Assembly (NCBI GenBank): GCA_044356305.1 | Contig: JBIKWM010000008.1 | Location: forward strand, 33,947-97,946 | Reading direction: 5' to 3' | DNA: 64,000 bases | Source of the DNA: Flavobacteriales bacterium | GTDB lineage: Bacteria > Bacteroidota > Bacteroidia > UBA10329 | Shown: one piece after another, positions 1-64,000 of the stretch | How positions within the stretch are numbered: position 1 is the stretch's first letter | Layout: the number at the start of each line of letters is the position of its first letter | Program-made: the position numbers and the translations under genes | Notes under the pieces: model-generated | Databases searched by the model: none | Told to the model about the DNA's origin: nothing | The model's input: only the letters and a program-made list of their open reading frames with translations

Positions 1-474
1 GATAGAGCGGGCCCATTCCGTCATCGTAATAGACATAGGCGCGCGACCCTTTGCCCGATACCGTCTCCAGCACCCTGCGCCCCAAGGCGTAGTCTATGGT
101 CACTGAACTGTCGAGCGCGGTGCCGCTGTAATGCATCACCGAGCGCAGGCTGTCAGTGGTGTCGTAGGCGAACACTGCCCGTTTCACACCATCCTCGGCA
201 TCCTGGGTTATGCTCAGCAGCCGGCCCGACTGGTACACTTCGGTGGTGGTTCTGGTCACATCGCCCGCTACGGTGCGGTACAGTCTCTCCACGGTGTTCG
301 ATGTGGGATAGCTCACCTCCACCTGCCCGATGGGCTCATCTCCCACACTGATCACCTCGCGGCACAGGCGGCCCCTGAGGTCGGCATCACCTGTACAGGG
401 CATGTGTTCGTCAACACTTTGGCACGCCCCCAGAACGAACAGTACAGACAAGGCAAATAGGCTGCGCGACATGG
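1..474 (-). CDS. hypothetical lipoprotein, 3'-partial (runs off window start)
   Basis: Manual minus-strand translation from ATG at 472-474: MSRSLFALSVLFVLGAC... (lipobox LGAC), open to nt 1 with no stop. It is absent from the ORF track, presumably because there is no stop within the window. The + ORFs 131..460 and 330..563 are its antisense artefacts. Confidence 0.45.
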
Positions 475-559
475 CCCACGAAATTAACCATAGGCTAACC
501 GTCATCGTCCACCTGTCCCTTAACCTGCGATCTACCTTCGTGGGGCAATTCATCGACCA

Positions 560-2236
560 GTGAAAACACTCCTCACCTTGGCCCTGCTGGGTGCTGCATC
601 ATGGGCCGTTCAGGCCCAGACCGTCACACGCGGGCCCTATCTCCAGTTCCCCACCCAGACCAGCATGAAGGTGAAGTGGCGCACCGATGTTGCCACACCA
701 TCGCGCGTTAATTGGGGCCCATCGCTCAGCGGAGTGATGGACAATGCGGTGGAAGACCTTACCCCGACCACCGACCACACCCTCAACATCACGGGTCTGC
801 AGCCCTACACCGAATACCACTATGCCATTGGCGATGGCACCACGGTGCTGGCCGGGGCCGATGCCGACCACCGTTTTCGCACCATGCCCGTGGCAGGCAC
901 CGTGCAGCCGGTCAATGTGTGGGCCATTGGCGATTTCGGCAAGGGCAACACCGAGCAGATGGCCGTGAAGAACGCCTACCTCAACCACGTGGGCGACAAC
1001 ATGCCCGACACATGGATATGGTTGGGCGACAATGCCTATGACGATGGCACCGATGATGAGTTCCAGACCAAGGTGTTCGGCACCGAGTTCGGCTATGCCG
1101 AGATGTTCCGCAGGGTGCCCTTCATGCCCTGCCCCGGCAACCACGACTACAATTCGGTGGCGCCCGTGCTCAGCAACATCAGCCCCACACAGCACTCGGG
1201 GCCGTACTACGACATTGTCGATGTGCCCACCAATGGCGAGTTAGGGGGTGTGCCTTCGGGCCTCGAGGCGTTCTACAGCTACGATATCGGCAACGTGCAC
1301 TTCATGTCGCTCAACTCCGAGATAGGGGCCGTGTTCGGTGGGGCCAACGACTGGACCGGGGTGAGCCCGTTCTCCAGCTTCAGCGGGTCGCCATTCACCA
1401 ATTGGCTGCATGCCGACCTCCAGGCCAACACGCAGCCCTGGGTGGTGGCCTATTTCCATCAGCCCCCGCACACCGATGGCAGCCACGACAGCGATGCCTT
1501 CTGGGAAGTGTATATGCAGGCCATGCGCGAGAACATCATCCCCATCCTCGAAGAGTACGGGGTCGACCTCGTCATCACCGGCCACAGCCACGTATATGAG
1601 CGGTCCATGCTCATTCACGGTCTGTATGACACCCCCGATGCGTTCGATGCCGCACAGCACGTGGTGGACGGCAGCAGCGGCCGCATGGCCGATGGCACCC
1701 CTTACCGCAAATACACCGATGGGCCGCAGCCCAACCGCGGCACCGTGTATGTGGTGCAGGGCAACTCGGGCAGCAAGGACGATGGCGCCCCCTTGCAGCA
1801 CCCCGTCATGTACTTCAGCCACGGATGCGCCACCTGTGTCGGGTCGAGCCACATACGTGTGAACGGTGACACCCTCAACCTGCGCTATCTCACGGCCGAG
1901 GGCACGGTGATGGACGATTTCAGCATCATAAAAGGGGAATATCCTGAAGGGGTGAATGTGCAGCGCGACCCCGTGGCAGCGTTCAGCGTCAGCCCTAACC
2001 CGGTGCGCGGACTGGCCCATATTGACCTGGACCTGAGGCAGGACATTGATGCCACCATCGAACTGATCGACCTCAACGGCCGATTGCTCAAAGGGGTGCA
2101 TAGCGGCAGGTTGAAGGCAGGCCAGCAGCGTCTGCAATTCGATGCCGATGCACTCAACCTCGCCAACGGGGCCTTCCTTGTGCGGTTGATGAGCGATCAG
2201 GTACGCACCGTGTCACGCCTTATCCGTACCCGCTGA
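560..2236 (+). CDS. secreted calcineurin-like metallophosphoesterase (purple-acid-phosphatase-like) with T9SS C-terminal sorting domain
   Basis: GTG start followed by signal peptide MKTLLTLALLGAASWAVQAQ. Phosphoesterase motifs GDFG, GDNAYDDG, GNHDY, HQPPH, GHSHVYER. C-terminal ~90 aa match the Por/T9SS type-A tail (FSVSPNPVRG...FLVRLMSDQ). Confidence 0.85.
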   Translation: MKTLLTLALLGAASWAVQAQTVTRGPYLQFPTQTSMKVKWRTDVATPSRVNWGPSLSGVMDNAVEDLTPTTDHTLNITGLQPYTEYHYAIGDGTTVLAGADADHRFRTMPVAGTVQPVNVWAIGDFGKGNTEQMAVKNAYLNHVGDNMPDTWIWLGDNAYDDGTDDEFQTKVFGTEFGYAEMFRRVPFMPCPGNHDYNSVAPVLSNISPTQHSGPYYDIVDVPTNGELGGVPSGLEAFYSYDIGNVHFMSLNSEIGAVFGGANDWTGVSPFSSFSGSPFTNWLHADLQANTQPWVVAYFHQPPHTDGSHDSDAFWEVYMQAMRENIIPILEEYGVDLVITGHSHVYERSMLIHGLYDTPDAFDAAQHVVDGSSGRMADGTPYRKYTDGPQPNRGTVYVVQGNSGSKDDGAPLQHPVMYFSHGCATCVGSSHIRVNGDTLNLRYLTAEGTVMDDFSIIKGEYPEGVNVQRDPVAAFSVSPNPVRGLAHIDLDLRQDIDATIELIDLNGRLLKGVHSGRLKAGQQRLQFDADALNLANGAFLVRLMSDQVRTVSRLIRTR

Positions 2237-3657
2237 TGCGCGCCCTGCTGCTCTGCTGCCTGCTGCTTCCGCTCGGTGCCCTTGCACAGGGCGAAAGTGT
2301 GCTGCACTTCCGTATCAACGGACCGAAAGACGAGCGCCTCTCGCTCAAGGTGATCAACACCCTGCTTGGCGATACCACCACGCTCGATATCGACCCTGTC
2401 AGACAGGACGAGGTGCGCCTGCCTGTCGGGCCTTTGGCGCCAGTCATCCTCCGCTACAAGGATAAGGATGCGCGTTTCCGCACCTGTGCCGGCTGCGAGG
2501 CCACGGTGGCGTTCGATGCCGAATTCCTCACCGAGACCTTCAAGGTCGAGGGCGGGCCCGAGGTGCAGTTCCTCGCCCGGCTGGACAGCACCTTCGGCAA
2601 CCGCAACATGTTTGTGTGGCTCATGGAGCAGACAGCCGCGGCCACCAATGTGGACGGGCTCGAGATGGACCTGTTCCGCCTGCGCAGGCAGACCATGGAC
2701 CTGTTGGGCAAGAGCGCGGCCAACGATGCGTTCAAGGTCTGGTTCCGCAAGCACGTGAGTGCATACTACCACTACGGCCTGTTGGCCTTTGCAAGCCAGC
2801 GCACCGAGCGCGACAAGCCCGAGAAGGCCATCAGCCTGCCGCCTGTGATGGCCGATGAGATAACGTGGCCCATGGTGCAGGACCGCCAGATGCTCACCGA
2901 CCGTTTCCACACCGCCCTGCTCGTGGAGTATGTGCGCTACAGGGCATTGCAGGAGCGCGACTTCTACCGTTTCAAGACAGCCGAGGAAGAGGTGGACGCG
3001 GTGGTCGATGTGGCACGGGCCAACCTGACCGACAACGAGGTGCTCCGCCATTTCTGGTACCACTACGCGCTCATGAGGCGCGAGTCCCTGCCTGCCTCCG
3101 ACCTGAGGCGACTCATCAAGCTGCATGGCACCGAGGGCTCTGACCTTGAGCAGCGGCTGGCCAGGCTGGTGGGCCCGCGGCTCTACGATGCCGAGCCTGC
3201 AAAGGGCAAGACCGAGGCCGATGCCTCCTACGCAGGGCCCGACATCGCCTTCAACAAGGTGGGGGGCGGCACCTTCAAACTGGCCGACCTCAAGGGCAAG
3301 GTGGTCTACCTCGATGTGTGGGCCAGCTGGTGCGGCCCCTGCCGCAAGGAGTTCCCCTACAGCAAGGAGCTGATGGCCCGTTTCAGCAAAAAGGACCTCA
3401 AAAAGATCGCCTTCGTGTTCATCAGCATCGACAATACCGAGGATGCATGGATGAAGGCCCTCGATCAGTTGCAGCTCGGTGGCACCCACGGGTTCAGCCC
3501 GGGCGGGTGGCAGAGCGAGATATGCAAGAAGTTCGGGGTCAACAGCATTCCGCGCTACATGCTCTTCGGGCCCGATGGCCGCCCCATTGAACTCAACGCC
3601 CCGCGCCCCAGCGACCCCGCCCTATACGACCTGCTCCGCAAGGTGGCAGGGCTCTGA
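2236..3657 (+). CDS. TlpA-like thiol-disulfide oxidoreductase (thioredoxin/redoxin fold) with large N-terminal domain
   Basis: Signal peptide MRALLLCCLLLPLGALAQ. C-terminal WASWCGPCRKEFP (CxxC redoxin motif). TGATG overlap with the upstream stop. Confidence 0.8.
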   Translation: MRALLLCCLLLPLGALAQGESVLHFRINGPKDERLSLKVINTLLGDTTTLDIDPVRQDEVRLPVGPLAPVILRYKDKDARFRTCAGCEATVAFDAEFLTETFKVEGGPEVQFLARLDSTFGNRNMFVWLMEQTAAATNVDGLEMDLFRLRRQTMDLLGKSAANDAFKVWFRKHVSAYYHYGLLAFASQRTERDKPEKAISLPPVMADEITWPMVQDRQMLTDRFHTALLVEYVRYRALQERDFYRFKTAEEEVDAVVDVARANLTDNEVLRHFWYHYALMRRESLPASDLRRLIKLHGTEGSDLEQRLARLVGPRLYDAEPAKGKTEADASYAGPDIAFNKVGGGTFKLADLKGKVVYLDVWASWCGPCRKEFPYSKELMARFSKKDLKKIAFVFISIDNTEDAWMKALDQLQLGGTHGFSPGGWQSEICKKFGVNSIPRYMLFGPDGRPIELNAPRPSDPALYDLLRKVAGL

Positions 3658-3670
3658 GGCCATCCCTCTC

Positions 3671-3735
3671 GTCATCGCGATGGGTCTTCCCTGAACACTC
3701 CGTCCTCTCGTCATGGTGAGGAACGAAGCAATCTC
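3671..3735. repeat. short dispersed intergenic repeat family (GTCATnnnGAG..GAAG..ATC-like), copy 1
   Basis: gtcatcgcgatgggtcttccct ... gtcatggtgaggaacgaagcaatctc. Related units at 4615-4646 and 4766-4830. Confidence 0.35.
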
Positions 3736-3843
3736 ATACTTGTCCTTACCATCCGTGGGTCACTAAGGGCCCTCCGTGAAATACCCTTTGGCATTGACCC
3801 AATGGTTCAATGGATGGAGGACATATAGCGGCAATACTTTGGA

Positions 3844-4161
3844 CTACTCCAATTCAAACTGCTTACCTATCTCCATGCGTCCGTTAATCACCGCCAGGAC
3901 CGTGATACCGTTCGCCCCATCCGGGTCATATATGATGCGGTAGCCCCGATAGACGATCTCCCGTAGCGTGTGCAAGGGCGTTCCGACAAACTCAGGTACT
4001 GCGCGCCCCATGTGGCGGTTGTTCGGAAGGTGCTCTTCCGTTGACTGCACCAGACGCTGTACAAAGCGCCATGCATATACCTCCGAGTCATGCGCAATGA
4101 ACTCATAGATGGCCCGGAGATTGGCCTCCGCCCTGTGCGACCAGATCACACCTTGCGCCAC
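3844..4161 (-). CDS. type II toxin, RelE/ParE family
   Basis: 105 aa, ...IYDPDGANGITVLAVINGRMEIGK typical ParE/RelE fold signature. Overlaps the upstream small ORF by 16 nt. Confidence 0.75.
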   Translation of the reverse strand: MAQGVIWSHRAEANLRAIYEFIAHDSEVYAWRFVQRLVQSTEEHLPNNRHMGRAVPEFVGTPLHTLREIVYRGYRIIYDPDGANGITVLAVINGRMEIGKQFELE

Positions 4162-4340
4162 GCGTTCATCCGCTCCAGAAGTTCCCCTGTGCTGGCCACC
4201 TTGCCCATTTCCGCATCACTCATCCCCTGAAGCACCTGGTCGATAAGGTGCAGCTCGTTCATGATGTCCTCCATCTTGCTCTCAGGGGGCATCTTTTTCA
4301 GAACCTCAATGCTCGTATCTACTAAGGGTGTGGTTGCCAT
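4146..4340 (-). CDS. putative antitoxin partner of the RelE/ParE toxin
   Basis: 64-aa ORF immediately upstream of and overlapping the toxin gene (operon position). Confidence 0.55.
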   Translation of the reverse strand: MATTPLVDTSIEVLKKMPPESKMEDIMNELHLIDQVLQGMSDAEMGKVASTGELLERMNAWRKV

Positions 4341-4614
4341 GGTCTGAGAATTTCAACCGAAGGTAAGTACCTGTATGGATTTAGGAACTTGGGGTAAGTG
4401 ATTCCCCGCAGTCTTACCAATAGACGTATTTATATGAGGGTGATTTAGGGGCAGTTCGCTGGGTGGCCTTGGACATTTCACGTTGCGAAACCGGGGTAAG
4501 GGAGCGTGCGCAGGCCCGAGGAAGCGTTCCGTAGAGTGAGGTCTTCCGAAAGGCCCGGAACGCGCGGAAAGCGACCGTCCCCGAGTTTCGCAGGGAAATG
4601 TCCACTAGCCTGTT

Positions 4615-4646
4615 GTCATCCTGAGCATGTCGAAGGGTTTTGATCC
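4615..4646. repeat. short dispersed intergenic repeat family, copy 2
   Basis: gtcatcctgagcatgtcgaagggttttgatcc. Confidence 0.35.
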
Positions 4647-4765
4647 TGGAGTTTATCCCGCCCTTGCGGGATATCAAGACAAAAGGATGAAAAGGAATAC
4701 TCCGAAGCGAGCATAAGGATAACTGGTACAATTGAGGGCAATCACATGGGGTAATGTTGCGCCCC

Positions 4766-4830
4766 GTCATTGCAAAGGGTCTTCCCTTCAGCGGTCCGCT
4801 CCAGTCCTGCATCGCAAAGGGCAGGTACCC
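4766..4830. repeat. short dispersed intergenic repeat family, copies 3-4
   Basis: gtcattgcaaagggtcttccct and gcatcgcaaagggcaggtaccc. They share the core with copy 1. Confidence 0.35.
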
Positions 4831-4875
4831 ACGCTAAGCCTGCATGGACGCGACCGGTCCTGTCAATATCTCACC

Positions 4876-5328
4876 TCAGTCCTTCACCGTCACGGTGCCG
4901 GCCGTGAAGTCGCGGCCCACGATCAGGCCATACTGCTCGGCTGTGCGGTCCATCAGCACCACGGGCACCTTCTTCCATATCATCTCAGTGCCCTGGTTGA
5001 GGCCCAGCTCCAGCATGGCCGTGTAATACGGCTTGCCGCCTATGGTCACCACGCCTTCGGCACGGCTGTTCACCGTGCGGCCCTCCCCGGCCTTGTTCAC
5101 CAGTTTGAAGGTCATCGGGTTGCCCACGTTCTTCTCCATGCTCGGACCCCCGTTGCTCACCGCTATGCGCTCGGCATGTATCAGGCTGTGCGCCTGTGTG
5201 GTGTCTATGTCGGCATCCCATCGGGTGTTGCTCTCGCGCACCTCCACCTTACGGTGGCGCTCGGTGGTCTGTTGGGCAACGGCATCAACGGCACAGCATA
5301 GCAGCAGGGCGAACATCAGGTGGCGCAT
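4876..5328 (-). CDS. secreted hypothetical protein, possibly retropepsin-like (DUF785-type) domain
   Basis: Signal peptide MRHLMFALLLCCAVDAVAQ. C-terminal ...VVLMDRTAEQYGLIVGRDFTAG resembles DUF785 / putative zinc-protease family endings. The family assignment is tentative. Confidence 0.55.
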   Translation of the reverse strand: MRHLMFALLLCCAVDAVAQQTTERHRKVEVRESNTRWDADIDTTQAHSLIHAERIAVSNGGPSMEKNVGNPMTFKLVNKAGEGRTVNSRAEGVVTIGGKPYYTAMLELGLNQGTEMIWKKVPVVLMDRTAEQYGLIVGRDFTAGTVTVKD

Positions 5329-5594
5329 GGTGGGTGTGTTTAGGTGTCACGAAACTAATGCACGCCCCCTTAGGCCCGCTGCATGCACCCATGCACCAAA
5401 AGGACTGCAACCCACACATACCGGTTCAGGCAACCCTACGTGGGGCACCCGTCTATCAACGTACCACTCTTTCCCTCCGAACCCGCTCAGGCCACTCCCC
5501 CTCGGCCAAGCGGGTTCGGTACTTTCTGGGGGTGCCATGTAGGAGCATCTTCCCCGGCCCTTTGCTCCACAGACGGCCCTGCCGCCCACCCCCC

Positions 5595-6326
5595 TCAGTT
5601 CAGCCCCACCTGCACCGCGCCTGCCAGCTTCTGGCTCAGCAGATCTATCACCTTCAGCCGCTCGCAATACTCCCCGAACACCTCTTGGTGCCCCGCTATC
5701 CGCTCATGCAGCTGGTCGTGCTCGGCTGCCACATCCAGCATGTACTGCAGCATGTCCTTTTGGTGGTCGGCATGTACACTCAGTATGCCCAGCAGGTCCT
5801 GATGCGCCTGGTCAAAGCTCACCGCATCGGTCGCTATGCCATCGGTCTTGCACGCCTTCACTATCAGGTCGTGTATATGCGCGTCCCATTCCTCGCCCTC
5901 GCTGTCCATCCTATCCAAAAAGGCCTTGTGGTCCTCTATCACAGCGCAGTACGCCTCATATTGGTCCGTGAAGCGGTCGTGCTGATCATGTATGGCATCG
6001 TTGGCCGCGTTCACGGCCTCGGCAAAGGCATCGGCCGTGTCCGTTCGGCCCAGTTGCAGGGCGGCCACATAGTCGGTGGCAGCAGTCTGGGCCGCGCGCA
6101 GCACCTCGCGCACCGCTGTGGTCTGTTCGGCCACGGCCTTCAGCTCCTTATCCACCGCCCCGGCCCGTTCCATGGCGGCCTTCACATCCCGCTCCAGAGC
6201 CGCCTCCCGTTCCGCCAGCCCGAACAGCGCATCCGCCAGTTGCTGGTCCAGTTCTGTCCAGGTTGCGTGCTCATTGTAGGTGTAACTCACCTTCCTTCCC
6301 TCATACATCAACTCTTTGGTGGCCAT
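5595..6326 (-). CDS. hypothetical protein (acidic, helical)
   Basis: 243-aa ORF with normal composition. Its antisense ORF 5196..6353 is G/H/V-rich junk. Confidence 0.6.
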   Translation of the reverse strand: MATKELMYEGRKVSYTYNEHATWTELDQQLADALFGLAEREAALERDVKAAMERAGAVDKELKAVAEQTTAVREVLRAAQTAATDYVAALQLGRTDTADAFAEAVNAANDAIHDQHDRFTDQYEAYCAVIEDHKAFLDRMDSEGEEWDAHIHDLIVKACKTDGIATDAVSFDQAHQDLLGILSVHADHQKDMLQYMLDVAAEHDQLHERIAGHQEVFGEYCERLKVIDLLSQKLAGAVQVGLN

Positions 6327-6700
6327 GTCCTTTGGTTTTGCTTACACTGCTGATACAAAACTATAGAAAGGAGCCTGTGCGCGAAAGGATATCGACAGAC
6401 GGCCCGCGCATCACCCCCTTTACGCAACTGATCGTCCTTTTAGGCGCAGAGCTGAAAGGATGGTGGAGCGGTGCGACAGCGAGAAGATTCCCTCCAGCGG
6501 GTTCGGAAGGAGTATGTAAGGAGAGACCCTTCCAAGTATTGATATTTCTTTCCGATGATGCGCTCACCGTAAATAGGTTACGGTGTGGGTGGGGAGGTTT
6601 GCGGGCGTTTTGAAAACCTGTTAGTTCTTTTTCTCAGACTCAATCTTGAGAAAAAACGTGTCCGTAGATTTGTCCGTGTCCGTAAAACAGTCCGCAACAG

Positions 6701-8911
6701 ATGGCAAGCTATAATTTTTACCTCGATAAGGCCGATAAGAAGGGCTATTCGCCTATCCACCTACGGATCAATTGCGATGGAGAGCAAGTGAAGATTGCCA
6801 CCAAAGAGAAGGTGAACCCGGAAGACTTTGACAAGAAGAAACAAAGGGTCAGAACTGGCAGAGACCGTGCTGAGGCTATCAACCATTATTTGGAACAACT
6901 CCAACAATCGGCAGAGGAGGTGTTCTCAAAGTCAAGCAAAGGAAGAGTGACCTTTGATGAAGTTAAGAAACGGCTGACTGATGTAGTCGATTCCTATAGG
7001 TCTTACAGCAATGTGTCGATGGTAAAGGAGCAATTAGGGCTCTACCGAACTTCTTTCACATTCATAGATCTTTTTGCCGGTGCTGGGGGATTCAGCGAGG
7101 GCTTCCTTCAAGCTGAATACAACAACAAGGTTTTTGATTTCATTGCCGCCAGCGATATCAATGAGAACTGCGAACTGACCCATGAGGTGCGTTACAATCA
7201 TCAGCTCGGGTTAGATATGAAGTTTCTGCGGCAGGATATTACAGCACCTGATTTCCTCGATAATCTACTTGCTGCCGTTGGAAAGAGAAAGATTGATGTG
7301 GTTTGTGGAGGCCCTCCTTGTCAGAGCTTCAGTTTGGCAGGTAAGAGGCGGAAGTACGATAAGAAGGATGACCTGTTCGCGCATTACTTAGAGGTGATCC
7401 GTGCCCTGCGCCCCAAGTATTTTGTGATGGAGAATGTAAAGGGGATATTGACTAAGGAACAGGGTAAGATCGCTGAAGAGATCCTCAAGGAAATGCAGTC
7501 AATCATTGATCTTGAGGGGTTGCCAAAGCTGACTGCATTTATAAGGGTAATCAAGGGGAGGGCGTCAGAAAGGGATATATTGTTGGATAGCATTGCCAAT
7601 CGGCTTAAGCAGGAAGGCCTCAAGGATCAAGAACTAGAAAAAGCGAGGGAAGAGTACATTGGTGTCCTTGATACTTTCTTCAAACAGCTCACCCCGTTGA
7701 TCGCTGACTACAAGACGAGCAAGACCGATGGTAGGATAAGCACAATAAGGCATGGGCTCAACCTTTTACAGCGTAGGACACGCCTCATGCGACTGCGTCA
7801 GGAAGTGATCAAGGAGAAGGACCTGAATTATCTGGATAACGATGCATTTGAGGCTGATTTCAATGCATTCATCCATGCTTTGGAACCCGAGACAATCGTA
7901 GAAAGGATATCATCGGCTTTCGATGCCCTTGTTGTTCCAAAGGCCCATCAGGCCGCGATAGATGGTTTCAAAGAGGCGCTAAGAATTTACACCGCCACAT
8001 TTGATGATTGCATTGAGCGGTTGCGTGCCCTTTGTAATAGTCAAGAGAAAGAAAAGCTCGAGATTATTTTGGAGGAAATCAAGCTGTACCGGATCAATTC
8101 ACCACTTGTTGTCAACTCGTCTGATTATGGTGTGCCTCAGAACAGGGAGCGGGTTCTGTTCATAGGATGCAGAAAGGATCAGAAACTTATCGGCTCGGTG
8201 CCCGCTACGGTCGGGCCCAATGAGAAAGTGTCGGTATTCGAGGCACTTTATGACCTTGATTTTCTTGGCAATAATGAAACCGCCACCCATTACCGGGAAA
8301 TTGACCTCAAGGCCCGATACAATGGATCAACAGCCCGCATGTTGGGATTGATCAAGAAACGCTCTGTGGATGGTGTGCCACAAGATCAGGAAGGCATGAC
8401 CTACGCTCAATGGAGCAGAGAAGGAAGATTACTGTCAGATTATGAGGTCAGGAAACCCGTGTATGTTCGAAATGATGAGGATCTTAAGAAAGGGCGGTTC
8501 GTTCACGAGCCCCTGCCTAATCATCAGACCAGTAACCAGAGCGATAAAGTCGTTCAGCGATTAGAGATTATCCGGAAATCCGGAGATTATAAGCTTGCGC
8601 AATCTGCCCTGTCAGAGGTAGGGCTCAGTTCAGAAAAACGCAACTACTCAGTGCTGCACCCTGAGAAGCAGAGCCCCACTGTGATGACCATTGCCGATGA
8701 CTATGTGCACTACCGGGTGCCCCGTGCCCTGACCGTGCGAGAAATGGCCAGACTACAATCGTTCGATGATTCGTTCGTATTTCAAGGTAAGCGATCCACA
8801 GGCGGCAATGGCCGGAAGTTTGAAATCCCTCAGTTCACGCTTGTGGGGAATGCAGTGCCGCCATTGATGGCGAGAGCAGTGGCGATGGAGATTTTGAGGA
8901 ATATCCGTTAA
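6701..8911 (+). CDS. DNA (cytosine-5)-methyltransferase, Type II R-M; N-terminal 106 aa resemble an integrase arm-type DNA-binding domain
   Basis: Motif I FIDLFAGAGGFSEGF, motif IV GGPPCQSFSLAGKRR, motif VI ENVKG, motif VIII QNRERVLFIGC, motif X GNAVPPLMARAVAMEI. Alternative internal start ATG at 7019 (MVKEQLGLYRTSFTFIDLF...). The region is AT-richer than the flanks. Confidence 0.9.
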   Translation: MASYNFYLDKADKKGYSPIHLRINCDGEQVKIATKEKVNPEDFDKKKQRVRTGRDRAEAINHYLEQLQQSAEEVFSKSSKGRVTFDEVKKRLTDVVDSYRSYSNVSMVKEQLGLYRTSFTFIDLFAGAGGFSEGFLQAEYNNKVFDFIAASDINENCELTHEVRYNHQLGLDMKFLRQDITAPDFLDNLLAAVGKRKIDVVCGGPPCQSFSLAGKRRKYDKKDDLFAHYLEVIRALRPKYFVMENVKGILTKEQGKIAEEILKEMQSIIDLEGLPKLTAFIRVIKGRASERDILLDSIANRLKQEGLKDQELEKAREEYIGVLDTFFKQLTPLIADYKTSKTDGRISTIRHGLNLLQRRTRLMRLRQEVIKEKDLNYLDNDAFEADFNAFIHALEPETIVERISSAFDALVVPKAHQAAIDGFKEALRIYTATFDDCIERLRALCNSQEKEKLEIILEEIKLYRINSPLVVNSSDYGVPQNRERVLFIGCRKDQKLIGSVPATVGPNEKVSVFEALYDLDFLGNNETATHYREIDLKARYNGSTARMLGLIKKRSVDGVPQDQEGMTYAQWSREGRLLSDYEVRKPVYVRNDEDLKKGRFVHEPLPNHQTSNQSDKVVQRLEIIRKSGDYKLAQSALSEVGLSSEKRNYSVLHPEKQSPTVMTIADDYVHYRVPRALTVREMARLQSFDDSFVFQGKRSTGGNGRKFEIPQFTLVGNAVPPLMARAVAMEILRNIR

Positions 8912-9819
8912 CGAAATCGAAAGTATTCAAATCTTCCCCCAGCCCTGAACTCTTCAAGGTTCTCAGACATGTCCTGAAGGATGGAGCGGCTATAGCCGGG
9001 CATATAATTGTTTGCGAAAATCTCCTTGATGGAGCGGGCCACATTCTCTTTTGTCTCTTTACCCCAATAGTTGCCGCCTGAAAGATTGGTGACACGCTTC
9101 ACGGCCACAGAATCAGATTTGTATTGCGCCCTAACATTAGAAGGGACGGTTATGAAGGCGTAAGTGAACGAGGCACACATCTGGATGCTGAACGAGTTGC
9201 GCCCGATGGTGATGTTGCGTCCTCGGAAACCGCCCGCAGAGTAGATCATGTCCCATAGCATAGGAATCTGGGCATTGTCATTCCAATTGGTCTTGCATTG
9301 GATGATGCCGATGCTGAAATCTGAGAACTGATCTGCGACCGCGCGGTCGAGGGCTGCGTAATTGATCTGTCCATTGCTATTGAGGAAACCGCTCTCTGCG
9401 GCATCGGCAGTGAACAATGGCATATCGGGGAAAATGATGACGGTGATATCAGATTCCGTGTTGCACGAGAAATTGCCGTAATTCACGGTAATGGCGTCTT
9501 GAATTGGCTTGGGCACAAGGCTCATTTTCTTGATGGCGACCACCCTAGTACCAGCGGTGCAGAGGTTAACATACCAAGCTACGAGCGATTCCCATGCCGT
9601 TCCGCCAGCGGATACCTCGCCCTGTCCGCGCCCTGTTCCGCCCGTACTCGTGAAGATCTCCGAAAGGTGATTGCCCAGATTCAAAAGATCCTCTGCACGT
9701 GGATTGGCACCAATTCTCCGCTGTATCTGTTCACTCCAAACAGGCCAGCACGATTGAACCGTATCCGTAGAGAAAACCGACTCTACAGCTTTCTTTCTTA
9801 TAACCTCGACAATGTTCAT
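8908..9819 (-). CDS. putative Type II restriction endonuclease (cognate of the C5-MTase)
   Basis: 303 aa from ATG at 9819 (MNIVEVIRKK...); the track ORF extends to 9927 with a G-rich, unlikely N-terminus. Convergent with the MTase and overlaps it by 4 nt. Possible PD-(D/E)xK-like signature ...VIIFPD...(x)...DFSIGIIQCK. No recognisable family beyond context. Confidence 0.5.
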   Translation of the reverse strand: MNIVEVIRKKAVESVFSTDTVQSCWPVWSEQIQRRIGANPRAEDLLNLGNHLSEIFTSTGGTGRGQGEVSAGGTAWESLVAWYVNLCTAGTRVVAIKKMSLVPKPIQDAITVNYGNFSCNTESDITVIIFPDMPLFTADAAESGFLNSNGQINYAALDRAVADQFSDFSIGIIQCKTNWNDNAQIPMLWDMIYSAGGFRGRNITIGRNSFSIQMCASFTYAFITVPSNVRAQYKSDSVAVKRVTNLSGGNYWGKETKENVARSIKEIFANNYMPGYSRSILQDMSENLEEFRAGGRFEYFRFR

Positions 9820-9956
9820 GGGGCCAAAGGAACGGCATTTGATGGAATGAGGCTGTTTGAGTAACCCCACGCCCCCCCGTCCCACACGTCCCCCCTGTCC
9901 CACATCAACGCCTCCCTTCCCGCACACACTTTCATTGCGGGGAGGTTATGCCCCCA

Positions 9957-10313
9957 CTATTTCCTGTTCTTGATGATTTCCTCTATCAGCGCCCTCACCG
10001 CCTTCCACAGAGCAGTCGTCTCAGACGTGCTCAGGTGCTGCAGCAAAGCCGCCAGGTCCACTCCCTTCACAGGCTCCACCTTGGTCATCGGGTGGTTCTC
10101 GGCCGTCCCCGTATAAATGAACAGCTCGTTCATCGTACAGTCGAATAGCTCACAGAGCCGAACCAGATGCTTCCCCTTATAGTTGTCCACCTTCAGGTCA
10201 AGCAGCGTCCGCACCTCACTCCTCGTAAATCCGTTATTCCTCAAGTGCGAGCTCAGATCTTTCACTTGCTTGTTCTTGGCCAGTTCCTTCAGGTTCAGCT
10301 GCAGCTCTTTCAT
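9957..10313 (-). CDS. HTH (XRE-like) DNA-binding protein, candidate R-M controller (C) protein
   Basis: 118 aa. HTH segment LRNNGFTRSEVRTLLDLKVDNYKGKHLVRLCELFDCTMNELF. Lies directly upstream of and co-oriented with the REase candidate, the classical C-protein position. Confidence 0.6.
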   Translation of the reverse strand: MKELQLNLKELAKNKQVKDLSSHLRNNGFTRSEVRTLLDLKVDNYKGKHLVRLCELFDCTMNELFIYTGTAENHPMTKVEPVKGVDLAALLQHLSTSETTALWKAVRALIEEIIKNRK

Positions 10314-10436
10314 GGTATTGGGGTGTTATGGGCCAATGCGCATGGCCCTGTTCATGGTGTTTAGTGCGTTTCTCCATGTGAAATTCAGAAGCTTCACGCA
10401 CAGTTCAGGCGCCATAACGCAACTCCCCACAGTTTA

Positions 10437-10700
10437 TTGCCTCCGCCACCGCCACGTGTGGTGCCGCCCCCACCACATCAGGCACCCTCACCGCCATGTG
10501 TGGTGCCGCCACAGCCACTTATGGCGCCCCCACCGCCATGTGTGGTGCCGCCACAACCACATCAGGCAGCGCCACAGCCACGCATGGCAACGCCACCACC
10601 ACGTGAGGTGCCGCCACCACCACGTGCGGTGCCGCGGCCACCGCAACAGCGCCCGCCCCGACACATAATTCCATCGCCCCCCTCGCTTCCACCACAGCCA
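10437..10700. repeat. degenerate tandem repeat (~21-nt units in ~42-nt higher-order periodicity) rich in CACGTG/CATGTG cores
   Basis: Units ccaccgccacgtgtggtgccgcc / ccgccatgtgtggtgccgcc / accaccacgtgaggtgccgcc, at least 6 copies, in a divergent intergenic region. In one frame it encodes a proline-rich ORF (10437..10766) ending with an ATGA overlap onto the next gene. Confidence 0.7.
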
Positions 10701-10762
10701 CACGGTATTACCCTTCAATTTAGCTGCTGCTCACAAAAACCAACACCAAAAAAACTCCTCCC

Positions 10763-11665
10763 ATGACCGACCGCCAGTCCAACACCCTCGACATGTACGT
10801 GGTAGTACTCGAGCACTATGCCGCCAACCAGACCACCATCGATGCCGTTGTCGCCCGCGCCACTGCCTATGCAGCACTCTCCACACGCGTCACAGGCATC
10901 CGCGCCCTCATAGCCGACCAGTCCGGCAACATCAGTGGCGTCACCCAGAACAAGGCCGCCCTTCGTGCCTCCCTCGACAACCTCGCCATCGGCATACTCG
11001 CCCCCGCCCTCGTCTGGGCCCGCGCAACAGATAACCTCATCCTCGCAGCCGAATTCAACTACCCATTGTCCGAGATCCAGAAGATCAAGGACGACACCAT
11101 CGCATCCTTCTGCAACCACCGCTACGCCTTGGTCAATGCCAACATCGCCACCATGGCCGACTACGGCATCACTCCCGCCATGCTCACCGCATGGAACTCC
11201 GCAATCAGCAACTACGAGGCCGTCACAGGCTCCCCACGCAGCGCCCGCGTCTCCAGATCCGTGTTCACCATCGCCCTCCGCACCCACTTCAAAGAGGCCA
11301 ACGCACTCCTCAAAAACACCCTCGACCCCCTCATGAACTCTTTCCGCACCTCCGATGCCGACCTCTACAACGGCTACCGCAGGGCACGCATCATCATCGA
11401 CCGCAGAGGCCAGAACACCGGATCCATCTCCGGCAAGGTCTCCTCCGCAGCCGACTCATCTCCCATCATCGGGGCCGAGCTATCCATCACTCCGCGCCCG
11501 TCCACCGTGCTCTCAGGCTCCGATGCCACCTACCGCTTCTCCTACCTGCCGGCCGGCATCTATACCGTCAAGTGCACCGCCCCCGGCTTCCTCCCGGCCG
11601 ACAAGACCATCGTCCTCACCTCCTCGCAGACCGCCACAGCCGACTTCGTCCTCATCCCCGCCTGA
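10763..11665 (+). CDS. hypothetical protein with C-terminal carboxypeptidase-regulatory-like beta-sandwich domain
   Basis: 300 aa. C-terminal GKVSSAADSSPIIGAELSI...YRFSYLPAGIYTVKCTAPGF...ADFVL typical CarbopepD_reg-like fold. Confidence 0.7.
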   Translation: MTDRQSNTLDMYVVVLEHYAANQTTIDAVVARATAYAALSTRVTGIRALIADQSGNISGVTQNKAALRASLDNLAIGILAPALVWARATDNLILAAEFNYPLSEIQKIKDDTIASFCNHRYALVNANIATMADYGITPAMLTAWNSAISNYEAVTGSPRSARVSRSVFTIALRTHFKEANALLKNTLDPLMNSFRTSDADLYNGYRRARIIIDRRGQNTGSISGKVSSAADSSPIIGAELSITPRPSTVLSGSDATYRFSYLPAGIYTVKCTAPGFLPADKTIVLTSSQTATADFVLIPA

Positions 11666-11738
11666 TACTACCGGCATATCCCGCCCTCCAAGGCCCTCCA
11701 TCTGCGGGGGGCTTTTTTCATGCTGCCCGGCACGGGTC

Positions 11739-11850
11739 CCCCAAACAGAAAGCGACCCTCGCGGGCCGCTTTTCTTAGGATATGTGCACAGACCTTACTC
11801 CCCCTTCGCGAAGCGTGTCCCGTGCGTGGTCCAATCCGCAAGAGTGAGGT
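11739..11850. repeat. orphan copy A of a T9SS-CTD gene 3' end plus hairpin (gene-remnant repeat)
   Basis: About 75 nt near-identical to 12553-12628. The reverse strand encodes ...VARFAKGE* followed by the hairpin AGAAAGCG/CGCTTTCT. It also resembles the real 3' end of the CTD gene at 13566. Confidence 0.6.
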
Positions 11851-12043
11851 GTTGAGACGCTTGTCCGTCCTGTTAGAATTGGAAAATTGAATTCACTTCT
11901 CGGTTGATGGATCGGTCGGGCTTTTCACTTTCACCGCTCTCCTTTTGAAGTAGGCCAGTATCTCCTTGGGAGTCCGGCCTTCTGTTTCGGTGGTGATCCG
12001 TTCGCGTTCCTTACGCACCATGGCCACACAATCAATGTGCTTA

Positions 12044-12508
12044 TTACTCTCCGTCTTCATAGTCAAAGGCTTCTCTCGGGTTTCGAATCTCCAGGATCTG
12101 GTATCCCTTCAACAGATTTATGGCGTTATAGCCATGAATTCTCTCAATGTTCACGATGTGTTTGAAATTCCAGCTCACCAATAGGTCAGCCCTGTAGAGG
12201 GTGGCCAAGGCAATATGATAGCAATCGGCCCGGCTTGATCTGCCCACCACATTCGCATTGAGGTAGGCCTCTGCGAGGAGAATGGCTTCTTCTGTGAGTT
12301 CCACTCTGATGAGGTTCTTTTCAGCAATCTGACCTACGAACTGTCGTACAGCCTCTGGTGCATTGACCAGTTCATCTTCAGCCACATCGGAAAAAATCAG
12401 TCGGATGTCGGTCTTATCAACCTTCCTGAAAAAGCGATCGGTCCACTCTGCGAATTCCCTATCAAACCTGCCTCCAAAGACCGAAGTGTCAACATATATC
12501 AATCGCAT
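12044..12508 (-). CDS. PIN-domain (VapC-like) ribonuclease toxin
   Basis: Start at ATG 12508 (MRLIYVDTSVFGG...). The track ORF extends upstream through repeat copy B, which is spurious. PIN acidic residues D6...E...D are present. Confidence 0.7.
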   Translation of the reverse strand: MRLIYVDTSVFGGRFDREFAEWTDRFFRKVDKTDIRLIFSDVAEDELVNAPEAVRQFVGQIAEKNLIRVELTEEAILLAEAYLNANVVGRSSRADCYHIALATLYRADLLVSWNFKHIVNIERIHGYNAINLLKGYQILEIRNPREAFDYEDGE

Positions 12509-12552
12509 GAAACAAATGTAGTGTTTCCGCAAATAGTTGATTCCCGCTTCCG

Positions 12553-12664
12553 GCCCAAACAGAAAGCGACCCACGCGGGCCGCTTTTCTTAGGATATGTG
12601 CACAGACCTTACTCCCCCTTCGCGAAACGCGCCACCTGCGTGGTGCCATCGGGCAGGGTTCAGG
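12553..12664. repeat. orphan copy B of a T9SS-CTD gene 3' end plus hairpin
   Basis: Shares cccaaacagaaagcgacccacgcgggccgcttttcttaggatatgtgcacagaccttactcccccttcgcgaa with copy A, then continues like the 13566-13620 coding 3' end. Confidence 0.6.
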
Positions 12665-13162
12665 TCAGAGTTCGTACAACGGCCTCTCACCATGACTTTC
12701 TAGCAACGTATTGAGTAAGGGTAGGGAATAGTAGCGCCCGCTGGTGATGAAGGCAGAGAAAAGTGGCCTGAGCTCAGTGATCAGACCTTTGTTTTTTGCT
12801 GCCACAAGAACGCCCAAGGTGCCAACGCATGAGATGCCGAGCGTTTCGGCTATGCGTCTGGCCTTTCTGTCATCAATCAACAGGAAGTCGGCCTCCATCT
12901 CCTTGCAGAGCATAACGGCCTCCGACTCGCCATCGTCCATCATGAAAGTGAGCTCATTGATGCCCTTCACCGCGCGCACCTTATCTTGGAAGAACGCATG
13001 AATGCGGTGATGGTGAGGGGTTGCGGGGTCAGATGTGACCTCGTGCCAAACGGCATCGGGGATCAGAATATGTGAGAATAGCGAAGGCAGAATATGTAGC
13101 CGGTCTATGATCGCCAATGAGAAAATGGGGCCAGAGTCTGCAACAACCTTCTGCCCACGCAT
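12665..13162 (-). CDS. DUF3368-type PIN-like toxin
   Basis: 165 aa. Partner of the upstream UPF0175 ORF, with a 1-nt spacing. Confidence 0.7.
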   Translation of the reverse strand: MRGQKVVADSGPIFSLAIIDRLHILPSLFSHILIPDAVWHEVTSDPATPHHHRIHAFFQDKVRAVKGINELTFMMDDGESEAVMLCKEMEADFLLIDDRKARRIAETLGISCVGTLGVLVAAKNKGLITELRPLFSAFITSGRYYSLPLLNTLLESHGERPLYEL

Positions 13163-13163
13163 G

Positions 13164-13433
13164 CTACTTCAGCTTTTTGACATCGGCCATCACCTCATCA
13201 ACAGAAAGGTGAGAGATAGCGACCGCGTTGTTCGATAGGAGCTTCTCGAACTGTAGGCGGGGCAGTCCTGCAAGCTGAGCGGCCTTGCCTATGGTGAGTT
13301 TCTGTAGGCCATAAAGCTGAACAGCCAAAGTGACCTTGACCCGCTGTGTGATTTCCTTCTCCGTCTCGTTGAGTGCCAGAAGGATATCGGTCGGAAGGTC
13401 GATGGAGATGGTGTGAACGGAATTAGAGGCCAT
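13164..13433 (-). CDS. UPF0175-family antitoxin
   Basis: 89 aa, ...LPTDILLALNETEKEITQRVKVTLAVQLYGLQKLTIGKAAQLAGL... Matches the known UPF0175/DUF3368 pairing. Confidence 0.7.
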   Translation of the reverse strand: MASNSVHTISIDLPTDILLALNETEKEITQRVKVTLAVQLYGLQKLTIGKAAQLAGLPRLQFEKLLSNNAVAISHLSVDEVMADVKKLK

Positions 13434-13518
13434 AGGTCAACTCTTTGAACCCAAAGGTAATGCAATCAGAACACCGGTGGCGGGTCCGACCCCATTGAGC
13501 CACGGGGTATAACAACAA

Positions 13519-13543
13519 GGGCGGTCCCGAGACAGGACCGCCC
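13519..13543 (-). terminator. rho-independent terminator of the SprB-repeat gene
   Basis: Perfect 9-bp stem GGGCGGTCC/GGACCGCCC with a 7-nt loop, followed on the minus strand by TTGTTGTT. Confidence 0.5.
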
Positions 13544-13565
13544 ACTGTTCATGTGCCGAAGTGAA

Positions 13566-15320
13566 TCATTCCCCCTTCGCGAAGCGCGCCACCTGCGTGG
13601 TGCCATCGGGCAGAGTGAGGCGCAGGGCGTAGGTGCCCGGGCGCAGATGGGCTGTGCTCAGTTGCAGTTGGCCGCCAGTGGTGCTGATGGTGCGCTGCAT
13701 GGCCGTGCGGCCCATCATGTCGGTGATGGTGACCAGCGCAGGGCCATCGGGCAGCGAGGCCATGCGCAGGGTGAGGGCATCGGTGGCCGGGTTGGGGAAC
13801 AGCGCCAGGGTGGGGGAGGTGGTGGCCGCATTCACGCCCACCAGATCGCTGATGGTGTTCAGCGTGGTGTTGGTGATCACCGGCTCGTTGAAGTCGAAGT
13901 AGATGTAGGCGGTGTTCTCAATCTCGGTGCCCTGTGGCGTGCCGCTCAGGGGCGAGATGGCATAGATCACATAGCCGTGGCTGCCGGGCTCATCGCTGGT
14001 GCTGTCGGGCAGGTTGATGTTGTCGAAGAAGAAATCGACCTCGTTGGTCGGGCTGATGCTCACCTGCATCAGGTGGCTCTGGCTCAGGACACGGAAGCTG
14101 AGCGGGTCGAGGTCGGCATCGAGCTGATCCTTGACATGGATGAAGGTGGCCGCAATGGTGCCCGTGTTCTGGAACCGTACGGTGTACATCAGCTCGGTAC
14201 CGCTGGGCACAAAGCCCTCGGGACCCATGCCCACGGGCGCCACCTGCTTGTCGTTGGGGTCGAAGGAGCACAGCACCGCCACGGGGTGCGCATCGGTGCC
14301 GGCCGAGGAGGTGAGGTCGATATCGACCATATCGCCACAGTTGACCGTGAGCGGCACACAGGCCACCACGGTGGCCGTAAAGGTGTTGCCGGCCGGTAGG
14401 TACACGCTGTTCCATGTGGCCGTGTTGCCGCTGATCAGGTCGGGGGTGGGGCTTACGCCCTGCAGATTGATGTCGCTATCGAGCGTGATGGAGAACGGCC
14501 CGTTGTAGATGGAGCACGAGTTGTTGACCAACTGTGCGCTCAGGCTGGAGCAGAACCCGCGGTTGAGCCACGATACCACATAGGTCTCGGGCTGCGCACC
14601 GATGGTGGGCATGTAGATGCTGGCCGATCCGCTGCACGCACCGTCACTCACTGTAACCTGCGCCACCGCGGTGTTGCTCACGGTAATGGTCTGGGTGGTC
14701 TCGCCCGTGCTCCACAGGTACGAGAAAGGCCCTGCGCTATTGGCTACATCGGCAGTCAGGTCGGTAGGCCCTGCGCAAGGGTTGCTGTTGCTCGATGTGA
14801 TGGTCACCTGTGGGCCTTCGGTCACATTGTAGGTCTCGGTGGTGGCACATCCGTTGGCATCGACCAACGTGAGGATGTAAGCACCTTGGCACAGCCCCGT
14901 GACCACCGGTGAGGTGTTGCCGTTGGGTGTCCAACTGTATGCATACGGGGAGTTGCCACCGGTCACAATAACCGAAATGGACCCATCGCACGCCCCGCAC
15001 GTTGGCGGGGTTATGACCTCGGACGTCAGCACCGGGGTAGAACTGACAATGGTCGCGGCCTGCGTCTGACTGGCCCCTTGGCCGTCAGTCACTGTGAGGA
15101 CGTACACGCCCGGACATAGGTTGAAGAGGTTCTGTTCCGTGGATCCATTGCTCCACATGTAGGTATAGTTGCCATCGCCTCCGAACACCACTACCTGCAC
15201 CGAGCCGTTGCACATGCCCTCACAAGTGGCCATGTTGGGTAACAGCGAAATAGTGAGCTGCGCCTGTGCGGCCATGGCGCTGACGACAAGGGCCGAGACA
15301 AGGGTAATGGTACGGAGCAT
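13566..15320 (-). CDS. SprB-repeat (Ig-like, CxxC) cell-surface protein with T9SS type-A C-terminal domain
   Basis: Signal peptide. Repeated ...C(E/G)xxCxGS(I/V)xV...GGxxxY.Y.W modules. C-terminal LALFPNPATDALTL...GTYALRLTLPDGTTQVARFAKGE. Confidence 0.85.
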   Translation of the reverse strand: MLRTITLVSALVVSAMAAQAQLTISLLPNMATCEGMCNGSVQVVVFGGDGNYTYMWSNGSTEQNLFNLCPGVYVLTVTDGQGASQTQAATIVSSTPVLTSEVITPPTCGACDGSISVIVTGGNSPYAYSWTPNGNTSPVVTGLCQGAYILTLVDANGCATTETYNVTEGPQVTITSSNSNPCAGPTDLTADVANSAGPFSYLWSTGETTQTITVSNTAVAQVTVSDGACSGSASIYMPTIGAQPETYVVSWLNRGFCSSLSAQLVNNSCSIYNGPFSITLDSDINLQGVSPTPDLISGNTATWNSVYLPAGNTFTATVVACVPLTVNCGDMVDIDLTSSAGTDAHPVAVLCSFDPNDKQVAPVGMGPEGFVPSGTELMYTVRFQNTGTIAATFIHVKDQLDADLDPLSFRVLSQSHLMQVSISPTNEVDFFFDNINLPDSTSDEPGSHGYVIYAISPLSGTPQGTEIENTAYIYFDFNEPVITNTTLNTISDLVGVNAATTSPTLALFPNPATDALTLRMASLPDGPALVTITDMMGRTAMQRTISTTGGQLQLSTAHLRPGTYALRLTLPDGTTQVARFAKGE

Positions 15321-15458
15321 GTTCGAGGGTTTTTTAGTGATACATGGATGTACGCATGATGAGACGAGTGCAATGCTTGAGGGTTGCGGCCATTAGTTGG
15401 CAAAATGGAGCAAGGAGGCCTGTGGATAAAGGATGATACTGGCGCAGCGATACGGCTG

Positions 15459-16247
15459 TCAGGGCAGGGCAGGGGCCGCCAAGCTGAGCCCGAACAGCGC
15501 GAAGTCATACTTCACCGGGTCAATGGGGTCGTAGATGCGTAGGGCGGCATCGAGCTCCTGCACGGCCTTCTGGTCGTCAGCGGTGCGATGCAGCAGGCCC
15601 AGTTGGCGGGCGGTGCGGCCGCTGTGCACATCGAGCGGGCAGCTCAGGTGCGAGGTGGGGATGCGGTTCCAGATGCCGAGGTCCACCCCACGCCCATCGT
15701 TGCGCACCATCCAGCGCAGAAACATGTTGATACGCTTTGCGGCCGAACCTGCCATGGGGTCAGCCACATGCTTCACTGAGCGTCTGTCGTGCGGCTCGCG
15801 CAGCATCAGCGCCCTGAAACGGCTGATGGCCTGCGCGGTGTCCGTCTGGCCCTCCATCCCATCGATAAAGACATCCTCCAAAGAATCTTTCTCCGCATAG
15901 ATGCGCCTCAGGGCCAGCACAAACCACTTGGCATCCTGTGCCATGAAGGTGCGGTGAACAAAACCGCTGAGGCTCTCAAGGTCGCGGGCCGATGCATTTA
16001 GCACATAGCTGTGCGGGGCCATGTCCATGCGCTGCATCAGGCTGTGCGCATTGCGCAGTATGGTGGGCCGTTGCCCCCAGGCCAATGTGGCAGCGAGCAG
16101 GCCCGCCACCTCCACATCGGGCCGATGGGTGAACAGGTGCGGGATGCTTATCGGGTCGTCCTCTATGAAAGAGGCGCGGCAGAAACGGTCGTAGCCTTCC
16201 TCAAGAATCTCGCGGGTGGCAGGGTCGGGGTGCCGCGTCCTGCTCAC
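15459..16247 (-). CDS. TIGR02757/DUF2400-family conserved hypothetical protein
   Basis: 262 aa. Family call is from memory of the conserved Bacteroidota protein, at moderate confidence. Confidence 0.6.
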   Translation of the reverse strand: MSRTRHPDPATREILEEGYDRFCRASFIEDDPISIPHLFTHRPDVEVAGLLAATLAWGQRPTILRNAHSLMQRMDMAPHSYVLNASARDLESLSGFVHRTFMAQDAKWFVLALRRIYAEKDSLEDVFIDGMEGQTDTAQAISRFRALMLREPHDRRSVKHVADPMAGSAAKRINMFLRWMVRNDGRGVDLGIWNRIPTSHLSCPLDVHSGRTARQLGLLHRTADDQKAVQELDAALRIYDPIDPVKYDFALFGLSLAAPALP

Positions 16248-17503
16248 TGCGCCTTGGCCCTGTAGTATTTTTCCTTTGATGTGAGGCCGAGGTTCTTGGC
16301 TATCTGTGCCAGGGCCGCCATCAGGCGCTTGTCGGTAGGGTTCAGGGCCTCGGCCTCCTGTAGCACGCTATATGCGGTGCGCATGTACCCGCTTATGGCA
16401 TTGCGGTCGGGTTCGGGTGCATCGCTGAGCCGGGCGGCCATGTTGCTGCACATCACACCATAATTGAACACCACATCGTATTCGCGTCTGTACCTGCGGT
16501 ACATGCCGGCATACTGCTCAAGGGCCGCGGCATGGTCGGTGCGGTCGAGCACCTTGGCGTATGCCATTATCAGGGGCAGGTTGGTGCTGTCTGTCGCGGC
16601 AGCCAAACGCATCTTCTCCTGCTCGTTGGGAGTCAGCTCAGGCTTAAGCATGTACAGGTCCATCAGTAGCATGTTCAGGTCGGTCTCGGTCTTGCTCAGC
16701 TTATCGAGCACCAGTTTGCGCCTCAGTTCGGTCATGCCCTTGTTGGCCTTCACCTTTTCCTTATCGGCCGCCATCATGGCCAGGCCGGCACCCAAGGTGG
16801 CCTCGGCCGCGGCAAGGTCTTTTTTGGTGTACATCAGAACCGTTGTGGCGCGGTACACCATGTTGCCGGCATAGGCATCGGGCTCTATCTGCGGTATGCG
16901 TGTGTAGCAGTCAATGCCTTTCTGAAGCACATCGAGCGCACGAAGGCTGTCGCCCTTGAGCATCAGCGCCTGCCCCAGATAGTCGTAGGCGAGGTAGAAG
17001 TTGCTGTCGAGCATGATCATGTAGCGGGTGGCGCGCTCGGCCCCGTTCACCAGCGCAATGGCCAGGGTGGGGTCGCCCGTGCCTTCCAGTTCCTTTATGT
17101 TGTCGAGGGTGCTGAGGGTGAGCTCGTGCTTGAGCTTGCGTACCTGCTCCTTTACCGGAGCGGTGAGCCCCGTGTTGGCTGCCAGCAGTTTGCGGGCCTC
17201 AAGGATATGGTCGCTGGCCTCGTAGATGTAGCCGCCATACGAGGGGGCCAGGTCGTTCTTCATCTCGGTGCGCTTGCGGTTCAGTTCGCGCATCAGGGCA
17301 TCGGTCAGGTTGTAGTGCGCTTTGGCCCTGAGGTCCTCGGGCAGTCTGTCGCGCTCTTTCAGCACACTGCGCAGCCGCTCTATGGCCGGGGCGTACTTGC
17401 CCGCCTCTATCATGGCCACGCACGAGTCGATGGCCGTGCTCTGCGCCATGGCCGCAGTGCCCACCGTCATCAACCCAAGGAATGCTATCAGTATCTTCTT
17501 CAT
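16244..17503 (-). CDS. secreted TPR-repeat protein
   Basis: Signal peptide MKKILIAFLGLMTVGTAAMAQ. TPR-like helical repeats. 4-nt overlap with the downstream gene. Confidence 0.7.
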   Translation of the reverse strand: MKKILIAFLGLMTVGTAAMAQSTAIDSCVAMIEAGKYAPAIERLRSVLKERDRLPEDLRAKAHYNLTDALMRELNRKRTEMKNDLAPSYGGYIYEASDHILEARKLLAANTGLTAPVKEQVRKLKHELTLSTLDNIKELEGTGDPTLAIALVNGAERATRYMIMLDSNFYLAYDYLGQALMLKGDSLRALDVLQKGIDCYTRIPQIEPDAYAGNMVYRATTVLMYTKKDLAAAEATLGAGLAMMAADKEKVKANKGMTELRRKLVLDKLSKTETDLNMLLMDLYMLKPELTPNEQEKMRLAAATDSTNLPLIMAYAKVLDRTDHAAALEQYAGMYRRYRREYDVVFNYGVMCSNMAARLSDAPEPDRNAISGYMRTAYSVLQEAEALNPTDKRLMAALAQIAKNLGLTSKEKYYRAKAQ

Positions 17504-17506
17504 CGT

Positions 17507-18010
17507 TCACTGAAATCTGACAAGTACCTGCCCTTTCTCCACCGCACGGCCTACTTCCACCTCAATGCTCTTAACGGTGCCATCGCCCGGGCTCTTTATC
17601 ACGTTCTCCATCTTCATGGCCTCGAGCACAAGCAGCGCATCGCCTTTCTTCACCACTTGCCCGGCATGAGCCTCGGTGCGCAGAACAAGGCCCGGCATGG
17701 GGGCCTTCACTTCGGTGAGTTTAGAGGTGCCGTTGGTGCTCATGCCCAGCGAGCGGAGCAGTTCGGTCATCGGGTCCTGCACCTCAAACGGATATACACG
17801 GCCGTTCACCTTCATCTCCCGGCCATCGCGCCCTTCGCTCATCTCCACATTGTATGACCGGTTGCCCACCAGCACATGCCATCGGCCGGGGCCCAGCTGT
17901 TTGACATCGGCATCCATGATGTTACCGTTCACCACGGTAGCCCCGTTGGCCGTTGCCACTTTGTAGGGGCGGCCGTTCACTGTCACTGTCTTTTCTCCTG
18001 TCATTGCCAA
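17507..18010 (-). CDS. biotin/lipoyl-attachment (BCCP-like) protein
   Basis: C-terminal biotinylation motif EAMKMEN in ...GDALLVLEAMKMENVIKSP... Confidence 0.75.
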   Translation of the reverse strand: MAMTGEKTVTVNGRPYKVATANGATVVNGNIMDADVKQLGPGRWHVLVGNRSYNVEMSEGRDGREMKVNGRVYPFEVQDPMTELLRSLGMSTNGTSKLTEVKAPMPGLVLRTEAHAGQVVKKGDALLVLEAMKMENVIKSPGDGTVKSIEVEVGRAVEKGQVLVRFQ

Positions 18011-18092
18011 ATTAACTAAATGGTCAGCCGCGCTTTGGGCCGCGGGCTACTTTTGCCGCGTTCCGAAGGGGACGAAGGTAAATTCACCTGAG

Positions 18093-20660
18093 ATGAATGT
18101 AAATGACTGGCGCATGGCGCCTGTGGCCCTTTTGGGGCTGCTGATGATAGGCTCGTGCAAGAGCACCAAGGACACGGCAAAAGGTACAGAGGCAGAGGCG
18201 GTCGCCACAGAAGAGGTGGCGATGGAACCCGAGGCGGTGTACCCATACCGTGCGGCACGCACACGGCAGTGGGACCTGCTGAATACCGACCTTGACGTGC
18301 GGTTCAACTGGGCCGATCAGACCATGCCGGGCAAGGCCCTGCTCACACTCACCCCTTACTTCTACACCATCGACACGCTGGTGCTCGATGCCAAGGGATT
18401 CAAGATCAATTCCGTTGGGATGAAGAAGAACGGGCAGATCGTGGGGCTGCCCTATGCCTATGCCGATGACCGGCTCACCATCCGTCTGGACCGTTTCTAT
18501 AAAAAGGGCGAAAAGGTTGATGTATGGGTCGATTACACATCGCAGCCCGAACTGCGTGAGGCGGGCGGCAGCGAGGCCATCACGAGCGATAAGGGCCTGT
18601 ATTTCATCAATCCTGATGGAAAGGAGAACAACAAGCCCAGGCAGATATGGACGCAGGGCGAGACAGAGGCCAGCTCGGTGTGGTTCCCCACCATCGACAG
18701 CCCGAATGAGAATATGACCCAGCAGATCAGCATAACGGTGGATAAGGGCTACCGCACCCTTTCGAACGGGCTGCTAAAGTCGAGCAAGGACAATGGCGAT
18801 GGCACCCGCACCGATGTTTGGAAACAGGAGAAGCCTCACGCTCCTTATCTGGCCATGATGGCCATCGGGGATTTCAGCGTGGTGAAGGACAAGTGGCGCA
18901 ACCTGGACGTGGACTATTATGTGGAGAAGGAGTACGAGCCACATGCCCGCAGGATATTCGGCCATACGCCCGAGATGATCGAGCATTTCTCGAAAGTGCT
19001 GGGATACACCTACCCGTGGGACAAGTATGCCCAGGTGGTGGTGCGCGACTATGTGAGCGGGGCGATGGAGAACACCACCGCGGTGATCCATGGCGAGTTC
19101 ATGCAACAGACCCCGCGCGAGATGGTGGACAAGGATTATGAGGATGTGATATCGCACGAGCTGTTTCACCACTGGTTCGGTGATGTGGTGACCTGCGAGA
19201 GCTGGGCCAACCTGCCCCTCAACGAGAGCTTCGCCACCTATGGCGAGTACATGTGGCGCGAATTCAAATACGGCCGCGAGAGTGCCGATGAGCACGGCCA
19301 GGAGCAGCTCGGTTCATATCTGGCCGAGTCGAAGTCCAAGCAGGTGGACCTTGTACGGTTCCACTATGACAGGCAGGAGGACATGTTCGACTCGCACAGC
19401 TACGCCAAGGGTGGCCGCGTGCTGCACATGCTGCGCAAGACCATCGGTGACTCGGCCTTCTATCAGGGTCTGAGCCTGTATCTGCGCACCCATCAGTTCA
19501 AGTCGGTTGAGATGCACCAGTTGCGTCTGGCCATGGAGGAGGTGAGCGGGCAGGATCTGAACTGGTTCTTCAACCAGTGGTTCTTCTCTAAGGGCCACCC
19601 GGTGCTGAGATTCGAGACAGGATACGATAGCGGCAAGGGCGAGGCCGTGGTGACCGTCACGCAGCAGCAGGACCTGGGCACCACACCGCTCTACACGCTC
19701 AAATTCGCCATCGACCTATATTATCTGGGCCAGTTGCACCGCAAACAGGTGGTGCTGACGGATGAGCAGCAGACCTTCCGCTTCAAGGTGCCCAAGCGGC
19801 CCGACCTGATCAATGTCGATGCCGAGAAGATGCTGCTCTGCGTAAAGAATGAGAAGAAGTCAGATGCCGAGTGGATGTTCCAGTTCCGCAATGCGCCACT
19901 GTTCCTTGACCGTTCTGAGGCACTCACCGCCCTGACCCAGAGCCGCGATTCGCTGGCTGCGGCCACTGTGCTCGCAGCGCTCGATGATCACAATCCGTCC
20001 ATCCGCACACAGGCCATCGAGGGCATCAAGGGGGCATTCAACTTCACCCCGAACAACGTGACGAACAAGCTGTCCAGCCTTGCTGTGAACGACCCGAAGG
20101 CCATGGTGCGCGGTGCCGCCCTCGATTTCCTGGCCAAGTACGCAGCCGACCGTGCCGACCTGCCACGCCTGTGCGAGAAGGCCCTCAAGGACAGTTCGTA
20201 TCAGGTGAACGGAATTGCCCTCACCGCCCTGGGCCGGATTGACGAGGCCAAGGCCCTGAGCCTTGCCACAGGCCTCGAGGCCGAAGCACGTGGTGCGCTG
20301 ATCTCGGCCATAGGTGGGCTCTATGCCCGCAAGGGCGGGGCCGACAAGCTCGACTTTTTCCGCACCGCATATGCACGGATAGCTGACCCGGGGCAGAAGT
20401 ACCTATTCATTCAACTGATGGGCAAATTCGTATTGAAACAGGACGATGCCGTGCGCACCCGCTCTTTGCCCACCCTGCGCGAACTGGCCCTCAATGAAAG
20501 TGCATGGTACCTGCGCCTCAGTACATTGCAGGTGCTGTCTGAGATGATGATGAATGCACAGGGCAATCAGGCCCTGTCAGAGGCCATCATGAAAATTGTG
20601 CAGGAGGTGAAGGCCACAGAGACAGACGAGAATATCCTGAATTTCCTTGGCGGGAAGTGA
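18093..20660 (+). CDS. M1-family zinc aminopeptidase (aminopeptidase N-like) lipoprotein with C-terminal HEAT/ARM repeats
   Basis: GAMEN exopeptidase motif. HELFHHWFGD...x18...NESFATY (HExxH-18-E). Lipoprotein signal LMIGSC. Confidence 0.9.
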   Translation: MNVNDWRMAPVALLGLLMIGSCKSTKDTAKGTEAEAVATEEVAMEPEAVYPYRAARTRQWDLLNTDLDVRFNWADQTMPGKALLTLTPYFYTIDTLVLDAKGFKINSVGMKKNGQIVGLPYAYADDRLTIRLDRFYKKGEKVDVWVDYTSQPELREAGGSEAITSDKGLYFINPDGKENNKPRQIWTQGETEASSVWFPTIDSPNENMTQQISITVDKGYRTLSNGLLKSSKDNGDGTRTDVWKQEKPHAPYLAMMAIGDFSVVKDKWRNLDVDYYVEKEYEPHARRIFGHTPEMIEHFSKVLGYTYPWDKYAQVVVRDYVSGAMENTTAVIHGEFMQQTPREMVDKDYEDVISHELFHHWFGDVVTCESWANLPLNESFATYGEYMWREFKYGRESADEHGQEQLGSYLAESKSKQVDLVRFHYDRQEDMFDSHSYAKGGRVLHMLRKTIGDSAFYQGLSLYLRTHQFKSVEMHQLRLAMEEVSGQDLNWFFNQWFFSKGHPVLRFETGYDSGKGEAVVTVTQQQDLGTTPLYTLKFAIDLYYLGQLHRKQVVLTDEQQTFRFKVPKRPDLINVDAEKMLLCVKNEKKSDAEWMFQFRNAPLFLDRSEALTALTQSRDSLAAATVLAALDDHNPSIRTQAIEGIKGAFNFTPNNVTNKLSSLAVNDPKAMVRGAALDFLAKYAADRADLPRLCEKALKDSSYQVNGIALTALGRIDEAKALSLATGLEAEARGALISAIGGLYARKGGADKLDFFRTAYARIADPGQKYLFIQLMGKFVLKQDDAVRTRSLPTLRELALNESAWYLRLSTLQVLSEMMMNAQGNQALSEAIMKIVQEVKATETDENILNFLGGK

Positions 20661-20696
20661 TCCTTTCAGTTCAGGTAATATTTCCGACACGTTGAG

Positions 20697-22130
20697 GTGT
20701 ACTTTCGCCCTGTCATGAGGGCTGTGTTCCGTATCCTGTTGGCGCTGTTCGTGTCGCTTGCCCTGGTGGCAGGGTATTTCACTTACACGCGCTATACTGA
20801 GCAGACAGAGAGCTGCCGTGACATACGTGCAGAATGGATACGCGGCATCGCATCTTCCATGAGCCTTATGATCGAGCCTTCGAGCATCGATCTGTTTGTC
20901 GATACCGATGCCAGCCTTAACAGCGTAAGGCGTACTTCAGAGAAGATTGCCGGCATGTTGCAGCGGGCCTCGGACATGAACGACCCGGACCTGAGCATGC
21001 AGGTGATCGTCCTGGCCGATGGACTTGCGCCCAACATTGTGGCCAAGGCCGGCAACAGCGATATCAGTGCCGGAATCAATGACCTTCCGCCCATCGGTTC
21101 GGCCCTCGAGCGTTCTGATGACGACTGGGTGTGGGCCACTTACCCCGTGCCGAGCAATACGCCCGGGGTATCGGCATTCATCCAGGCCGGGTATCCGCTC
21201 AGCATGTGCAAGGACAAGGTGTGGGGCGAACTGAAGTATTACATGTTACTGTCAGCCTTTGTGCTCTGCCTCACAGCAGCCGGATTCCTGTTGTTTGTCT
21301 ATCGCACCTTGGAAGTGGAGGAGAAGGTGAAAGCGCAGCTGCGTGCCTCGCGCGATGTGGTGGAGGCCCGCAACTCCGAGCTTCTTAGCAGCCTCAGATA
21401 TGCCGGCACCATTCAGGAGAGCATGCGCATGTCTGCCCAGGCCATGGAGCATATTCTGGGTAGCCACCTGTTGGTCAATAGACCGAAGGAGATAGTCAGT
21501 GGCGATTTCTTCTGGGTGATGAGTCTGGGCCCCGGGCGCTATGCGGCTGCCGTGGCCGATTGCACAGGTCATGGCGTGCCGGGTGCACTGTTGGCCACCG
21601 TTGCCCAGGGCATGCTCAACGATATTTTCAAGGGGTACATCGGTCAGACCCCTGATGCGCTTTTGGAGCGGTTCAACACCCGATTCATGGAGATGATGCA
21701 TGCCGACAGTGCGCATGGCGCCCAAGAGGGTATGGACATAGCCATGTGTATTGTGGACCGCGAACGCAATGAGGTGCTGCTGTCCAGCGCGCGCAGACCG
21801 GTAGTGACAGTGTCGGGCGCTGACCTTAAGATCATCAAAGGCACCAGGCGCAGCATTGGTCAGGGCACTGCGGGCGGTGCCGTTCCGTTCAACCTGGAGC
21901 GTTTTGCCATCAGGCCCGGAATGAGGCTCTTCCTTTTCTCTGATGGCATCACCGATCAGTTCGGGGGCAAGGCCGGCCGCAAATTGATGGTGAATAAATT
22001 TGGGGAATGGCTGGCTGCCATCGGTCCGCTCGGGACCGGAGCATCATCTAAACTCGAAGAACAGATGGTGGAATGGATGCAGGGACAGGAGCAGAGCGAT
22101 GATATCTGCGTACTGGGCATCCAGCTCTAA
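20697..22130 (+). CDS. SpoIIE/PP2C-family serine phosphatase with N-terminal membrane/sensor region
   Basis: IVSGDFFWVM...AVADCTGHGVPGALLATVAQGML signature of SpoIIE-type PP2C. Confidence 0.8.
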   Translation: MYFRPVMRAVFRILLALFVSLALVAGYFTYTRYTEQTESCRDIRAEWIRGIASSMSLMIEPSSIDLFVDTDASLNSVRRTSEKIAGMLQRASDMNDPDLSMQVIVLADGLAPNIVAKAGNSDISAGINDLPPIGSALERSDDDWVWATYPVPSNTPGVSAFIQAGYPLSMCKDKVWGELKYYMLLSAFVLCLTAAGFLLFVYRTLEVEEKVKAQLRASRDVVEARNSELLSSLRYAGTIQESMRMSAQAMEHILGSHLLVNRPKEIVSGDFFWVMSLGPGRYAAAVADCTGHGVPGALLATVAQGMLNDIFKGYIGQTPDALLERFNTRFMEMMHADSAHGAQEGMDIAMCIVDRERNEVLLSSARRPVVTVSGADLKIIKGTRRSIGQGTAGGAVPFNLERFAIRPGMRLFLFSDGITDQFGGKAGRKLMVNKFGEWLAAIGPLGTGASSKLEEQMVEWMQGQEQSDDICVLGIQL

Positions 22131-22870
22131 TTGAGCTGGGCCTGCCGTTGCTCCACTTCTTTATGAAGCGGGAAGAAGAGCTTGGCATTGAGCAGCATCT
22201 TGCGGGCCTCTTCCTTGCGGCCTGCGGCCATCAACTGATCAAATCTGCGTAGCACAGCAGTACGCAACACATTGTCTTCGGCCTCCGGCAGTTTGAAACT
22301 GAGGTCCTTGGCATACATGTCGCGTATCTCGGGCAATGTGCGCTCTATCACGGGCTCACCTTCTCCGGCATTGCCCGCATCGCAGTCGTACACCGCACGT
22401 ACAAAACTCAGGATCGGATCAGCCAGGAATACCTTGCCCAAACCGCGCAGCGTGATGTAGGTATGGCGCATATCGCCTACTGGCAACGACCTGTTCAGAT
22501 CCTCAATACAGGCAGTACGCAACTGACCCACAAATTCCTTCTCTTCGCCCATCACAGCCCCGTCCTTATCCTTGGCTATGGCCTTGTTGGCATATTTCAA
22601 TGATTCGATGAGGGCCTTGGGATATTTCTCTTTCAGTTTCTCATCGGTGCCTGTGGCAATGCTCAGGTACGCCTTTGAGGCCCAAAGAGACGGATACGCC
22701 TCTTTACGGTATTTATCATTTTCCATCATGGCCAAGGCGCGGTTCAGCACCTTCTCGACCTTGCCCTCCTCCAGGCTCGCACCCAGTTTCTCATACTCCT
22801 TATCCTGCGCCAGACCTGCCAAGGGCAGGAGCGCAACAAGCATGACCGATGCGAGCAGGCGTACCATCAC
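22127..22870 (-). CDS. secreted hypothetical protein (helical/TPR-like)
   Basis: Signal peptide MMVRLLASVMLVALLPLAGLAQ. Confidence 0.6.
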   Translation of the reverse strand: MMVRLLASVMLVALLPLAGLAQDKEYEKLGASLEEGKVEKVLNRALAMMENDKYRKEAYPSLWASKAYLSIATGTDEKLKEKYPKALIESLKYANKAIAKDKDGAVMGEEKEFVGQLRTACIEDLNRSLPVGDMRHTYITLRGLGKVFLADPILSFVRAVYDCDAGNAGEGEPVIERTLPEIRDMYAKDLSFKLPEAEDNVLRTAVLRRFDQLMAAGRKEEARKMLLNAKLFFPLHKEVEQRQAQLN

Positions 22871-24261
22871 CTGATCATGAAACGGGTTGACCTTCTTCCT
22901 GATTCACCGAAGGAACTGAAGACATACACACCGTTGACCAGACTGCTCACATCAACACTCTGACGGTTGCCGTCCAAAGTCCCTGAAACCATGGCACGTC
23001 CGGTCATGTCCAGTACCTGGAAACGATTTCCTTCCATTTCCATTGCAGAGCTGATGTTCAATTGACCCGAAGCCTGATCGAGCCTGATAGAGATTCGGGC
23101 CTCTTCGGCCGTGGCTACTCCGACAGGGCTGTAATTGGGGTTTTTCAGTTCGATTATCTCGTGGGTGAAGGGGTCGGTGTTGCTCCAATTGGCACCGTTG
23201 GTGGCAATGAACAGGCGGCCATCGGGCGACATGCACACATCCCTCAGTCGGCCCCAGAGATTGGTGAAAAGGTTCTCCTGGAATATGACCGTGGTGCCGT
23301 CCACATCATCCACCTTGAGGCGGATCAGGTGCTTGTTCTTTAGTACAGCTATGATAAGGTGGTCCTGAAATTCGGGAATGGCTTCGTGTGTATAATGAAG
23401 CAGGTCGCCAGGTGCTATGGTGGACCCTTCGTGCCAGATAGCGATGGGGTCCTGATAATTGTTCATAGCGGCACAGGCTGACAGTTCAGCGGTGGTGTTG
23501 CAGAATCCTTCTACAGTGGGCCAGCCGTAATTGCCGCCCGGAACGATGATATTGAGCTCATCGTTGGTCGTGGCCCCGTGCATGGAACTGTAGACGTGGC
23601 CAAAGGGACCAATGCACATGCCCTGCGAGTTGCGGTGGCCGGTGTTGTACACATAAGATCCCTGAATGGGGTTGTCGGCCGGCACACTGCCATCATCATT
23701 CAGGCGCAACATCTTTCCGTTAAGCGAACTTGTGCTCTGTGGCAGATTGGTCTGCTGCGCATCGCCAGTGGTCATCAGGATGGTCCCATCAGGCAGGAAC
23801 ATGAGGCGCGAACCATCATGCGTGGTACCGGCAATGATGCCATCAATCATGGTCTGAGGGTTCACCAGCCCCGTGCCGTTCCATTCGTAGCGAACCATTT
23901 TCTCTCTTCTTGTGGTGCCGCTCACGGTATATGTGTATACAAGGTACACGTATGGCGTGGTGCTGAAATCGGGGTGCAGCGCCATGCCCAAGAGGCCCGA
24001 CTCGCTCGATGCCCACACCGTATTGGTCAGGTCGGCTATTACTGTTCGTGCACCGGATTCCGGGTCCATGCGGCTCACAAGGCCATGCCGTTCAGTGAAC
24101 CAGATCATATCATCGGGGCCCCAGATCATCTCCCACGGCACATTGAGGCCTGTGATAACCTCCCTCACATCGAGGGTGGTGTTGCCAACGGTGACTGTCT
24201 GCTGGGCATTTGCCGCAAGCGATAGACCGAGTATGGATGCGAGGATGTAGAGTCTCTTCAT
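22867..24261 (-). CDS. PQQ-dependent sugar (glucose/sorbosone) dehydrogenase beta-propeller with T9SS C-terminal domain
   Basis: Signal peptide. N-terminal ...NVPWEMIWGPDDMIWFTERHG...GLLGMALHPDF... typical soluble GDH-B family. C-terminal Por secretion tail. Confidence 0.8.
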   Translation of the reverse strand: MKRLYILASILGLSLAANAQQTVTVGNTTLDVREVITGLNVPWEMIWGPDDMIWFTERHGLVSRMDPESGARTVIADLTNTVWASSESGLLGMALHPDFSTTPYVYLVYTYTVSGTTRREKMVRYEWNGTGLVNPQTMIDGIIAGTTHDGSRLMFLPDGTILMTTGDAQQTNLPQSTSSLNGKMLRLNDDGSVPADNPIQGSYVYNTGHRNSQGMCIGPFGHVYSSMHGATTNDELNIIVPGGNYGWPTVEGFCNTTAELSACAAMNNYQDPIAIWHEGSTIAPGDLLHYTHEAIPEFQDHLIIAVLKNKHLIRLKVDDVDGTTVIFQENLFTNLWGRLRDVCMSPDGRLFIATNGANWSNTDPFTHEIIELKNPNYSPVGVATAEEARISIRLDQASGQLNISSAMEMEGNRFQVLDMTGRAMVSGTLDGNRQSVDVSSLVNGVYVFSSFGESGRRSTRFMIR

Positions 24262-24312
24262 GCGAGTGCCAAATTACGTGTTTTACGTAGATAGTGGTTG
24301 ATCGGAAAAAAA

Positions 24313-24813
24313 TTATCGGACAAATTCTAATGTGCCGTCTGCTGTGCCTTTTCTGAGCAGTACCGACCGTGTCTGGTTGCCCACATGCACATTCACCATG
24401 TTGGTCTGGTCTGGAAAAACTTCAAGCAGTGAGGCATTCCGCACTTCGATGCGTGTGGCGCTCTGAACCCCCTTTGCTTCAAGGTAGCACCATACCGCAT
24501 CGGTCTGTAGCTCTTTGCCCAGAAACTGCAAAGTGGCAGTCTTTCCGTCCACTTTTATCCCGAGGTTCCTGCTCAGGTATGCACTGATGAGCCGCTCGGT
24601 GGCGGGAGTCTCCTGACCACTGACAAGTCCGGTACTCTGGCCTGTGCCGAGCACGATGGCCTTGTCAAGGTCATCGGTGAACAGACGCATAGACACCTCC
24701 AGAGTCTGCTCCTTGGCATTGTGGCGCACCTCGGTGAGCGACACATGAAAATCGTGCGCGCCCAATGCCCATGGGAACATGAACGCCAAAGTGGCCAGTG
24801 CTCTGATCAACAT
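24313..24813 (-). CDS. secreted hypothetical protein
   Basis: Signal peptide MLIRALATLAFMFPWALGA. Confidence 0.55.
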   Translation of the reverse strand: MLIRALATLAFMFPWALGAHDFHVSLTEVRHNAKEQTLEVSMRLFTDDLDKAIVLGTGQSTGLVSGQETPATERLISAYLSRNLGIKVDGKTATLQFLGKELQTDAVWCYLEAKGVQSATRIEVRNASLLEVFPDQTNMVNVHVGNQTRSVLLRKGTADGTLEFVR

Positions 24814-24890
24814 GGCCGAAAAGTAACCATGCTGTTCACTGATTCGGTGATGTGCGTCAGTGGTGGCGAAGTTGGATATTCGCCACCCGA

Positions 24891-25226
24891 ATGAGCCAAC
24901 TACCAGCCTGCCCCTCGTGCCAGTCGCCTTACACCTACGAGATGGGCGAGAAACTCGTGTGCCCCGAATGCGCCTTTGAGTGGGTGCCTGAGGCTGAGCC
25001 TGTTGATGAAGGCCTGGTGGTCAAAGATGCCAATGGCAACCGCCTATCGGATGGCGATTCGGTGGTTGTGATCAAGAATCTGCCTGTCAAAGGCTCGCCT
25101 CAGCCCATCAAGGCAGGGACTAAGGTCAAGAACATCCGCCTCACCGAAGGCGATCACAACATCGACTGCCGCATCGATGGCTTTGGACAGATGGCCCTCA
25201 AATCAGAGTTTGTGAAGAAAGCGTGA
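24891..25226 (+). CDS. PhnA/YjdC-family zinc-ribbon protein
   Basis: [27 protein letters not shown]... then [24 protein letters not shown]...[25 protein letters not shown] at 24891 chosen over the track start. Confidence 0.8.
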
Positions 25227-25238
25227 GGGCACGGTAAT

Positions 25239-26837
25239 TCAATCGGCCATACGTTCCTCCAGCGTCCGTACCTCAACGCCCGCCTTGTTGGGCACAAGGC
25301 TCATGGCATATTCGCTTAGGGCGGTGATGGTGAGGCTGGGGTTCACACCGAGGTTGCAGGGCATTATGCTGCCATCGAGGATGCGCATGTTGGGATAGCC
25401 GTGCACCTCGAAGCGGTCGTTCACCACCCCCTGTGCGGCATCGCGGCCCATAGGGCAGCCACCGAGTATGTGGGCCGTGCTGCTCATGTTCAGGAACACT
25501 TCGCCCATGTTGTTCATGGCCACCCCGCCCGATCTGGCGGCATAGCGGTGCATCACATCCTGCCCCACGGGAATGAATGCCGGGGCACGTTGCCCGCTGC
25601 CATCCTTCACTCGCAGCCCTTTGCCGAAAAGCCCCCTTTTCCATTCCACCTTAAGGGCGTTGTCGAGGCTCTGCATCACAAGTAGTATGATGGAATACTT
25701 GGCAAAATCGCGATGCAGCACCCGGTAAGCCTGCCGCGGGCTGGTGATGAAGGTCCAGAACGACCGAACGGTGCGCAGCGGTGCGGGACCATTGCCTGTG
25801 GCCATCACTGCCAACAGGCCCATGAGGCCGGAGTGGTCCGGGTATTTCACCAGTTCAATGTGCGTGTGGGGGTCGGGGTTGAACACGCGGCTAATGGCCA
25901 CCCCGTGGTTCATTTTCTGCGGTATGCCCGCAATGCCGCATAGGCTCTCTGAGTTGGTGCGCAGGTTCGCCCCGAGCTGGTCACTGATATCGGTGAGTGT
26001 CTTGAGGTCGTATTTCTGCTTGAATAGGAGTCTGAGCGTACCGAGGACTCCTGCGCTGAATACGATGCCCTTGGCCTTGAAAGTCTTTTCCTGCTTGCCG
26101 AAGAAGGAGGTGGACGAGACAGTGGTCACGTGATAAAGGCCGTCTCTGAATTCGACCCGAGTGACCTCACGCTCCGCCTCAATTTTAACGCCCCACTGCT
26201 CTGCGAACCACAGGTAGTTCTTGTCGAGGGTGTTTTTGGCATTGTGGCGGCAGCCCACCATACAGCCAGCGCACTCGGTGCAGCCCTTGCGCAGTGGCCC
26301 GAGGCCGTTGAAATAGGGGTCGGTCTCCTTCTTTGGGTCGCCCAGATACACGCCAATATGGTCAACAGGTGCATAGGTGTCGGCCTTGCCCATGTCGCGG
26401 GCTATGTCTTTCAGGATGCGGTCTTCGGGCCCTTCTTTTTCATATCGGCTGCTGCCCAACATGAAGCGCGCCTTGGCATAGAAGGGTTCCAAGGTCTTTT
26501 TCCAATCGCGGATGCCGCTCCACACCGGATTATCGAAGAACGCATCGGGCGGGTACATGTGGGTGTTGGCATACACAAGGCTGCCACCGCCCACCCCGTT
26601 GCCACTGAAAATGAGGATGCGGTTGAGCAGGTCAATGCGCATGAACCCGAAACACCGCAGCAGCGGCAGCCATAGGAACTTGCGCATGTTCCAGTTGGTC
26701 TTGGGGAAATCTGAATTTTTCCAGCGTTTGCCCTTTTCAATCACCAGCACCGAGTAGCCCTTTTCAGTCAGGCGCATGGCACTCACGCTGCCCCCGAAAC
26801 CTGAGCCGATGACAATGTGGTCGTAGATTTTTTCCAT
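25239..26837 (-). CDS. GMC-family FAD-dependent oxidoreductase
   Basis: N-terminal Rossmann motif DHIVIGSGFGGSVSAMRL...VLVIEKG. Confidence 0.8.
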   Translation of the reverse strand: MEKIYDHIVIGSGFGGSVSAMRLTEKGYSVLVIEKGKRWKNSDFPKTNWNMRKFLWLPLLRCFGFMRIDLLNRILIFSGNGVGGGSLVYANTHMYPPDAFFDNPVWSGIRDWKKTLEPFYAKARFMLGSSRYEKEGPEDRILKDIARDMGKADTYAPVDHIGVYLGDPKKETDPYFNGLGPLRKGCTECAGCMVGCRHNAKNTLDKNYLWFAEQWGVKIEAEREVTRVEFRDGLYHVTTVSSTSFFGKQEKTFKAKGIVFSAGVLGTLRLLFKQKYDLKTLTDISDQLGANLRTNSESLCGIAGIPQKMNHGVAISRVFNPDPHTHIELVKYPDHSGLMGLLAVMATGNGPAPLRTVRSFWTFITSPRQAYRVLHRDFAKYSIILLVMQSLDNALKVEWKRGLFGKGLRVKDGSGQRAPAFIPVGQDVMHRYAARSGGVAMNNMGEVFLNMSSTAHILGGCPMGRDAAQGVVNDRFEVHGYPNMRILDGSIMPCNLGVNPSLTITALSEYAMSLVPNKAGVEVRTLEERMAD

Positions 26838-26981
26838 GGGAATGGGTTGTTCAGGGTTTCAGCACTTCAGGATGTTAGTGTCACCGAGAGGCGGTTGGTC
26901 TGCCATTCCCAAGATCATATTGGCCATTTTATTGGGATAATCTGGCCATTCTTTATCTGATTAATCCAACATTGTCCGAAT

Positions 26982-27428
26982 TCAGAACGACCTTCTTATT
27001 CTCATTTCCAGCGATACGGTATCCGTCTCGATAAAATTGATGATGTTCTGATCTGTGGAGAGCAAGAAGGTGTTCTTGTCCAACTTCTCCATGTGGAAAG
27101 TGCCGTTCACGTATTCATCGAGGTGTATGAAAAGTGTTTCGTCATCAATCAAACGCCATTCGCCTTCCACTGAATAGTTGAGGGTGTCGGCAGCGTAATA
27201 GTCGCCTGTGCACACATCATTGTCAAGGAAATGGACCATGTACCGGTAAGCCGGATCGTGGCTAACGTAGCCTGGCAGCACCACCTCCATCAGAACAAAA
27301 CTCAGTCCTTCTATGCGGGTGTCATACAGTTCGTAGTTGGCATTGCGCAGCCCGAAATCGACCATGGTGGCGCATGCACCTAGAATGAGCATGGATGCGA
27401 GAAATACCCAGATTCGTGCTGTTGCCAT
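26982..27428 (-). CDS. hypothetical lipoprotein
   Basis: Start ATG 27428 (MATARIWVFLASMLILGAC, lipobox). Confidence 0.5.
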   Translation of the reverse strand: MATARIWVFLASMLILGACATMVDFGLRNANYELYDTRIEGLSFVLMEVVLPGYVSHDPAYRYMVHFLDNDVCTGDYYAADTLNYSVEGEWRLIDDETLFIHLDEYVNGTFHMEKLDKNTFLLSTDQNIINFIETDTVSLEMRIRRSF

Positions 27429-27614
27429 GAGAAGCCGAAAATGCGGAAAAAACTCAAGGTCCAGTGCCTCTGCTCTTGGTTCATTCAAGTGAAGCGGTCG
27501 GTGGATGTGTTATTTCTGAGTTCAAATGGCTTATTCGTTCCTCCGCCCAAGCTAGCCTGACGTGCTCAACACGCATCGCCCTCATGCACCACCTTTGCCG
27601 CACCCTACGCAGCC

Positions 27615-29582
27615 ATGGACATTTCCATAGTGATTGTCAATTACAATGTGCGCCATTTCCTGGAGCAGTGCCTGCTTTCGGTAAGTGAGGCAGTAAAGGG
27701 GCTGGAGGCCGAGGTGTTTGTGGTCGACAATTGTTCTACCGATGGCTCTGTGGCCATGGTGCGCGACCGGTTCGCCTGGGTCATCTTAATGGCCAACGGG
27801 GAGAATGTGGGTTTTTCGCGGGCCAATAATCAGGCCATGCAGGTGGCCAAGGGCCGGTATGTGGTGCTGCTGAACCCCGATACCATTGTGGAGGCCGATA
27901 CATTCCGCTCGTGCATCGCATTCATGGACAGCCATACCGATGCCGGAGGCATGGGTGTGCGCATGGTTGATGGCAGCGGTTGTTTCCTGCCCGAGAGCAA
28001 ACGCAGCCTCCCTACCCCGGAGGTGGCATTCTACAAGATATTCGGCCTAAGTGCGCTGTTCCCGCGTTCGGCCCGGTTCGGCAGGTACCATCTCACCTTC
28101 CTGAAGGAGGATGAGACACACAAGGTAGAAGTACTTAGCGGAGCTTTCATGCTCATGCGCAAGGAGGTGCTAGATGGCATTGGGCTGCTCGATGAGCAGT
28201 TTTTCATGTATGGCGAGGATATCGACCTGTCATACCGCATCACTCAGGCCGGATACGCGAATTACTACTATCCCGAAGCCCGTATCGTCCATTATAAAGG
28301 GGAGAGCACCAAGAAGGGCAGTCTTAACTATGTGTACGTTTTCTATAACGCCATGGCCATTTTTGCCCGTAAGCACTTCTCGCGCGGACGGGCACGGCTG
28401 TTCTCAGTACTGATCAACTTCGCCATTGTGTTCAGGGCTGCGCTGGCAGTGGCCAACCGATTTGCCGGACAGGCGGCAGTGCCCATGCTCGATCTGCTCA
28501 GTGTCTTTATCGGACTTGTTGCGGCCGCTGTGGTGTGGGAAAGCCGTGTCAAGGCAAGCGAAGGGGTGCATTATCCCAACGAATACTATGCATACGTGCT
28601 GCCAGCATATGCCCTGGTGTGGGTGCTTGCCATGTTCATAGCCGGTGGATATGACCGGCCGCTGCGGGCCAGTCGACTGTGGCGCGGTGCATTGGGCGGT
28701 TCGGTCGCTTTGCTGGTCATATATGCCCTGATGGGCGAGGATGTCCGTTTCAGCCGGGCCGTGGTGCTATTAGGGGCTGCATGGGCCATTGCCTATTTTC
28801 CTCTGAGCAGGTGGGTGTTGAATCGTGCCGGATTTGAAGGATTTGACCTTAAACCTGGCCGAGGCAGGCGCTTCATCATCATTGCCGATCCCGAAGAACT
28901 TCCCCGCATCGACCGTCTGCTTCGGGCCGCTGTGCCCAACCCCGACTTTGTGGGTCATCTGTGCACAGGCCGGCCCCAACGCGCCATGCGTGGCATCAAC
29001 ATATTGGGCGATGTGAAGGACTGGATACAATTGGCCCAGCGGCACCAGGTGGCCGAAGTGGTTTTTTGTGGCCGCAGCCTCTCATCGGCCCAGATAATTG
29101 ATCTGATGGAAGGGGGTAGGGGCTGCGGGTTGGAATTCCGCATTGCACCTCGCGATGCCATGTTCATCATCGGCACCAACACGGTCGATACGGCCGATAA
29201 TGTGCGTGTGGCCGGTGCTGACAACATAGCATCGGCATCGGAATGGCGCATGAAAAGGCTGTTCGATGTTGCCTTTTCCATCGTTTCTATTCTGTTGTTT
29301 CCGGTGCTCGCGTTTGTGGTCAATCGGCCCTTTGGTATGGTCTCTAACGCCCTGTCGGTATTGGCCGGGTGGCGCTCATGGGTGGGTTATTCAAGTAATA
29401 GTGGTAGCCCTACAGGTCTGCCCGATCTGCCCGAAGCGGTGGTGCACCCGTTGGTCGGTTCGGTGGCCATCGGTCTGCCAGAGGATTTCGTGGGCCGTTG
29501 TGACCTACGGTATGCCGAAGGATTCAGTTTGCGCAGCGAGCTTGATGCACTGGTGCGGGGGTTGGCCCATTTGGGCGACTGA
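27615..29582 (+). CDS. family-2 glycosyltransferase with multi-pass membrane region and C-terminal segment resembling the N-terminus of polyprenyl glycosylphosphotransferases
   Basis: ISIVIVNYN...VVDNCSTDGS (GT2 DxD region). C-terminal MKRLFDVAFSIVSILLFPVLAFVV is like Bac_transf N-terminal helices. Confidence 0.75.
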   Translation: MDISIVIVNYNVRHFLEQCLLSVSEAVKGLEAEVFVVDNCSTDGSVAMVRDRFAWVILMANGENVGFSRANNQAMQVAKGRYVVLLNPDTIVEADTFRSCIAFMDSHTDAGGMGVRMVDGSGCFLPESKRSLPTPEVAFYKIFGLSALFPRSARFGRYHLTFLKEDETHKVEVLSGAFMLMRKEVLDGIGLLDEQFFMYGEDIDLSYRITQAGYANYYYPEARIVHYKGESTKKGSLNYVYVFYNAMAIFARKHFSRGRARLFSVLINFAIVFRAALAVANRFAGQAAVPMLDLLSVFIGLVAAAVVWESRVKASEGVHYPNEYYAYVLPAYALVWVLAMFIAGGYDRPLRASRLWRGALGGSVALLVIYALMGEDVRFSRAVVLLGAAWAIAYFPLSRWVLNRAGFEGFDLKPGRGRRFIIIADPEELPRIDRLLRAAVPNPDFVGHLCTGRPQRAMRGINILGDVKDWIQLAQRHQVAEVVFCGRSLSSAQIIDLMEGGRGCGLEFRIAPRDAMFIIGTNTVDTADNVRVAGADNIASASEWRMKRLFDVAFSIVSILLFPVLAFVVNRPFGMVSNALSVLAGWRSWVGYSSNSGSPTGLPDLPEAVVHPLVGSVAIGLPEDFVGRCDLRYAEGFSLRSELDALVRGLAHLGD

Positions 29583-29650
29583 CCCCACACGCGGTGGCAT
29601 ATCTTTGCCGCCCCTCAATTCAGAAAAGGGAATCCTACACAGGCGTTGAT

Positions 29651-30991
29651 ATGGCTCGTACCGAGGTGCTGATGCCCAAGATGGGCGAGAGTGTGGCTGA
29701 GGCCACCGTGATCAAATGGCTCAAGAATGTGGGCGATTCCGTTGCCCTCGATGAACCGATAATGGAGATTGCGACCGATAAGGTCGATTCAGAGATCCCA
29801 TCGCCTGTGGCTGGTATTTTGGCCGAGCAGTGCTGTAAAGAGAACGATGTGGTGCAGGTGGGCAGGCCCGTTGCTGTTCTGACCACTGATGCGGCTGAGG
29901 CCGCCCCTTCAGCTCCTGCTACACCTATTTCAGTTGCTGCGGTCACCACACCAACGGCTTCTGCGGCACCTGTTGTCTCTGCCGGTGGCACCGAGGTGGG
30001 TCGCACCGGGCCATCAGGTCGCTTCTACTCTCCGTTGGTGCGCAACATTGCCAAAGAAGAAGGCATAAGCCTCGAAGAGCTTGAGCTTGTGCCGGGTACT
30101 GGGCAGGACGGCCGTGTCACCAAACATGATATGCTGAGCTATATGGTCAACCGGGGCGCTGTGGCGCCTGTTGCGGCCCCTATAGCTGCTGCTTCGGCCC
30201 CTGTGGTCGCTGCTCCTATTGCGACTGCTCCTGTATCTGCCGCACCGGCCGTTGTCTACAAGGCGAACATCACGCTGATGGATGGCGATGAGGTGGTGGA
30301 GATGGACCGCATGCGGAAGATGATAGCAGAGCACATGACCATGTCGAAGCACACATCGGCCCACGTGACCAGTTTTGTAGAGGCCGATGTGACCAACATT
30401 GTGCTATGGCGCGACCGTAATAAGGCGGCATTTGAGAAGCGCGAGGGCGAGAAACTCACCTTTACGCCCATCTTCATCGAGGCCGTGGCGCGTGCCATCA
30501 AGGAATTCCCTGGGGTGAATGTCTCAGTTGATGGCGACCGGATAATCAGGCGCAAACAGATCAACATCGGCATGGCTGCTGCGCTGCCAACAGGCAACCT
30601 GATTGTTCCCGTGATCCGCAATGCTGACCAGAAAAACCTCATTGGCCTTTCCAAGGAGGTGAATGACCTTGCCGGCCGGGCGCGTGCAGGCAAGCTGAAA
30701 CCAGAGGAGATCCAAGGTGGAACATACACCCTTTCGAATGTGGGCACCTTCGGCAATGTGATGGGCACACCGGTCATCAATCAGCCCCAAGTGGCTATTC
30801 TGGCTGTCGGTGCCATCCGAAAGAAACCGGCTGTGATTGAGACACCTCAGGGCGATCTGATCGGCATCCGGCACATGATGTTCCTCTCGCACAGTTATGA
30901 CCATCGTGTGGTCGATGGTTCGTTGGGTGGGATGTTCGTGCGGAGGGTGGCCGACCTTCTCGAATCATGGGATCCGGAACGAACCATCTGA
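29651..30991 (+). CDS. 2-oxoacid dehydrogenase complex E2 (dihydrolipoamide acyltransferase)
   Basis: Lipoyl domain IMEIATDKVDSEIPSPVAG. E3-binding PSGRFYSPLVRNIAKEEGI. Catalytic SHSYDHRVVDG. ATG at 29651. Confidence 0.85.
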   Translation: MARTEVLMPKMGESVAEATVIKWLKNVGDSVALDEPIMEIATDKVDSEIPSPVAGILAEQCCKENDVVQVGRPVAVLTTDAAEAAPSAPATPISVAAVTTPTASAAPVVSAGGTEVGRTGPSGRFYSPLVRNIAKEEGISLEELELVPGTGQDGRVTKHDMLSYMVNRGAVAPVAAPIAAASAPVVAAPIATAPVSAAPAVVYKANITLMDGDEVVEMDRMRKMIAEHMTMSKHTSAHVTSFVEADVTNIVLWRDRNKAAFEKREGEKLTFTPIFIEAVARAIKEFPGVNVSVDGDRIIRRKQINIGMAAALPTGNLIVPVIRNADQKNLIGLSKEVNDLAGRARAGKLKPEEIQGGTYTLSNVGTFGNVMGTPVINQPQVAILAVGAIRKKPAVIETPQGDLIGIRHMMFLSHSYDHRVVDGSLGGMFVRRVADLLESWDPERTI

Positions 30992-31072
30992 TGTGCATTT
31001 CGCATCAAAACATCCCTTCACATTTTCAGGGTTAATGTCATACTTTGGCCCCGATTCACCCACAGGTCGGCA

Positions 31073-32701
31073 ATGACGCTACGAACCGGATCAGCGATCA
31101 TACTCCTCACTCTAGCGGCTATCGGTGCTCAGGCACAGGGCAACGCTGCATCTGAGGTGCTGGTACGCAAGTTCTACCCCACTGCTAACGAGCAGCTCAA
31201 GAACGGGCGCTACCCTGCTGCCGCTCAGAATTTTGCTCAGATGGTCGAATCGGACCCGAAGAATGCCAACCTGAACTATAAGGCCGGTATGAGTTATCTG
31301 GGCCTTCCAGGACAGAAAGATAAATCTGTTCCATATCTGGAATTTGCGGTCACCGACATCAACGAGAAGTACAAGGACTCGCCCAATGAGCGCAAGGCCC
31401 CGGTAGATGCCATTTACCAATTGGCCCGCGCTTATCACATCACATTCCAGTTCGATAAGGCCATTGAGCACTACCGTAAGTTTGCCAATGTGGCCAAAGT
31501 GACCGATCAGGCCCAGTTGGATGAGCTGAACCGTCAGCTCGAGATGTGTGAGAACGGCAAACTGATTGCCGAGACGCCCGTGAGCGCCACCATCAGAAAC
31601 CTCGGGATCAAGCTCAACACTAAGTTTGATGAGTATGCACCTGTGGTGGATGTGACCGAGAGCGTTATGATCTTCACTTCGCGTAGGCCCACAGGCACAG
31701 GCGGTTTTCAGGACCCGGACGGGGAGTATTACGAGGACATTTTCATCTCTGTGAAAGAAGATACGCTATGGGGCCTGCCCAAAAGCATCGGAGGCAAAGT
31801 GAACACTGACGGGCACGAGGCCAGCATAGGCCTGAGCCCTGATGGACAGGAGCTTTTCATATACAGGGATGATTATGGCGATGGGAATATCTACGCCAGT
31901 CAACTCATCAGTGGCGAGTGGCGGGTGCCCGTGCGCCTCGGAGAGGCTGTTAACAGCACCTACCGCGAGACTCACGCGTCCGTTTCGGCCGATGGTCAGA
32001 CCCTTTATTTCACCAGCGACCGCCCGGGCGGGCAGGGTGGCATGGACATTTGGCGGGCGCGCAGATTGCCCACGGGTGATTGGGCCAGAGCAGAGAATCT
32101 CGGGCCACGTGTGAATACCAGATTTGATGAGGAGGCCCCGTTCATCCACCCGGATGGAAAGACGCTCTTCTTTAGTTCGAAGGGACATACGAGCATGGGT
32201 GGATTCGACCTGATGTTCACCATTTCGGATGATGGTGGTGCTTGGTCGAGCCCAATGAACATGGGCGTGCCCCTCAATTCGGCCGATGACGACTACTTCT
32301 TTGTCATGTCTCCCGATGGTAAGCGCGCCTATTATTCCTCGAGCATGAAAGGTGGGCAAGGAGGCAAGGACCTCTACATGATTTACCTCGAACGCGAAGA
32401 GACTCCGCTCACTGTTTACAAAGGTGTTTTCAGTCCTGATGCAAGCGGGAATCTGCCACAGAACGCCTCGATATCTGTGACCGATAACAACACAGGAGAG
32501 CTGTATGGAACCTATCGGCCACGTGCCGATAACGGGCGCTTCATACTGGTGCTGAATCCGGGTAAGGACTACATGATCACATACGAGGCCGATGGATTTG
32601 CTTCGCGGTCGGAGAAGCTGTTCGTGCCTGAGAACACGGCCTATTTCGAGATAAACAGGGCCATTCAGATGAATCCGATCACCCTCGAGGGCGGGCGTTG
32701 A
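31073..32701 (+). CDS. secreted TPR + TolB-like PD40 beta-propeller protein (cluster paralogue 1, no OmpA domain)
   Basis: Signal peptide. TPR-like N-terminus. PD40 repeats (DGQELFIY, DGQTLYFTSDRPGGQGGMDIW, DGKTLFFSS). C-terminal beta-sandwich. Confidence 0.8.
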   Translation: MTLRTGSAIILLTLAAIGAQAQGNAASEVLVRKFYPTANEQLKNGRYPAAAQNFAQMVESDPKNANLNYKAGMSYLGLPGQKDKSVPYLEFAVTDINEKYKDSPNERKAPVDAIYQLARAYHITFQFDKAIEHYRKFANVAKVTDQAQLDELNRQLEMCENGKLIAETPVSATIRNLGIKLNTKFDEYAPVVDVTESVMIFTSRRPTGTGGFQDPDGEYYEDIFISVKEDTLWGLPKSIGGKVNTDGHEASIGLSPDGQELFIYRDDYGDGNIYASQLISGEWRVPVRLGEAVNSTYRETHASVSADGQTLYFTSDRPGGQGGMDIWRARRLPTGDWARAENLGPRVNTRFDEEAPFIHPDGKTLFFSSKGHTSMGGFDLMFTISDDGGAWSSPMNMGVPLNSADDDYFFVMSPDGKRAYYSSSMKGGQGGKDLYMIYLEREETPLTVYKGVFSPDASGNLPQNASISVTDNNTGELYGTYRPRADNGRFILVLNPGKDYMITYEADGFASRSEKLFVPENTAYFEINRAIQMNPITLEGGR

Positions 32702-32796
32702 TAACTGGGGGAAATTACCTTACCCCGTATCCTTAAAATAATATCTTTGGCGCGCTCCTAAAAAGGGGCCTCATCTTTTTTTCACCTGCGCGACCT

Positions 32797-35700
32797 ATGG
32801 AATTGACCTTGGGCAAGAATCTGAACGGCATGCGCTGCATACTTAGCCTTTCTTGCCTGATTATCGGCTTGCCTCTCTGGGTGTCTGGTCAGCCCTTCGG
32901 TTCCGGAGAGTTCAAGACCAAGTTCATGAAGGCCGATGCCATGATCTATGACGGCCGGCATGAACAGGCGTTGCCATTGGTGATGGATCTGATAGCCACC
33001 GATTCTTCCAATGCCAATCTGAGTTTCATGCTCGGATCCTGTTATCTGTTCACGAAGCAGTATTCAAAGGCACTTTATTATCTCGACAAGGCGGTGCGCG
33101 ATGTCTCCATCTCGCATCAGGAAGCCAACCCAAAGGAGCGGAAGGCGCCAGGCATGGCGTATTTCTACCTAGGCAAGGCGCACCATTTCATCAACGAGTT
33201 CGATCAGGCCATATCAAATCTGTACAATTACCGTTCGTTCATCGATATGAACGATTACGCTGCATACACTGAGGTAAAGCGTCATATTGAGTATTCTGAG
33301 AACGCTAAGGAATTGGTGGAGAATCCGGTCAAGACCGATATCAAGAATATTGGCCCGACACTTAATACCAACTATCCGGAGTTCTCGCCAGTCATTTCGG
33401 CCGATGGGCAGACCCTCATATTCACTTCTAGGCGCGAAGGGAGTACAGGTGGTAAGCTCGACCAGAACGGGAAGTTCTATGAGGACATCTATGTGAGCAA
33501 AAGAGAGGGCGAAGATTGGAGCAAGCCTCAGAGCATTGGTCGCAATATCAATACTGATGGTCATGAGGCGAGTATAGGACTTTCTCCAGATGGACAGACC
33601 CTTTTCATCTACAAGGACGACAATGGCGATGGCAACATCTATGAGAGTTCGCTGATCAATAACGAATGGTCAACCCCTCGTAAAGTGGGAGGAGATGTGA
33701 ATACAAAATCGTGGGAGACACACGCCACCATTTCGGCCCGTGGCGATATGATTGTTTTTACATCGAATCGCGATGGCGGACAGGGTAAGCGCGACATATG
33801 GTTCTGCAAGTTGTTGCCCAATGGTCAATGGGGAGTGGCCCAAAATATGGGGCCGCTGATCAACACCCTTTATGACGAAGATGCACCTTCGCTATCGGCC
33901 GATGGAAACACATTGGTCTTCAGCTCGCAAGGGCACAATTCGATGGGCGGATTTGATATTTTCCGTACAGAGTTCGTTGATGGTGCATGGACAGCCCCTG
34001 AGAATCTTGGCTACCCGATAAATACTGCCGAGGACGACATCTTTATGGTCACAACCCCTGATGGGCGGTATGCTTACTACAGCTCCCAGCGCGAAGGAGG
34101 GGCAGGTGAGACAGATCTGTATCGGGTGAAACTCGATGTAAAGCGTCCTTCACTGCTAACAGTTTTCCGTGGCCTTGTCATAGTGCCAAACATGGATTTT
34201 GCTGGCACCAAGGTGGTTATGGATGTGCAGGATCAGGCATCGGGCCTCAGCATGGGGCAATTCAGGCCGAACGCCACTACAGGAGCCTATGTGTTGATTC
34301 TTGAACCGGGCATGAGCTACCGGGTGACCTACAGTGCGAGTGGGTATGGACCTGTGCAGAAGACAATCATGTCTGATGACATGAGTGCCTATGAGGAGAT
34401 AATGAAGGCGGTCGATCTGGAGCCAGTGGTATTTGGAGGCGAGCTTGAGGCACAGCTGAAAATGAAGCAGGATCTGGAACGCGAAAGGGCCGCGAACGAG
34501 CGCCTTTTGGCAGAGGAGAATGCGCGTCTGCAGGCTGCGTTTGAGGCAGCACAGGCCCAGGCAAAGGCGAAAGAGGAGGAAGAAGCGCGCATCAAGGCCG
34601 ATGAGCAGGCAAGCGCTGAGGCTCTTGCCGCTGAGGAGGCCAGAAAGGCTGAGGAGGCCCTGAGAGCCACAGAGGCCAAGCAGCAGCAAGAGCAGGCGGC
34701 AGAAACAGAGCAGCCCCAGCAGACCGAACCCCAGCCTGAGATTCAGCCTGAGCCGATAGCCGAACAACCTGTTGCGGTGGCGCCTCAAGAGAATGATGCC
34801 TTAGCCAAGAAGCGTGCGGCTATTGAGGAGATGCGCAAGCGGATGGCTCAGCAGGCAGAGGACAATGCCCATAACGAGCCTACGGAGGTAACTACCAAGG
34901 AGATTACGCCTACAGAGCAGCCAGAGCCTCAAAAGTCAGAGCCTGTTGCTGCGGAGGAGCCAGTTGTCGTGCAAGAAGCTGCAGCGGAGCCTGAGAAACA
35001 GCCTGAGAAACAGCCTGAGTCGGCAGTAGTGAGCGAGCCGGTTGAACAACCAGAGCCAGAATCTACGCAGGTTTCTCAACAGGAGGAGGCACGGGTTACG
35101 GAGCCGGTTATGGAACAGCAGCCAGAAGAAGTGGCTGTGGCCGAACCTGTGCAGAACCAGAAGTCTGATGCAGAGCGTCAGTTGGAGGAGAAGCGAATCA
35201 AGCTTCAGAGGCAGATTGACGATCTGAGGCAGAAACAACTGGGCAAGTCGCAGGAGCTCCAGAACGCAGCCGATGAGGCCGCACGACTCAAAGCGGAATC
35301 GGATGCCAAGGCACGTGAAGTGGAGGAGGCTAAGGCAAAGGCTGCAGAGGCCGAGCGTCAAAGGCTAGCCATTGAAGCAGAGACCAAGAAAGAGGCAGAG
35401 GCTATAGCCAAGGCTGAACGTGAAGCTCAGGAAATAGTCAAGTTGGAGCAGAAAGCGCATGCCGAAGCAGAGGCTAAACGTCTAGCAGACGAGAAGGCAC
35501 GGGAAGAAGCCGAGGCCAGGAAGATTGCCGAAGAGGAAGCCCGCATCAAGGCTGAAATGGAGGCTCAGCGCAAGGCTGAAGAAGCTGCACGTAAGAAGGC
35601 TGAGGCTGAGGAGAAGGCCCGGATTGAACGCGAGCGGATGGAGCAGGTGCTTGCTGAGCAGAGAATCAAGAAAGAGGAGGAGGAGAAGAGGAAGGCTGTT

Positions 35701-36438
35701 CTTGCTGAAGAGCGCAAGAAAGCCGAGGCCGAACGTCAGGAGACCATCAGAATTGAAAAGGAGCAGGCTCGGATAAAGGCGGAGGCAGCAAAAGCAGAGG
35801 CCGAGGCGGAGGCAATTGCGAGGCGGAATTCAGCGATAGAGGCAGGCACCATAGCTGAACTCAGGAAGATCAATCAGAAGTTGATCGATGAGAATCGGGA
35901 TATCAAGAAGCAACTGGCTGACATCAACGCGAAGTTGGATATGATCATCAATATACTCTCAGCAGGCAAAGGGGATGAGACATTCAGTGAGGCGGACCTC
36001 ACCGAGCTCAGCAAAAAAGGGAAGTTGGTACTCAATAATATCTTCTTCGATTACAATCAGGCCAGTTTGCGCCCCGAATCAAAAAAGGAACTCAATAAGC
36101 TTGTCTCGTTCTTGAAAGGCAATCCGGATGTGGCCATTGTGATAGGTGGGCACACGGATTCGCGTGGTAACGATGAATACAACATGAACCTGTCCCAGGA
36201 GCGTTCTGAATCAGTGAGCTCTTATTTGGTGAGTAGCGGAATTGATGCAAGTAGGCTCTCTGCCCGTGGATATGGCGAATCGAAACCGATAGCAAGGAAC
36301 GAGAATGTTGATGGGACGGATAATCCAAAAGGTCGCCAGCTGAACAGGCGCATTGAAATAAGTATAGTGGGTGCCGGCATGGATGATGTGGAGGTGAAGA
36401 AGATCAAAGTCCCTTCAGAACTTAAAGTAGTTGATTGA
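32797..36438 (+). CDS. TPR + PD40 propeller + ~550-aa E/A/K/Q/P-rich spacer + C-terminal OmpA peptidoglycan-binding domain (paralogue 2)
   Basis: Same N-terminal module as 31073. OmpA-C signature ...GGHTDSRGNDEYNMNLSQERSESV...NRRIEI. Confidence 0.85.
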   Translation: MELTLGKNLNGMRCILSLSCLIIGLPLWVSGQPFGSGEFKTKFMKADAMIYDGRHEQALPLVMDLIATDSSNANLSFMLGSCYLFTKQYSKALYYLDKAVRDVSISHQEANPKERKAPGMAYFYLGKAHHFINEFDQAISNLYNYRSFIDMNDYAAYTEVKRHIEYSENAKELVENPVKTDIKNIGPTLNTNYPEFSPVISADGQTLIFTSRREGSTGGKLDQNGKFYEDIYVSKREGEDWSKPQSIGRNINTDGHEASIGLSPDGQTLFIYKDDNGDGNIYESSLINNEWSTPRKVGGDVNTKSWETHATISARGDMIVFTSNRDGGQGKRDIWFCKLLPNGQWGVAQNMGPLINTLYDEDAPSLSADGNTLVFSSQGHNSMGGFDIFRTEFVDGAWTAPENLGYPINTAEDDIFMVTTPDGRYAYYSSQREGGAGETDLYRVKLDVKRPSLLTVFRGLVIVPNMDFAGTKVVMDVQDQASGLSMGQFRPNATTGAYVLILEPGMSYRVTYSASGYGPVQKTIMSDDMSAYEEIMKAVDLEPVVFGGELEAQLKMKQDLERERAANERLLAEENARLQAAFEAAQAQAKAKEEEEARIKADEQASAEALAAEEARKAEEALRATEAKQQQEQAAETEQPQQTEPQPEIQPEPIAEQPVAVAPQENDALAKKRAAIEEMRKRMAQQAEDNAHNEPTEVTTKEITPTEQPEPQKSEPVAAEEPVVVQEAAAEPEKQPEKQPESAVVSEPVEQPEPESTQVSQQEEARVTEPVMEQQPEEVAVAEPVQNQKSDAERQLEEKRIKLQRQIDDLRQKQLGKSQELQNAADEAARLKAESDAKAREVEEAKAKAAEAERQRLAIEAETKKEAEAIAKAEREAQEIVKLEQKAHAEAEAKRLADEKAREEAEARKIAEEEARIKAEMEAQRKAEEAARKKAEAEEKARIERERMEQVLAEQRIKKEEEEKRKAVLAEERKKAEAERQETIRIEKEQARIKAEAAKAEAEAEAIARRNSAIEAGTIAELRKINQKLIDENRDIKKQLADINAKLDMIINILSAGKGDETFSEADLTELSKKGKLVLNNIFFDYNQASLRPESKKELNKLVSFLKGNPDVAIVIGGHTDSRGNDEYNMNLSQERSESVSSYLVSSGIDASRLSARGYGESKPIARNENVDGTDNPKGRQLNRRIEISIVGAGMDDVEVKKIKVPSELKVVD

Positions 36439-36457
36439 TAGGTCTTAAAGGGTCACA

Positions 36458-39400
36458 ATGATGATGAATCTACGTGTTTCCCTTATCGGCCCCATTTTTA
36501 ATCTATTTTCATCCGCTTTTTCAGGATCGATGAAAGACCGTACCGGACGGTCAGAATCAATGCTTCAACCTCGACTGACGTTTAGCTTTTTCGTATTGAC
36601 CGCCCTCATGCTTGCCATGACCGGGCAGGGGTATGCGCAATCGCGGGATATCCGTCAGACCACTGAGGAGGAGATGAACCGCGAGATTAACCAGACCCCT
36701 GAGGAACGCGCAAAGGCACGTATCAGAGTCACCCCTAAAACCGCACAGGAGCTATACTATAACGGCAATTTCAGAGCAGCACTTGATGAGTTTCTGATCC
36801 TTTTGGCTAAGAATCCCACCGACCCCGACCTCAATTTCTTTATCGGTGCATGTTATCTGGAGAGCAACATTGATAAGAAAAAGGCCGTCCAATATCTTGA
36901 GTTCTCTGTATCACAGCCTAAGTATCCGAAAGAAGCCATCTATCAATTGGGTAGAGCTTACATGTTCTCTCATCGCTTTGATGAGGCCATCACAACTTTC
37001 AACAAGTACAAGGACATTCAACGCGGGAAGGAGGACAATATAATAACCGGGACACGGATGATTGAGATGTGCTTCACAGCCAAAGAACTTGTGAAGTACC
37101 CACGTGATGTGACGTTTGAGAACCTTGGCATAAACATCAATTCAGCCTATCCTGAGTACAATCCATTTATTCCGGAGGATGAGTCTTTCATTGTATTCAC
37201 AACTAAACGTCCGGATTGTTTGGGTCTACAATTGGATTATGATGGTTATAAGACTCCTGATATTTATCGTGCAAGAACTACTCGTGGTAGATTTTCCGAG
37301 GCGCGGAACATAGGTTCCTCGGTCAATACGGAATGGTATGAGGAGTGCGTTGGTCTATCAGCTGATGGTCAGGAACTGCTTGTTTACATCGACAATTTCG
37401 ATGGGTACGATGATATCTACAACTCGCCCCGCAAGGGCCGATTCTTTGATGAGTACTATTCTCTCGGGCCGAACATCAACACCGATGAAATAGAGACCAC
37501 AGCGAGTATGAGCACAGATGGTCAGCTGCTATTCCTGACCCGCGAAGTGGGTAAGGGAGTAACAGGGACTGATATTTATATGTCGCGCAAGCTGCCCAAT
37601 GGTACCTGGGCCATTCCGACACGTTTGCCAGATGTGATCAATACCAAGTACAATGAGGCGTTCCCGCACCTTGCCGATGACGGTAAGACACTGTACTTCG
37701 CATCTGAAGGCCACATGAGCATGGGTGGCTTCGATATTTTCACCACCGAGTATGATGAACTGACCGGCACTTGGTCAGTACCACGTAATGTCGGTTATCC
37801 GATCAATACGGTGGATGATGATTTTAATATCTCAATGTCCACCACTGGGCGCTATGGCTATGTCTCTCAGTTCAGGGAAGAGGGGTATGGCGAGCGGGAT
37901 ATCTATATGGTGACTTTTAAGGACACCGACCCGGTAGAGACCATTGTTCGAGGTTCAATCACCAATATAAGAGATTCGCTTAAGAATGATCCGAGATATG
38001 AGGTAGGCAATTTCCTTATGACCGTGCGTAACATGGACACCGATGAGTTCATCGGTTATTACCGACCTAATAAAGGCAGCAGCAATTATGCTCAAGTACT
38101 TGATCCCGGTGAATATTGCGTTTACGTTGAAGGGGAGTCTTTCTTTGACACATCTGCCGTTATTGAGGTTCTTGGGCGTGATGCACAGGTACGTGAACAG
38201 ATTTTTGACTACACACTGAGACCTGATCCTAATGCCAAGCGCAAGGGTAAGGAAAGCAAATGCCAGATTTATGCATTGAGTGGAAGTGTTGATGGCATGG
38301 CCAAACTGTGGGAAGTACCGAGTGGCCGACTTATCCTTAATCTGGATAACCGGAAGGAGGTTTCATCGGTTCAATTCTCGCCCAATGGGAAATATGCTGC
38401 AGCCAGTTGCAATGATGGTAGCATCAACCTATGGAACCTACCTGATGGCACGCCTAGCAAGACATTGTATGGTCACAAAGGACGTGTGAACCGGGTCGTA
38501 TTCACACCGAACAGCCGCTACATCCTGTCATGCGGAGCCGATTCCACGGTGCGCTCTTTCGATATCGCGACAGGTAAGCAGACGAATCTTTACATTGGCC
38601 ATGTGGGCAATGTGAACGATGTGACTGTTTCGTCTGACGGCAATTACCTCATTACGGTATCAGACGATGGGAACGTATTGATGTGGGACTTCAAGTCCAC
38701 TGAACTTGTCGGGGTTTATGATGGGCATTCAGGACCGGTTCGTAGCGCCATGTACTCGCCCTGTGGCAATTTCATCGTAACCGGTGGCAGCGATGGAAAA
38801 GCAATAGTGTGGAACATCACCACTGCCAAACCCGAGACCATCTTCTCATTACATGGCACAGATGTTACTTCGGTTCGAGTGTCGCCCGACTGTAGCACCA
38901 TTGTGTCAACCGACCGCAAGGGATTCACCTATTCCTGGGACAGGAAGCTGGGTAGTGTAAAGAACGCCATGCCGAGCAATCAGGCCGTGGCATCGTCATT
39001 TATCAGCAAAGACTCGCGCTACATTATCACCGGAGGCAAGGAGCGGGACCCGCGCGTGTGGGCTTTCGGCAATGGTGATCAGGTAACCACCCTGTTCGGC
39101 CATAAGGGTTATGTCAATGATGTGGCATTCTCTCCTTGCATCAAGTTCCCCGAAAAGGAAATTCCCGACATCAAACCTGCCGACCCAAAGGAGGTACAGG
39201 CACTCGAGGCGGAGGTTCAGAAGCTTGAGGAGGAACTGGCCAAGATGGAACAACTCAAAAAGCTCGGTTACGACCCCAGCCTCTTGGATGTTGACATCAA
39301 GAACACGAAGAAATTCAAGGTGGGCGATAAGATCATTCTTGAACGTATCTACTTTGATTTCGATAAGTTCAATATCCGCGATGAGTCTGTTGTGCAGCTC

Positions 39401-39718
39401 AATCAGTTGCTGCTGTTCCTTACCAACCAGCCGACTGTGATTGTAGAGATATCGGGCCACACCGATTCGCGCGGCACTGACGACTATAATGAAAAGCTCT
39501 CCCGCAACCGTGCAAAGAGTGTCGTTGCATGGTTGGGCGAACGGGGAATCCCGAGCAAAAGAACTGTGGCCAAGGGATATGGAGAACGAAAGCATATTGC
39601 ACCTAACGAAAATCCAGATGGGTCGGATAATCCTGAAGGCCGTCAGATGAACCGAAGGATAGAACTCACCATCATTGGGGTCGCGGGCGAGAAGATCATC
39701 ACAACCGAAAACAACTGA
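36458..39718 (+). CDS. TPR + PD40 propeller + 7-blade WD40 propeller + coiled coil + OmpA domain (paralogue 3)
   Basis: Likely true start ATG 36560 (MLQPRLTFSFFVLTALMLAMTGQGYAQ). WD40 repeats (LWNLPDG..., ...SCGADSTVRSFD, ...VSDDGNVLMWDF). OmpA-C ...SGHTDSRGTDDYNEKLSRNRAKSV...NRRIEL. Confidence 0.85.
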   Translation: MMMNLRVSLIGPIFNLFSSAFSGSMKDRTGRSESMLQPRLTFSFFVLTALMLAMTGQGYAQSRDIRQTTEEEMNREINQTPEERAKARIRVTPKTAQELYYNGNFRAALDEFLILLAKNPTDPDLNFFIGACYLESNIDKKKAVQYLEFSVSQPKYPKEAIYQLGRAYMFSHRFDEAITTFNKYKDIQRGKEDNIITGTRMIEMCFTAKELVKYPRDVTFENLGININSAYPEYNPFIPEDESFIVFTTKRPDCLGLQLDYDGYKTPDIYRARTTRGRFSEARNIGSSVNTEWYEECVGLSADGQELLVYIDNFDGYDDIYNSPRKGRFFDEYYSLGPNINTDEIETTASMSTDGQLLFLTREVGKGVTGTDIYMSRKLPNGTWAIPTRLPDVINTKYNEAFPHLADDGKTLYFASEGHMSMGGFDIFTTEYDELTGTWSVPRNVGYPINTVDDDFNISMSTTGRYGYVSQFREEGYGERDIYMVTFKDTDPVETIVRGSITNIRDSLKNDPRYEVGNFLMTVRNMDTDEFIGYYRPNKGSSNYAQVLDPGEYCVYVEGESFFDTSAVIEVLGRDAQVREQIFDYTLRPDPNAKRKGKESKCQIYALSGSVDGMAKLWEVPSGRLILNLDNRKEVSSVQFSPNGKYAAASCNDGSINLWNLPDGTPSKTLYGHKGRVNRVVFTPNSRYILSCGADSTVRSFDIATGKQTNLYIGHVGNVNDVTVSSDGNYLITVSDDGNVLMWDFKSTELVGVYDGHSGPVRSAMYSPCGNFIVTGGSDGKAIVWNITTAKPETIFSLHGTDVTSVRVSPDCSTIVSTDRKGFTYSWDRKLGSVKNAMPSNQAVASSFISKDSRYIITGGKERDPRVWAFGNGDQVTTLFGHKGYVNDVAFSPCIKFPEKEIPDIKPADPKEVQALEAEVQKLEEELAKMEQLKKLGYDPSLLDVDIKNTKKFKVGDKIILERIYFDFDKFNIRDESVVQLNQLLLFLTNQPTVIVEISGHTDSRGTDDYNEKLSRNRAKSVVAWLGERGIPSKRTVAKGYGERKHIAPNENPDGSDNPEGRQMNRRIELTIIGVAGEKIITTENN

Positions 39719-39723
39719 CAACC

Positions 39724-42700
39724 ATGCGCAGCACCGGCATAGGGCGAGTGTCAGCACATTTATTGGGCATAGCACTCCTTGGCTTCATTTCGTTTATTGC
39801 CCCACAAGTAGCATCAGCCCAGCCTGTTGTAGGAGAGGAGCGGCAGAGTGTGTCGAATATTCAAGGCCCCATTGAGATCAAGTGCTTCGTTAAGGAGCTC
39901 ATGAACACTATGAAAGGGGTGATTGTCACCATTTATGAAGATGCTGATGGATCGCGTACCAAACTGAATGAACTCCAGAAAATAGTCACCCCAGGCAATG
40001 GCCAGTTCACATTCAAGTTGAACATCAACAGGCTGTACATGATAGAGTACAGCAAACCGGGCTACACTTCGAAGAAGGTGGACTTTGATACCGATGTGAA
40101 GATGGCACGGCCTGAACATACCAAAGTGCCAACATTTGAATTTGAGGTGCAGATGGTAAAAGATCTTGATGGTCTGGCTTTTAAGAGTTCGGTGGCCAAG
40201 GTCTTCTATCACATCAAGCGAAATGAACTGGACTATGAGCTTGATTACTCCAAAGAGGAAATGTTGGAGGAAGAGCGCAAGATCAAGGAGTTAGAAGAGA
40301 AAAGGCGATTGGCTGAAATAGCTGCCCAGAAGAAGCTGGAGGTGGAGAATCAGGCCCTCTCAGCACGTGAAAAGGACCGGTTGGCGGCTGAGTCAAAGAT
40401 TAAGGCGGCCGTGCTGATGGGCTCAGACGAAAAGAAGGTGAAGGAGCAGTTGGTGAAAGTTTTCTCTGATGTCGATTCGCTGCGCTACAAAAAGGCCGAT
40501 GCCATGTATTTGGAGCTGCAGAAGGAGCGCCAGCGCACCGGTGGCAACAACGCAGCCATTAACTATGGCAGCATTTTCGATGCGGCTGTAAGGCTAGAGG
40601 ATAAGGTTGTGGCTGATAAGGCCGCAGCCGATGCCAAGAAGCAGGAGGAACTCAGGAAAGTAAAGACCGATGTGGTGCAGAAACAGCAGGAGGCTATCCA
40701 AAAGGAACAAGAGGCCCAGAAGCTGATAATGCAGAACAAGCTGGCACAGGCCACTGCTGCCGAGGATGCAAGGAGGGCGGCTGAGGAAAAGGCCAAGCGC
40801 GAAAGCGTGTACAATGCATTGCTCAATTCAAGCGGGAGCAAGGAAAAAGCCATTGCCAACCTGATGACGGTGTTCGCCAAGGGCGATGAATACAAGGAAG
40901 AGAAGGCCGAGGCCATGTACATGGCCTATGAGAAGGCCAGGCAAGGGGGCAAGACCTTGGCGAACATGAACTACAGCGACCTTTTCTCGGCAGCGCGTCA
41001 GGCCGAGGATGCGGCTGTAGAGAAAAAGTTGGAAGAGGAGCGCAGAAAGGGCAATGACAAGACCAACGAGATAATCAAATCGTTGGATGAGAAGAAATTA
41101 AAGGAGGAATCTGCCCAGAAAACAAAGATTGAGGCCGCACTTGCCATAGCCAAGAACGAGACCGAAAGAAAACAGGCCTTTATTGAGGCATTGCCAAAGA
41201 ACGACCCTTACCGTCAGCAGAAGGGCGAGGCCATGTATGCTGAATTCCAGAAGCAGCAGCAGGCTCTGAACACTGGTGGCTCGGCCAAAACGGGGATTGA
41301 CTTCGGTTCAATTTTCGGAGCAGCCGAGACTGCTGAGCTTACCATCAAGAACAAGGAAAAAGAGGAATTGGCCCAGGCAAAGCGCCAACAGCAGGATGCT
41401 ATAGAGTCAAAGCTCGAGACCGTGCGTTCCGAAAAGAGCAAGATGGCCCAGGAAGCCGCAACGGTTGCCCAGGATGTACAGAAACAGAAACTGGGCGAGG
41501 CTGCAAACGCCAAGGAGAAGAAGTTGGCTGATGCAATAGGTAAGGCTGAGGGCGACCGATCAAAGGCCATTCAGTCCATCATGTCGACATTTGAGAAAGG
41601 GACTGAGTACAAGCAGGAACGTGCCGAAGCCATCTATGACGCCTATCTTGCTGAAATAGTGCGGATAAAGAACTCAGGGAACACCACGACCAAAATCGAT
41701 TTCGGTAAGCTGTTCGGTGCAGCTGACAAAGCTGAACTGGAGGCAATAACCAAGCAGTATGAAGCCAAGAAGGCCGAAGAGGACCAGAGGTTGGCCAATT
41801 ACACGGCCCAGCGGACAGAGAAGGCCGTAGATCTGGCGCAGGTCAAGGCCAAGGAAGCTGAGGAGAAGGCCGCCACTGCCGCTGCGGATCTTGCCAAGAC
41901 CAAATCGGACCTTGAGAATGAACGCATCAAGCGCGATCTGGCGCTCATGAAGCAGAAGGAACAGGAGGAGAAGACCTTGGCGATGGAGGAAGCCAAGAGG
42001 GCTGCAGAACTGAGGGAACGCGAACAGGCCTCTATGTCTCAATCTGAAAAGGACAAATTAGCCGCTGCCGAGAAACTTAGAAAGGAGACCGAAGCTGCAA
42101 GGGCAAAGCTTGAGGCTGAAGAAAGACGCAAAGCGGAAATCGCACAGGCGGCAGAGGAGAAACAGCGACAGGCAGACCTTGCACTGCAATCGAAGGCCGA
42201 AAAGGAACGTCAGGCTGCTATGGACGCTCAGAAGAAGGAAGAGGAGAGACTACGTAAAGAGAAGGAACTGGCGGACGCCAAGGCCAAAGCGGAAGAGTCG
42301 AAGCGATTGGAGGCCGAGCGTGCTGAAGCTGAGAAGAAGCGTCAGGCAGAGATGGCTGCCGCAGAGCGAAAGAAGGCCGAGGAACTGGCCGCAGCCCAGA
42401 AGGCAGAACGCGAGAGGTTGCTTGCTGCCGAACAGGCTGAGAAGGACCGGTTGGCAGCTGAGAATGCTCAGCGCACAGCTGCTGAAAAGGCAGAAAAGGA
42501 CCGGATTGCAGCCGCGGAGCGCAAAAAGGCTGAGGAATTGGCCGCAGCCCAGAAGGCAGAACGCGAAAGGTTGCTTGCTGCCGAACTTGCCGAAAAGGAG
42601 AGGATTGCGGCTGAGAATGCGAAAAAGGCTGCTGAGGAGAAGGCTGAGAAAGACCGACTTGCTGCCGAGGCCGCCAAGAAAGCGGCAGACGAGAAGGCCG

Positions 42701-43890
42701 AACGTGACCGCATACTTGCGGCTGAAAAGGCTGAGAAGGACCGTATAGCAAAAGAAGCGGCTGACCAGAAGGAGCGTGAACGCCTTGCATTGGAGGAGAA
42801 GAAGAAGGCGGAGGCCGATCAGATTGCAAAGGCGGCCGAAGAGAAGCGCAGACTTGACGAACAGTTCCGTTCACTTATTCAGGCCGGTGACCTGGCTTTC
42901 ACGGCCAAGAACTATAGCAAGGCAAAGGACGATTATGCCAAGGCTGCGGCACTCAAACCCGATGACCGCGAACTGAAGAGCAAGATCGGCTCGACAGATG
43001 CCGAGTTGAACAAACTGGCCATTGCCGATGCAGCTGCCAAGGAGAAAGAGCAGAAATTTCAGAATCTGTTGAAAGAGGGTGATGAGCAGATGGCCGATGG
43101 CGAGTACCCATTCGCGCGCAACACCTATTTCAAGGCTCAAGAGATGAAGCCCAATGACCCTTCGGTGCGGGCAAAGATCAAACAGGCTGATGATGCCATT
43201 GCCGCGGCCACCAAGGCCCGCGAGGCAGAACAGGCCAAGGAACGTCAGTACATTGTGCTGATGCAGGACGGTGGAAAGGCCATGGACTCCCGAGACTATG
43301 TCACGGCCAAGAAGAAATACAACGATGCCCTGGCTCTGAAACCTGGATCGGCCGATGCGACCAAGAAGTTGAGCGACATCAAAGTCATAGAAGATCAGAT
43401 GGCTGCCGCGACCAAGGCAGAGGATGAGAAGAAGCGTCAGGCGCAGGAGGCATTTGCTCAGAAGCAGAAAGAGGAGGAGGAGCGTAAGGCTGCCATTGCC
43501 CTTGAACGTCAGAAGGCCCTTGGCGATATTACAAATGGCAATGCGCAGACCCAGCCTGCCGCAGGTGGTGCCCCGAGCTCGGCCGAGCAGGAGCGCCAGC
43601 GCAAGTTTGAGGCACTCAAGCTGCAGATTGAGGACATGAGCAGCAATGCTGATGAACGCAGGAGGATGTTCCTCTCAGAACTTGCCAAGCTTTATCCAGA
43701 GGGTGTCACCTATGAGGCGGTTCCCGGTTCGAACTACAAGTTGGACCGGTATGTGATAAACAACAAAGGCGTGGTGAACGTGTACGAGAAACGTACATGG
43801 GACTGGGGCGGTGTGTTCTACTTCAAGGACAACGGAGTGGCCATCACCGAGTCGCTCTACAACCTGGAGCTGAACCGATACAAGAAGTGA
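39724..43890 (+). CDS. giant secreted coiled-coil protein (E/K/A-rich, ~1000 aa helical) with N-terminal beta-sandwich and C-terminal TPR-like repeats
   Basis: Signal peptide. Four ~65-aa modules (...F.KG.EYK.EKAEAMY...). 51-aa tandem repeat AAERKKAEELAAAQKAERERLLAAE... x2. TPR-like KAKDDYAKAAALKPDD. Confidence 0.75.
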   Translation: MRSTGIGRVSAHLLGIALLGFISFIAPQVASAQPVVGEERQSVSNIQGPIEIKCFVKELMNTMKGVIVTIYEDADGSRTKLNELQKIVTPGNGQFTFKLNINRLYMIEYSKPGYTSKKVDFDTDVKMARPEHTKVPTFEFEVQMVKDLDGLAFKSSVAKVFYHIKRNELDYELDYSKEEMLEEERKIKELEEKRRLAEIAAQKKLEVENQALSAREKDRLAAESKIKAAVLMGSDEKKVKEQLVKVFSDVDSLRYKKADAMYLELQKERQRTGGNNAAINYGSIFDAAVRLEDKVVADKAAADAKKQEELRKVKTDVVQKQQEAIQKEQEAQKLIMQNKLAQATAAEDARRAAEEKAKRESVYNALLNSSGSKEKAIANLMTVFAKGDEYKEEKAEAMYMAYEKARQGGKTLANMNYSDLFSAARQAEDAAVEKKLEEERRKGNDKTNEIIKSLDEKKLKEESAQKTKIEAALAIAKNETERKQAFIEALPKNDPYRQQKGEAMYAEFQKQQQALNTGGSAKTGIDFGSIFGAAETAELTIKNKEKEELAQAKRQQQDAIESKLETVRSEKSKMAQEAATVAQDVQKQKLGEAANAKEKKLADAIGKAEGDRSKAIQSIMSTFEKGTEYKQERAEAIYDAYLAEIVRIKNSGNTTTKIDFGKLFGAADKAELEAITKQYEAKKAEEDQRLANYTAQRTEKAVDLAQVKAKEAEEKAATAAADLAKTKSDLENERIKRDLALMKQKEQEEKTLAMEEAKRAAELREREQASMSQSEKDKLAAAEKLRKETEAARAKLEAEERRKAEIAQAAEEKQRQADLALQSKAEKERQAAMDAQKKEEERLRKEKELADAKAKAEESKRLEAERAEAEKKRQAEMAAAERKKAEELAAAQKAERERLLAAEQAEKDRLAAENAQRTAAEKAEKDRIAAAERKKAEELAAAQKAERERLLAAELAEKERIAAENAKKAAEEKAEKDRLAAEAAKKAADEKAERDRILAAEKAEKDRIAKEAADQKERERLALEEKKKAEADQIAKAAEEKRRLDEQFRSLIQAGDLAFTAKNYSKAKDDYAKAAALKPDDRELKSKIGSTDAELNKLAIADAAAKEKEQKFQNLLKEGDEQMADGEYPFARNTYFKAQEMKPNDPSVRAKIKQADDAIAAATKAREAEQAKERQYIVLMQDGGKAMDSRDYVTAKKKYNDALALKPGSADATKKLSDIKVIEDQMAAATKAEDEKKRQAQEAFAQKQKEEEERKAAIALERQKALGDITNGNAQTQPAAGGAPSSAEQERQRKFEALKLQIEDMSSNADERRRMFLSELAKLYPEGVTYEAVPGSNYKLDRYVINNKGVVNVYEKRTWDWGGVFYFKDNGVAITESLYNLELNRYKK

Positions 43891-43916
43891 TTGCCACGTA
43901 CTGCTGACAACCTGCG

Positions 43917-45842
43917 ATGCATCTGAGGTCGATACCACTCCTTTTCGTTTTCCTCAACATCACTGCCATAGCTTTCGGTCAAGCAGCCGATGATGGTGTG
44001 AAGGGCGCCACGCCACAGGCATTGGCCAAGAACTATTTTGAGATAGGTGACTATCGCAATGCGCTGAAGGAGTATCAGAAGCTGGTGGCCGAGAAACCCG
44101 AGGACCTTTTCTACAACTACCGCGTAGGTCTGTGCCACCTCAACCAGAACATTGACAAGAGCTGGAGCCTGCCCTATCTCCGCAAAGTGGTGGCCGATGC
44201 CAACAGCGACCCGGAGGCATTGTATGATATGGGCCGTGCCTTCATGTACAACGAGCAGTTGGACAGCGCTATCCTATTCTTCAACAAGTACAAGGGAAAG
44301 GTGAAGGATGGTGCGCGCCTGGTGGAGGCCACACGCAACGTGGAGTTCTGCACCCAGGCCAAGAAGCTGATGGAGAAACCGCTCAATGTGAGTTTCTACA
44401 ATCTTGGCAAGGACATCAACAGTGAGGGGCCAGAGTTCAATGCCTTTATCCCTGACGATGAGAGTTTCATTGTCTATTCTACCAAGCGCGACAAAGGGGT
44501 GATGGGCAACAACCTCGACTTTGACGGTTATAAGCCGGCAGACGTGTTCTGGGCCAAAGCCAAGGGAGGTGAGTTTGACAAGGCCAAAAGTGTGGGTGCC
44601 ACCATCAACACCGAATGGGTGGAGGAGATCACCGGCCTATCGGCCAATGGCGAGTACATGTTTCTTGCCATCGATAATGCAGAGGCCTATGATGATGTGT
44701 GGGTGACGGAGTTCAACGGGCGGCAATGGAGCAAGACCATCCCTTTCGGGCCTACCATCAACACCCAGGACCCCGAACTGGCCGCTTCGAGCTCGCCCGA
44801 TGCGCAGGTGCTGTACTTCTCGCGCCAGAGCTCGGCTGTTGAGGGTTTCGGTGGGTTGGACATCTACATGGCCAAGAAGCTGCCCAATGGCCATTGGAGC
44901 ACGGCCGTGAACCTGGGCCCTACCGTTAACACGCAGTACGATGACTCGTACCCACAGGTGTCGGCCGATGGGCGCACCCTCTACTTCAGCAGCATGGGTC
45001 ACAACAGCATGGGTGGCTACGATGTGTTCAAGAGCGAGTGGGACGATAAGTATCAGCGCTGGGGAAGGGCCGACAACATCGGGTATCCGCTCAACAACAC
45101 GATGGACAATTTCACCTTCTCGCGCACCGGAAACATGCGCTACGCCTATGTGGCGCAGTTGCGCAAAGGCGGGCTCGGTGACCTCGACATCTATCGTGTC
45201 ACATTCAACGACATCCCGAAGGAGATGACCGTTCTGGTAGGCAATATTGAGCTGTACAACTCTCCCAACAAACGAACCATCAACCTGCATACCTATACCA
45301 AAGACGGTCAGGTGAAGGTTTTCACCGATGAGTATCAGCCCACCGATGACCCCACTTGGACCTACAAGGAGACCAAGAAGGAGGCCATTAAGGATGGCGA
45401 GAAATATGAGATAACCATCATCGGGTCGTACAAGGGGCAGGTGCAGAAATTCACCCCCGAGAATTTCCCGAAGGATGTGGCGAACTTCAAATGGGTGGAT
45501 ACGCGCATCAGCAAGGTGAAGGTGCCCGTGGTGCCCACCAAGATTGAACCGGTGCCCTACAAGGGCATGAAGGAGCCCATCATCAGCATTGTGATAAAGG
45601 ACTATGCGGGCAAGACGGTGGGCAAGTACACCGCCAATCGCAGGTTGGGCCGTTTTGTCGCCTCGCTCGAGCCATCGGACCACGGGCTGTACACCGTCAC
45701 GATGTCGGCACCGGGCTACGAGACCACCGAGGAGAAGGTGAGTGTGGTGGGCATGGGCCAGTATAAGACCGAGATAAAGAAGACTTTCAAGCTGGTAGAG
45801 AAGGGCCTAACACTGCCCGCACCGGCCACCGCCCCCAAATGA
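43917..45842 (+). CDS. secreted TPR + PD40 propeller protein with C-terminal beta-sandwich domains (paralogue 4)
   Basis: Signal peptide MHLRSIPLLFVFLNITAIAFGQ. Same module order as 31073. Confidence 0.8.
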   Translation: MHLRSIPLLFVFLNITAIAFGQAADDGVKGATPQALAKNYFEIGDYRNALKEYQKLVAEKPEDLFYNYRVGLCHLNQNIDKSWSLPYLRKVVADANSDPEALYDMGRAFMYNEQLDSAILFFNKYKGKVKDGARLVEATRNVEFCTQAKKLMEKPLNVSFYNLGKDINSEGPEFNAFIPDDESFIVYSTKRDKGVMGNNLDFDGYKPADVFWAKAKGGEFDKAKSVGATINTEWVEEITGLSANGEYMFLAIDNAEAYDDVWVTEFNGRQWSKTIPFGPTINTQDPELAASSSPDAQVLYFSRQSSAVEGFGGLDIYMAKKLPNGHWSTAVNLGPTVNTQYDDSYPQVSADGRTLYFSSMGHNSMGGYDVFKSEWDDKYQRWGRADNIGYPLNNTMDNFTFSRTGNMRYAYVAQLRKGGLGDLDIYRVTFNDIPKEMTVLVGNIELYNSPNKRTINLHTYTKDGQVKVFTDEYQPTDDPTWTYKETKKEAIKDGEKYEITIIGSYKGQVQKFTPENFPKDVANFKWVDTRISKVKVPVVPTKIEPVPYKGMKEPIISIVIKDYAGKTVGKYTANRRLGRFVASLEPSDHGLYTVTMSAPGYETTEEKVSVVGMGQYKTEIKKTFKLVEKGLTLPAPATAPK

Positions 45843-46612
45843 AGCTGAACCTGACGAGGCCGTTGGCCTTTTTTGATCTGGAGACCACTGGCACTCAGGT
45901 GGCTGAGGACCGTATAGTGGAGATTTCCATACTCAAGGTGCACCCCGATGGCCGCGAGGAGGTGCGCACGCATCTGGTCAACCCCACCGTTCCCATACCG
46001 AAAGGAGCTACTGAAGTGCATGGCATAACGGACGATAAGGTGGCCAATGCGCCCACGTTTGCCCAACTGGCCGCTGAGCTGAAACAGTTTCTGAGCGACT
46101 GCGACCTGGGCGGGTTCAATTCCAACCGCTTTGACATACCCCTGCTGGTAGAGGAGTTTTACCGTGCCGGGGTGGAGTTTGAAATGAAAGGCCGCAGGAC
46201 CGTGGATGCGCAGGTGATATTTCACCGCATGGAGGAGCGCACACTGGGTGCCGCCATGAAATTCTACTGCGGCCGCGAGCTGGAAGGGGCCCACAGTGCC
46301 GAGGCCGACATACGTGCCACCTACGAGGTGCTAAAGGCCCAACTGGACCGATATGCTGAACTTAGGAACGATGTGGCCGAGCTGCACGAGTTCTCATCGC
46401 GCGGCAACAAGTTTGTGGACTTTGCGGGCCATGTGGTTCGCGATGCCGAGGGCACCGAGGTGTTCAATTTCGGAAAGCACAAGGGCCGCGCTGTGGCCGA
46501 GGTGTTTGCCAAAGAACCCTCGTACTATGCATGGATGATGGACTCGCAGTTCCCGCATTACACCAAGAAAGTGATAACCGAGATACGGCTGCGCGCACAG
46601 CAACAGGCATGA
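45839..46612 (+). CDS. DEDDh 3'-5' exonuclease (DnaQ/epsilon-like)
   Basis: Exo I FFDLETTG; Exo II FNSNRFDIPLL; Exo III HSAEADIRATYEVL. ATGA overlaps at both ends. Confidence 0.85.
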   Translation: MKLNLTRPLAFFDLETTGTQVAEDRIVEISILKVHPDGREEVRTHLVNPTVPIPKGATEVHGITDDKVANAPTFAQLAAELKQFLSDCDLGGFNSNRFDIPLLVEEFYRAGVEFEMKGRRTVDAQVIFHRMEERTLGAAMKFYCGRELEGAHSAEADIRATYEVLKAQLDRYAELRNDVAELHEFSSRGNKFVDFAGHVVRDAEGTEVFNFGKHKGRAVAEVFAKEPSYYAWMMDSQFPHYTKKVITEIRLRAQQQA

Positions 46613-47220
46613 AGATCATCTGTATAGGTCGCAACTATGCCGACCACGCCAAAGAGCTGAACAACCCGGTGCCCGAGGAACCCATGTTCTTCATAAAGCC
46701 CGACACCGCCCTGCTGCGCAACAACGACCCCTTTGTGATACCCGCATTCACCAAAGACCTGCACTATGAGGTAGAGGTGTTTGTCAAGATAAGGAAGAAG
46801 GGCAAGAACATCAGCGTGAAATTTGCCCCGCAGTACTACTCAGAGGTGGGACTGGGCATCGACCTCACCGCCCGCGATGTGCAGGCCCGCTGCAAAGAGA
46901 AGGGCTGGCCGTGGGAGAAGGCCAAGGCCTTTGACGGCTCGGCACCCGTGAGCGAGACTGTGCCACTGGCCACCACCGGCAACATTGACGGCCTGAGCTT
47001 TGAACTGAAGAAGAACGGTGAGACCGTGCAGCGCGGCTACACGGGTGATATGATCTACTCCATGGACCAGATCATACACCACGCATCCAAGTTCTTTACC
47101 TTGCGCGTGGGCGACCTCATCTTTTCGGGCACCCCGGCCGGGGTGGGCAAACTCGAACCGGGCGACCGCCTCGAAGGCCACCTTGAGGGCCTGAAGATGT
47201 TCGACTTCAAAGTGCGTTGA
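46609..47220 (+). CDS. fumarylacetoacetate hydrolase (FAH) family protein
   Basis: MKIICIGRNYADHAKELNNPVPEEPMFFIKP... Confidence 0.8.
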   Translation: MKIICIGRNYADHAKELNNPVPEEPMFFIKPDTALLRNNDPFVIPAFTKDLHYEVEVFVKIRKKGKNISVKFAPQYYSEVGLGIDLTARDVQARCKEKGWPWEKAKAFDGSAPVSETVPLATTGNIDGLSFELKKNGETVQRGYTGDMIYSMDQIIHHASKFFTLRVGDLIFSGTPAGVGKLEPGDRLEGHLEGLKMFDFKVR

Positions 47221-47363
47221 GGGCCGAACTGGAGCCACAGTACACAAAGCCTTGGTGAATGACCACCGCATTTGCGCGGTCTGCTTCTCTTATGAAGGCA
47301 CAGAGACTTCGTGTGTCATGTTCCGCGTGGGTTATCCTGCGGAACGCAAGAGCGAGCGGGGGG

Positions 47364-48335
47364 CTACTCCCTTTGCACCACAAGTTTACGCACTGCCACG
47401 GCACCGTTCTCAAACTGTGCTCGCACCATGTACACCCCAATGTTAAGGCCACTTACATCTATCTCCCGCACCGCACCGCCATGGCTTTGCAGATCCCGCC
47501 CGCTCAGGTCATTTATGGCCACTGTGTTTATTCGCCTGTTGCTATTGTGGCTTATGGCCACAGTTGTTGTGGCGGGGTTGGGGTAGATATCAAAGCCATA
47601 CATTTCGCTGTCTTTGACACCGTTGGGTAGTTCTATACGCCTGACGGAAACATCGTCAATAAAGTAATATGCAATTCCAGAAATTATACTTGTGTCGTTG
47701 ATAACATCTGTATCCTCATCCGTACTAAAATTCCCGATGGTTAAAAAAGATTCAGCCCCACTGGCAACGTACAGTGCATCAAAATTATACCATAAACCAG
47801 ATTCCTGCATAAATTCAATTCCTGGCCCAATTATTTGAGGTGCCACAGGCAAGAGAGGAAAGCTGCCAGTATCGGAATAAACTGGTTGTGAAGAAAAATG
47901 CATACCGATGGATTTAATGGCAGGTGCAACGTTACATGACTTTGAAATATGCATTTTAACCCTATAAGTACATCCATAAATTAAGGTTTCCTTTAGTTTA
48001 TTCGAAACATATTCTCGGCCATTTCCTGACCGTGAATAAACAATGAGACCAATCATGCCATCACCTGAATTGGTCATGTTAACGTTACAATCCATTGCCG
48101 GAATACCCACATATGGATTCATTTCATTTGCACATAAATTAAAATAATCCGGAGTGCCAGTTGTTGGGTTGTACCAATGTAACAATTTATCCACTTCACT
48201 AGGTACAAAAGGAGGACTAATTTGAGTTGGACATTCATAATACTCCTCAAATCCACCATTAGGGACAAGATTGGGTTCTTGCGAAAACCCTTTATCCGCG
48301 GCCAACAATAGACCAATAATTATTATTGCTCTCAT
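47364..48335 (-). CDS. T9SS cargo protein, CBM4/9-like N-terminal domain, type-A CTD (duplicate copy 1)
   Basis: Signal peptide. QEPNLVPNGGFEEY start typical of CBM_4_9. C-terminal ...YPNPATTTVAISHNSNRRINTV...GVYMVRAQFENG. Confidence 0.75.
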   Translation of the reverse strand: MRAIIIIGLLLAADKGFSQEPNLVPNGGFEEYYECPTQISPPFVPSEVDKLLHWYNPTTGTPDYFNLCANEMNPYVGIPAMDCNVNMTNSGDGMIGLIVYSRSGNGREYVSNKLKETLIYGCTYRVKMHISKSCNVAPAIKSIGMHFSSQPVYSDTGSFPLLPVAPQIIGPGIEFMQESGLWYNFDALYVASGAESFLTIGNFSTDEDTDVINDTSIISGIAYYFIDDVSVRRIELPNGVKDSEMYGFDIYPNPATTTVAISHNSNRRINTVAINDLSGRDLQSHGGAVREIDVSGLNIGVYMVRAQFENGAVAVRKLVVQRE

Positions 48336-48820
48336 GGTGCCAAAATAAACTTACTCGTGATTCCTGAGATTTGAATAAAGTAAACCCCACCAGCAAAGCC
48401 GTTAAGTTCTAACTTAGTTTGGCCACAATTTAGAATATTACGCTCTATAACGTGACCTAAGGGATTAGTGATCACATATTCAAACTTCTCTTCTGATACG
48501 CAACCTTCAACTCCGACCCATACGTGACGAGTAGTTGGGTTAGGATATACTATGACCTTAATGGACGATTCATCATCGTCAGTCACAGGAACTAAGTCGT
48601 CTTGTCCTCTTCTTTCAGAAGGTGGTTCTGTCAATAACTCACATTCATTGATCCATTCCCTATGCACCAATGTATCACGAGCAGAAAGTACTGCCCTTGC
48701 CAGATAAACTGAACTTCCTGAATCAAGCGGGCAAGCCGATGCCAAGGATTCGAGCCATGGCAGATCGACACTGTCGGGCATGGTGTTCTCTGACCAATGT
48801 GTGATGTTATAGGCCATCAT
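48332..48820 (-). CDS. CTD-only ORF (T9SS sorting domain without signal peptide); possible gene fragment
   Basis: C-terminal ...VIVYPNPTTRHVWV...GGVYFIQI. No N-terminal signal. 4-nt overlap with the downstream cargo gene. Confidence 0.5.
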   Translation of the reverse strand: MMAYNITHWSENTMPDSVDLPWLESLASACPLDSGSSVYLARAVLSARDTLVHREWINECELLTEPPSERRGQDDLVPVTDDDESSIKVIVYPNPTTRHVWVGVEGCVSEEKFEYVITNPLGHVIERNILNCGQTKLELNGFAGGVYFIQISGITSKFILAP

Positions 48821-48859
48821 CCTGGTTAAGGTACGTTCAGCATCATAAACTACAGGTTG

Positions 48860-49804
48860 CTACTCCCTCTGCACCACAAGTTTACGCACCGCCACGGCAC
48901 CGTTCTCAAACTGTGCTCGCGCCATGTACACCCCATTGTTAAGGCCACTCACATCTATCTCCCGCACCGCACCGCCATGGCTTTGCAGATCCCGCCCACT
49001 CAGGTCAGTTATGGTTACAGTACTTATTCGCCTGTTGCTTTTGTGGCTTATGGCCACAGTTGTTGTGGTGGGGTTGGGGTAAAGTTCAAAGTTCAGTTGC
49101 TCATAATCTTTTATTCTATTGGGTGGATCTACACGTTTGACTGAGACATCGTCTATGAAGTAATAGGCCATTTGCAATCCACCGGGCAATAACTGAAATG
49201 GCGTTTCACTATCCAATAAAAAATTGCCTATTGTCAGGAACAACTCCCCTCCATTTGCAAGCAGGGTATCAATATACTCAAACCAATGGTGGACATCACT
49301 GAGTATAACAGAAGGATCATGATTTAGAGATGGTGTTAAACTCAATGTTGAATGATCAACATTCATTTCTGAAATTGAATCAATTGAAAAGTGAGTTCCA
49401 AATGAACCAATATATCCGATACAACATGTAGATATTGGTCTCAATTGGACTGAAGTTTCATAGTACTGGTTGTAAAGCAAAGGCTCAGTTAATTTAGTAG
49501 ATAAATATTCTTTAACGCCATATAAGCCAAGGCCAATCATTCCATTTCCCTCATATGGATAAACTGAATTACTCCCGAAATTGCAAGGGACTCCGTAATC
49601 GGAAATTATTTCATTTGCACAGATATGAAATAATTCAGGTGTACAATTCGAAGGAATAAACCAACTTGCAGCAAAGGCCCCTTGGCCTCCTTGAGAAGGA
49701 CATTGTATATATTCTTCAAACCCACCATTTGGCACTAAATTGGGTTCTTGTGCGGTACAGAACCCAAAAAAAGAAGAAAAGCACATTAAGGACACCTTTC
49801 TCAT
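48860..49804 (-). CDS. T9SS cargo protein paralogue (duplicate copy 2)
   Basis: Start ATG 49804 (MRKVSLMCFSSFFGFCTAQEPNLVPNGGFEEY). The 3' 230 nt are ~95% identical to 47364-47640. Confidence 0.75.
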   Translation of the reverse strand: MRKVSLMCFSSFFGFCTAQEPNLVPNGGFEEYIQCPSQGGQGAFAASWFIPSNCTPELFHICANEIISDYGVPCNFGSNSVYPYEGNGMIGLGLYGVKEYLSTKLTEPLLYNQYYETSVQLRPISTCCIGYIGSFGTHFSIDSISEMNVDHSTLSLTPSLNHDPSVILSDVHHWFEYIDTLLANGGELFLTIGNFLLDSETPFQLLPGGLQMAYYFIDDVSVKRVDPPNRIKDYEQLNFELYPNPTTTTVAISHKSNRRISTVTITDLSGRDLQSHGGAVREIDVSGLNNGVYMARAQFENGAVAVRKLVVQRE

Positions 49805-49945
49805 GGCACCAAAATAATTTTGTTGGTGACCCCTGAGATTTGAATAAAATACAATCCCCCCGGCCCGCGCGAGTGTTCCGTAGGACCACTCGTGTGGTGT
49901 GGAACACGATCGGTCTGTGACCGATCTAACAACTAGGCATTCCAT
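49805..49945 (-). pseudogene. degraded remnant of a second CTD-only ORF
   Basis: Reverse strand encodes ...GGIVFYSNL.., aligning with the GGVYFIQISGITSKF tail of 48332..48820. Flanking nt similarity exists (tgagatttgaataaa). Confidence 0.4.
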
Positions 49946-50171
49946 ACATCCATTGTTTCAGTAGGTGAGCAGTACATCAAGCAGGCCCGGAAGGTCGGCA
50001 TAATTCCCTGCGCTGCGGTAGAGGCAGTGTTCGGGCTGTTGTAGTATTCCCTCTTTCACCGGGTTGTTGTGCATGTGGTCCAACTTCTGTTGAATGACCT
50101 CTGAACTGAACACCTCGATCCCTCACACCGCCCAGCGTGAAATCCTCGTTGCGGGTGGTGCCGGGGCATGG

Positions 50172-51125
50172 CTACACCGTAAGGCTCAGCCGCGTTGTTG
50201 CCCCGCTCTCGTTCACAACTGTGATGTGGCGGTGGGTGGTGTAGTCGGTTATACCGAATGCGGCTGCGGCAAAGCGCAGGTCGGCATCGGTGTTAACCAC
50301 CACCGGGGTGCTGTCTACCCCGCCCGGTGTGGAGGCCAGGAAGATGTGTACACGGCCTGGGCCGGTGAGTTTGGCGCGCAGCTCGTCATCGGCCAGCAGG
50401 GTGCGTGTGGCCACATCGTGCCGCTCGGCCACGTCAAGGCTCATGGTGAAGGTCTGCTGCTCGGGGTTGCGGAGGGTCTCGAGGTCGAAGATGGCGTTGC
50501 AGAGCATCTCGCGGTCATCGAAGTAGGCGTCAATCACCACGCCCATGTTGCGGTACTGCATGTTCATGGCGGCCAGGCGGGCGGCCTCCACGGCTCCGCT
50601 GTTAACCAGTTTTCCACCCTTGGCACCCTCCTGGGCGGTGCGGGCGGCCACCAGGGCCGAGTGGGTGCTGTCCACCGCAGTCTTCACTGCGGCCAGGGCC
50701 ACATCGGTGCCAATGGCATTGCTCAGGTCTTGGAATGCATCGATGCGAAGTTCCAGCCCGCCCTGGCGGAAGGGCTTGCGACCGTTGGGGAAAATGCCCC
50801 TGTAGCGGGCGGTGGTCTTGGGGTACACCACCTGCACCTGCACATCCCACCCATCGAGGTCGAGCATGGCCTGGTCCATAAGCTGGCGCACCGTGAGGGT
50901 CTCTTCCTCCTGGGTGCCGCCTGCTGTGCGCCATGCACTGTAGCCGTTCATGAGCGCCAGGTGCAGCGGGTGGTAGCGGGTGTAAAGCGGGGCCAGCAGC
51001 GGGTAGGTGGTCTGGGCCGAGAGCAGCCGTGCATCGTGAAAGTGGCTCAGCTTGACGGCCTTCTTGTAGCTGGTCTCGGTTTCGGAATCGAACTGATTGC
51101 CGATGTATTTCCAGGGTTGTTCCAT
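50172..51125 (-). CDS. hypothetical protein
   Basis: 317-aa ORF with ordinary composition. The overlapping + ORF 50094..51155 is G/H/V/A-rich antisense artefact. Confidence 0.6.
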   Translation of the reverse strand: MEQPWKYIGNQFDSETETSYKKAVKLSHFHDARLLSAQTTYPLLAPLYTRYHPLHLALMNGYSAWRTAGGTQEEETLTVRQLMDQAMLDLDGWDVQVQVVYPKTTARYRGIFPNGRKPFRQGGLELRIDAFQDLSNAIGTDVALAAVKTAVDSTHSALVAARTAQEGAKGGKLVNSGAVEAARLAAMNMQYRNMGVVIDAYFDDREMLCNAIFDLETLRNPEQQTFTMSLDVAERHDVATRTLLADDELRAKLTGPGRVHIFLASTPGGVDSTPVVVNTDADLRFAAAAFGITDYTTHRHITVVNESGATTRLSLTV

Positions 51126-51227
51126 GGCTTGATGGTCTTTAGTGATGAGTTATGATGGTCAGGTATTGATACAGCAGTAAAAAGCGGTGTCTGCGCCCGG
51201 GCCGTGTCCGAGCGGTTGTGCCTCGGC

Positions 51228-51521
51228 CGTGGCAGTGCCAATGGAGTTCTCCCTTAGGGGTGAAACGGTCGTGGCAGTGCCAATGGAGTTCTCCCTTACC
51301 AGTGAAACGGCTGTGGCAGTGCCAATGGAGTTCTCCCTTACCAGTGAAACGGTCGTGGCAGTGCCAATGGAGTTCTCCCTACCAGTGAAACGGTCGTGGC
51401 AGTGCCAATGGAGTTCTCCCTTACCATTGAAACGGTCGTGGCAGTGCCAATGGAGTTCTCCCTTACCAGTGAAACGGTTGTGGCAGTGCCAATGGAGTTC
51501 TCCCTTACCAGTGAAACGGCT
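51228..51521. repeat. 42-nt tandem minisatellite, about 7 copies
   Basis: Unit gtggcagtgccaatggagttctcccttaccagtgaaacggtc. One unit has a 1-nt deletion that breaks any reading frame. Confidence 0.85.
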
Positions 51522-51590
51522 GTGAAGGTGCCTGAGCCAAAAGGTGCGGCCAGTGTAAGGCCTGCATAGAAGGAATGGTTGTTCAGAGAA

Positions 51591-51611
51591 TCTCTCTCTC
51601 TCTCTCTCTCT
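51591..51611. repeat. (TC)10 dinucleotide microsatellite
   Basis: aatctctctctctctctctctcttt, directly 3' of the minisatellite. Confidence 0.85.
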
Positions 51612-51777
51612 TTACGGCCACGCGGGTTTCAGCGCGTTGGGCTGATCTGTGAAGGCCCTTAGCTTCAATATGATATGAGAATGAAGCGGCCATTTCTGTG
51701 GGGCGAAATGTATGGGTTTTTCAAACATCTGCAACAAAATGGAAATATTTTTTCAGCACTGTGCCCACTTGGCCCTT

Positions 51778-52227
51778 TCACCCCCTGCGCATGGCCACGA
51801 GGCGGTGGCCCATCAGCGGGCCGAGCCAGGTATTGAAAAGGTCTCTCCGCCTGATGATGGTGGGGTGGCAGGCCCCGCACAGGGCGAATCCTATCCGACC
51901 ATAAAAACCCTCGAGTCCGGGCTTGCAGAGCAGGTACACATCGGTGTACTGGCCTAGCACCCCGTGCAGCAGGGTGGTGGAGAGGCCCTGGCCCCTGTGG
52001 GCGGGGTAGGTGTAAACGGTGCCCAGCTCGGTGATGCCGCCCATGCGCTTGATGGTGACGAATGTGGCCATGGAGCCATCGGGCGCGGTGAGGTAGTAGA
52101 GGTCGGAGTTGAGCAGGATGGCCAATGGGTCGAGGGTGGGGGTGTGGCGCACAATGGTGGCCACGGCCCGCGGGTGGCGCAGCACCTTGGAGCGGATGGG
52201 CCCCACCGCTGCCCGGCCGGCCGTCAT
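51778..52227 (-). CDS. GNAT-family N-acetyltransferase
   Basis: Start ATG 52227 (MTAGRAAV...). The track extends it with a TTG start through the upstream gene's 3' end. Motif A-like YPAHRGQGLSTTLL. Confidence 0.65.
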   Translation of the reverse strand: MTAGRAAVGPIRSKVLRHPRAVATIVRHTPTLDPLAILLNSDLYYLTAPDGSMATFVTIKRMGGITELGTVYTYPAHRGQGLSTTLLHGVLGQYTDVYLLCKPGLEGFYGRIGFALCGACHPTIIRRRDLFNTWLGPLMGHRLVAMRRG

Positions 52228-54608
52228 GGCCTGATGAGCACCACCTTGCCGCTGCGGGTGGCCCCAGCGCCTGTGAGCGTCACGCGGTAGAGGCCCGCAG
52301 CCCCGGCACAGAGGTCGATGGTCAGGGAGCGCTGATCGGGACGGATGGGATGCACGCTCACTGTGCGGCCGTTCAGATCGGTGAGGGTAAGCCTGTCTGC
52401 GGGGCCAGACCAATGCACACTCACGGGCCCGGTGGTGGGGTTGGGCCCCAGGCGCAGCCCTTCGGTGGCGGCCATGCCGATGGTGCTCGAATAGTCGCGC
52501 TGCGCCAGTGCGTATTGGCCCAATCTGACCGAATCGACCTCGACCTCGCCCCGTTTGTTGGTGGTGCTGGTGCCGGGTATGAGGGTCTGGTGGGGTGCCA
52601 GGGCCCAGTGGTGGCCCGGCCCGGGGCGGTAGATTATCACGAGGCTGTCCTCATCGAACGTGATCAGGTCGTTGTCCATATACCCGCTGGTGGTGCTGGT
52701 GGTGCCATCGTACTTGAACTTGGCGCGGCCCACCAGGGTGGGGTCCATCTCGCCCTCTATGGTCCAGTAATGGTAGGGGTTGATGGTGTGGCCGAATATT
52801 GGCCCGCTGATGGGGTCGGGGCTTACAAAGTGGTCGCTCACGCGCAGGGTGCTGGGGCCTGCGGGCACCGAATCGACCCGGATGCTCACATTGGTGTTCT
52901 CGAAGGTGGTGATGCCGGTGGTGCCGATCACCTTTTCGCGGTCGGCCACGGCATCGCTCAGTTTCTCATCGCGGTCAATGGTGACCCACGTGGGGTTGAA
53001 AGCTGTGACCACCTGATGCACGGCCGTGGGCGCACTGATGGGCAGCCAGAAGGTCTGCTGCTGAGTGCCGCTAACGAGCTGCACGGGCACCAGCGCATCG
53101 TACACGTGGCTGTTGCCACGGCTCTTCTGCCGCAGGTGCAGGGTGACGAGGTACGAGCCGGGCACCTCATCATCGACCGAGAAACTGTCCACCTCAAAAT
53201 GCGGGAAACCGGGCTGAAACACCCATCCATCGAAGAAACCGTGCAGGTCGGTGCCGGTGGCCACCTCCATCACATCGCGCAGGTCGTAGCTGGTGGCATT
53301 GCCAAAGGCGAGGCTGTCCATGTACCTGCGGCACCCGATAAAGTAGAGCGAGTCGCCCAGGTGGCCGCGCAGGGTGTGGGCCACGCCCGGGCCTTTCTCA
53401 TACACCGTGCTGCCGTAGGTCACCGCGTGCGGCACGGCATTCATGGCATAGTAGGCCCCGTCACTGATATGGGTGAACTGGAGCACCTTGCGGTGGTTGT
53501 TGCGGATAAAGCTCCTGTAGGCATCGGTGCCATATACGGCCTCGGTGAACAGGGCCTCGGCATACACCGCAAACCCCTCGTTGAGCCACATGTCCTCGGC
53601 TGTCTGGCACGTGACCAGGTCGCCCCACCACATGTGCGAGAGCTCGTGGGCCCAGAGGGTCTCAAAGTCGAGGCTGCCATTGACAAACGGCTTGCCGATG
53701 TGGATGCTGCTGGCGTGCTCCATGGCGCCCGAGTTGAACGGAACGAGCGAGTAGCCTATGCGCGGCCAGCGGTAGGGCCCGAAGCGGTCGGTGAAGGTCT
53801 GCACCGCCTCGGGCATGTGCTGGAAAGTGCTGAGCACGGCATTGGTGTCGGTGGGCAGGCAGGCCCAAACGGTGGGTATGCCATCGTACTGCCGCTCGAG
53901 CCAGTGGTAGGGTGCCACGGCCATGCAGGCCAGGTAGGTGGGCATGGTCTGGTCTATGTGCCAATGGTGCACTGATGCGCCCCAGGGCAGGGTCTGCACA
54001 CTGTCGCGCAGGCCGTTGCAGAAGGCCGAGCTGCCCGCAGGGGCCTTGATGTGAAAGGCGTAGGTGGAGCGGTCGGTGAACACATCGTTGCACGGGAACC
54101 ACGCCCGGCCGAACACGTGGGGGTCCACATCGAACCCGACCCCGAGGTTGAAGGCATAGGCCCCGTTCCAATAGAACCCGCCCCAGCCGCTGGGGTCCTG
54201 TGCGGGCTGGCCGCGGTAGTGCACATGCAGCGTGTCGGTCTGGCCCATGCTCATGGCCGCGGGCAGGTCTATGCTCAGCACGTTGCCGGTGTGGTTGTAC
54301 ACCAGGGGGCCCGTGCTGTGGGTGACGCTGTCGGTCAGCGGACCCTCGAGGCTGAGCACCAGTTGCGTGAGGCCGGGGGCCGCAGCGCTGAACACGATGC
54401 TGGTGTGCCCACCCAGCAGGTGTGTGGTGAAGTTGAGCGTGTCAACGGTGATGTCGTAATGCAGCACATCCACCTGTGCTGTGCCGCCCCCGCCCATGCG
54501 GCACTGCGCAGATCGGCCATGCCTGCACGACCCCGGTCCCTGATACGATTGTGCGTGTGCACTGAGGCCGACCGCCATCAGCCCCATCAGAATGTAAAAT
54601 GACTTCAT
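52224..54608 (-). CDS. secreted M1-family zinc metallopeptidase with T9SS C-terminal sorting domain
   Basis: Start ATG 54608 with signal peptide MKSFYILMGLMAVGLSAHAQ. GAMEH. HELSHMWWGD...x18...NEGFAVY. CTD-like C-terminus. Confidence 0.85.
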   Translation of the reverse strand: MKSFYILMGLMAVGLSAHAQSYQGPGSCRHGRSAQCRMGGGGTAQVDVLHYDITVDTLNFTTHLLGGHTSIVFSAAAPGLTQLVLSLEGPLTDSVTHSTGPLVYNHTGNVLSIDLPAAMSMGQTDTLHVHYRGQPAQDPSGWGGFYWNGAYAFNLGVGFDVDPHVFGRAWFPCNDVFTDRSTYAFHIKAPAGSSAFCNGLRDSVQTLPWGASVHHWHIDQTMPTYLACMAVAPYHWLERQYDGIPTVWACLPTDTNAVLSTFQHMPEAVQTFTDRFGPYRWPRIGYSLVPFNSGAMEHASSIHIGKPFVNGSLDFETLWAHELSHMWWGDLVTCQTAEDMWLNEGFAVYAEALFTEAVYGTDAYRSFIRNNHRKVLQFTHISDGAYYAMNAVPHAVTYGSTVYEKGPGVAHTLRGHLGDSLYFIGCRRYMDSLAFGNATSYDLRDVMEVATGTDLHGFFDGWVFQPGFPHFEVDSFSVDDEVPGSYLVTLHLRQKSRGNSHVYDALVPVQLVSGTQQQTFWLPISAPTAVHQVVTAFNPTWVTIDRDEKLSDAVADREKVIGTTGITTFENTNVSIRVDSVPAGPSTLRVSDHFVSPDPISGPIFGHTINPYHYWTIEGEMDPTLVGRAKFKYDGTTSTTSGYMDNDLITFDEDSLVIIYRPGPGHHWALAPHQTLIPGTSTTNKRGEVEVDSVRLGQYALAQRDYSSTIGMAATEGLRLGPNPTTGPVSVHWSGPADRLTLTDLNGRTVSVHPIRPDQRSLTIDLCAGAAGLYRVTLTGAGATRSGKVVLIRP

Positions 54609-54734
54609 GTACAGATGCTTGATGGGGCCAAGGTAGCAGTGTATAGCCACGCAACCGCACAGATTCGCCCTGCCCATTACACCAGACCGTGACCTTCCGA
54701 TTAACTTTGTTCAACCTATCCTATTCACCAGCAC

Positions 54735-54968
54735 ATGAACGCACGAGAAGAACTGCACCGGGTCATTGACTCAATTGAAGATGAAAAGACCGTGGAAGGA
54801 TATCTCGAGCTTATCAGGTCAATCATTCGCGAACAGCGCGGAGGGCTCATATCGTCACTTTCTGCTGCACAGCGATCTGAGCTTTATGCGAGTTGGGCCG
54901 AGAGTGAGACGGATATGGTGGAAAGGACCACTGCCATGGTCATGGCAAGGTTCGAATCGTTGAGATGA
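54735..54968 (+). CDS. putative antitoxin of the ParE/RelE pair
   Basis: 77 aa; 4-nt overlap with the toxin gene. Confidence 0.55.
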   Translation: MNAREELHRVIDSIEDEKTVEGYLELIRSIIREQRGGLISSLSAAQRSELYASWAESETDMVERTTAMVMARFESLR

Positions 54969-55249
54969 AGGTAATCTGGACCCCGAAGGCCGAGAAGAGC
55001 TTGGTCGAGGTGGTGGAATTCCTTACAGAGCATTGGGGCATAAAGGCAGCGCGCTCCTTTGTCCTTCTGACTGAGGACCTCACAGATAAGCTATCCAGAT
55101 TCCCCGAACTCGGTCCGGTTGAAGATGAGGAAAAGGGTATAAGGGGAATACTTCTGACCCCGCACAACAGGCTGTTCTATCGTATCAAAGGAGAGGCCGT
55201 TGTGATTCTATCGGTGTTCGACACACGGTCCGAAAGGCCGAAGTTCTGA
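54965..55249 (+). CDS. type II toxin, ParE/RelE family
   Basis: 94 aa, MKVIWTPKAEKSL...LFYRIKGEAVVILSVFDTR typical ParE/RelE. Confidence 0.75.
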   Translation: MKVIWTPKAEKSLVEVVEFLTEHWGIKAARSFVLLTEDLTDKLSRFPELGPVEDEEKGIRGILLTPHNRLFYRIKGEAVVILSVFDTRSERPKF

Positions 55250-55360
55250 AGTACCGAATACTATAAAGGAGAAGCCATTGTCCGCGCAATTGTTTGCACG
55301 GGCCCATCGCTCTTCACGCCCCTCGAACATAATAGTCGGAGAAAGGCCTTTGCCTGATGA

Positions 55361-58300
55361 TCACACCACCTCTTCCATCACCAGCGGCCCCAGTGCCTGC
55401 TCGGCCCTGCGCACGGTGCGTATGCCCTCAATGCTGAGCGAGAGGCGGTCGTTCTTCTGCTTGAGGGTCACCTCGGTGGGGTTCATCTGCACATATTCCA
55501 GCACCCTGCCGAACTGCGCACTCTGGAAATAGCCGTTCTGCTCATCGGGCAGAAAGTGGCCCACCAGCCGGCCGTTCTTCAATATCAGCTTTTCGAACCC
55601 GATATGCTTGGCCAACCTGCGCAGGCGCACGGCATGTATCAGTTCCTCGGCCTGGGGCGGCAGCGGCCCGAAACGGTCGCGCAGCTTGTTGGCAAACCCC
55701 TCTAGGGCCTCGTCATCCTCCAGGTCGTCCAGTTCCTTGTACAGGCGCAGGCGCTCGGCTATGCTGTTCACATAGCTGTCGGGCAGCAGTATCTCCAGGT
55801 CGGTATCAATCTGGCAGTCGTCCACAAAATCGCCCTGGGGCTGGTCGGCAAACAGGTGCTTGAACTCATCGGTGTGGCGCAGCTCCTGCATGGCCTCGTC
55901 CAGGATCTTCTGGTACATCTCGTACCCGATGTCGCTGATAAAGCCGCTCTGCTCGCCCCCCAGCAGGTTGCCCGCCCCGCGTATGTCGAGGTCGCGCATG
56001 GCAATGTTGAACCCGCTGCCCAGCTCGCTGTACTCGCTTATGGCCTGCATGCGCTTGCGCCCCTCGGTGGTGAGCGATGAGATGGGCGGGGCAATGAGGT
56101 AGCAGAACGCCTTGCGGTTGCTGCGCCCCACGCGGCCGCGCATCTGGTGCAGGTCGCTGAGGCCGAAGTGCTGCGCGTTGTTGATGATGATGGTGTTGGC
56201 ATTGGGGATGTCGAGCCCGCTCTCAATGATGGTGGTGGCCACCAGCACATCGTATTCGCCCTCTATGAAGCGCAGCATCACCTCCTCCAGCTTGTGGGGC
56301 TCCATCTGGCCATGTCCGGTGCACACGCGCACATCGGGGCACAGGCGGCCTATCATGCCGGCCACTTCTTTAATGGAATCGACCCGGTTGTGCACAAAGA
56401 ACACCTGCCCGCCCCGCTGCACCTCGTACATGATGGCATCGCGGATGGTCTCCTCGCTGAAGGTGACCACCTCTGTGATGATGGGATGGCGGTTGGGCGG
56501 AGGCGTGTTGATCACGCTCAGGTCGCGGGCACCCATCAGCGAGAACTGGAGGGTGCGGGGAATGGGTGTGGCCGTGAGGGTGAGGGTATCGACATTCACC
56601 TTGAACTGCTTGAGGCGGTCCTTCACCGCCACCCCGAATTTCTGCTCCTCGTCAATGATCAGCAGCCCGAGGTCGTGGAATTTGACACCCTTGCCCACAA
56701 TGGCGTGGGTGCCGATGATGATGTCAATCTCACCGTTCTCCAACTTCTCCAAAGTCTCTTTCTGCTCCTTGGCCGATTTGAAACGGTTCAGGTAATCGAC
56801 CCGCGCGGGGAAGTCCTTGAGCCGGTCGCGGAAGGTCTTGTAATGCTGCAATGCCAAGATGGTGGTGGGCACCAGCACGGCCACCTGCTTGCCATCGCAT
56901 ACGGCCTTGAATGCCGCGCGCACGGCCACCTCGGTCTTTCCGAAACCCACATCGCCACACACCAGGCGGTCCATGGGCCAGTCGCGCTTCATGTCGGCCT
57001 TCACCGCCTCGGTGGCCTTTTCCTGATCGGGCGTGTCGATGTAGATGAACGAGGCCTCCAGCTCAGCCTGCAGATAGCTGTCGGGGGTGAATGAGAATCC
57101 CTTCTGGGCCTTGCGTTGAGCATAGAGGCGTATCAGGTCCTTGGCTATGTCCTTTACCTTTCCTTTGGTCTTGGCCTTCAGGGTCTTCCACGCCTGTGTG
57201 CCCAGTTTGTTGATGCGCGGCTCGGCCCCCTCCTTGCCGCTGTACTTGGCTATACGGTGCAGGCTGTGGATGCTCACATAGAGGATGTCGCCATCCTGAT
57301 ACACCAGCCGCACGGCCTCCTGCATCTTCCCGTTCACATCAATCTTCTCCAGACCAGCGAAACGCCCCACTCCGTGATCGATGTGAGTGACGAAATCGCC
57401 CGGCATCAGTCCGGTCAGCTCCTTGATGGTGAGGCTCTCCTTGCCCCGCTTGTAGGCATTGCGCAGCTTGTAGCGATGGAACCGCTCGAATATCTGGTGG
57501 TCGGTATAGCACACCAGTTTCAGGTCGTGGTCAATAAACCCTTCGTGTATGCTCAGAACAATGGGCGTGAAAAGGCCCCCTCCGGTGCCACCTGCACCTG
57601 ATTGGATAAGGTCTTCGAAAATCTGATGGAGCCGCTCGCTCTGCTGTGGGTTGTCGGTGAGCAGCACCGTGGTGTAGCCCTTGTCGCGCCACCCCTCCAG
57701 ATTGGACTGCAGCAGTTTGAAGTCCTTGTTGAAGGCCGGCTGCGGGCTCTGTTCAAGGGCCACTTCCACCTCATCGGCATACGCACTGCCGGTGCCGAAA
57801 CCCACCACCGTGCGGGCCCCGAGGGTGGTCATGAAATCCTCGGGCGAGGTGTATTTCTCGCTCGGAGGGCTCTGCCGCGTGTCGGTGTGCAGCTGGGCAA
57901 AGGCATCGAGGGCATCTTTCAGCTCTTTGCGCAATTGGGCGCGCAACGACTCCATGTCCTTCAGCCATACCACTGTGGTGCCGGGCAGGTAGTCAATCAG
58001 CGACACCCGCTCCTGCAGCATCATGTCGCTCTGCACGTTGGGCACTATGGTGGCCCGTTGCAGGCTGCGCACGCTGAGCTGCTCGGCCGGGTCGAAATAG
58101 CGGATGCTCTCCACATCATCTCCGAAAAGCTCAATACGCACAGGCATCTCGTGGGCGTAGGAGAAAATGTCGATGATGCCCCCGCGTATGGCGAACTGCC
58201 CGGGCTCGTACACCTGATCCACGCGGTCGAAACCGTATTCGTGCAGCATGTCGTTCACAAAATCTAGCTGCACGCTCTCGCCCACTGTCACGGTGAAACT

Positions 58301-58723
58301 GTGCTGCTTGAGCAGTCTGCGGCTCACCACCTTTTCGGCCAGTGCCGCACCATAGGTCACGATCAGCTGGCCCGTGGTGCCCGAAGAGATGCGGTTGAGC
58401 ACTTCCCCGCGCTGTATAACATTGGCATTGTCAGTCTCCTCTTCCTCGTAGGGTCTGCGGTAGCTCTGTGGGAAAAAGAGCACCTTCTTCCTTCCCACAA
58501 GCAGCTCCAGGTCGCTCAGGAAATACGATGCCGACTCCTTGTCGGGGAGAATGAAAAGATGGTCGCGCTGCGATTCCTTGGCCACGGCCGCGGCCACAAA
58601 AGCGGTTGCGCTGCCCGCACCGCCCCGCAGGCGCACTTTGCTGGCCGGCCGGGCTAGGGCCTCGGTGAGCGAAGGAACTGCCCCGTGGCGGGCAAAGTGG
58701 GCTATGAAATCGTCAGAGGTCAT
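55361..58723 (-). CDS. mfd: transcription-repair coupling factor
   Basis: 1120 aa. Walker A DVGFGKTEVA. DEEQKFGV. RecG-like helicase motifs. TRCF C-terminal domain. Confidence 0.95.
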   Translation of the reverse strand: MTSDDFIAHFARHGAVPSLTEALARPASKVRLRGGAGSATAFVAAAVAKESQRDHLFILPDKESASYFLSDLELLVGRKKVLFFPQSYRRPYEEEETDNANVIQRGEVLNRISSGTTGQLIVTYGAALAEKVVSRRLLKQHSFTVTVGESVQLDFVNDMLHEYGFDRVDQVYEPGQFAIRGGIIDIFSYAHEMPVRIELFGDDVESIRYFDPAEQLSVRSLQRATIVPNVQSDMMLQERVSLIDYLPGTTVVWLKDMESLRAQLRKELKDALDAFAQLHTDTRQSPPSEKYTSPEDFMTTLGARTVVGFGTGSAYADEVEVALEQSPQPAFNKDFKLLQSNLEGWRDKGYTTVLLTDNPQQSERLHQIFEDLIQSGAGGTGGGLFTPIVLSIHEGFIDHDLKLVCYTDHQIFERFHRYKLRNAYKRGKESLTIKELTGLMPGDFVTHIDHGVGRFAGLEKIDVNGKMQEAVRLVYQDGDILYVSIHSLHRIAKYSGKEGAEPRINKLGTQAWKTLKAKTKGKVKDIAKDLIRLYAQRKAQKGFSFTPDSYLQAELEASFIYIDTPDQEKATEAVKADMKRDWPMDRLVCGDVGFGKTEVAVRAAFKAVCDGKQVAVLVPTTILALQHYKTFRDRLKDFPARVDYLNRFKSAKEQKETLEKLENGEIDIIIGTHAIVGKGVKFHDLGLLIIDEEQKFGVAVKDRLKQFKVNVDTLTLTATPIPRTLQFSLMGARDLSVINTPPPNRHPIITEVVTFSEETIRDAIMYEVQRGGQVFFVHNRVDSIKEVAGMIGRLCPDVRVCTGHGQMEPHKLEEVMLRFIEGEYDVLVATTIIESGLDIPNANTIIINNAQHFGLSDLHQMRGRVGRSNRKAFCYLIAPPISSLTTEGRKRMQAISEYSELGSGFNIAMRDLDIRGAGNLLGGEQSGFISDIGYEMYQKILDEAMQELRHTDEFKHLFADQPQGDFVDDCQIDTDLEILLPDSYVNSIAERLRLYKELDDLEDDEALEGFANKLRDRFGPLPPQAEELIHAVRLRRLAKHIGFEKLILKNGRLVGHFLPDEQNGYFQSAQFGRVLEYVQMNPTEVTLKQKNDRLSLSIEGIRTVRRAEQALGPLVMEEVV

Positions 58724-58796
58724 TAAAGAAGGGGCGCAAAGATGCGGGCCGACCTAAGTAGAACAGGGCCGTCAGTAGGAATAGGGCCGAGGGCAA

Positions 58797-59840
58797 TTAT
58801 TTACCCTCCGCCTCAGGCGAGTGCTCCTGCATCATCTGCATGGCCTGACGCACCATGTTCTCTGACCCGATGAAAAGTGGGGTGCGCTGGTGCAGGCTGG
58901 TGGGCTGCACCTCCAGTATCCGCCTGAAGCCGTCAGTGGCCAATCCACCGGCCTGCTCAAGGATGAACGCGAACGGATTGGCCTCGTACAGCAACCGCAG
59001 TTTGCCACGCGGGGCGCTCTCTGTGTTAGGGTAAATGAATATGCCGCCTTTGATCAGGTTGCGATGCAGGTCGGCCACGGCCGAGCCGATGTAACGCGAG
59101 GTATATGGCCTGCCGGTGGCCTTATCCTCCATCTGGCAATACTTGATGTAGCGCTTCACTCCCTCGGGGAATCGCACATAGTTGCCCTCATTGATCGAGT
59201 AGATCTTACCGTCCTTGGGCACCTTCATGTCCGGATGGCTGAGGCAGAACGCCCCGATGCCCGGATCGAGGGTGAACCCGTTCACCCCGTTGCCGGTGGT
59301 GAACACCAGCATGGTGCTGCTGCCATAGATAACATAGCCCGCTGCCACCTGCTCGGTCCCTTTCTGCATGAAATCGGCCATGGTGGCCGGCCCATCGGCC
59401 GATACCCTCCTGTAAATGGAGAATATGGTGCCGATGCTCACATTCACATCAATGTTTGAGGAACCATCGAGCGGGTCAATCGCCACCACGTACTTGCCAT
59501 GCTGAGCGTAGCCCGAGTTGAACTGTATCACACCCTCGTCCTCTTCGCTGGCCAGCCCGCACACCTCGCCACGGTCGCGCAGGGCGCGTATGAACTGCTC
59601 GTTGGCATACACATCCAACTTCTTCACCTCCTCGCCCTGCACATTGGTGCTGCCATGTTCGCCAAGTATGTCTGCCAGGCCGGCCTTGTTCACCTCGCGG
59701 TTCACTATACGTGCCGCAAGGCTTATGGCGCTGAGCAGGCGAGACAGTTCGCCCTTTGCGTATTTGAAATCGTTCTGACGCTCAATGATGAATTCACCGA
59801 GCGATGTCACTCCTTTCACGGGTCCTTCAATGACAGCCAT
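58797..59840 (-). CDS. fbp: fructose-1,6-bisphosphatase class 1
   Basis: 347 aa with typical FBPase I motifs (...GEFII..., [21 protein letters not shown]...). Confidence 0.9.
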
Positions 59841-59877
59841 TTGATATTTATTGTGATGGGTTGGGTTGAAAAAGAAA

Positions 59878-59897
59878 GACCCGCCACAGGGCGGGTC
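59878..59897 (-). terminator. rho-independent terminator
   Basis: GACCCGCC-acag-GGCGGGTC hairpin followed on the minus strand by CUUUCUUUU. Lies 3' of gene 59920..60525. Confidence 0.6.
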
Positions 59898-59919
59898 TCT
59901 AAGAGGGTAGTTGCAGCAG

Positions 59920-60525
59920 TCACTGCTTCATTATGTACGCCAGTTTGTAGTACCTGCGTTCGGGGGCGGTGGGGGTGCCCACACTCACGTTCACATACTC
60001 GCCTGCGGCAAAACCGGGGTTCTCGGCACTGCTCGCCACCGATACGATGAACTTGTCTGTCAGGTCGGGGGTGCCATTGGCGCCATCGCACAGCACCCAT
60101 CCTGCGGGGATCGAGGCAATGGTGCCGCTCCACATGATGATGCCCCCTTGCGGAGTGCCCTGCCCCGGGGCATTGGCCACCTCAAGTTTCACCCACGAGC
60201 CGAATGGAGCAACAGGGGAGGGCGGGTCGAAATGGCGGTAGTACCAGAAGTAGCCGCTGTCGGTCTCGTATATGAGCAGGCCATCGGGCAGGGTGTCGTT
60301 GTAAAAGCTCTGCATCAGGTCGCGCTGAAGGATGTTCAGCCTCGGCACCAGGATGCCCTTGGGCCGTGTGATGGGCACTGTGAGCGGATTGTACGGGTTG
60401 GCCGCATCAAGTATGGCGCGCGGGTCGGGCGAGGCGGTGCCTATGCCGACATTGTTGGTGTTCACCTGCGCCATGGCGGGGCTCAGGGCCATCAGAGAGA
60501 GTACGAGCGTAAGAATCCTTCTCAT
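59920..60525 (-). CDS. secreted protein with phage-tail-collar (tail-fibre-like) domain
   Basis: Start ATG 60525 ([20 protein letters not shown]). ...[32 protein letters not shown] matches the collar domain consensus. Confidence 0.65.
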
Positions 60526-60675
60526 CCGTTCCGGGGTAAGGGAAGGGCGCAACCCTTCTTTTTTTGCGGGGCGAAAGATATGCAGAGAAACCTTGAGCCG
60601 CCCATGTCGGGGCCTGAATATCACTGCGCTGTGGCTAGTTGCCTCGGCTGTCAGTAACGGTACATTTGGCACATC

Positions 60676-61152
60676 ATGTTTTCACCCTTTGAGATAGGTA
60701 CCGCCACCGTGGCCGATATGGCCCAGGTACATGCGCTCATCTGCGAGCTGGCGGCTTTTGAGCGTATGCCTGGTGCAGTCAGCATCAGTGCCACAGATCT
60801 GGCCCGCGACCATTTTGGTGCGGCCCCCGCCTTCAGGCTGTTGGTGGCACGGGCAGATAGTCAGGTGGTGGGCATGGCGATCTACTATCCGGTCTATTCC
60901 ACATGGGAGGGCAAGAGCCTCTACCTCGAGGACCTGATTGTGGCCGAGGCGCACCGTGGCAAGGGCATCGGTACTGCACTGTTCAGGGCCGTGGCGCACG
61001 AGGCCGCCACCACCGGCATGGCCCGCCTGCAGTGGCAGGCTCTGCACTGGAACGAGGGGGCGCTCAGGTTTTACGCCCGGGCCGGTGCCACCACCGATGG
61101 CGAATGGGTCAACTGTCGCCTCAGTGGCGAGGCACTCAGGGCCTTCATGTGA
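60676..61152 (+). CDS. GNAT-family N-acetyltransferase
   Basis: ...LIVAEAHRGKGIGTALF... acetyl-CoA binding motif. Confidence 0.8.
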   Translation: MFSPFEIGTATVADMAQVHALICELAAFERMPGAVSISATDLARDHFGAAPAFRLLVARADSQVVGMAIYYPVYSTWEGKSLYLEDLIVAEAHRGKGIGTALFRAVAHEAATTGMARLQWQALHWNEGALRFYARAGATTDGEWVNCRLSGEALRAFM

Positions 61153-61242
61153 ATGGCCATTGTCTCCCCTCAACCGCTCATGAGCCCGGACGGGCCAAGT
61201 TGTCCCTGACACTTCTCACTAATTCCATTCCTTTGCCTGTGA

Positions 61243-62262
61243 ATGAAAGCGGGCTGCGGTAGTAGAAACTCAGGCACAGCTGGCACCTTTGCCGAGAAGG
61301 AACGCGCCCTCAATTGGAACCTCTTTGACCTCCGCACTTACGATGGCCGCACCGGCCGCTTCCACAACCCTGACCCCATGTGGCAGTATGCCAGCCCCTA
61401 CATGGCCATGGGCAACAACCCGTTGAGTGTGGTGGACCCTACGGGGGGAGAGGGCAGCGAAGGAGGCTCCTGTCCACATAGTCTGGTCGGTACATGTTGC
61501 GAATGTGAAGGAACTTGCCCCACGGGCAATTCATCCAGTAACTCAAATGGATTGACATGGAGCTGGGGTGACGGGCAAGGGACCTCAGGTGGAACAGGTG
61601 CACCGAAACTTGGTGCTGCCGACCTTCAGGATTTAATTTTCAAATCAAATAACGAAGAGGAGATCCATGCCCTGTATCTCGCACTGTCAACTGTTGATAA
61701 TTGGATATATGAGGCGCGAGCAAGTAATATTCGTGAACAAGGGCTCGCCAATGGAACTGTTGGAAATCTAACAGCGAGTCAGGATGGGCCCGGTGATGGG
61801 CATGGTCAGTCAAGGCTTGTCAATTCAGATTCAGGCCCAAGACCATTTTCCTCCAATCCATATATTCATGGAGCAAAATCCTTTATGGATTATGTTTATG
61901 GAACCTTCTATGATATTGGAACCCTTATTGAGCATATAACTTATACCAATCCGAATGTAATAACAGGAATGCCACCTGACGGCATTATTGGAGGACCATT
62001 GAAAAATGGAGATAAGGCGATTCGACTAGGCAAAATATTATTGAACAGAAATGCTTGGCACACCGTAAAAGATACTTTTTTGAAAAGTGCTGGAGGGGGT
62101 CGAGGTAAGTGGGCACATATTGTGGGGACTAATCCGGATATTGATTATATTGGGGGAAGGATTGTTCTTGCCGGTAGGGATGCATTTCGTGGTAAAACAC
62201 ACCCAACGGAGTACACTCTTGACATGTTTATAGATTTTCTTTTAAAAAATGGGTTGAAATAA
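61243..62262 (+). CDS. orphan RHS C-terminal toxin tip (conserved RHS-core end followed by unknown ~290-aa toxin domain)
   Basis: Starts FAEKERALNWNLFDLRTYDGRTGRFHNPDPMW...DPTG (RHS core terminal motif). There is no upstream RHS core (stops and a GNAT gene). Lower GC. Confidence 0.7.
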   Translation: MKAGCGSRNSGTAGTFAEKERALNWNLFDLRTYDGRTGRFHNPDPMWQYASPYMAMGNNPLSVVDPTGGEGSEGGSCPHSLVGTCCECEGTCPTGNSSSNSNGLTWSWGDGQGTSGGTGAPKLGAADLQDLIFKSNNEEEIHALYLALSTVDNWIYEARASNIREQGLANGTVGNLTASQDGPGDGHGQSRLVNSDSGPRPFSSNPYIHGAKSFMDYVYGTFYDIGTLIEHITYTNPNVITGMPPDGIIGGPLKNGDKAIRLGKILLNRNAWHTVKDTFLKSAGGGRGKWAHIVGTNPDIDYIGGRIVLAGRDAFRGKTHPTEYTLDMFIDFLLKNGLK

Positions 62263-62269
62263 TTAAGGA

Positions 62270-62626
62270 ATGGCAAACGCAAAGTTGCTCATTTGGACTC
62301 AATCACAAGAGCCAACAGATTGGATTACTGGATTGTTGCAAATTCCAACAGAACTGAAAGACTGGGAGCAAGTTATATCGGAGAATGGCCAATGGTGCTA
62401 TTATATAAATCTTGATTTGATGGATGAATATCTTGATTACATGGCCCATTATATGGATATTCTTGAGCCTAAATTGAAAGAACTTAACGCCTTAGGGATT
62501 AAGAGTAACCAGATTACAATATGGTTTGAAGATAAAAACAAATCGCAAAATAATTATGAATTTTATTCTTATAATTTACTTCGAATGGGTCGGTCTGAAA
62601 TCAATTTCTGCTTGTCCATTTATTAA
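62270..62626 (+). CDS. putative cognate immunity protein
   Basis: 118-aa AT-rich ORF 7 nt downstream of the toxin tip. Confidence 0.5.
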   Translation: MANAKLLIWTQSQEPTDWITGLLQIPTELKDWEQVISENGQWCYYINLDLMDEYLDYMAHYMDILEPKLKELNALGIKSNQITIWFEDKNKSQNNYEFYSYNLLRMGRSEINFCLSIY

Positions 62627-62762
62627 TAGCATCGCTTACAAGCTACCTCCAGCAGTTTCAAAGAAATCGCCCTCCAGCCCGATCAAGTGTTCCGAGGGGT
62701 CACTTGGTCGGTAATAAGTTCTCACTGTTTGCAACAGTGATGAAACAAAAAATATCCATATT

Positions 62763-62990
62763 TTGGCCTTGCAAATGCGAGCGGCCACCAATAGCAGAAC
62801 TTCCAACGCAGGCGGCACCGTAACCAACAGCTACCAAAGCCCCTTTGCCGAGAAGGAACGCGCCCTCAACTGGAGCCTCTTTGACCTCCGCACCTACGAT
62901 GGCCGCACCGGCCGCTTCCATAGCCCCGACCCCATGCCATGCAGGCCTGTGGAGAGCTTTTGCTTTCTATCTTTGTGTAATAGATGGTGA
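62763..62990 (+). pseudogene. second orphan RHS tip, truncated ~13 aa after the DPxx motif
   Basis: ...FAEKERALNWSLFDLRTYDGRTGRFHSPDPMPCRPV...*. Confidence 0.55.
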
Positions 62991-63250
62991 TCATGGAAAC
63001 AAGTCTAAGGATACGAATGTCGGACCTTGATATGGGGCTCATTGAATCCATCAGGGCGCTTTTCGGCCCAGACAGGGAACTGACACTTACCATAGAAGCT
63101 GCATCCGATTTCGGCCTCAATGCCACCGAGACCAAGAAGCAATACCTGATGCGCTTGACCAAGGCTGTGGCTAACCTGGAAAAAGGAGAGAAAGTGGTAC
63201 TCTCGGAGTCGGATCTTGACGAGATGGTGCTCGATAGGCTGAAAAGATGA
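62984..63250 (+). CDS. putative antitoxin of the YoeB-type toxin (not YefM-like)
   Basis: 88-aa ORF (alternative start ATG 63017) overlapping the toxin gene by 4 nt. Confidence 0.45.
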   Translation: MVIMETSLRIRMSDLDMGLIESIRALFGPDRELTLTIEAASDFGLNATETKKQYLMRLTKAVANLEKGEKVVLSESDLDEMVLDRLKR

Positions 63251-63516
63251 GGAGGATTGTCTTTGAACAGTCGGCCTATGACGACTTCTTTGACTGGGGC
63301 GTGTATGACAAACGGATCTTCATTAAGATCCACGACCTGTTGAAAGCCGCTATGCGTGACCCGTTCAAGGGGCCAGGCAAGCCAGAACCGCTAAAAGGCG
63401 ACCTGAAAGGATTCTGGTCGCGAAGGATCGATGACAAACACAGACTGGTGTATCGTGTGAACTCAGATGGCGATCTAGAGGTGATCAGTTGCAAGGGGCA
63501 CTATGGCGACCGTTGA
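63247..63516 (+). CDS. type II toxin, YoeB/Txe family
   Basis: ...YDDFFDWGVYDKRIFIKIHDLLKAAMRDPFKGPGKPEPLKGDLKGFWSRRIDDKHRLVYRV... closely matches YoeB. Confidence 0.85.
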   Translation: MRRIVFEQSAYDDFFDWGVYDKRIFIKIHDLLKAAMRDPFKGPGKPEPLKGDLKGFWSRRIDDKHRLVYRVNSDGDLEVISCKGHYGDR

Positions 63517-63757
63517 CCAAAGCATGGTTTTCAGCCACTTAAGCTCTTTTGCCAAGAACGAATGCGCCCTCAACTGGAGCCTCTTTGATCTCCGCACCTA
63601 TGATGGCCGCACCGGCCGATTCCACAACCCCGACCCCATGTGGCGGTATGCCAGCCCCTTAATAACGAGTGATTTTGCTCTGTCTGCCACCTTTGCACCT
63701 GTAGATGAAGATGGACTTGCTTCATGTTTTGAATCTGCTCTGCAGCGCAAGGATTAG
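63503..63757 (+). pseudogene. third orphan RHS tip with short (~38-aa) C-terminal extension
   Basis: ...FAKNECALNWSLFDLRTYDGRTGRFHNPDPMWRYASP... Confidence 0.55.
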
Positions 63758-63790
63758 TTTTGTTGCCAAGCGCTAAGTTGATTTACTGTT

Positions 63791-64000
63791 GTGGAGGAGA
63801 AAGAGATAGACCCGGATCGGATTGCTGATTTTTGGCTGGAATCAGCTGAGCGTGATTTTGACACGATGCAGAATCTCATGCGGTCGGGCGACAGAAGCTG
63901 GGCTTTATTTCTAGGGCATCTTGTTCTTGAGAAGCTGTTGAAGGCCCATTTTGTCAAGAAAAACAGGATGCACGCCATCCATAGCCACGACCTCCTTCGC
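63791..64000 (+). CDS. HEPN-domain protein, 3'-partial (runs off window end)
   Basis: GTG start after an in-frame TGA at 63779. ...SWALFLGHLVLEKLLKAHFVKK..HAIHSHDLL is HEPN-like. Confidence 0.45.
   Translation, partial: MEEKEIDPDRIADFWLESAERDFDTMQNLMRSGDRSWALFLGHLVLEKLLKAHFVKKNRMHAIHSHDLLR

Follow-up and report, generated by a model that had tools for sequence, protein, structure and literature searches.

A conserved cluster of PorE/CHU_0125-like genes and a fibrous protein gene in uncultured Flavobacteriales encodes a candidate periplasmic scaffold

Five co-oriented genes (g1 to g5) were analyzed in a 64,000-nucleotide stretch of DNA from a Flavobacteriales bacterium, here called the window. 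Four of them encode PorE-like proteins and the other one a fibrous protein; about 27 related loci of uncultured Flavobacteriales-type genomes have retained the set as a unit. This retention suggests that the products form one periplasmic scaffold anchored to the cell wall. We assign a probability of roughly 45% to the reading that the array is a vertically inherited cluster, probably an operon, whose products would form one peptidoglycan-anchored periplasmic complex of the PorE or CHU_0125 kind. New is the conserved g2-g3-g4 core, mostly followed by g5 and often preceded by g1, with ancient orthologue groups.

Organization of the cluster and its PorE-like proteins

Open reading frame calls in the window confirmed five adjacent genes, all on the forward strand between positions 31073 and 45842, as an earlier note on this DNA had described:

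31073..32701, + strand: g1, 542 aa; signal peptide, TPR, PD40 propeller and CRD, without OmpA domain; accessory array member
32797..36438, + strand: g2, 1213 aa; signal peptide, TPR, PD40, CRD, 520-aa spacer and OmpA_C; core member
36458..39718, + strand: g3, 1086 aa; signal peptide, TPR, PD40, CRD, WD40 propeller insert and OmpA_C; core member
39724..43890, + strand: g4, 1388 aa; secreted fibrous protein; core member and marker gene of the array
43917..45842, + strand: g5, 641 aa; signal peptide, TPR, PD40, insert of ~100 aa and CRD, without OmpA domain; near-core member

The intergenic gaps are, in order, 95, 19, 5, and 26 nt, and the start of an exonuclease gene (RNase_T/ExoX, 45839-46612) overlaps the end of the array by 4 nt; the spacing reported earlier thus stands, apart from the first gap, which had been given as 96 nt. 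Comparison of orthologue N-termini indicates that the true start of g3 is probably the internal Met35 at position 36560, ahead of the signal peptide. The g1-g2 intergenic region contains the following signals:

32742..32783, + strand: TATCTTTG (Bacteroidetes -7-type promoter motif), then a GC hairpin and a T-run

They might act as a promoter within the array or as a partial terminator; window-wide counts of both motif types were not above chance, which makes them weak evidence.

The same set of parts recurs in g1, g2, g3, and g5: signal peptide, TPR, PD40 propeller, and a module of the carboxypeptidase-regulatory type (CRD). A shared PD40/TolB-like module had been claimed for four genes, and Pfam PD40 scores of 92.5 (g1), 113 (g2), 43 (g3), and 34 bits (g5), all exceeding the gathering cut-off of 20.9 bits, bear this out. 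The earlier description of the module was correct for the signal peptide, TPR, and PD40, but had overlooked the CRD. In g1 and g5, Pfam matches to TPR were sub-threshold and those to CarboxypepD_reg/CRD were weak. In PorE, a head of TPR, PD40, and CRD makes the contact with PorP, its partner in the outer membrane.

Among the curated NCBIfam families, CHU_0125 (NF053607) scored best with each of the four (176-299 bits; g1 214, g2 299, g5 176), ahead of PorE (NF052230; g1 189, g2 268, g3 224, g5 133 bits); matches of g1 to both models span model positions 22-493. All scores are far below, and indeed under half of, the curated whole-protein cut-offs of 620 bits for CHU_0125 and 600 bits for PorE. 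By sequence, g1, g2, g3, and g5 are assigned to the known PorE/CHU_0125 superfamily, as old relatives. All five array proteins have SPI-type signal peptides ending A/G|Q and lack a lipobox. The orthologues of g1, g2, g3, and g5 all have such signals too; no lipobox is conserved in these orthologues, with two sporadic lipobox-like strings only. Furthermore, none of the five proteins matched the T9SS sorting domain models, either Por_Secre_tail (PF18962/TIGR04183) or type B CTD (TIGR04131), and the domain searches gave no hint of an outer-membrane barrel. The sorting domain models work in this genome, as genes at 47364-49945 match T9SS CTD models; many Por_Secre_tail cargo genes were found by domain search in the window.

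Large insertions and C-terminal domains distinguish g2 and g3:

34432..35991, + strand: g2 spacer, aa 546-1065 (520 aa)
35992..36435, + strand: g2 OmpA_C, predicted peptidoglycan-binding domain (Pfam, 6top match)
38258..39172, + strand: g3 WD40 propeller between CRD and OmpA_C, residues ~600-905, WD40 150 bits
39293..39715, + strand: g3 OmpA_C, predicted peptidoglycan-binding domain, aligned to PorE 6top (E 3e-18)

That two proteins end in predicted OmpA peptidoglycan-binding domains, as previously proposed, was corroborated by Pfam (g2 79.5 bits, g3 64 bits) and by alignment with the PorE C-terminal domain 6top (E 4e-22 for g2). The g2 motif TDSRGNDEYN has an Asp and an Asn 8 residues apart, the counterparts of D576 and N584, which are essential in the OmpA_C of PorE (PMC12773672); g3 HTDSRGTDDYN aligned opposite PorE HADRKGPDAYN, and the Asp and Asn that bind peptidoglycan in PorE are kept. 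The fusion of a TolB-like propeller with a Pal-like domain pointed out earlier is indeed present, but it had already been published for PorE/CHU_0125 as a CpoB-TolB-CRD-Pal fusion that putatively tethers the outer membrane to peptidoglycan in Bacteroidota (PMC12204202).

The g2 spacer consists of a short helical stretch, ~150 aa of acidic Pro/Glu/Gln-rich sequence, and ~250 aa of Glu/Lys/Arg/Ala-rich sequence, the latter predicted to be helical from its composition. It is 46-60% charged with ~30% Ala and 8-18% bulky hydrophobic residues, its helical part is devoid of Pro, and its DNA is strongly purine-skewed. The most conserved paralogue is g3, with a mean within-group identity of 72%. Its WD40 region, which also matches many beta-propeller families in Pfam, belongs to one subclade only: 16 related loci have it, and nine (eight distinct genomes, as L023 duplicates L004) lack it. 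In these nine loci of the deeper clade, g3 is 740-762 aa long and has the canonical PorE architecture; canonical-length orthologues reach 218-246 bits with PorE and 241-288 bits with CHU_0125, still below the cut-offs, and those of 745 aa align end to end with the CHU_0125 model, a sister of the PorE model.

The fibrous protein g4

Protein g4 did not match any Pfam or NCBIfam model. About 70 full-length homologues were found, all from uncultured Flavobacteriales/Bacteroidia and all beginning with signal-peptidase-I signals of the same type; none has a functional name, except for one JGI label, 'YaiE'. The N-terminus is a cleavable signal peptide without a conserved membrane anchor, and a His located there is not conserved. 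The following parts were distinguished:

39826..40278, + strand: N-terminal domain, transthyretin-like/CRD fold with beta extension
40366..41763, + strand: four divergent repeats of ~80 aa, KxEAMYxxY...G...I(D/N)FGxxFxAAxxAE
41821..42993, + strand: Glu/Lys/Arg/Ala-rich region, ~300-390 aa, like a single alpha-helix or TolA domain II
43006..43503, + strand: three TPR-like helical hairpins connected by long helices
43660..43887, + strand: C-terminal domain, ~65-75 aa, five strands and a helix, TWDWGGVFYFKD motif

The earlier picture of a central, mostly coiled-coil protein has to be revised: g4 is the fourth gene, and its product combines folded N- and C-terminal domains with repeats, a charged Ala-rich helix, and TPR-like hairpins. 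With the PorE-like proteins it has only the CRD fold in common. The repeats, which we assume to be helical, show 21-35% identity and eight invariant columns in self-alignment and are conserved across the g4 family. The charged region (48-60% charged, 26-32% Ala, ~10% bulky hydrophobic residues, net charge ~0) is likewise predicted to be helical from composition and includes a 153-nt tandem duplication at 42351-42667, detected by TRF. Members of the g4 cluster carry the JGI label 'colicin import membrane protein' (TolA), probably a compositional match.

The C-terminal domain is strongly conserved and was modeled with an AF2 pLDDT of 83-91. It had no sequence match in Pfam or the PDB and, on this basis, is considered an uncatalogued domain family. 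It was found in 1273 protein clusters at 50% identity; in the best 150 of these it is located at or near the extreme C-terminus, mostly of large TPR proteins. Distant carriers are not beside PorE-like genes; at one carrier locus, P0099, PD40-OmpA genes are 5-8 kb away.

Conservation in related loci

Synteny showed the array genes together in the relatives and not scattered, in agreement with the co-conservation expected earlier. Wherever a related locus has the sequence to cover them, g2, g3, and g4 lie side by side in one orientation, also where flanking genes differ (L004/L023, L028), and g2 was found in every locus reaching its position. Gene g5 follows g4 in all related loci except L028. 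Gene g1 precedes g2 in 14 of the 19 loci with enough upstream sequence; an internal signal between g1 and g2 would fit with g1 being dispensable in some relatives. Most loci also retain the unrelated neighboring genes for an E2 acyltransferase, the exonuclease, and an FAA hydrolase; however, flanks are replaced and the core is retained in L003, L004, and L028. The exonuclease gene is absent beside the array in L004 and L028 and is a syntenic neighbor outside the array core.

Each of g1, g2, g3, and g5 forms a monophyletic one-to-one orthologue group, with 60-72% identity within and 33-45% between groups. The duplications are therefore ancient, and the array is not the result of recent duplication in situ. 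Long spacers are always retained in orthologues, with at least 472 aa in g2 (472-888 aa) and at least 419 aa in g4 (419-994 aa). The lengths of the two are correlated (Spearman 0.59, p = 0.013, n = 17, with no correction for phylogeny), which may result from phylogenetic inertia. Spacer lengths differ by 400-575 residues between species, and this variation argues against any fixed-distance role. The earlier idea of length-graded tethers is not supported by this variation, nor by the presence of a peptidoglycan anchor in only two of the five proteins.

Every array-carrying genome is a metagenome-assembled genome (MAG). The lineage is fairly narrow, and vertical inheritance, not selection, may explain part of the order conservation. 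A description of the array was not found in a literature search, which was limited in that 'porE-like' also retrieved 'pore-like'; this is in line with the earlier view of the array as undescribed.

Proposed role and comparison with known systems

In the proposed scaffold, the heads of g1, g2, g3, and g5 would dock onto outer-membrane proteins or onto one another, and g2 and g3 would attach the assembly to the wall via OmpA_C. Long flexible or rod-like connections would be provided by g4 and the 470-890-aa spacer of g2. We estimate the helical parts at ~35 nm or more, which exceeds the gap between wall and outer membrane; if this is right, they would extend sideways or serve as slack tethers and not as fixed rulers. 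Lacking anchors, g1 and g5 might serve as adaptors or caps. The sequence features of g4 suggest that it resides in the periplasm, although the position of its C-terminal domain resembles that of sorting signals. By analogy, the role is expected to be that of the nearest characterized relatives, namely outer-membrane attachment and integrity for CHU_0125 and pinning of an outer-membrane machine to the wall for PorE. Less probably, the products would constitute an unrecognized multi-protein periplasmic fiber or scaffold that combines four specialized heads of the PorE type with two anchors in the wall and a rod of ~1400 aa, acting in Tol-Pal-like coupling or as a lateral lattice or track. If so, the g4 family would represent a rod protein whose repeat and C-terminal domain are both new, and in this Flavobacteriales lineage the cluster would take the membrane-wall coupling role of the proteobacterial Tol-Pal system or form a track for outer-membrane machines.

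A possible, if doubtful, alternative is an accessory function in T9SS or gliding, in which the PorE-like proteins would hold PorP/SprF-type barrels, and through them secretion or adhesin complexes, in place on the wall and g4 would be a fibrous linker. In its favor, the PorE model recognizes all four proteins (133-268 bits), the many cargo genes in the window indicate a T9SS in the organism, and six porE-like genes of F. johnsoniae adjoin porP-like genes (PMC9143113). However, the array neither contains nor adjoins a PorP/SprF-like, type-B-CTD, or gld/spr gene, be it in the window or at any related locus; g1, g2, g3, and g5 are not lipoproteins, and they stay under half of the PorE cut-off with CHU_0125 scoring higher. 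A replacement of Tol-Pal at the division site, with g4 and the g2 spacer as TolA domain II and the heads as CpoB and TolB, appears unlikely. PorE was proposed as a compact Tol-Pal analogue in Bacteroidota, which are without recognizable tol-pal loci (PMC12204202), the charged Ala-rich helices are TolA-domain-II-like in composition, in keeping with the JGI label, and g2 has a TonB-like Pro/Glu-rich stretch. Nevertheless, the label is probably compositional, TolQ/TolR/ExbBD motor genes do not occur nearby, TolB N-terminal domain and TolA domain III were not detected, and g4 has a cleavable signal peptide in place of a conserved anchor, with its N-terminal His not conserved.

We consider it improbable that the five genes have no joint function and are adjacent only by vertical inheritance. 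The carriers are all related MAGs and unrelated neighbors are likewise conserved in most loci, but the core outlasts flank replacement (L003, L004, L028); order, orientation, and very short gaps are retained in spite of only 33-45% identity between paralogues, and all five products are exported and drawn from one domain set. There is still less reason to expect that g4 is exported past the periplasm with its C-terminal domain as an unrecognized sorting or anchoring signal, the PorE-like proteins anchoring it or aiding its export or display. The extreme C-terminal position in the best 150 of 1273 clusters, the lack of matches to known domains, and the known genomic pattern of cargo, porP-like, and porE-like genes together (PMC9143113) would fit. 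Yet the domain does not resemble the CTDs of type A or type B (no NCBIfam match), it has a terminal helix unlike CTD beta-sandwiches, a barrel gene does not adjoin, and its distant carriers lack PorE-like neighbors, with PD40-OmpA genes 5-8 kb off at P0099.

As to known systems, the array resembles Tol-Pal (TolQRA, TolB, Pal, CpoB) at the fold level, with CpoB-like TPR, TolB-like PD40, and Pal-like OmpA_C; its long charged Ala-rich helices resemble TolA domain II. The TolB model matches propeller blades only (27 bits; cut-off 343) and the Pal model, below its cut-off, the OmpA_C part only; a TolB with its N-terminal alpha/beta domain and a Pal of the small-lipoprotein kind were not recognized. 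In contrast to Tol-Pal, the domains are fused into single polypeptides and motor genes, a membrane-anchored transducer, TolB N-domain, and TolA domain III are missing: MotA/ExbB/TolQ and ExbD/TolR genes were found neither in the window nor in related loci, and the N-terminus of g4, a non-conserved cleavable signal peptide, is not that of a membrane-anchored TolA with SHLS motif. The porP-like/porE-like/type-B-CTD clusters of F. johnsoniae likewise provide several PorE-like paralogues per genome, each in a conserved neighborhood. There, one porE-like gene is accompanied by a cargo gene and a barrel gene of the porP/sprF-like kind, whereas the array combines four PorE-like genes and has neither a barrel gene nor recognizable cargo; PorP/SprF-like barrel genes and TolQR/ExbBD motor genes were absent in and beside it in the window and all related loci.

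The closest likeness is to single proteins. CHU_0125, the 'Pal' homologue of Cytophaga hutchinsonii, has the same TPR-PD40-OmpA_C layout, and deletion of chu_0125 caused a leaky outer membrane and six-fold more vesicles (PMC5891637). It is a single gene with no array or fibrous partner described, and the array proteins score under half of its cut-off; by analogy, a role of this kind, in outer-membrane integrity and vesicle release, is most likely for the array. PorE of Porphyromonas gingivalis (PG1058/PGN_1296), which links peptidoglycan with PorP (PMC9143113), has an architecture of TPR, beta-propeller, CRD, and OmpA_C that the g3 orthologues without WD40 match end to end and that g2 and g3 of the window show with large insertions; its OmpA_C structure (6top) is homologous to those of the array, with the same Asp and Asn, and the periplasmic location would be shared. 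The array proteins differ from PorE in their lower scores (133-268 bits), the missing lipoprotein signal and porP-like neighbor, the lack of OmpA_C in g1 and g5, and the large insertions in g2 (520-aa spacer) and g3 (WD40 propeller). Finally, the array comprises four paralogues in fixed order together with an unrelated fibrous fifth protein, g4.

Gene array and its surroundings

The five co-oriented genes g1 to g5 form an array that is real and constitutes a conserved cluster of envelope genes. It had been proposed in an earlier note made from the sequence alone, and the same coordinates were recovered from the ORF table.

Genes of the array
31073-32701, + strand, g1, PorE-like protein, 542 aa
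32797-36438, + strand, g2, PorE-like protein, 1213 aa
36458-39718, + strand, g3, PorE-like protein, 1086 aa
39724-43890, + strand, g4, fibrous protein, 1388 aa
43917-45842, + strand, g5, PorE-like protein, 641 aa

According to the ORF table, the intergenic gaps from g1 to g5 are 95, 19, 5, and 26 nt, and an RNase_T/ExoX exonuclease gene overlaps the 3' end of the array by 4 nt. Co-transcription would agree with the tiny gaps from g2 to g5 and with the ATGA that g5 shares with the exonuclease gene. In the 95-nt gap between g1 and g2, TATCTTTG matches the Bacteroidetes -7 motif perfectly, and a hairpin followed by a T-run is also present. Window-wide, both types of signal are no commoner than chance; they therefore only hint that g1 is separable. 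Scans for sigma-70 promoters and for terminators revealed no excess over shuffled sequence, with a sigma-70 model that is unsuited to Bacteroidota promoters. Additionally, tRNA and Rfam scans of the whole window gave no match.

On its upstream side the array is accompanied by a GT2 glycosyltransferase gene and a 2-oxoacid dehydrogenase E2 gene, on its downstream side by an FAA hydrolase gene and three genes whose small products bear T9SS sorting domains. The distribution of T9SS cargo genes across the window places the organism in Bacteroidota.

Further features of the window
665-2236, T9SS cargo gene
6701-8911, C-5 cytosine DNA methylase fused to an Arm DNA-binding domain
10437-10766, Pro-rich low-complexity stretch, GC skew -0.28
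12044-12649, PIN-domain gene
13566-15320, T9SS cargo gene with SprB repeats and DUF7619
22867-24261, T9SS cargo gene
47364-49945, - strand, three small adjacent T9SS cargo genes (323, 162, and 361 aa), each with a C-terminal Por_Secre_tail

The three genes at 47364-49945 have no recognised domain besides Por_Secre_tail and lie in a patch with a GC content of 42%. The region 6000-12700 has a GC content of about 50% as compared to 58-61% around it and looks like foreign or mobile DNA. Furthermore, mfd (TRCF) is located at 55361-58723 on the - strand, on the downstream side of the array at a distance of about 10 kb; in a distant relative (locus L004) it is found at 1-2826, on the upstream side and about 1 kb away, with one CBS-domain gene between it and the array. 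The vicinity of mfd suggests an old regional linkage that was later rearranged.

Composition of the encoded proteins

Pfam searches identified PD40 repeats in g1, g2, g3, and g5, an OmpA domain in g2 and g3, and a WD40 propeller in g3, as the earlier note had anticipated; matches of the array proteins to TPR and CarboxypepD_reg were weak. All four PorE-like proteins matched the NCBIfam models NF053607 (CHU_0125 family OmpA-like outer membrane integrity protein; 176-299 bits) and NF052230 (PorE family T9SS protein; 133-268 bits), with alignments spanning model positions of about 22-500 of about 640. These matches indicate that the shared module consists of TPR, propeller, and carboxypeptidase-regulatory domain (CRD), as in PorE (PMC7192894, PMC12773672). 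All scores remained under half of both curated cut-offs, which are 620 bits for NF053607 and 600 bits for NF052230; hence, the four proteins are members of the superfamily and not equivalogs of PorE or CHU_0125. The possibility that g3 is the true PorE or CHU_0125 orthologue of this lineage was rejected: g3 orthologues without WD40, which are of canonical length, align end-to-end to the CHU_0125 model, yet they score 241-288 bits, below half of both cut-offs.

For the OmpA_C domain of g2 as for that of g3, the closest solved structure is the PorE C-terminal domain (6top). Both domains retain the Asp and Asn required for PorE function, and peptidoglycan binding is predicted. PorE is a lipoprotein, whereas in all orthologues of g1, g2, g3, and g5 the signal is of the signal-peptidase-I (SPI) type and ends A/G|Q, without a conserved lipobox. 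The idea of a TolB-like propeller fused to a Pal-like domain had appeared in the literature before: PorE has been described as a fusion of the CpoB-TolB-CRD-Pal type that putatively tethers the outer membrane to peptidoglycan in Bacteroidota, with several copies in F. johnsoniae (PMC12204202). The g3 region (36001-40000) has a GC content of 47-50% as compared to 52-60% elsewhere in the array and the window.

For the fibrous protein g4, neither Pfam nor NCBIfam gave a match. Its full-length homologues, about 70 in number, come exclusively from uncultured Flavobacteriales/Bacteroidia, all with a cleavable N-terminal signal peptide and without functional names save one JGI 'YaiE' label. From the N-terminus onwards, the protein comprises four divergent repeats of about 80 aa, a charged stretch of about 300 aa (48-60% charged residues, about 30% Ala, about 10% bulky hydrophobic residues, net charge near zero), three TPR-like hairpins (AF2 pLDDT >94), and a C-terminal domain. 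The composition of the charged stretch would fit a single alpha-helix or a TolA-domain-II-like rod more than a classical coiled coil, and it is probably the reason why members of the g4 cluster bear the JGI label 'colicin import membrane protein'. A role of g4 as TolA/TonB-like anchored transducer was rejected, since the about 70 homologues begin with an SPI signal peptide of variable sequence and the His/Leu/Ser pattern of the window copy is not conserved in them.

Features within g4
42351-42667, 153-nt (51-aa) tandem duplication inside the charged helix, 2.1 copies, 79% identity
43660-43887, + strand, C-terminal domain with the motif YPxGVTEE...WxWGGxFYFKNGxxIT (proteins P0128-P0268)

Predicted structure and alignment revealed that the C-terminal domain of about 65 aa is strongly conserved and consists of five strands and one helix; it had no Pfam, NCBIfam, or PDB sequence match. 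At E <= 1e-3, at least 1273 clusters (50% identity) carry it; a threshold of E <= 1e-10 leaves 565. In the best 150 of the 1273 clusters it is located at or near the extreme C-terminus, and these carriers are mostly large TPR proteins of 1-2.3 kaa. Two tandem small secreted proteins of about 160-220 aa (L029 9848-11018 and L030 9908-11010) consist of the g4 N-terminal CRD-like domain and a short helix, nothing else; they are encoded elsewhere in genomes also carrying the array.

The spacer of g2 (aa 546-1065) is built like the charged region of g4 with an additional acidic Pro/Glu/Gln-rich stretch of about 150 aa. Long spacers are present in every orthologue, 472-888 aa in g2 and 419-994 aa in the middle region of g4, and the tandem duplication in g4 shows by example how they change in length. 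Lengths of the g2 spacer and the g4 region covary (rho 0.59, p = 0.013, n=17, without correction for relatedness), which counts as a hint. A single helix of 250-300 residues is estimated to span about 35-45 nm, above the distance from wall to outer membrane. This estimate and the variable spacer length speak against a 'ruler' placed perpendicular to the wall and favour tethers that are lateral or slack. The suggestion of length-graded tethers found no support, as spacer lengths drift between species.

Conservation and origin of the array

Related loci were collected by look-ups of g4 homologues and one scan of 185,579 species-representative genomes, and window domain pieces were compared by BLASTP with all their ORFs. 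About 27 distinct loci were obtained; every carrier is a MAG labelled Flavobacteriales, Bacteroidia, or Bacteroidota, bar a few evidently mislabelled bins. Gene order and orientation are identical in all of them. The co-conservation expected in the earlier note was confirmed, with g2, g3, and g4 contiguous in each locus reaching that far. Directly after g4 follows g5, except in locus L028, and g1 precedes g2 in 14 of the 19 loci with sufficient upstream sequence. In L028, two short unrelated ORFs (14348-16000) occupy the expected place of g5, of which tblastn found no remnant.

The E2 gene upstream and the exonuclease and FAA hydrolase genes downstream are retained in most loci. Upstream genes differ in L003, L008, and L012, and both flanks differ in L028 and on the 4.43-Mb chromosome of L004. 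Hence, the core outlasts rearrangement, and the exonuclease is a neighbour and not a component. Of the loci compared for g3, 16 have the WD40 insertion and 9, from 8 distinct genomes, lack it. Loci without it form a more divergent group (g4 identity about 33% as compared to 35-47% in the others); the insertion is therefore read as derived, and WD40 loss in the divergent group may be the alternative.

An exact look-up of the window g4 and of the protein P0001 returned no contig on record. A wider distribution of the array was not found via the distant g4-like proteins P0074, P0083, P0086, P0090, and P0099, whose genes stand alone, often adjoining a DAO oxidoreductase gene. Distant g4-like genes are near PD40-OmpA genes in one locus only, in loose proximity, and remoter proteins with the g4 N- and C-domains occur outside such arrays. 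In L031, L032, L036, and the P0099 locus, distant g4-like giant TPR genes lie just downstream of a divergent FAD oxidoreductase gene (PF01266 DAO); on two Fluviicola-like contigs, such genes have a Mur ligase gene downstream of them.

An NJ tree was built from 83 N-modules, the shared N-terminal parts of g1, g2, g3, and g5. Each paralogue was monophyletic in it; g1 was sister to g2, and g3 to g5. Mean N-module identity was 60-72% within paralogue groups and 33-45% between them, and g3 was the most conserved paralogue. Recent in-situ duplication, for which the earlier note had suggested this phylogeny as a check, was ruled out by the monophyly of each paralogue. The duplications are older than the lineage, and every copy has been retained.

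Proposed role and related systems

At the level of sequence, the array is characterised by export signals, domain content, conserved linkage, and peptidoglycan-binding motifs, which are intact in two of its proteins out of five. We infer that the five proteins may constitute one periplasmic assembly. It would be attached to the wall via g2 and g3, with the four distinct TPR/propeller heads providing docking surfaces for outer-membrane proteins or for one another; the PorE propeller has been implicated in PorP binding (PMC12773672). The protein g4 and the g2 spacer would serve as long rod-like or elastic links.

A T9SS or gliding accessory is plausible but less likely than this assembly, as no PorP/SprF, cargo, or gld/spr gene lies alongside the array. 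Replacement of Tol-Pal is appealing at fold level, but the motor and a membrane-anchored transducer are missing, which makes this explanation improbable. That the genes adjoin by vertical co-inheritance alone appears slightly less probable still, because the core was kept where flanks changed. Least probable is that g4 is exported by means of a signal at its C-terminus that has escaped recognition.

The interpretation in the earlier note is partly supported: the conserved envelope cluster stands, with the known PorE/CHU_0125 architecture as its building block. The array itself was not found described in the literature, in searches that were in part confounded because the name 'porE-like' also matched 'pore-like'. 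The g4 family with its about 70 full-length homologues is undescribed and its C-terminal domain is without Pfam entry; both are worth cataloguing. As to the coupling of outer membrane and wall in Bacteroidota, one survey detected no tol-pal loci or pal genes in this group, and PorE/CHU_0125-type fusions were recently proposed for this role (PMC12204202). Here, diversification of the PorE architecture has given rise to ancient paralogues, at least four and non-redundant, which one whole lineage retains together with a dedicated fibrous partner. This suggests that PorE-type proteins can act as parts of a larger assembly, besides acting as single tethers. By analogy, the physiological role is most likely similar to that of the nearest characterised relatives, either CHU_0125, which functions in outer-membrane attachment and integrity (PMC5891637), or PorE, which pins an outer-membrane machine to the wall (PMC9143113).

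Follow-up and report, generated by a model that had tools for sequence, protein, structure and literature searches.

The TPR-PD40-CRD-OmpA architecture of PorE and CHU_0125 is well known, and a large number of proteins in gliding Bacteroidota have it (PMC7192894, PMC12773672). PorE (PG1058/PGN_1296), a component of the T9SS of Porphyromonas gingivalis, is a periplasmic outer-membrane lipoprotein of ~670 aa, in which a TPR domain, a ~5-bladed PD40-type propeller, a CRD and an OmpA_C domain follow each other, the last two nearly adjacent. The propeller of PorE likely participates in PorP binding, and the OmpA_C domain of PorE is indispensable (PMC12773672); the crystal structure of PorE with peptidoglycan shows diaminopimelate held by the side chains of D576, N584 and R591 (PMC7192894). 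CHU_0125 of Cytophaga hutchinsonii (656 aa) has a similar TPR-PD40-OmpA_C layout, and its deletion results in hypervesiculation, a phenotype known only in that organism. More than 20 uncharacterised non-lipoprotein PorE homologues have been described in Flavobacterium johnsoniae and other gliding Bacteroidota (PMC7192894, PMC12773672); these have signal peptides but are not lipidated, retain the residues that bind peptidoglycan and occur as many paralogues in each genome, and a canonical WD40 domain has been reported in none of them. Heath et al. noted that PorE resembles both TolB and Pal, the periplasmic beta-propeller and the OmpA_C-type peptidoglycan-binding module of the Proteobacteria, which are two separate proteins, Pal being lipidated, and which contain neither WD40 nor TPR.

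In a 64,000-nucleotide stretch of Flavobacteriales DNA, the whole of which is called the window here, we found a protein of this kind that carries in addition a complete WD40 propeller. It is encoded by gene C (36458..39718, 1086 aa as listed), one of four tandem paralogues; this gene and genes A, B, D and E described below lie on the + strand. The ORF is uninterrupted: across 38200-39300 its frame has 0 stops, where the two others have 10 and 23, and neither N bases nor long homopolymers occur in this interval. Translation probably starts further downstream than annotated, at M35 (nt 36560) or M25 (nt 36530), as judged from the N-termini of the orthologues and from the 96-129 nt that separate their genes from the preceding one. 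A Sec-type signal peptide could be read at 36560..36640 (MLQPRLTFSFFVLTALMLAMTGQGYAQ, followed by SRD), with no lipobox Cys around the presumed cleavage site GYAQ/SRD, where the QSRDI motif is kept in the aligned orthologues. This signal peptide, the OmpA_C domain and the lack of a T9SS C-terminal domain point to a product exported to the periplasm, presumably without lipidation. An earlier note on this DNA had called attention to a single secreted protein in which two unlike propellers are combined with a peptidoglycan anchor; the combination is real, while "secreted" should be replaced by "exported to the periplasm".

According to Pfam, NCBIfam and AF2 modelling, the backbone of the protein consists of the signal peptide, a TPR domain, a ~5-bladed PD40 propeller, a CRD, a short helix and OmpA_C, in this order. 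The TPR-like helical domain (aa ~81-213, 36698..37096) was identified from the N-terminal AF2 model, in which its helices span model residues 20-152 with a pLDDT of ~90, and from the NCBIfam PorE/CHU_0125 alignment, which covers aa 94-577. It is followed by the PD40-type, TolB-like propeller (aa ~218-501, 37109..37960). The earlier note had placed such a propeller at the N-terminus and this is borne out by Pfam (PD40, 42.8 bits, cutoff 20.9), by the AF2 model and by Foldseek matches to S9-peptidase, tricorn and 5-bladed GH43/GH130 propellers; five PD40-like motifs could be read in the sequence. The carboxypeptidase-regulatory-like (CRD) beta-sandwich (aa ~519-595, 38012..38242) was assigned from AF2 (strands at residues 458-521 of the N-terminal model), from homology to PorE/CHU_0125 and from the alignments A1 and A2, where it terminates in the conserved DYTLRPDPNA. 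A coiled coil had been expected between the WD40 region and the OmpA domain. Only a single ~26-residue amphipathic helix is present there (39185..39262, model residues 876-901 in AF2), a short coiled-coil candidate with the LExEIxxLEKEL pattern conserved in alignment A1, and it is common to the orthologues with and without WD40. The OmpA domain itself was correctly predicted: a peptidoglycan-binding type OmpA_C lies at 39329..39682 (Pfam OmpA, 64.2 bits, cutoff 27.2, aa 965-1055). Its peptidoglycan triad D1003/N1011/R1018 is intact, is invariant in alignment A1 and has the same +8/+15 spacing as D576/N584/R591 of PorE, which suggests that the domain would bind peptidoglycan. The full-length AF2 model has a pTM of 0.39 and therefore gives no defined arrangement of the domains.

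The backbone is thus that of a Flavobacteriia-type PorE/CHU_0125-like paralogue, and the gene C protein belongs to the non-lipoprotein PorE homologues of gliding Bacteroidota. The best NCBIfam match, and the best family-level match to its N-terminal 480 residues, is the CHU_0125 family NF053607 (269.1 bits, under the curated cutoff of 620), and the T9SS PorE model NF052230 gave 223.5 bits, under its curated cutoff of 600. The domain order of PorE is found in the protein; the lipoprotein (type II) signal of PorE was not seen when its N-terminus was read. In contrast to PorE, ~300 aa of WD40 as well as the helix are placed between CRD and OmpA_C, and WD40 also distinguishes it from CHU_0125. The earlier note had judged the protein unusual, which applies to the WD40 insert only, the backbone being well known.

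The WD40 block occupies aa 603-903 (38264..39166) and was delimited with Pfam, AF2, Foldseek and the alignments. The note had placed the repeats at 38270..39160, i.e. aa 605-901, in close agreement, and all the motifs quoted in it (INLWNLPDGT, LSCGADSTVRSFDI and TVSDDGNVLMWDF) are present. The Pfam scores put the assignment far beyond chance: PF00400 gave 150.3 bits (cutoff 27, E=5.8e-45) with four separately significant stretches, and Beta-prop_WDR3_1st gave 170.6 bits against its own cutoff of 154. Seven repeats of 41-42 residues each could be distinguished, with c-strand ends KLWEV, NLWNL, RSFDI, LMWDF, IVWNI, YSWDR and RVWAF; the G/L-H dipeptide is found in five of the seven units, and the Trp at the end of the c-strand in six, unit 2 having Phe. 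The seven-blade fold that had been proposed is fully reproduced by the AF2 model, where the block has a pLDDT above 90 and exactly 28 beta-strands, corresponding to seven four-stranded blades. The ring is velcro-closed, the C-terminal GHKGYVNDVAFSP pairing with the N-terminal IYALSGSVDGMAKLWE so that both form one blade. In Foldseek the model was superimposed on the 7-bladed designer WD40 7bid with a TM of 0.96 and an rmsd of 1.3 A, and on the WD40 domain of the bacterial PkwA (5yzv) with a TM of 0.86.

The same canonical 7-bladed fold is present in PkwA of Thermomonospora curvata and in 2ymu of Nostoc punctiforme, which are 29-30% identical to the WD40 block (rmsd 1.2-1.3 A) with sequence E-values of 7e-52 and 6e-68, respectively. 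PkwA is a serine/threonine kinase with the WD40 domain at its C-terminus, whereas here the domain is inside a protein that is predicted to be exported and wall-anchored. The blades of the gene C propeller are only 24% identical among themselves, unlike the highly repetitive blades of the PkwA/2ymu type (PMC5587647), which indicates that the propeller is old and did not undergo recent amplification. Conservation at the top-face hotspots is 0.56, compared with a domain average of 0.73 that is inflated by the core residues; this might speak against one universally conserved ligand. N720, N887, D736 and T/N678 are conserved despite the variability of the top face.

The same single-ORF fusion was found in about 60 protein clusters (61-95% identity) of independent metagenomes and MAGs; the assemblies come from NCBI, JGI, ENA and Logan, and their contigs reach 287 kb. 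Thus the WD40 segment cannot be an independent gene that an error has fused to the rest, a possibility that the earlier note had raised. The fusion is already public in NCBI under the automatic label "OmpA family protein" (e.g. MCF8275996.1, MFT4523950.1); our literature search found no published description of it, and our searches found no cultured carrier. An exact-peptide pattern scan of genome contigs for WD40 and OmpA returned mostly generic Flavobacteriaceae OmpA_C and no WD40-OmpA fusion. The exhaustive search of representatives with a WD40+helix+OmpA query returned mainly giant multi-propeller WD40 proteins, and only the family members P0121 and P0057 covered both domains.

Positional orthologues of ~745 aa lack the WD40 block only and retain the rest of the protein; the MAG GCA_021739695.1 is an example of a carrier and GCA_022072225.1 of a MAG without WD40. 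In alignments A1 and A2 the insert appears as a clean indel with conserved flanks on either side, and proteins with and without WD40 occupy the same slot in the same gene order. The PorE-like genes of cultured Flavobacteriaceae in the loci retrieved are without WD40. The 49 WD40-containing sequences form one clade (200/200 bootstraps) that lies within the forms without WD40, which indicates a single gain of the ~300-residue WD40 cassette; the insert is restricted to this clade, whose members are uncultured Flavobacteriales. It evolves faster than its surroundings, the WD40 block being 49% identical as compared with 73% in both flanks. The spacer between CRD and OmpA_C into which it was placed ranges from ~10 to ~900 aa across the superfamily.

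Gene C lies within a conserved envelope cluster of four to five genes, in which the B-C-D-E order is kept even in the outgroup locus. Gene A (31073..32701, 542 aa) and gene E (43917..45842, 641 aa) encode exported TPR-PD40-CRD paralogues without OmpA, the former syntenic in the loci L001, L002, L084 and L085, the latter also retained in synteny in the compared loci. Gene B (32797..36438) encodes a PorE-like paralogue of 1213 aa with a ~500-aa E/A/Q/K-rich spacer ahead of OmpA_C and is syntenic in all five loci compared. Gene D (39724..43890), always directly downstream of gene C, encodes an exported, mostly helical, A/E/K-rich protein of 1388 aa. It had no Pfam or NCBIfam match, and its homology search gave eight matches, all of them hypothetical proteins of MAGs, and was swamped by coiled-coil word matches. 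Signal peptides without a lipobox were read in all five proteins. Successive genes from A to E, and gene E and the RNase T gene that follows it, are separated by 95, 19, 5, 26 and -4 nt, and such short distances suggest that genes A-E may form an operon. Predicted promoters and terminators were no more numerous than in shuffled sequence; the only terminator-like hairpins, which are weak, precede gene B (32754) and follow gene E (45856). Neither a tRNA nor an Rfam family was detected in the window.

Taken together, we suggest, with a probability of about two in three, that gene C encodes a peptidoglycan-tethered periplasmic scaffold of the PorE/CHU_0125-like family, in which a WD40 domain was captured once as an accessory protein-docking platform. 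The protein would be exported by Sec without lipidation, its OmpA_C domain would bind the diaminopimelate stem peptide of peptidoglycan non-covalently, and the ~26-residue helix may be a spacer or a dimerisation element. By analogy with PorE, the TPR domain and the PD40 propeller may bind protein partners. The WD40 domain would have been captured complete, as a self-contained cassette, in the naturally variable spacer between CRD and helix/OmpA_C. Canonical WD40 domains overwhelmingly bind proteins or peptides, and this one most likely adds a protein-docking platform close to the cell wall. Gene C presumably works together with gene B, a putative second peptidoglycan-binding protein with a long helical spacer, with gene D and with the anchorless gene E, and the four products may form an envelope-tethering or scaffolding complex, to which the WD40 domain would be accessory rather than its core. 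Counted against the docking proposal were the lower conservation of the top-face hotspots and the sizes of the gene B and D products, which in the compared loci do not track the presence of WD40, D having 1158-1388 aa in both classes.

A bolder version, which we consider unlikely, is that B-C-D-E could encode a hitherto undescribed machine of uncultured Flavobacteriales, situated in the periplasm and anchored to peptidoglycan. It would be made up of two OmpA_C-anchored PorE-like proteins, an anchorless one and a giant helical protein of 1150-1390 aa in which a novel repeat of ~100 aa occurs. The WD40 domain would then have been grafted once as a new hub and possibly excised precisely in a sister lineage, with "TYAM" as the remaining stub. 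If true, matched versions of one machine with and without WD40 would exist in nature.

The first alternative to the docking scaffold is that B-C-D-E is a CHU_0125- or Tol-Pal-like system of outer-membrane integrity, in which the WD40 domain binds a glycan, a lipid or a peptidoglycan fragment, or acts as a sensor. The CHU_0125 family is the best NCBIfam match and its known phenotype concerns the outer membrane; moreover, the products of genes B and D contain long helical stretches rich in A/E/K, of TolA-like composition, and the variable WD40 top face would suit a non-protein ligand or a sensor. However, the score for CHU_0125 is far under the family cutoff, a non-protein ligand would be at odds with the usual binding habit of canonical WD40 domains, and no TolQ, TolR or TolA gene is adjacent to the cluster. 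We regard this explanation as unlikely.

It is more doubtful still that gene C encodes the true T9SS PorE of the organism, anchoring the machinery to peptidoglycan via a PorP-like partner, with WD40 as an extra T9SS adaptor. The identical order of TPR, propeller, CRD and OmpA_C and the probable role of the PorE propeller in PorP binding would fit this, and several genes for Por_Secre_tail cargo and one for an SprB-repeat protein in the window indicate that the genome uses T9SS. Nevertheless, the score with the T9SS_PorE model is low and is exceeded by that of the CHU_0125 model, the lipoprotein signal of PorE was not seen, the gene is one of four tandem paralogues, and the scanned ORFs of the window include no PorP/SprF gene. 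The orthologues without WD40 retain the same operon, which also counts against this reading.

A recent horizontal acquisition of the WD40 module from a eukaryote was rejected as very improbable. Fungal HET-E-like and kinase WD40 proteins do occur among the weaker matches, and WDR5 and Apaf-1 are good PDB matches of the block. The best sequence matches of solved structure are bacterial, however (2ymu and PkwA), and the closest relatives outside the family are metagenomic and Bacteroidota WD40 proteins of at most 33% identity, some of them with signal-peptide-like N-termini. GC and GC3 of the block are unremarkable, and the insert is as old as the entire WD40-containing clade. Finally, the idea that a frameshift, a chimera in the assembly or faulty gene calling joined a WD40 gene to an OmpA gene is refuted by the intact frame, by the recurrence of the same architecture in independent assemblies and by the closure of the WD40 ring, which requires both ends of the block in one chain.

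The case is a tidy domain insertion with familiar components and not a new kind of system, and its practical value is limited. Gliding Bacteroidota have PorE-like TPR-propeller-CRD-OmpA proteins in abundance, the functions of which are for the most part unexplored. The insertion demonstrates that the spacer ahead of the peptidoglycan anchor tolerates a whole folded 7-bladed propeller, while the rest of the protein and the operon are undisturbed. The orthologues with and without the insert offer a natural comparison by which one could ask which partners a newly gained docking domain brings to the cell wall. The same comparison bears on the workings of exported bacterial WD40 domains, the characterised examples that we found, PkwA and 2ymu, not being envelope proteins.

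The target gene is an unbroken frame of 1086 codons (36458..39718, + strand), and the stretch 38270..39160, in which the earlier note had placed a seven-blade WD40 propeller within an OmpA-family protein, corresponds to its residues 605-901. All three peptides quoted in that note were found in the ORF. The alternative that the WD40 segment is a separate gene joined by a frameshift was tested: across 38200-39300 there were 0 stops in the coding frame, compared with 10 and 23 in the other two frames, and neither N bases nor long homopolymers occurred in this interval. The N-terminus of the target looks like a Sec signal peptide (…LTALMLAMTGQGYAQ-SRD) and holds no lipobox cysteine, and QSRDI past the predicted cleavage site is conserved. 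The opening 24-34 codons as listed (36458-36559, upstream of M25/M35) show no conservation in the orthologues, and the listed start leaves a 19-nt intergenic gap, whereas the orthologous genes begin 96-129 nt after the upstream gene; because of this the true start is probably M35 (36560) or M25 (36530).

The WD40 block (residues 603-903, 38264-39166) was recognized by Pfam (PF00400 WD40, 150.3 bits, cutoff 27, E=5.8e-45), and several whole-propeller Pfam models scored above their curated cutoffs as well, e.g. Beta-prop_WDR3_1st (170.6 vs 154). It consists of seven units of 41-42 residues each, with c-strands ending in KLWEV, NLWNL, RSFDI, LMWDF, IVWNI, YSWDR and RVWAF, and its last (FGNGDQVTTLFGHKGYVNDVAFSP) and first (IYALSGSVDGMAKLWE) segments together make up one blade, the classic velcro closure. 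In the AlphaFold2 model, built on 57 homologues, the block (model residues 569-857) had a pLDDT >90 and exactly 28 strands. Foldseek matched it to 7bid, a 7-bladed designer WD40 (TM 0.96, rmsd 1.3 A, 30% identity), and to the bacterial PkwA WD40 5yzv (TM 0.86, rmsd 1.2 A), while the best solved relatives by sequence were the Nostoc WD40 protein 2ymu (6e-68) and PkwA (7e-52), with Apaf-1 and WDR5 next. The seven units, the 28 strands and the superposition on 7bid thus bear out the seven-blade label. Identity between the blades is only 24% (range 15-38%), which argues for an old, diverged domain; in this the target differs from the bacterial WD40s described as 'highly repetitive' (PMC5587647), whose blades were amplified recently.

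Outside this block, Pfam placed PD40 at residues 390-428 and OmpA at residues 965-1055. Residues 94-577 align to two NCBIfam models, in both cases below the curated threshold: that of CHU_0125, the OmpA-like outer-membrane integrity family (269 bits, cutoff 620), and that of PorE, a peptidoglycan-anchored T9SS component (223.5 bits, cutoff 600). The alignments indicate that the target is clearly homologous to both yet equivalog of neither, and it was filed as neither, since both thresholds were missed and the lipoprotein signal of PorE is lacking. By its backbone the target is one of the many non-lipoprotein PorE homologues, of which F. johnsoniae and other gliding Bacteroidota have >20 per genome (PMC7192894, PMC12773672). 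When modelled separately, residues 62-595 (pLDDT 88.7, pTM 0.82) gave a TPR-like helical domain, an approximately five-blade beta-propeller with five PD40-like motifs and a carboxypeptidase-regulatory-like domain (CRD) beta-sandwich. The structural neighbours of this model are S9-peptidase and tricorn propellers and 5-bladed GH43/GH130 propellers, not WD40; therefore the target holds two different propellers, as had been claimed, a PD40-type one of ~5 blades and the 7-blade WD40. As for the coiled coil and OmpA domain said to follow, OmpA was found, while the coiled coil was reduced in the AlphaFold2 model to a single ~26-residue helix between WD40 and OmpA_C. In the PorE-peptidoglycan crystal structure the side chains of D576, N584 and R591 hold diaminopimelate (PMC7192894); these correspond to D1003, N1011 and R1018 in the target, with identical spacing, and the triad is invariant across the family.

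The same fusion was sought among 5.8 billion proteins. PD40+WD40+OmpA content was shared by ~60 clusters (996-1108 aa, 61-95% identity) drawn from NCBI, JGI, ENA and Logan assemblies, some of the contigs being 100-290 kb long, which together with the unbroken frame rules out an artefact. The taxon is known solely from MAGs of uncultured Flavobacteriales/Bacteroidia, and no cultured host was found. The fusion is already present in public databases with automatic annotation, several of the clusters being in NCBI, e.g. MCF8275996.1 ('OmpA family protein [Flavobacteriales bacterium]') and MFT4523950.1 ('WD40 repeat protein/outer membrane protein OmpA-like…').

Relatives of ~745 aa without WD40 were obtained in the same search (59-70% identity across the shared parts). 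In the alignment the long and short forms differ by one clean ~300-residue indel, the edges of which are the conserved DYTLRPDPNA at the CRD end and the FPEKE…LExEIxxLEKEL helix. Both forms are embedded in one and the same gene order (RecR, GT2, 2-oxoacid dehydrogenase E2, A, B, C, D, E, RNase T, FAA hydrolase), which indicates that they are positional orthologues. In a neighbour-joining tree of 678 shared columns the 49 WD40-containing sequences were monophyletic (200/200 bootstraps) and nested among lineages without WD40, which points to a single gain of the insert. The short forms of the sister clade (clusters P0062-P0077 and P0079) read 'TYA(M/L)' and then '(Q/E)(I/F)PKVEE', where the long forms have 'IYA(M/L)-SGS…WD40…-FPEKE' (~38264-38275 and ~39167-39184). 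As the sequence YA(L/M)SGS is typical of a WD40 b-strand, the stub could be a scar left by a precise secondary deletion, but the original linker is an equally possible reading.

The closest WD40 proteins outside the family have ≤33% identity. The best two of these, P0124 and, from a Bacteroidota MAG, P0130, have signal-peptide-like N-termini, which makes exported WD40 proteins already present in this phylum a plausible donor pool. There was no sign of a recent eukaryotic transfer of the WD40 block, and its GC (0.51) and GC3 (0.58) are like those of the surrounding genes. Among the orthologues identity to the query is 49% in the WD40 block, versus 73% in both the N- and the C-terminal parts. 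The predicted top-face hotspots have a conservation of 0.56 compared with a domain mean of 0.73, a mean confounded by buried core residues; N720, N887, D736 and T/N678 are nevertheless conserved. The CRD-to-OmpA_C spacer measures ~10 aa in PorE, ~40 in the short orthologues, ~340 in the target, ~550 in gene-B-type proteins and ~900 in P0110, and this variation across the superfamily fits a permissive insertion site. Some PorE-like relatives (P0089, P0098) have two tandem OmpA_C domains; their precomputed 'DUF748' label reflects only a sub-threshold overlap with the OmpA region.

The target is the third of five co-directional genes, A to E, which by reading of their sequences all have signal peptides and no lipobox; the successive gaps are 95, 19, 5 and 26 nt. 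Genes A (31073-32701, +) and E (43917-45842, +) encode TPR-PD40-CRD proteins with no anchor. Gene B (32797-36438, +) encodes a second PorE-like protein with OmpA_C, in which the anchor is preceded by a spacer of ~500 aa; this spacer is E/A/Q/K-rich (E 22%, A 20%), low-complexity or helical, and occupies the same insertion site as the WD40 of gene C (36458-39718, +). The exported 1388-aa product of gene D (39724-43890, +) had no match in Pfam or NCBIfam. It comprises at least 3 copies of a ~100-aa unit ending in [FY]G[SK][IL]F[DGS]AA (aa 281, 527, 660), a 460-aa A/E/K-rich stretch similar to TolA in composition and, at the C-terminus, a small globular domain. In all loci examined gene D directly follows the target, and every homologue of it is a MAG entry named 'hypothetical protein'. 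B-C-D-E is kept, between other flanks, in a WD40-less locus that is more distant. An RNase T/ExoX-like exonuclease gene (45839-46612, +) shares its first 4 nt with the end of gene E; RNase T and FAA-hydrolase genes follow the cluster in 4 of the 5 other loci compared (L001, L002, L084, L085), the former being a conserved yet functionally odd neighbour for an envelope cluster.

T9SS cargo proteins and an SprB-repeat protein are encoded in the window, which indicates a T9SS-bearing member of the Bacteroidota; no PorP/SprF gene was found among the window ORFs scanned. The SprB-repeat protein (584 aa, 13566-15320, -) also contains a T9SS C-terminal domain and DUF7619, and is possibly a surface adhesin of the gliding type. 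A Por_Secre_tail T9SS C-terminal sorting domain closes each of three small proteins encoded in tandem at 47364-49945 (-; 323, 162 and 361 aa), whose genes fall in the part of the window with the lowest GC (0.42 at 48-50 kb). In an ORF at 6701-8911 (+), an Arm-type DNA-binding domain is joined to a C-5 cytosine DNA methylase; since GC drops around it from ~0.60 to ~0.50, the ~6-10 kb region is possibly an integrated mobile element. At 12665-13162 (-) lies the gene of a DUF3368 protein.

The target would be exported by Sec and is probably soluble, periplasmic and held on the sacculus via OmpA_C, as the intact triad and the precedent of PorE suggest; in PorE, mutating the peptidoglycan-binding D576 and N584 abolishes function (PMC12773672). 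The ~26-residue helix may act as a spacer or dimerisation element, and the TPR, the PD40 propeller and, in the WD40-containing clade, the WD40 would be rigid protein-binding platforms; the PorE propeller likely takes part in binding the outer-membrane protein PorP (PMC12773672). Since the WD40-less orthologues retain the same operon, the WD40 appears to be an accessory adaptor and not a core part; as it diverges faster, its partner may be lineage-specific or fast-changing. The cluster may serve T9SS or gliding in a PorE-like manner, or it may tether the outer membrane in a CHU_0125/Tol-Pal-like manner (PMC5891637). We lean slightly to a general role in envelope tethering, because the CHU_0125 model outscores the PorE model, none of the cluster proteins is a lipoprotein, and the helical regions of genes B and D resemble TolA.

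A canonical WD40 inserted before the anchor has no mention in the searchable PorE, CHU_0125 and prokaryotic-WD40 literature, and in the loci retrieved, cultured Flavobacteriaceae have no such insert in their PorE-like genes. The target is a well-supported, clean case of cassette insertion into an envelope scaffold.

Follow-up and report, generated by a model that had tools for sequence, protein, structure and literature searches.

On the plus strand of a 64-kb window (the whole stretch of DNA analyzed here) from a Flavobacteriales bacterium, nucleotides 39724 to 43890 encode a very long protein, here called T, in the middle of an array of related genes. The locus raises the question of how this protein is built and what it does among its neighbors. 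An earlier note, made from the sequence, had proposed a giant secreted coiled coil, either a surface fibre or a folded-back scaffold. The ORF reported there was confirmed; it is intact and encodes 1388 aa.

Domain organization of T and its neighbors

T is a real, conserved exported protein. Orthologues occur in about 22 species, with 24 loci in GTDB species genomes, all from uncultured Flavobacteriales/Bacteroidia. A word search returned 8 homologues and an exhaustive search added more, among them P0015, which is 63% identical to T over its full length. The orthologues are intact rather than degenerate, and neither an SMC-like nor an M-like family accounts for the protein, two outcomes that would have spoken against the earlier note. 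The features of T and of the adjoining genes are as follows.

31073..32701, +, neighbor A, 542 aa: TPR, PD40 propeller and CRD, without OmpA domain (Pfam, NCBIfam)
32797..36438, +, neighbor B, 1213 aa: TPR, PD40 propeller, CRD, spacer and OmpA_C (Pfam, NCBIfam)
36458..39718, +, neighbor C, 1086 aa: TPR, PD40 propeller, CRD, inserted WD40 propeller, short heptad coiled coil and OmpA_C
39724..43890, +, T, 1388 aa
39724..39819, +, T signal peptide, aa 1-32, predicted signal peptidase I cleavage at ASA32/Q33 (read from the sequence)
39856..40263, +, T N-terminal domain, aa ~45-180, CarboxypepD_reg/CRD type with a two-strand extension (AF2, Foldseek, Pfam, NCBIfam)
40264..41763, +, T helical region with four paralogous ~75-aa modules (internal blastp, AF2)
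40396-40620, +, module 1, aa 225-299
40804-41028, +, module 2, aa 361-435
41125-41358, +, module 3, aa 468-545
41521-41757, +, module 4, aa 600-678
41764..42858, +, T charged, Ala-rich helical spacer of variable length, aa 681-1045 (composition, periodicity)
42859..43443, +, three 65-aa TPR-like repeats of T, aa 1046-1240 (internal blastp, Pfam)
43444..43650, +, T variable linker, E/K-rich then G/P/Q-rich, aa 1241-1309 (composition)
43651..43887, +, T C-terminal domain, ~80-aa alpha/beta, aa ~1310-1388 (conservation, AF2, profile search)
43917..45842, +, neighbor D, 641 aa: TPR, PD40 propeller and CRD-like domain, without OmpA domain

A very long, charged rod of helix connects the two small globular ends of T, with ~1,130 mostly helical residues between the end domains. 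Among orthologues the ends are kept and the middle drifts, with mean identities of 57% for the N-terminal domain (20 orthologues) and 60% for the C-terminal domain, the best-conserved part of T, versus 21-33% for the linkers and spacer. The signal peptide has a positive n-region, a hydrophobic core and an AxA followed by Gln. Nine family members have Gln right behind the hydrophobic core (alignment A1), and Gln at +1 is expected from the Bacteroidetes Q-rule (PMC5837995). Inspection of the T N-terminus revealed neither a Cys lipobox nor the SHLS motif (S-x3-H-x6-L-x3-S). The word "secreted" in the earlier note thus stands in the sense of Sec export by a signal-peptidase-I type signal peptide, and not beyond it.

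The N-terminal domain was modeled by AF2 as a beta-sandwich of 9 strands (pLDDT ~80-87) and carries the invariant motifs FDTDV, DxDGL, VFY and DYELDY(S/T)KEE. Foldseek matches it to transthyretin/CarboxypepD_reg-like sandwiches, including the SusC N-terminal extension. The Pfam CarboxypepD_reg model reaches only E=0.03 on T itself and E<1e-3 in 32 of 59 superfamily relatives, and the CRD part of the NCBIfam CHU_0125 model matches the domain at E=7e-4. The model, the fold matches and the Pfam hits of relatives together bear out the CarboxypepD_reg-like sandwich that had been read from the sequence.

The extreme C-terminus harbors a second conserved domain, which the anatomy in the earlier note had overlooked; that anatomy was otherwise mostly right (N-terminal sandwich, four modules, TPR-like repeats), except for its coiled coil. 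The domain has the motif FLSELAxxYPEGxTxE...WDWGGVFYFKD, and its AF2 model (pLDDT 88.7, pTM 0.77) shows helices, then five strands and a final helix (alpha2-beta5-alpha). We found no relatives in Pfam, NCBIfam or the PDB. At E<=1e-3, an exhaustive profile search delineated a superfamily that counts at least 458 clusters. The domain ends 0-33 residues from the C-terminus in 154 of 154 proteins, and the total length, ~340-1900 aa, is set by the middle parts. The N-terminal domain is also present in 62 of 157 of these proteins, directly behind the signal peptide; the architecture of two bookends around a differing middle is general in the superfamily. The C-terminal domain also occurs in fusions with RlpA-like and YfiR-like domains of the periplasm, and in one RlpA-like protein it forms the C-terminal end. 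RlpA usually has a peptidoglycan-binding SPOR domain at this end.

The charged helical middle

The four modules are related to one another by blastp (25-42% pairwise identity, E from 1e-15 to 4e-4), as the earlier note had recognized, at ~75 aa each rather than ~65 aa. They start at a fixed spacing of ~136, 107 and 132 aa. AF2 predicts module 1 to be a set of short helices behind a 51-residue helix. The module is confined to T orthologues and has no relative in Pfam or the PDB. The charged helices between modules align across 20 orthologues with 0% gaps at 21-32% identity, so that their lengths are conserved. Beyond the spacer, the TPR-like repeats were likewise borne out, with three copies that match one another at E~1e-8 by internal blastp, each made of one TPR hairpin and one further helix. 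TPR_11 falls just short on T (24.4 bits, cut-off 26.8), as does TPR_2; superfamily relatives give strong TPR matches. Orthologues have 0-6 copies. The linker that follows is 28% identical among orthologues, with 16% gaps.

Only the spacer, 365 of the ~1000 aa that had been described as heptad-like, is an uninterrupted E/K/A-rich sequence, and it shows a weak heptad signal. Charged residues make up 51% of the spacer, Ala 27% and LIVMFYW 12%. Heptad periodicity gave z=2.8 versus 15.2 for the tropomyosin control. Occupancy of a/d positions is 2.03/8 versus 2.06/8 in shuffles, and 4.61/8 versus 4.73/8 if Ala is counted. The "giant coiled coil" is thus not supported, as the helix-rich part has no heptad hydrophobic core. 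Pairs of opposite charge are in excess at i+3 (z 3.5) and at i+4 (z 5.7), and from i+5 to i+7 they are depleted; identity autocorrelation peaks at lags of 11, 18, 29, 40 and 51. A 153-bp (51-aa) tandem duplication was detected by TRF inside the spacer, at 42351-42667, and orthologous spacers range from 78 to 583 aa.

By sequence, the spacer is closer to a single alpha-helix or to TolA domain II than to a classic coiled coil. TolA domain II, in NCBIfam models, is matched by 8 of 59 superfamily members. ER/K-type single alpha-helix (SAH) domains occur in, for example, myosin VI/X and caldesmon. Compared by sequence only, they share with the spacer the charge content (~51% in the spacer), low hydrophobicity, the enriched i+3/i+4 pairs and the missing heptad seam, whereas the spacer is far richer in Ala than classic E4K4 helices, is 365 aa long and belongs to a bacterial envelope protein. 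Streptococcal M proteins, SMC arms and tropomyosin are, like T, long, helix-rich and rich in E/K/A/R/Q; these canonical coiled coils differ from T in heptad signal and a/d occupancy, and neither SMC head or hinge domains nor an LPXTG motif was found in T. The length of 150 nm presumed one unbroken helix and is not confirmed, because the modules and TPR hairpins fold back.

Linkage to PorE-like paralogues

The four adjoining genes are indeed paralogous (32-43% identical). Their superfamily is that of PorE/CHU_0125 (TPR, PD40 propeller, CRD, OmpA_C), and their scores against the PorE/CHU_0125 models, 176-299 bits, are far under the cut-offs of 600-620, which marks them as paralogues rather than PorE proper. 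CHU_0125 serves to keep the outer membrane intact (PMC5891637). In PorE, OmpA_C binds peptidoglycan and the propeller binds PorP (PMC12773672), and the role proposed for PorE in Bacteroidetes, which have no tol-pal loci, is that of a compact CpoB-TolB-Pal tether (PMC12204202). T shares with this family the CRD-type sandwich and TPR-like repeats but has no beta-propeller or OmpA_C; the PorE lipobox is missing from T and from A-D alike. The C-terminal half of B parallels T, with a CRD, a charged spacer and a terminal globular domain. The B spacer (~490 aa, nt 34444-35916) is E/K/A-rich and P/E/Q-rich and weakly matches TolA domain II (E=1e-5).

T starts 5 nt behind C and its stop codon lies 26 nt before D. 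C is immediately upstream of T in every orthologous locus, B is upstream wherever the locus reaches that far, and D is downstream in every long-enough locus except L027. The two most divergent loci, L025 and L027, have lost A and have unrelated flanks, and both keep the B-C-T core. T thus always stands behind two paralogues of the CpoB-TolB-Pal fusion type, and the co-occurrence with PD40-OmpA genes asked about in the earlier note holds without exception in about 22 orthologous loci, including those with differing flanks. Most loci share housekeeping flanks (E2 acyltransferase, exonuclease) that only two break, so the synteny partly reflects plain vertical inheritance. The length of T co-varies with that of the B spacer in 19 genomes (Spearman 0.79), a relation that is weak once phylogeny is corrected by independent contrasts (r=0.43, permutation p~0.03); a genome-wide drift to E/K-rich repeat expansion could also give rise to it.

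Localization and possible role

T would be a soluble protein of the envelope, exported by Sec and processed by signal peptidase I, with the build of a rod between two bookends. Searches of T revealed no beta-barrel, autotransporter domain, transmembrane anchor or lipid anchor, and no T9SS C-terminal domain (Por_Secre_tail, TIGR04183/TIGR04131), even at E<=10 on the isolated C-terminal domain. T is therefore probably periplasmic, which is the most likely residence judged from its sequence. A surface fibre or adhesin would have T cross the outer membrane as a long helical stalk like those of streptococcal M proteins or trimeric autotransporters. Its great length, helix content and signal peptide would suit such a role, a T9SS is present in the organism (four other ORFs of the window encode cargo proteins with a Pfam Por_Secre_tail), and the strictly C-terminal domain could in principle be an unrecognized sorting signal. 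However, the alpha2-beta5-alpha model of this domain is unlike the Ig-like sandwich (3+4) found in T9SS C-terminal domains (PMC11285876), the domain is also fused to RlpA-like enzyme and YfiR-like regulator domains of the periplasm, and a stalk would want the heptad core that T does not have. With lipobox and barrel missing too, the fibre proposed earlier is unsupported and very unlikely.

A structural coiled coil that self-assembles, as an antiparallel hairpin or an Ala-core dimer or trimer, into a filament or lattice in the periplasm, with little dependence on the neighbors, is quite unlikely. The Ala content of the spacer would allow Ala-based packing, a heptad pattern of moderate strength (4.4/8) is present in link 3 (aa 546-597), the conserved inter-module lengths suggest a defined helix-helix geometry, and 11/18-residue periodicity is also known from non-heptad bundles; against this stand the shuffle-level a/d occupancy even with Ala, the low hydrophobic content, charge pairing typical of isolated helices and a spacer length that is not conserved. 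TolA invites another comparison, as its domain II is also a long helical stretch in the periplasm, rich in Lys, Ala and Glu, and its gene too lies among those for TolB-, Pal- and CpoB-like proteins. T as an inner-membrane anchored force transducer of TolA/TonB type, energized by TolQR/ExbBD, is nonetheless largely refuted. T has a cleavable signal peptide with the shared Gln +1, no inner-membrane anchor or SHLS motif and no match to the TolA/TonB C-terminal domain; tolQ, tolR, exbB and exbD are absent from the window and from the L025/L027 flanks. T also adds a beta-sandwich behind the signal peptide, where TolA has a linker, as well as helical modules and TPR hairpins, and its C-terminal fold is not that of TolA. 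The automatic IMG label of cluster members, "colicin import membrane protein" (TolA), was rejected for T by a membership test. Finally, the rod may be periplasmic with ends that bind peptidoglycan, an outer-membrane component or a transporter, the cluster reflecting shared regulation of envelope genes and not a complex. The same end domains do occur elsewhere: other superfamily members do not adjoin PorE-like genes, so specific binding of PorE cannot be the general task of these domains, and 3 of 6 immediately precede genes for ABC importers with periplasmic binding proteins (Peripla_BP_2/FecCD/ABC). The RlpA-like protein, with this domain in the usual place of SPOR, also fits. We consider this unlikely, given that the four-module subfamily was met nowhere outside the B-C-T context, which outlasts flank turnover, and that the T and B rod lengths co-vary.

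The reading we prefer, at a probability of roughly 45%, is that T serves in the periplasm as a connector or spacer, within a Tol-Pal-like assembly that it forms with its PorE-like neighbors and that is anchored to peptidoglycan. It retains from the earlier note the folded-back scaffold tied to PD40-OmpA neighbors. T would be co-transcribed with the CpoB-TolB(-Pal) fusions, two of which bear peptidoglycan-binding OmpA_C. Its two end domains might dock on the PorE-like paralogues, on peptidoglycan or on both, and the helical middle would be a long connector or spacer, with the spacer helix held by i/i+4 salt bridges rather than by a hydrophobic coiled-coil seam. The 55-nm spacer helix exceeds the periplasmic width, which counts against a connector; the rod would thus run parallel to the wall or fold back. 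A helical periplasmic spacer recalls Braun's lipoprotein Lpp, a 58-aa trimeric helical envelope lipoprotein, covalently bound to peptidoglycan, whose length matters for the spacing between outer membrane and peptidoglycan. T differs in being 20 times longer, unlipidated and of different length between species. The five proteins (A, B, C, T and D) may thus form an envelope-tethering assembly in which T would replace the extended domain II of TolA, without coupling to an inner-membrane motor.

Domain layout of T and of its helical middle

The exported protein studied here, T, is encoded by an uninterrupted ORF of 1388 codons (39724..43890, +) whose start lies 5 nt past the stop codon of the gene before it, with 26 nt between its end and the gene after it. 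Its composition in 60-residue windows divides it into a globular-type N-terminus up to ~aa 180, an E/K/R/A/Q-rich middle that is repeatedly broken, and a globular stretch formed by the last ~80 residues. Most of the anatomical description in the earlier note stands, and the feature is real. No family was assigned to the whole protein in Pfam and NCBIfam at E<=0.01, the best match in a PDB sequence search with T had E=0.05, and searches of Pfam, NCBIfam and PDB sequences with full T and five segments returned only weak CRD and TPR signals. The elements of T are the following.

aa ~45-180: N-dom, a CRD-type beta-sandwich
aa 225-299: module 1, the first of four paralogous helical units
aa 361-435: module 2
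aa 468-545: module 3
aa 600-678: module 4
aa 681-1045: spacer, a charged Ala-rich predicted helix
aa 1046-1240: three TPR-like repeats of 65 aa (mutual matches E~1e-8)
aa ~1310-1388: C-dom, a terminal alpha/beta domain
nt 42351-42667: tandem duplication of 153 bp, 2.1 copies, 79% matches

The AF2 model of aa 30-300, computed from an 8-sequence alignment (mean pLDDT 78.5), comprises a nine-strand sandwich (aa ~50-173) followed by a 51-residue helix and three short helices that form module 1. A Foldseek search of the PDB with N-dom retrieved transthyretin/CarboxypepD_reg-type sandwiches, including the SusC transporter N-terminal extension. N-dom scores 15.1 bits (E=0.03) against Pfam CarboxypepD_reg (PF13620), whose cut-off is 32.3, and in isolation it matches the CRD portion (positions 453-514) of the NCBIfam CHU_0125 model with E=7e-4. 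Close kinship with the CRDs of the neighbouring genes was not borne out by the single marginal local match obtained, to gene A (E=0.002, with 8 sequences searched).

The four modules were identified from internal matches (25-42% identity, E 1e-15 to 4e-4). Their number agrees with the earlier note, and their size is nearer 75 aa than the ~65 aa proposed there. The module is restricted to T orthologues, and its profile gave only chance-level matches against PDB and Pfam. The TPR-like region (1040-1270) stays close to the Pfam thresholds, with 24.4 bits against a cut-off of 26.8 for TPR_11 and 20.6 against 27 for TPR_2; the orthologues P0004, P0005 and P0007 carry precomputed TPR matches. Two other-frame ORFs overlie the repeat, at 42110-42748 (+) and 42218-42874 (-), and would encode R/P/Q/S-rich products of 212 and 218 aa. 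They were rejected as genes, being frame shadows cast by a coding sequence that is GC-rich and repetitive.

The spacer is the sole long uninterrupted low-complexity stretch of T. It contains 12% LIVMFYW, 27% Ala and 51% charged residues with a net charge of 0. The helical middle had been described as a coiled coil with heptad-like sequence, a label that the spacer does not bear out. Its hydrophobic periodicity in the 3.4-3.75 band exceeds shuffles by z=2.8 with a peak at 3.65 rather than 3.5, against z=15.2 for a tropomyosin control sequence. Best-register a/d occupancy is 2.03/8, at the level of shuffles (2.06±0.13), compared to 4.56/8 for tropomyosin; counting Ala as a core residue gives 4.61/8 versus 4.73/8 in shuffles. 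The short linkers, which are the helices between modules, behave likewise except for aa 546-597, which is moderately heptad-like. T thus lacks the a/d hydrophobic recurrence of a canonical heptad coiled coil of the M-like or SMC-like kind, and neither an SMC head or hinge nor an M-protein LPXTG anchor was found in Pfam, NCBIfam and PDB searches, the C-terminus being ...LELNRYKK. The spacer has more opposite-charge pairs than expected at i+3 (z=3.5) and i+4 (z=5.7) and fewer from i+5 to i+7, and identity autocorrelation is seen at lags 11, 18, 29, 40 and 51. The charge pairing and these lags are the signature of a predicted ER/K-type single alpha-helix or of TolA domain II. The spacer indeed has a high E/K/R content, few hydrophobics and an excess of i/i+4 and i/i+3 opposite-charge pairs, as single alpha-helices do. 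The length of about 150 nm put forward previously presumes one unbroken helix and is not confirmed, since the modules and TPR hairpins fold back; the continuous spacer alone would measure ~55 nm if helical (365 x 0.15 nm).

A word-index search with T returned eight homologues with 35-47% identity, and the exhaustive search added further ones, including P0015 with 63% identity over its full length. In a locus scan covering one genome per GTDB species, 24 loci were found, all in uncultured Flavobacteriales or Bacteroidia metagenome-assembled genomes, and ~22 of these are orthologous to T, with L029 and L031 as paralogues. No member comes from a cultured organism. The full-length extractable orthologues have 1130-1587 aa, 4-6 modules, 0-6 TPR-like repeats and always a C-dom. 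The linkers show 0% gaps, with module start-to-start distances of ~136/107/132 aa in every clade, and the spacer ranges from 78 to 583 aa. The N-terminal half is thus of constrained geometry, and the C-terminal rod is freely adjustable.

Mean identity to T of each region across 20 full-length orthologues
N-dom: 57%
Modules: 40-47%
Linkers: 21-32%
Spacer: 33%
C-dom: 60%

The C-terminal domain and its superfamily

The last ~80 residues of T (FLSELAKLYPEGVTYE...WDWGGVFYFKD...) are its best-conserved part and had been missed in the earlier note. Word-index homologue searches, whether with C-dom by itself or with its alignment, yielded hardly any useful match and missed known orthologues, so that an exhaustive search was needed. 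The HMMER profile search of 1.84 billion cluster representatives matched 458 proteins at E<=1e-3, of which 60 reach E<=1e-10 and 12 reach E<=1e-30. In all of the 154 proteins that were re-scanned (154/154), C-dom ends 0-33 residues from the C-terminus, mostly 0-5. The AF2 model from a 72-sequence alignment (pLDDT 88.7, pTM 0.77) has two helices, then an antiparallel sheet of five strands, then a last helix. Foldseek found no PDB structure below E=0.07 for this model, the C-dom profile gave only chance-level matches to PDB sequences and Pfam, and neither Pfam nor NCBIfam holds a model of the domain.

Among 59 C-dom proteins scanned, an N-terminal CarboxypepD_reg is present in 32 (E<1e-3) and TPR repeats in 20. 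With the N-dom profile, the domain was found directly after the signal peptide in 62 of 157 C-dom proteins, whose lengths are ~340-1900 residues. The predicted general design of the superfamily begins with a signal peptide and a CRD-type sandwich, continues with a variable charged-helix/TPR middle and closes with C-dom. Eight of the 59 members match the domain II part of the NCBIfam TolA model, and these matches reflect composition. A few members have another domain in place of the N-terminal part, and in P0099 and P0118 this partner domain is periplasmic. P0099 is an RlpA-like DPBB lytic transglycosylase without a SPOR domain, with C-dom at its C-terminal end, and in P0118 a YfiR/HmsC-like periplasmic domain precedes C-dom. 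These fusions hint at a periplasmic, possibly wall-associated, docking role of C-dom.

None of six other superfamily members examined lies beside PorE-like genes. Three of the six are located directly upstream, by 3-55 nt, of Peripla_BP_2/FecCD/ABC_tran genes that encode a siderophore/haem/B12-type ABC importer, a context that may represent a second type of operon conserved in the superfamily. The positions in the respective loci are as follows.

L032 8001-11648: P0079, upstream of importer genes
L034 1017-7016: P0071, upstream of importer genes
L038 6001-10857: P0040, upstream of importer genes

The genomes that harbor the orthologous loci L026 and L024 each also contain a paralogue elsewhere on the chromosome (L029 10001-10922; L031 10001-10917), with two tandem N-dom-type sandwiches and no PorE-like neighbours within tblastn reach.

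The conserved array of PorE-like genes

T lies among four PorE/CHU_0125-like genes, A, B and C upstream and D downstream, which are mutual paralogues with 32-43% identity over their TPR and propeller regions. They score 176-299 bits against the NCBIfam CHU_0125 and PorE models, whose cut-offs are 600-620. The OmpA_C peptidoglycan-binding domain is found in B and C, at their ends.

31073-32701: gene A; TPR, PD40 propeller, CRD
32797-36438: gene B; TPR, PD40 propeller, CRD, spacer, OmpA_C
34444-35916: spacer of B (aa 550-1040), ~490 aa between CRD and OmpA_C
36458-39718: gene C; TPR, PD40 propeller, CRD, WD40 insert, heptad coiled coil, OmpA_C
38255-39142: WD40 insert of C, between CRD and OmpA_C
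39170-39277: heptad coiled coil of C
43917-45842: gene D; TPR, PD40 propeller, CRD

The spacer of B is E/K/A-rich, then P/E/Q-rich (TonB-like), then E/K/A/R-rich, and weakly matches TolA domain II (E=1e-5); among B orthologues, ~390-810 aa separate the conserved parts. The coiled coil of C (aa 905-940) is a genuine heptad repeat with an a/d occupancy of 6/8. The WD40 propeller in C is of eukaryote type and occurs only in the clade of T, being absent from L004-6, L022-28 and L030. A co-occurrence of this insertion with the TPR repeats of T was rejected, as L022 has six TPR-like repeats and no WD40 insert. The listed start of C (MMMNLRV..., 36458-36560) lies ~34 residues ahead of the signal peptide, and orthologues align from ~aa 31-44. 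The true start is probably Met25 or Met35, in which case the gap between B and C would be ~90-120 nt instead of 19 nt. All five proteins, A-D and T, have signal peptides of the signal-peptidase-I type with Gln at +1, which fits the Q-rule (PMC5837995), and no lipobox.

The gene order in the clade of T is E2 acyltransferase, A, B, C, T, D, exonuclease, and C-T-D is retained in the P0008 clade. In the two most divergent genomes, those of L025 (a complete chromosome) and L027, the flanks are unrelated: one locus is bordered by CBS, ABC-2 transporter and SOD genes, the other by genes for cytochrome c peroxidase, cobalamin adenosyltransferase and TsaD. Both lack A, and L027 also lacks D, yet B, C and T are still adjacent in each. 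B-C-T is thus a conserved core beyond background synteny. Promoter and terminator scans across the cluster gave counts no different from shuffles. In a comparison of 19 orthologous loci (from L001-L030) and the window, T orthologues and B spacers co-vary in length (Spearman 0.79), and after phylogenetically independent contrasts the correlation is r=0.43 (permutation p~0.03). This co-variation is suggestive but weak, and either a shared geometry or a shared repeat-expansion bias could be its cause.

Location, relation to TolA and PorE, and proposed role

The earlier note favored a surface fibre or a folded-back scaffold. Four ORFs of the window encode proteins with a Por_Secre_tail (Pfam), indicating that the organism uses the T9SS and that the Pfam model works in this genome.

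13566-15320 (-): Por_Secre_tail ORF; SprB repeats and DUF7619
47364-48335 (-): Por_Secre_tail ORF, 323 aa
48332-48820 (-): Por_Secre_tail ORF, 162 aa
48860-49945 (-): Por_Secre_tail ORF, 361 aa

The last three are small tandem ORFs (47364-49945) with a terminal Por_Secre_tail and no other recognised domain. Elsewhere in the window, a 736-aa ORF (6701-8911, +) unusually fuses an integrase-typical Arm-DNA-bind_5 domain to a C-5 cytosine DNA methylase and is possibly part of a mobile element.

Export to the surface as T9SS cargo was rejected for T, as neither Por_Secre_tail/TIGR04183 nor type B TIGR04131 matches it and the fold of C-dom differs: T9SS C-terminal domains are Ig-like 3+4 beta-sandwiches (PMC11285876), whereas the C-dom model has three helices and five strands. 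T also has no lipobox and no barrel, which leaves the surface fibre without a basis and makes the periplasm the default predicted location. Superfamily members also have periplasmic fusion partners and operon partners, in line with this location. Membership of the TolA family was likewise considered. Near-identical copies of T in its 90% cluster (P0173, P0174) bear the automatic JGI/IMG name 'colicin import membrane protein' (TolA), the cluster names being otherwise 'hypothetical', and T shares with TolA the long Lys/Ala/Glu-rich composition (aa 681-1045 in T) of domain II, which in TolA is helical or Pro-rich and spans the periplasm; gene B and relatives of T also match domain II of the TolA model. 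TolA is defined by an N-terminal transmembrane anchor whose SHLS motif binds TolQR (PMC12204202), whereas T has a predicted cleavable signal peptide (ASA|Q) with a conserved Gln at +1. The S-x3-H-x6-L-x3-S pattern is absent from T, and His is missing from the hydrophobic core in most of the nine family members aligned. TolA/TonB C-terminal domain models match neither full T nor isolated C-dom, and neither the window's annotated ORFs nor the genes flanking L025 and L027 include a MotA/ExbB/TolQ or ExbD/TolR family. With the anchor, its SHLS motif, the TolA C-terminal domain and neighbouring tolQR genes all missing, T is not a TolA family member, and the IMG name is a compositional artefact.

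T is also distinct from its PorE/CHU_0125-like neighbours. It shares with that family the CRD sandwich and, near threshold, the TPR-like repeats, but it lacks the PD40/TolB-like beta-propeller present in A-D and has no match to the OmpA domain found in B and C. PorE is a lipoprotein, unlike A-D and T. Cytophaga requires CHU_0125 to keep its outer membrane intact (PMC5891637), and in PorE the OmpA_C domain binds peptidoglycan and the propeller binds PorP (PMC12773672). A 2025 analysis described Bacteroidetes as lacking tol-pal loci and PorE as a CpoB-TolB-Pal fusion with a CP domain, proposed to tether the outer membrane to peptidoglycan and possibly served by a TolA/TonB-like protein (PMC12204202). 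By analogy, A and D can be read as TolB-like, B and C as TolB-Pal-like, and T as a rod that resembles TolA domain II. To our knowledge, Bacteroidota have neither Braun's lipoprotein nor a recognisable Tol-Pal operon.

The best-supported mechanism that we infer for T, to which we give a probability of roughly 45%, is that of a passive periplasmic connector or spacer. The conserved end domains would dock onto partners and the middle would set the reach. T would then be a variant among the extended helical periplasmic linkers of envelope-tethering systems. A bolder proposal, which we regard as unlikely, is that T is the missing long partner of the PorE-type tether in Bacteroidota, an un-anchored, motor-independent analogue of TolA II/III; C-dom would then be a new periplasmic docking domain defining at least 458 clusters of length-adjustable bookend tethers in which a variable single-helix/TPR rod joins an N-terminal CRD sandwich to C-dom.

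Two labels, 'coiled coil' and the automatic 'colicin import membrane protein / TolA', are corrected here before spreading. Three uncatalogued modules are defined: the N-terminal sandwich with its extension, the helical module of 75 aa, and the alpha/beta domain, which is strictly C-terminal and present in at least 458 protein clusters. The superfamily to which T belongs is an uncatalogued one of the Bacteroidota, and T is a specialised member of it, tied genetically to PorE-like wall anchors. A TolA-domain-II-like rod within a conserved array of four PorE-like fusions provides a concrete candidate for the TolA/TonB-like partner of the proposed tether, and a testable gene set.

Follow-up and report, generated by a model that had tools for sequence, protein, structure and literature searches.

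A 42-nucleotide stem-loop array and a gene for a 317-residue protein of novel predicted fold suggest an undescribed two-part module in Bacteroidota

Introduction

In a chromosomal region of a Flavobacteriales bacterium, a head-to-tail array of 42-nt repeats and a dinucleotide tract stand in front of a gene for a 317-aa protein, which raises the question of what such an array does there. Dinucleotide tracts in promoter spacers are known from the promoter-proximal contingency loci of Haemophilus and Neisseria, and the first-pass annotation read both repeats as slipped-strand phase-variation switches. Gene-linked repeat arrays have also repeatedly proved to be the RNA components of new systems, namely CRISPR, type III toxin-antitoxin and TIGR-Tas. 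Here, the locus was analysed within the window, i.e. the whole stretch of 64,000 nt that was examined, and compared with homologous loci. The results suggest that it belongs to a large and hitherto undescribed group of two-part modules, which combine a 42-nt stem-loop array with a 317-aa protein of novel fold.

The array in the window

The window offers a chromosomal Bacteroidota context, with Mfd, an M1 peptidase carrying a T9SS sorting tail and three more T9SS-tail genes. The array occupies positions 51229–51520 on the minus strand; downstream of it in gene direction lies the gene for the 317-aa protein (50172–51125, minus strand), in agreement with the original assignment, and its other flanking gene is GNAT-like (51778–52227, minus strand). 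Tandem Repeats Finder (TRF), the check that had been proposed, recovered both repeats: the array as 51224–51519 (period 42, 7.1 copies, 94% matches, score 529) and the dinucleotide tract, (AG)10.5 on the gene strand and (TC)10.5 on the plus strand, at 51591–51611, upstream of the array. Slicing anchored on GTGGCAGTGCC yielded unit starts at 51229, 51271, 51313, 51355, 51396, 51438 and 51480, one nucleotide later than the array start of 51228 given before; six units measure 42 nt and the fourth (51355) 41 nt, a count that assumes that the seventh unit reaches into the CT at 51520–51521. The seven copies, one of them of 41 nt, and the (TC)10 tract are thus confirmed by TRF and unit slicing.

Positions 1–26 are identical in all seven units, and variation is limited to 2–5 positions. 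On the gene strand, the units (..CCGTTTCACTGGTAAGGGAGAACTCCATTGGCACTGCCACGA..) each contain an imperfect hairpin, TGGTAAGGGAGAACTCCATTGGCA, as well as a perfect palindrome, TGGCAGTGCCA. The array is far beyond chance, because the unit motifs have no other occurrence in the 64-kb window. Dispersed palindromes of the REP/BIME kind were rejected, given this confinement to one locus and the tie of the arrays to a single gene family. CRISPR, already dismissed in the first-pass annotation, was rejected as well: the units follow each other head to tail without spacers, and there are no cas genes among the ten ORFs scanned at 43.9–58.7 kb.

Along the minus strand, the GNAT stop codon is followed by an AT-rich stretch, a small inverted repeat (ACGCG-N8-CGCGT, 51620–51637), the (AG)10 tract, ~27 nt, a degenerate unit, the seven units, the spacer and the ATG. 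The inverted repeat and the (AG)n tract are separated by 8 nt (GGCCGTAA). The degenerate eighth unit (51522–51563, minus strand), delimited by slicing and in the D1 register, is a decayed terminal copy and the first in gene direction; the family D1 register continues to 51574 at lower identity. The array does not lie immediately before the (TC) run, as had been stated: the two are ~70 nt apart, or 27 nt counting the degenerate unit. The distance from the tract itself to the start codon is ~465 nt and includes the array.

The spacer from the array to the start codon (51126–51228, minus strand) is 103 nt long. It comprises a weak GC-rich hairpin and a U5 run (T-run 51179–51183, gene strand; dG -12.9) and, after this run and before the ATG, an A-rich stretch; a consensus terminator scan found none. 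An A-rich element 10–20 nt before the ATG is shared by most family loci (CTTAAAAAC, CCCTAAAAAC). Its window form is CACTAAAGAC (~51137–51150), and in one subfamily the element is preceded by TTAATTAATC. A tRNA/tmRNA scan found none, and in Rfam 15, searched with gathering and E-value thresholds for the window and 20 related loci, no family covers the arrays.

Association of the array with a gene family

DNA around homologues of the 317-aa gene was taken from MAGs and metagenomes, and TRF was applied to the 1 kb upstream of each gene. Overall, a tandem array precedes the family gene in ~51 of the 53 loci with readable upstream DNA, and arrays of the same period as in the window stand before ~50 homologous genes. 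At the genome loci, TRF detected a period-42 array in 36 of 41 cases (period 41 in L044), with 2.2–12 copies and nearly all ending 37–181 nt before the start codon; of the metagenome loci, all 14 that include upstream sequence have an array of period 42. Two loci with long upstream sequence that were missed by TRF, L040 and L046, gave lag-42 autocorrelation peaks of 0.58 and 0.49, which indicates degenerate arrays. Distant members with 28–38% protein identity carry arrays of 42 nt x 6.6 (L068), 41 nt x 7.8 (L070) and 42/84 nt (L071). The only exceptions are L019, where the array is 650 nt away, and L032, where just 180 nt of upstream sequence can be read. Across the family, the array is always on the 5' side and ends 37–254 nt from the start codon. 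The repeat sequences are unrelated between most loci, the period being 42 nt (41 nt in L044 and L070), and an exact search for the window unit in metagenome contigs gave no match. Almost all strong tandem arrays in the 404 kb of collected locus sequence are family arrays. The array is almost certainly a conserved partner of the 317-aa gene, and further members may be sought by a simple rule: a family gene with a period-42 array 40–250 nt upstream.

The arrays leave traces in public data. Short-read contigs stop inside them (L001, L004, L007, L008, L051, L055, L060 and L069), and gene callers put doubtful ORFs of 80–180 aa on them, on either strand (e.g. L050 5556–5885; L003 4638–4982). Contig breaks and ORF calls at the arrays are a systematic assembly and annotation artefact of the family, which the arrays explain.

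Individual loci show further peculiarities. At L014 and L017 (2830–2990 in both), an insertion of ~130 nt separates array and gene; it contains two GC-rich hairpins (CCACCCCGCACGGGGTGG, GCGACCCCTTGCGGGGTCG) and a promoter-like box (TATGTTTG), and its appearance is that of a small insert, mobile or regulatory. At L071 (2080–2300), alternate units carry one segment inverted (AACGAAGTCTGATGAC vs GTCATCTGACTTCGTT), and the units contain CUGA...UGAUGA, similar to box D'/C' of C/D RNAs and not seen in the window units.

The partner protein

The 317-aa protein has no match in Pfam, PHROGs, PADLOC, NCBIfam or by PDB sequence profile. A profile search of 1.84 billion representatives returned 1,278 clusters at E<=0.001 and 623 at E<=1e-30, giving a family size of at least 1,278 clusters at 50% identity, and the numerous homologues are ~317 aa long. 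An AlphaFold2 model based on 41 homologues (pLDDT 94) predicts a helical bundle in which two 59-residue helices predominate; the tip that joins them is conserved (IFPNGRKPF), and an eight-strand beta-sandwich follows in the C-terminal part (residues 225–316). Foldseek searches of the PDB and BFVD gave partial, low-TM matches only: of the helices to a TcA toxin shell, and of the sandwich to cupin/PirA-like or small phage proteins. Neither these searches nor the fold comparison revealed a ToxN/Kid/MazF, Nop or known nucleic-acid-binding fold. The family is acidic to neutral (median pI 6.0; N-domain 7.8, C-domain 4.85), and its near-invariant residues are mostly aromatic or hydrophobic with a few polar ones, forming no evident catalytic set. 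The pI, the fold and the residues together make direct RNA binding less likely, though still conceivable, and argue against a ToxN-like nuclease.

No homologue was found in collections of phages, plasmids and viral contigs. Many MAGs contain 2–4 diverged copies of the family gene, and no neighbouring gene, DNA-binding genes included, is conserved across the family loci. The commonest neighbours are genes for T9SS cargo (Por_Secre_tail or CHU_C, often with PKD or SprB repeats), which account for ~20 of 134 neighbouring ORFs in the flanks of L009–L059 and occur on either side of the module in either orientation; they may reflect a functional link or merely mark variable genome regions. Downstream of the family gene in L040, at 4342–4378, an Rfam DUF805b RNA motif scores 44 bits, above the gathering score, and is probably unrelated to the module.

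Hairpins, covariation and selection

Per unit, the arrays hold an imperfect inverted repeat of ~10 pairs, in which 85% of cells are Watson-Crick paired when all copies are counted. Covariation was assessed in a gap-free aligned subfamily with the outer stem ATTTGC/GCAAAT (alignment A3). In its inner stem, AU, UA, GC and CG are all found at the same pair positions: 101 double-change cells stand against 60 +/- 5.7 in shuffles (0/500 reach 101) and 23–63 with the partners slid, and pairing amounts to 69% vs 26–49% when slid. Within the arrays of L040 and L041, successive units have different yet self-complementary stems beside constant motifs. When array folding was compared with shuffles, L040 reached z = -9.3; the window array, taken as RNA, was no more stable than its shuffles (z = -0.65). 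A within-array permutation test for covariation had little power, most arrays being too homogeneous, and its signals in the window array and L028 were discarded as register artefacts from indels.

Purifying selection is indicated by several pairs of related loci, in which conservation of the units exceeds that of 4-fold degenerate sites: 86 vs 61% for L027/L031, 90 vs 50% for L033/L037 and 98 vs 77% for L017/L043, each pair coming from different MAGs and being taken as orthologues. At other pairs, near-identical proteins are preceded by unrelated hairpins. This is the case for L041/L042, which are paralogues in one MAG with 88%-identical proteins, and for L010/L013 and L010/L011 from different MAGs, with 91–93% identity; in all three pairs the unrelated hairpins sit next to a shared single-stranded motif. 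As read from the sequences, unrelated hairpins beside near-identical proteins suggest cognate specificity.

RNA, DNA or a leader?

Several features of the arrays bear on the level at which they act. On the gene strand, the unpaired positions are rich in A (212 A vs 128 T), with A exceeding T in 24 arrays and the reverse in 9. G.U pairs on the gene strand are not in excess over A.C mismatches (67 vs 90 in all copies; 52 vs 79 in a second count), and the apical loops read GAAC in some loci and GTTC in others, the two orientations leaving room for a DNA-level or antisense role. At the DNA level, the units could be phased sites for a regulator or nucleoid protein, or cruciforms, that control transcription of the gene: 42 equals 4 x 10.5 bp, i.e. 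four helical turns, and the palindrome in each window unit, the loop centres in both orientations and the lacking G.U bias are all in line with such an element. However, the stems covary and differ both within arrays and between near-identical proteins, as fits base-pairing and not a fixed half-site; moreover, the unpaired bases are asymmetric relative to the gene strand, no DNA-binding gene is conserved nearby and the period of 41 nt in L044 and L070 drifts from helical phase. We regard a DNA-level element as quite unlikely. Since stem covariation is not expected of a sequence-specific DNA site, RNA on the gene strand is favoured, as it is by the A-rich unpaired positions and by the hairpin with a T-run that directly follows the last unit in about half of the loci, and we lean towards the array acting as RNA.

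A related DNA-level comparison is with centromere and iteron arrays. The sopC locus of the F plasmid consists of 12 x 43 bp with an inverted repeat in each, and units of ~42–43 bp with an inverted repeat beside a presumed partner gene are likewise found here. In contrast to such arrays, the present ones are chromosomal, with up to four diverged copies per genome, and have covarying stems and no fixed binding sequence. An iteron or centromere array was rejected, as genes for ParA, ParB or Rep are lacking, homologues on plasmids or phages were not found and no neighbour is conserved.

A hairpin with a T-run after the last unit was seen in 16 of 34 loci, and a terminator between array and gene is absent or weak in about half. 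A consensus promoter scan around both window repeats, which covers Bacteroidota promoters poorly, gave no match, and the Bacteroidota -7 box TAnnTTTG had too few matches around the arrays to place a promoter. If the array is RNA, it might be a purely cis-acting 5' UTR leader that influences mRNA stability, attenuation or translation via host factors, the encoded protein not binding it. The constant 5' position at 37–254 nt from the ATG, the many loci without a convincing terminator, in which co-transcription is likely, the conserved A-rich CTTAAAAAC-like element directly before the ATG and the acidic protein, unlike an RNA binder, all speak for a leader of this kind. Such a leader has no evident reason to keep a strict period of 42 +/- 1 nt across proteins that are just 28% identical, however, and it leaves unexplained why hairpins differ between paralogues of one genome; we consider it unlikely.

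Coding potential of the array

With 42 nt corresponding to 14 codons, the array might instead encode a small partner protein of the 317-aa protein, built of 14-residue repeats and being either a repeat peptide or a multi-core precursor. On each strand, two of the three reading frames of the window unit lack stops. The 41-nt copy had been held to break any ORF; nevertheless, a 112-aa ORF on the plus strand (51187–51525) and one stop-free frame on the minus strand, which lacks a start codon, span the window array. Across the family, the sense frame is open in 33 of 39 arrays, gene callers predict ORFs of 90–182 aa over the arrays, and in one clade (L003, L014, L017 and L043) a conserved ATGAACAAC start is located right before the array. 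Against this, the antisense frame is open in 29 of 39, near chance for a 14-codon unit, and six of the 39 arrays, among them the entire core of the ATTTGCTG subfamily, lack an open sense frame; together with the two period-41 arrays, these indicate that a peptide is not required. The putative repeat peptides are unrelated between clades and not protein-like, and substitutions keep pairing rather than residues. A repeat-peptide ORF with a start codon in all members fails on the six closed arrays, on the window, which has no gene-strand start, and on the two period-41 loci. We judge a peptide-coding function highly improbable.

A close strain and the dinucleotide tract

The close strain used for comparison, the contig L050 from another metagenome, is 98.7% identical to the window over 7.3 kb with the same gene order, and its protein falls into the same 90%-identity cluster as that of the window. 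Its array has seven units as in the window, all of 42 nt, so that the 41-nt unit of the window represents a private 1-nt deletion. Between the two, the array region is more diverged (95–97% identity) than the flanks, while the array-gene spacer is 100% identical; substitutions cluster in a 2-nt linker position and the hairpin is invariant. The (AG)n tract of L050 is one dinucleotide unit shorter and interrupted by one substitution, with ~170 nt on each side identical. Upstream of the arrays in L041 and L042, whose proteins are 39–40% identical to that of the window, there is an (AG)12 tract with a comparable flank of the ACGCG..CGCGT type, and a dinucleotide tract is present in only 3 of ~50 loci. 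Its difference from L050 and its retention in a small clade mark the tract as mutable and are compatible with an accessory tuning role.

If slipped-strand phase variation operated here, changes in unit copy number, in (TC)n length or in both would switch the downstream gene on and off. The shorter, interrupted tract of L050 between identical flanks, the (AG)12 kept at the equivalent place in L041 and L042 and the range of 2–12 copies between loci are in keeping with this explanation, and a (TC)10 tract upstream of a gene with a one-unit difference between close strains recalls contingency loci. Unlike in those, the tract is found ~465 nt from the start codon behind the array, and few family members have one. 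Moreover, both strains have seven copies (a single strain pair), the period is conserved family-wide with purifying selection in related-locus pairs, and the promoter scans found none overlapping either repeat. As a switch of the gene by either repeat, phase variation appears very unlikely. The proposal of slipped-strand switching fails for the 42-nt array, which is family-wide and has seven copies in both strains; the one-unit difference lets it survive as an accessory possibility for the (TC)n tract, where alone phase variation is plausible. The 42-nt array is a conserved functional part of the locus and not an idiosyncratic slippage product.

A possible cognate RNA-protein mechanism

Array and 317-aa gene could work as one conserved two-part module in the following manner: The array would be transcribed in gene direction, either as a leader or as a separate upstream transcript, and the transcript would fold into ~7 stem-loops, one per 42-nt unit. 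These stem-loops may form the cognate RNA partner of the protein, the unit modules binding and titrating the product or the product binding its own leader. On this view, it is the geometry of the RNA-protein assembly that would dictate the constant spacing of 42 nt. The (TC)10/(AG)10 tract would be an accessory element upstream of the array, slippage of which may tune transcription. In this scheme, the association of array and gene, the conserved period, the hairpin with its covarying stems and the purifying selection on the units in several related-locus pairs are observed; transcription, action at the RNA level and binding by the protein are inferred. The full cognate mechanism is our tentative preference and seems quite possible. 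That the module represents a new class of prokaryotic RNA-protein systems, whose protein, with a new fold of helical bundle plus jelly-roll, assembles on, or is neutralized or guided by, its own 42-nt stem-loop RNAs, is a more doubtful proposition. Were it to hold, the module would parallel type III toxin-antitoxin, CRISPR and TIGR in function while being independent in evolution, and paralogue-specific hairpins would insulate the copies within one cell. A family of >1,000 clusters that is absent from Pfam, Rfam and defence-system catalogues provides a testable candidate for an RNA-protein partnership in environmental Bacteroidota.

Comparison with known systems

The literature on 42-nt or 42-bp bacterial repeats yielded nothing relevant, and no description of these arrays was found. 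In their organization, they are reminiscent of type III toxin-antitoxin systems (toxIN, cptIN and tenpIN), which have repeats of 31–46 nt in 2–5.5 copies (Blower et al. 2012, PMC3401426). Both have an array of short direct repeats directly in front of one co-oriented protein gene, the repeats differ widely between homologues, and several copies per genome occur in variable contexts. The hairpin and U-run that often separate array and gene in type III systems are inconsistent here (16/34 loci). The proteins differ: 317 aa are to be compared with ~170–200 aa for type III toxins, and the present protein is acidic, combines a helical bundle with a beta-sandwich and matches neither ToxN, CptN, TenpN nor Kid/MazF by sequence or fold. 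As for the arrays, the units here are simple hairpins, not demonstrated pseudoknots, and their period is nearly invariant.

TIGR-Tas systems comprise a Nop-domain protein and units with two variable 8–12-nt spacers flanked by box C/D (Faure et al. 2025, PMC12045711). Tandem stem-loop units beside a compact protein with a long coiled coil are common to both (PMC12045711; bioRxiv 10.64898/2026.09.09.750476), the stems of some arrays here (L040, L041) are 'variable but consistently palindromic', and the arrays are similarly poorly conserved in sequence and missed by standard annotation. In contrast to TIGR-Tas, the 317-aa protein has no Nop domain according to Pfam, PDB sequence profile and Foldseek, the window units are 94% identical and without a variable spacer pair, the arrays are always upstream, and the hosts, phages or parasitic bacteria in TIGR-Tas, are free-living Bacteroidota here. 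Inspection of the window unit by eye for UGAUGA/CUGA motifs (box C/D) found none that is consistent.

Surroundings of the locus

Further features of the window were noted beside the module. A low-GC island at 47364–49945 (minus strand; 42% vs ~58%) holds three consecutive genes with T9SS C-terminal sorting domains; it is where L050 differs from the window, by an insertion or deletion and a diverged paralogue. On the plus strand, 54735–55249 is likely a ParDE-type type II toxin-antitoxin pair: the 94-aa ORF at 54965–55249 matches ParE_toxin (E 9e-12), and an upstream 77-aa ORF overlaps its start.

Two other tandem repeats are present. A GC-rich one at 10443–10649 has nested periods of 21/42/84 (CCGCCACCGCCACGTGTGGTG..., 68–78% matches) and lies ~115 nt from a downstream 300-aa ORF (10763–11665, plus strand). 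It was rejected as a second module, since the ORF carries a CarboxypepD_reg domain and has no relation to the 317-aa family (hhalign probability 0.1); the repeat could belong to a broken gene or be coding sequence rich in Pro. The other, at 42351–42667, consists of 2.1 copies of 153 nt (79% matches) within A-rich sequence that shows a strong AT skew (~40–44 kb) and probably codes for an Ala/Glu/Lys-rich repeat.
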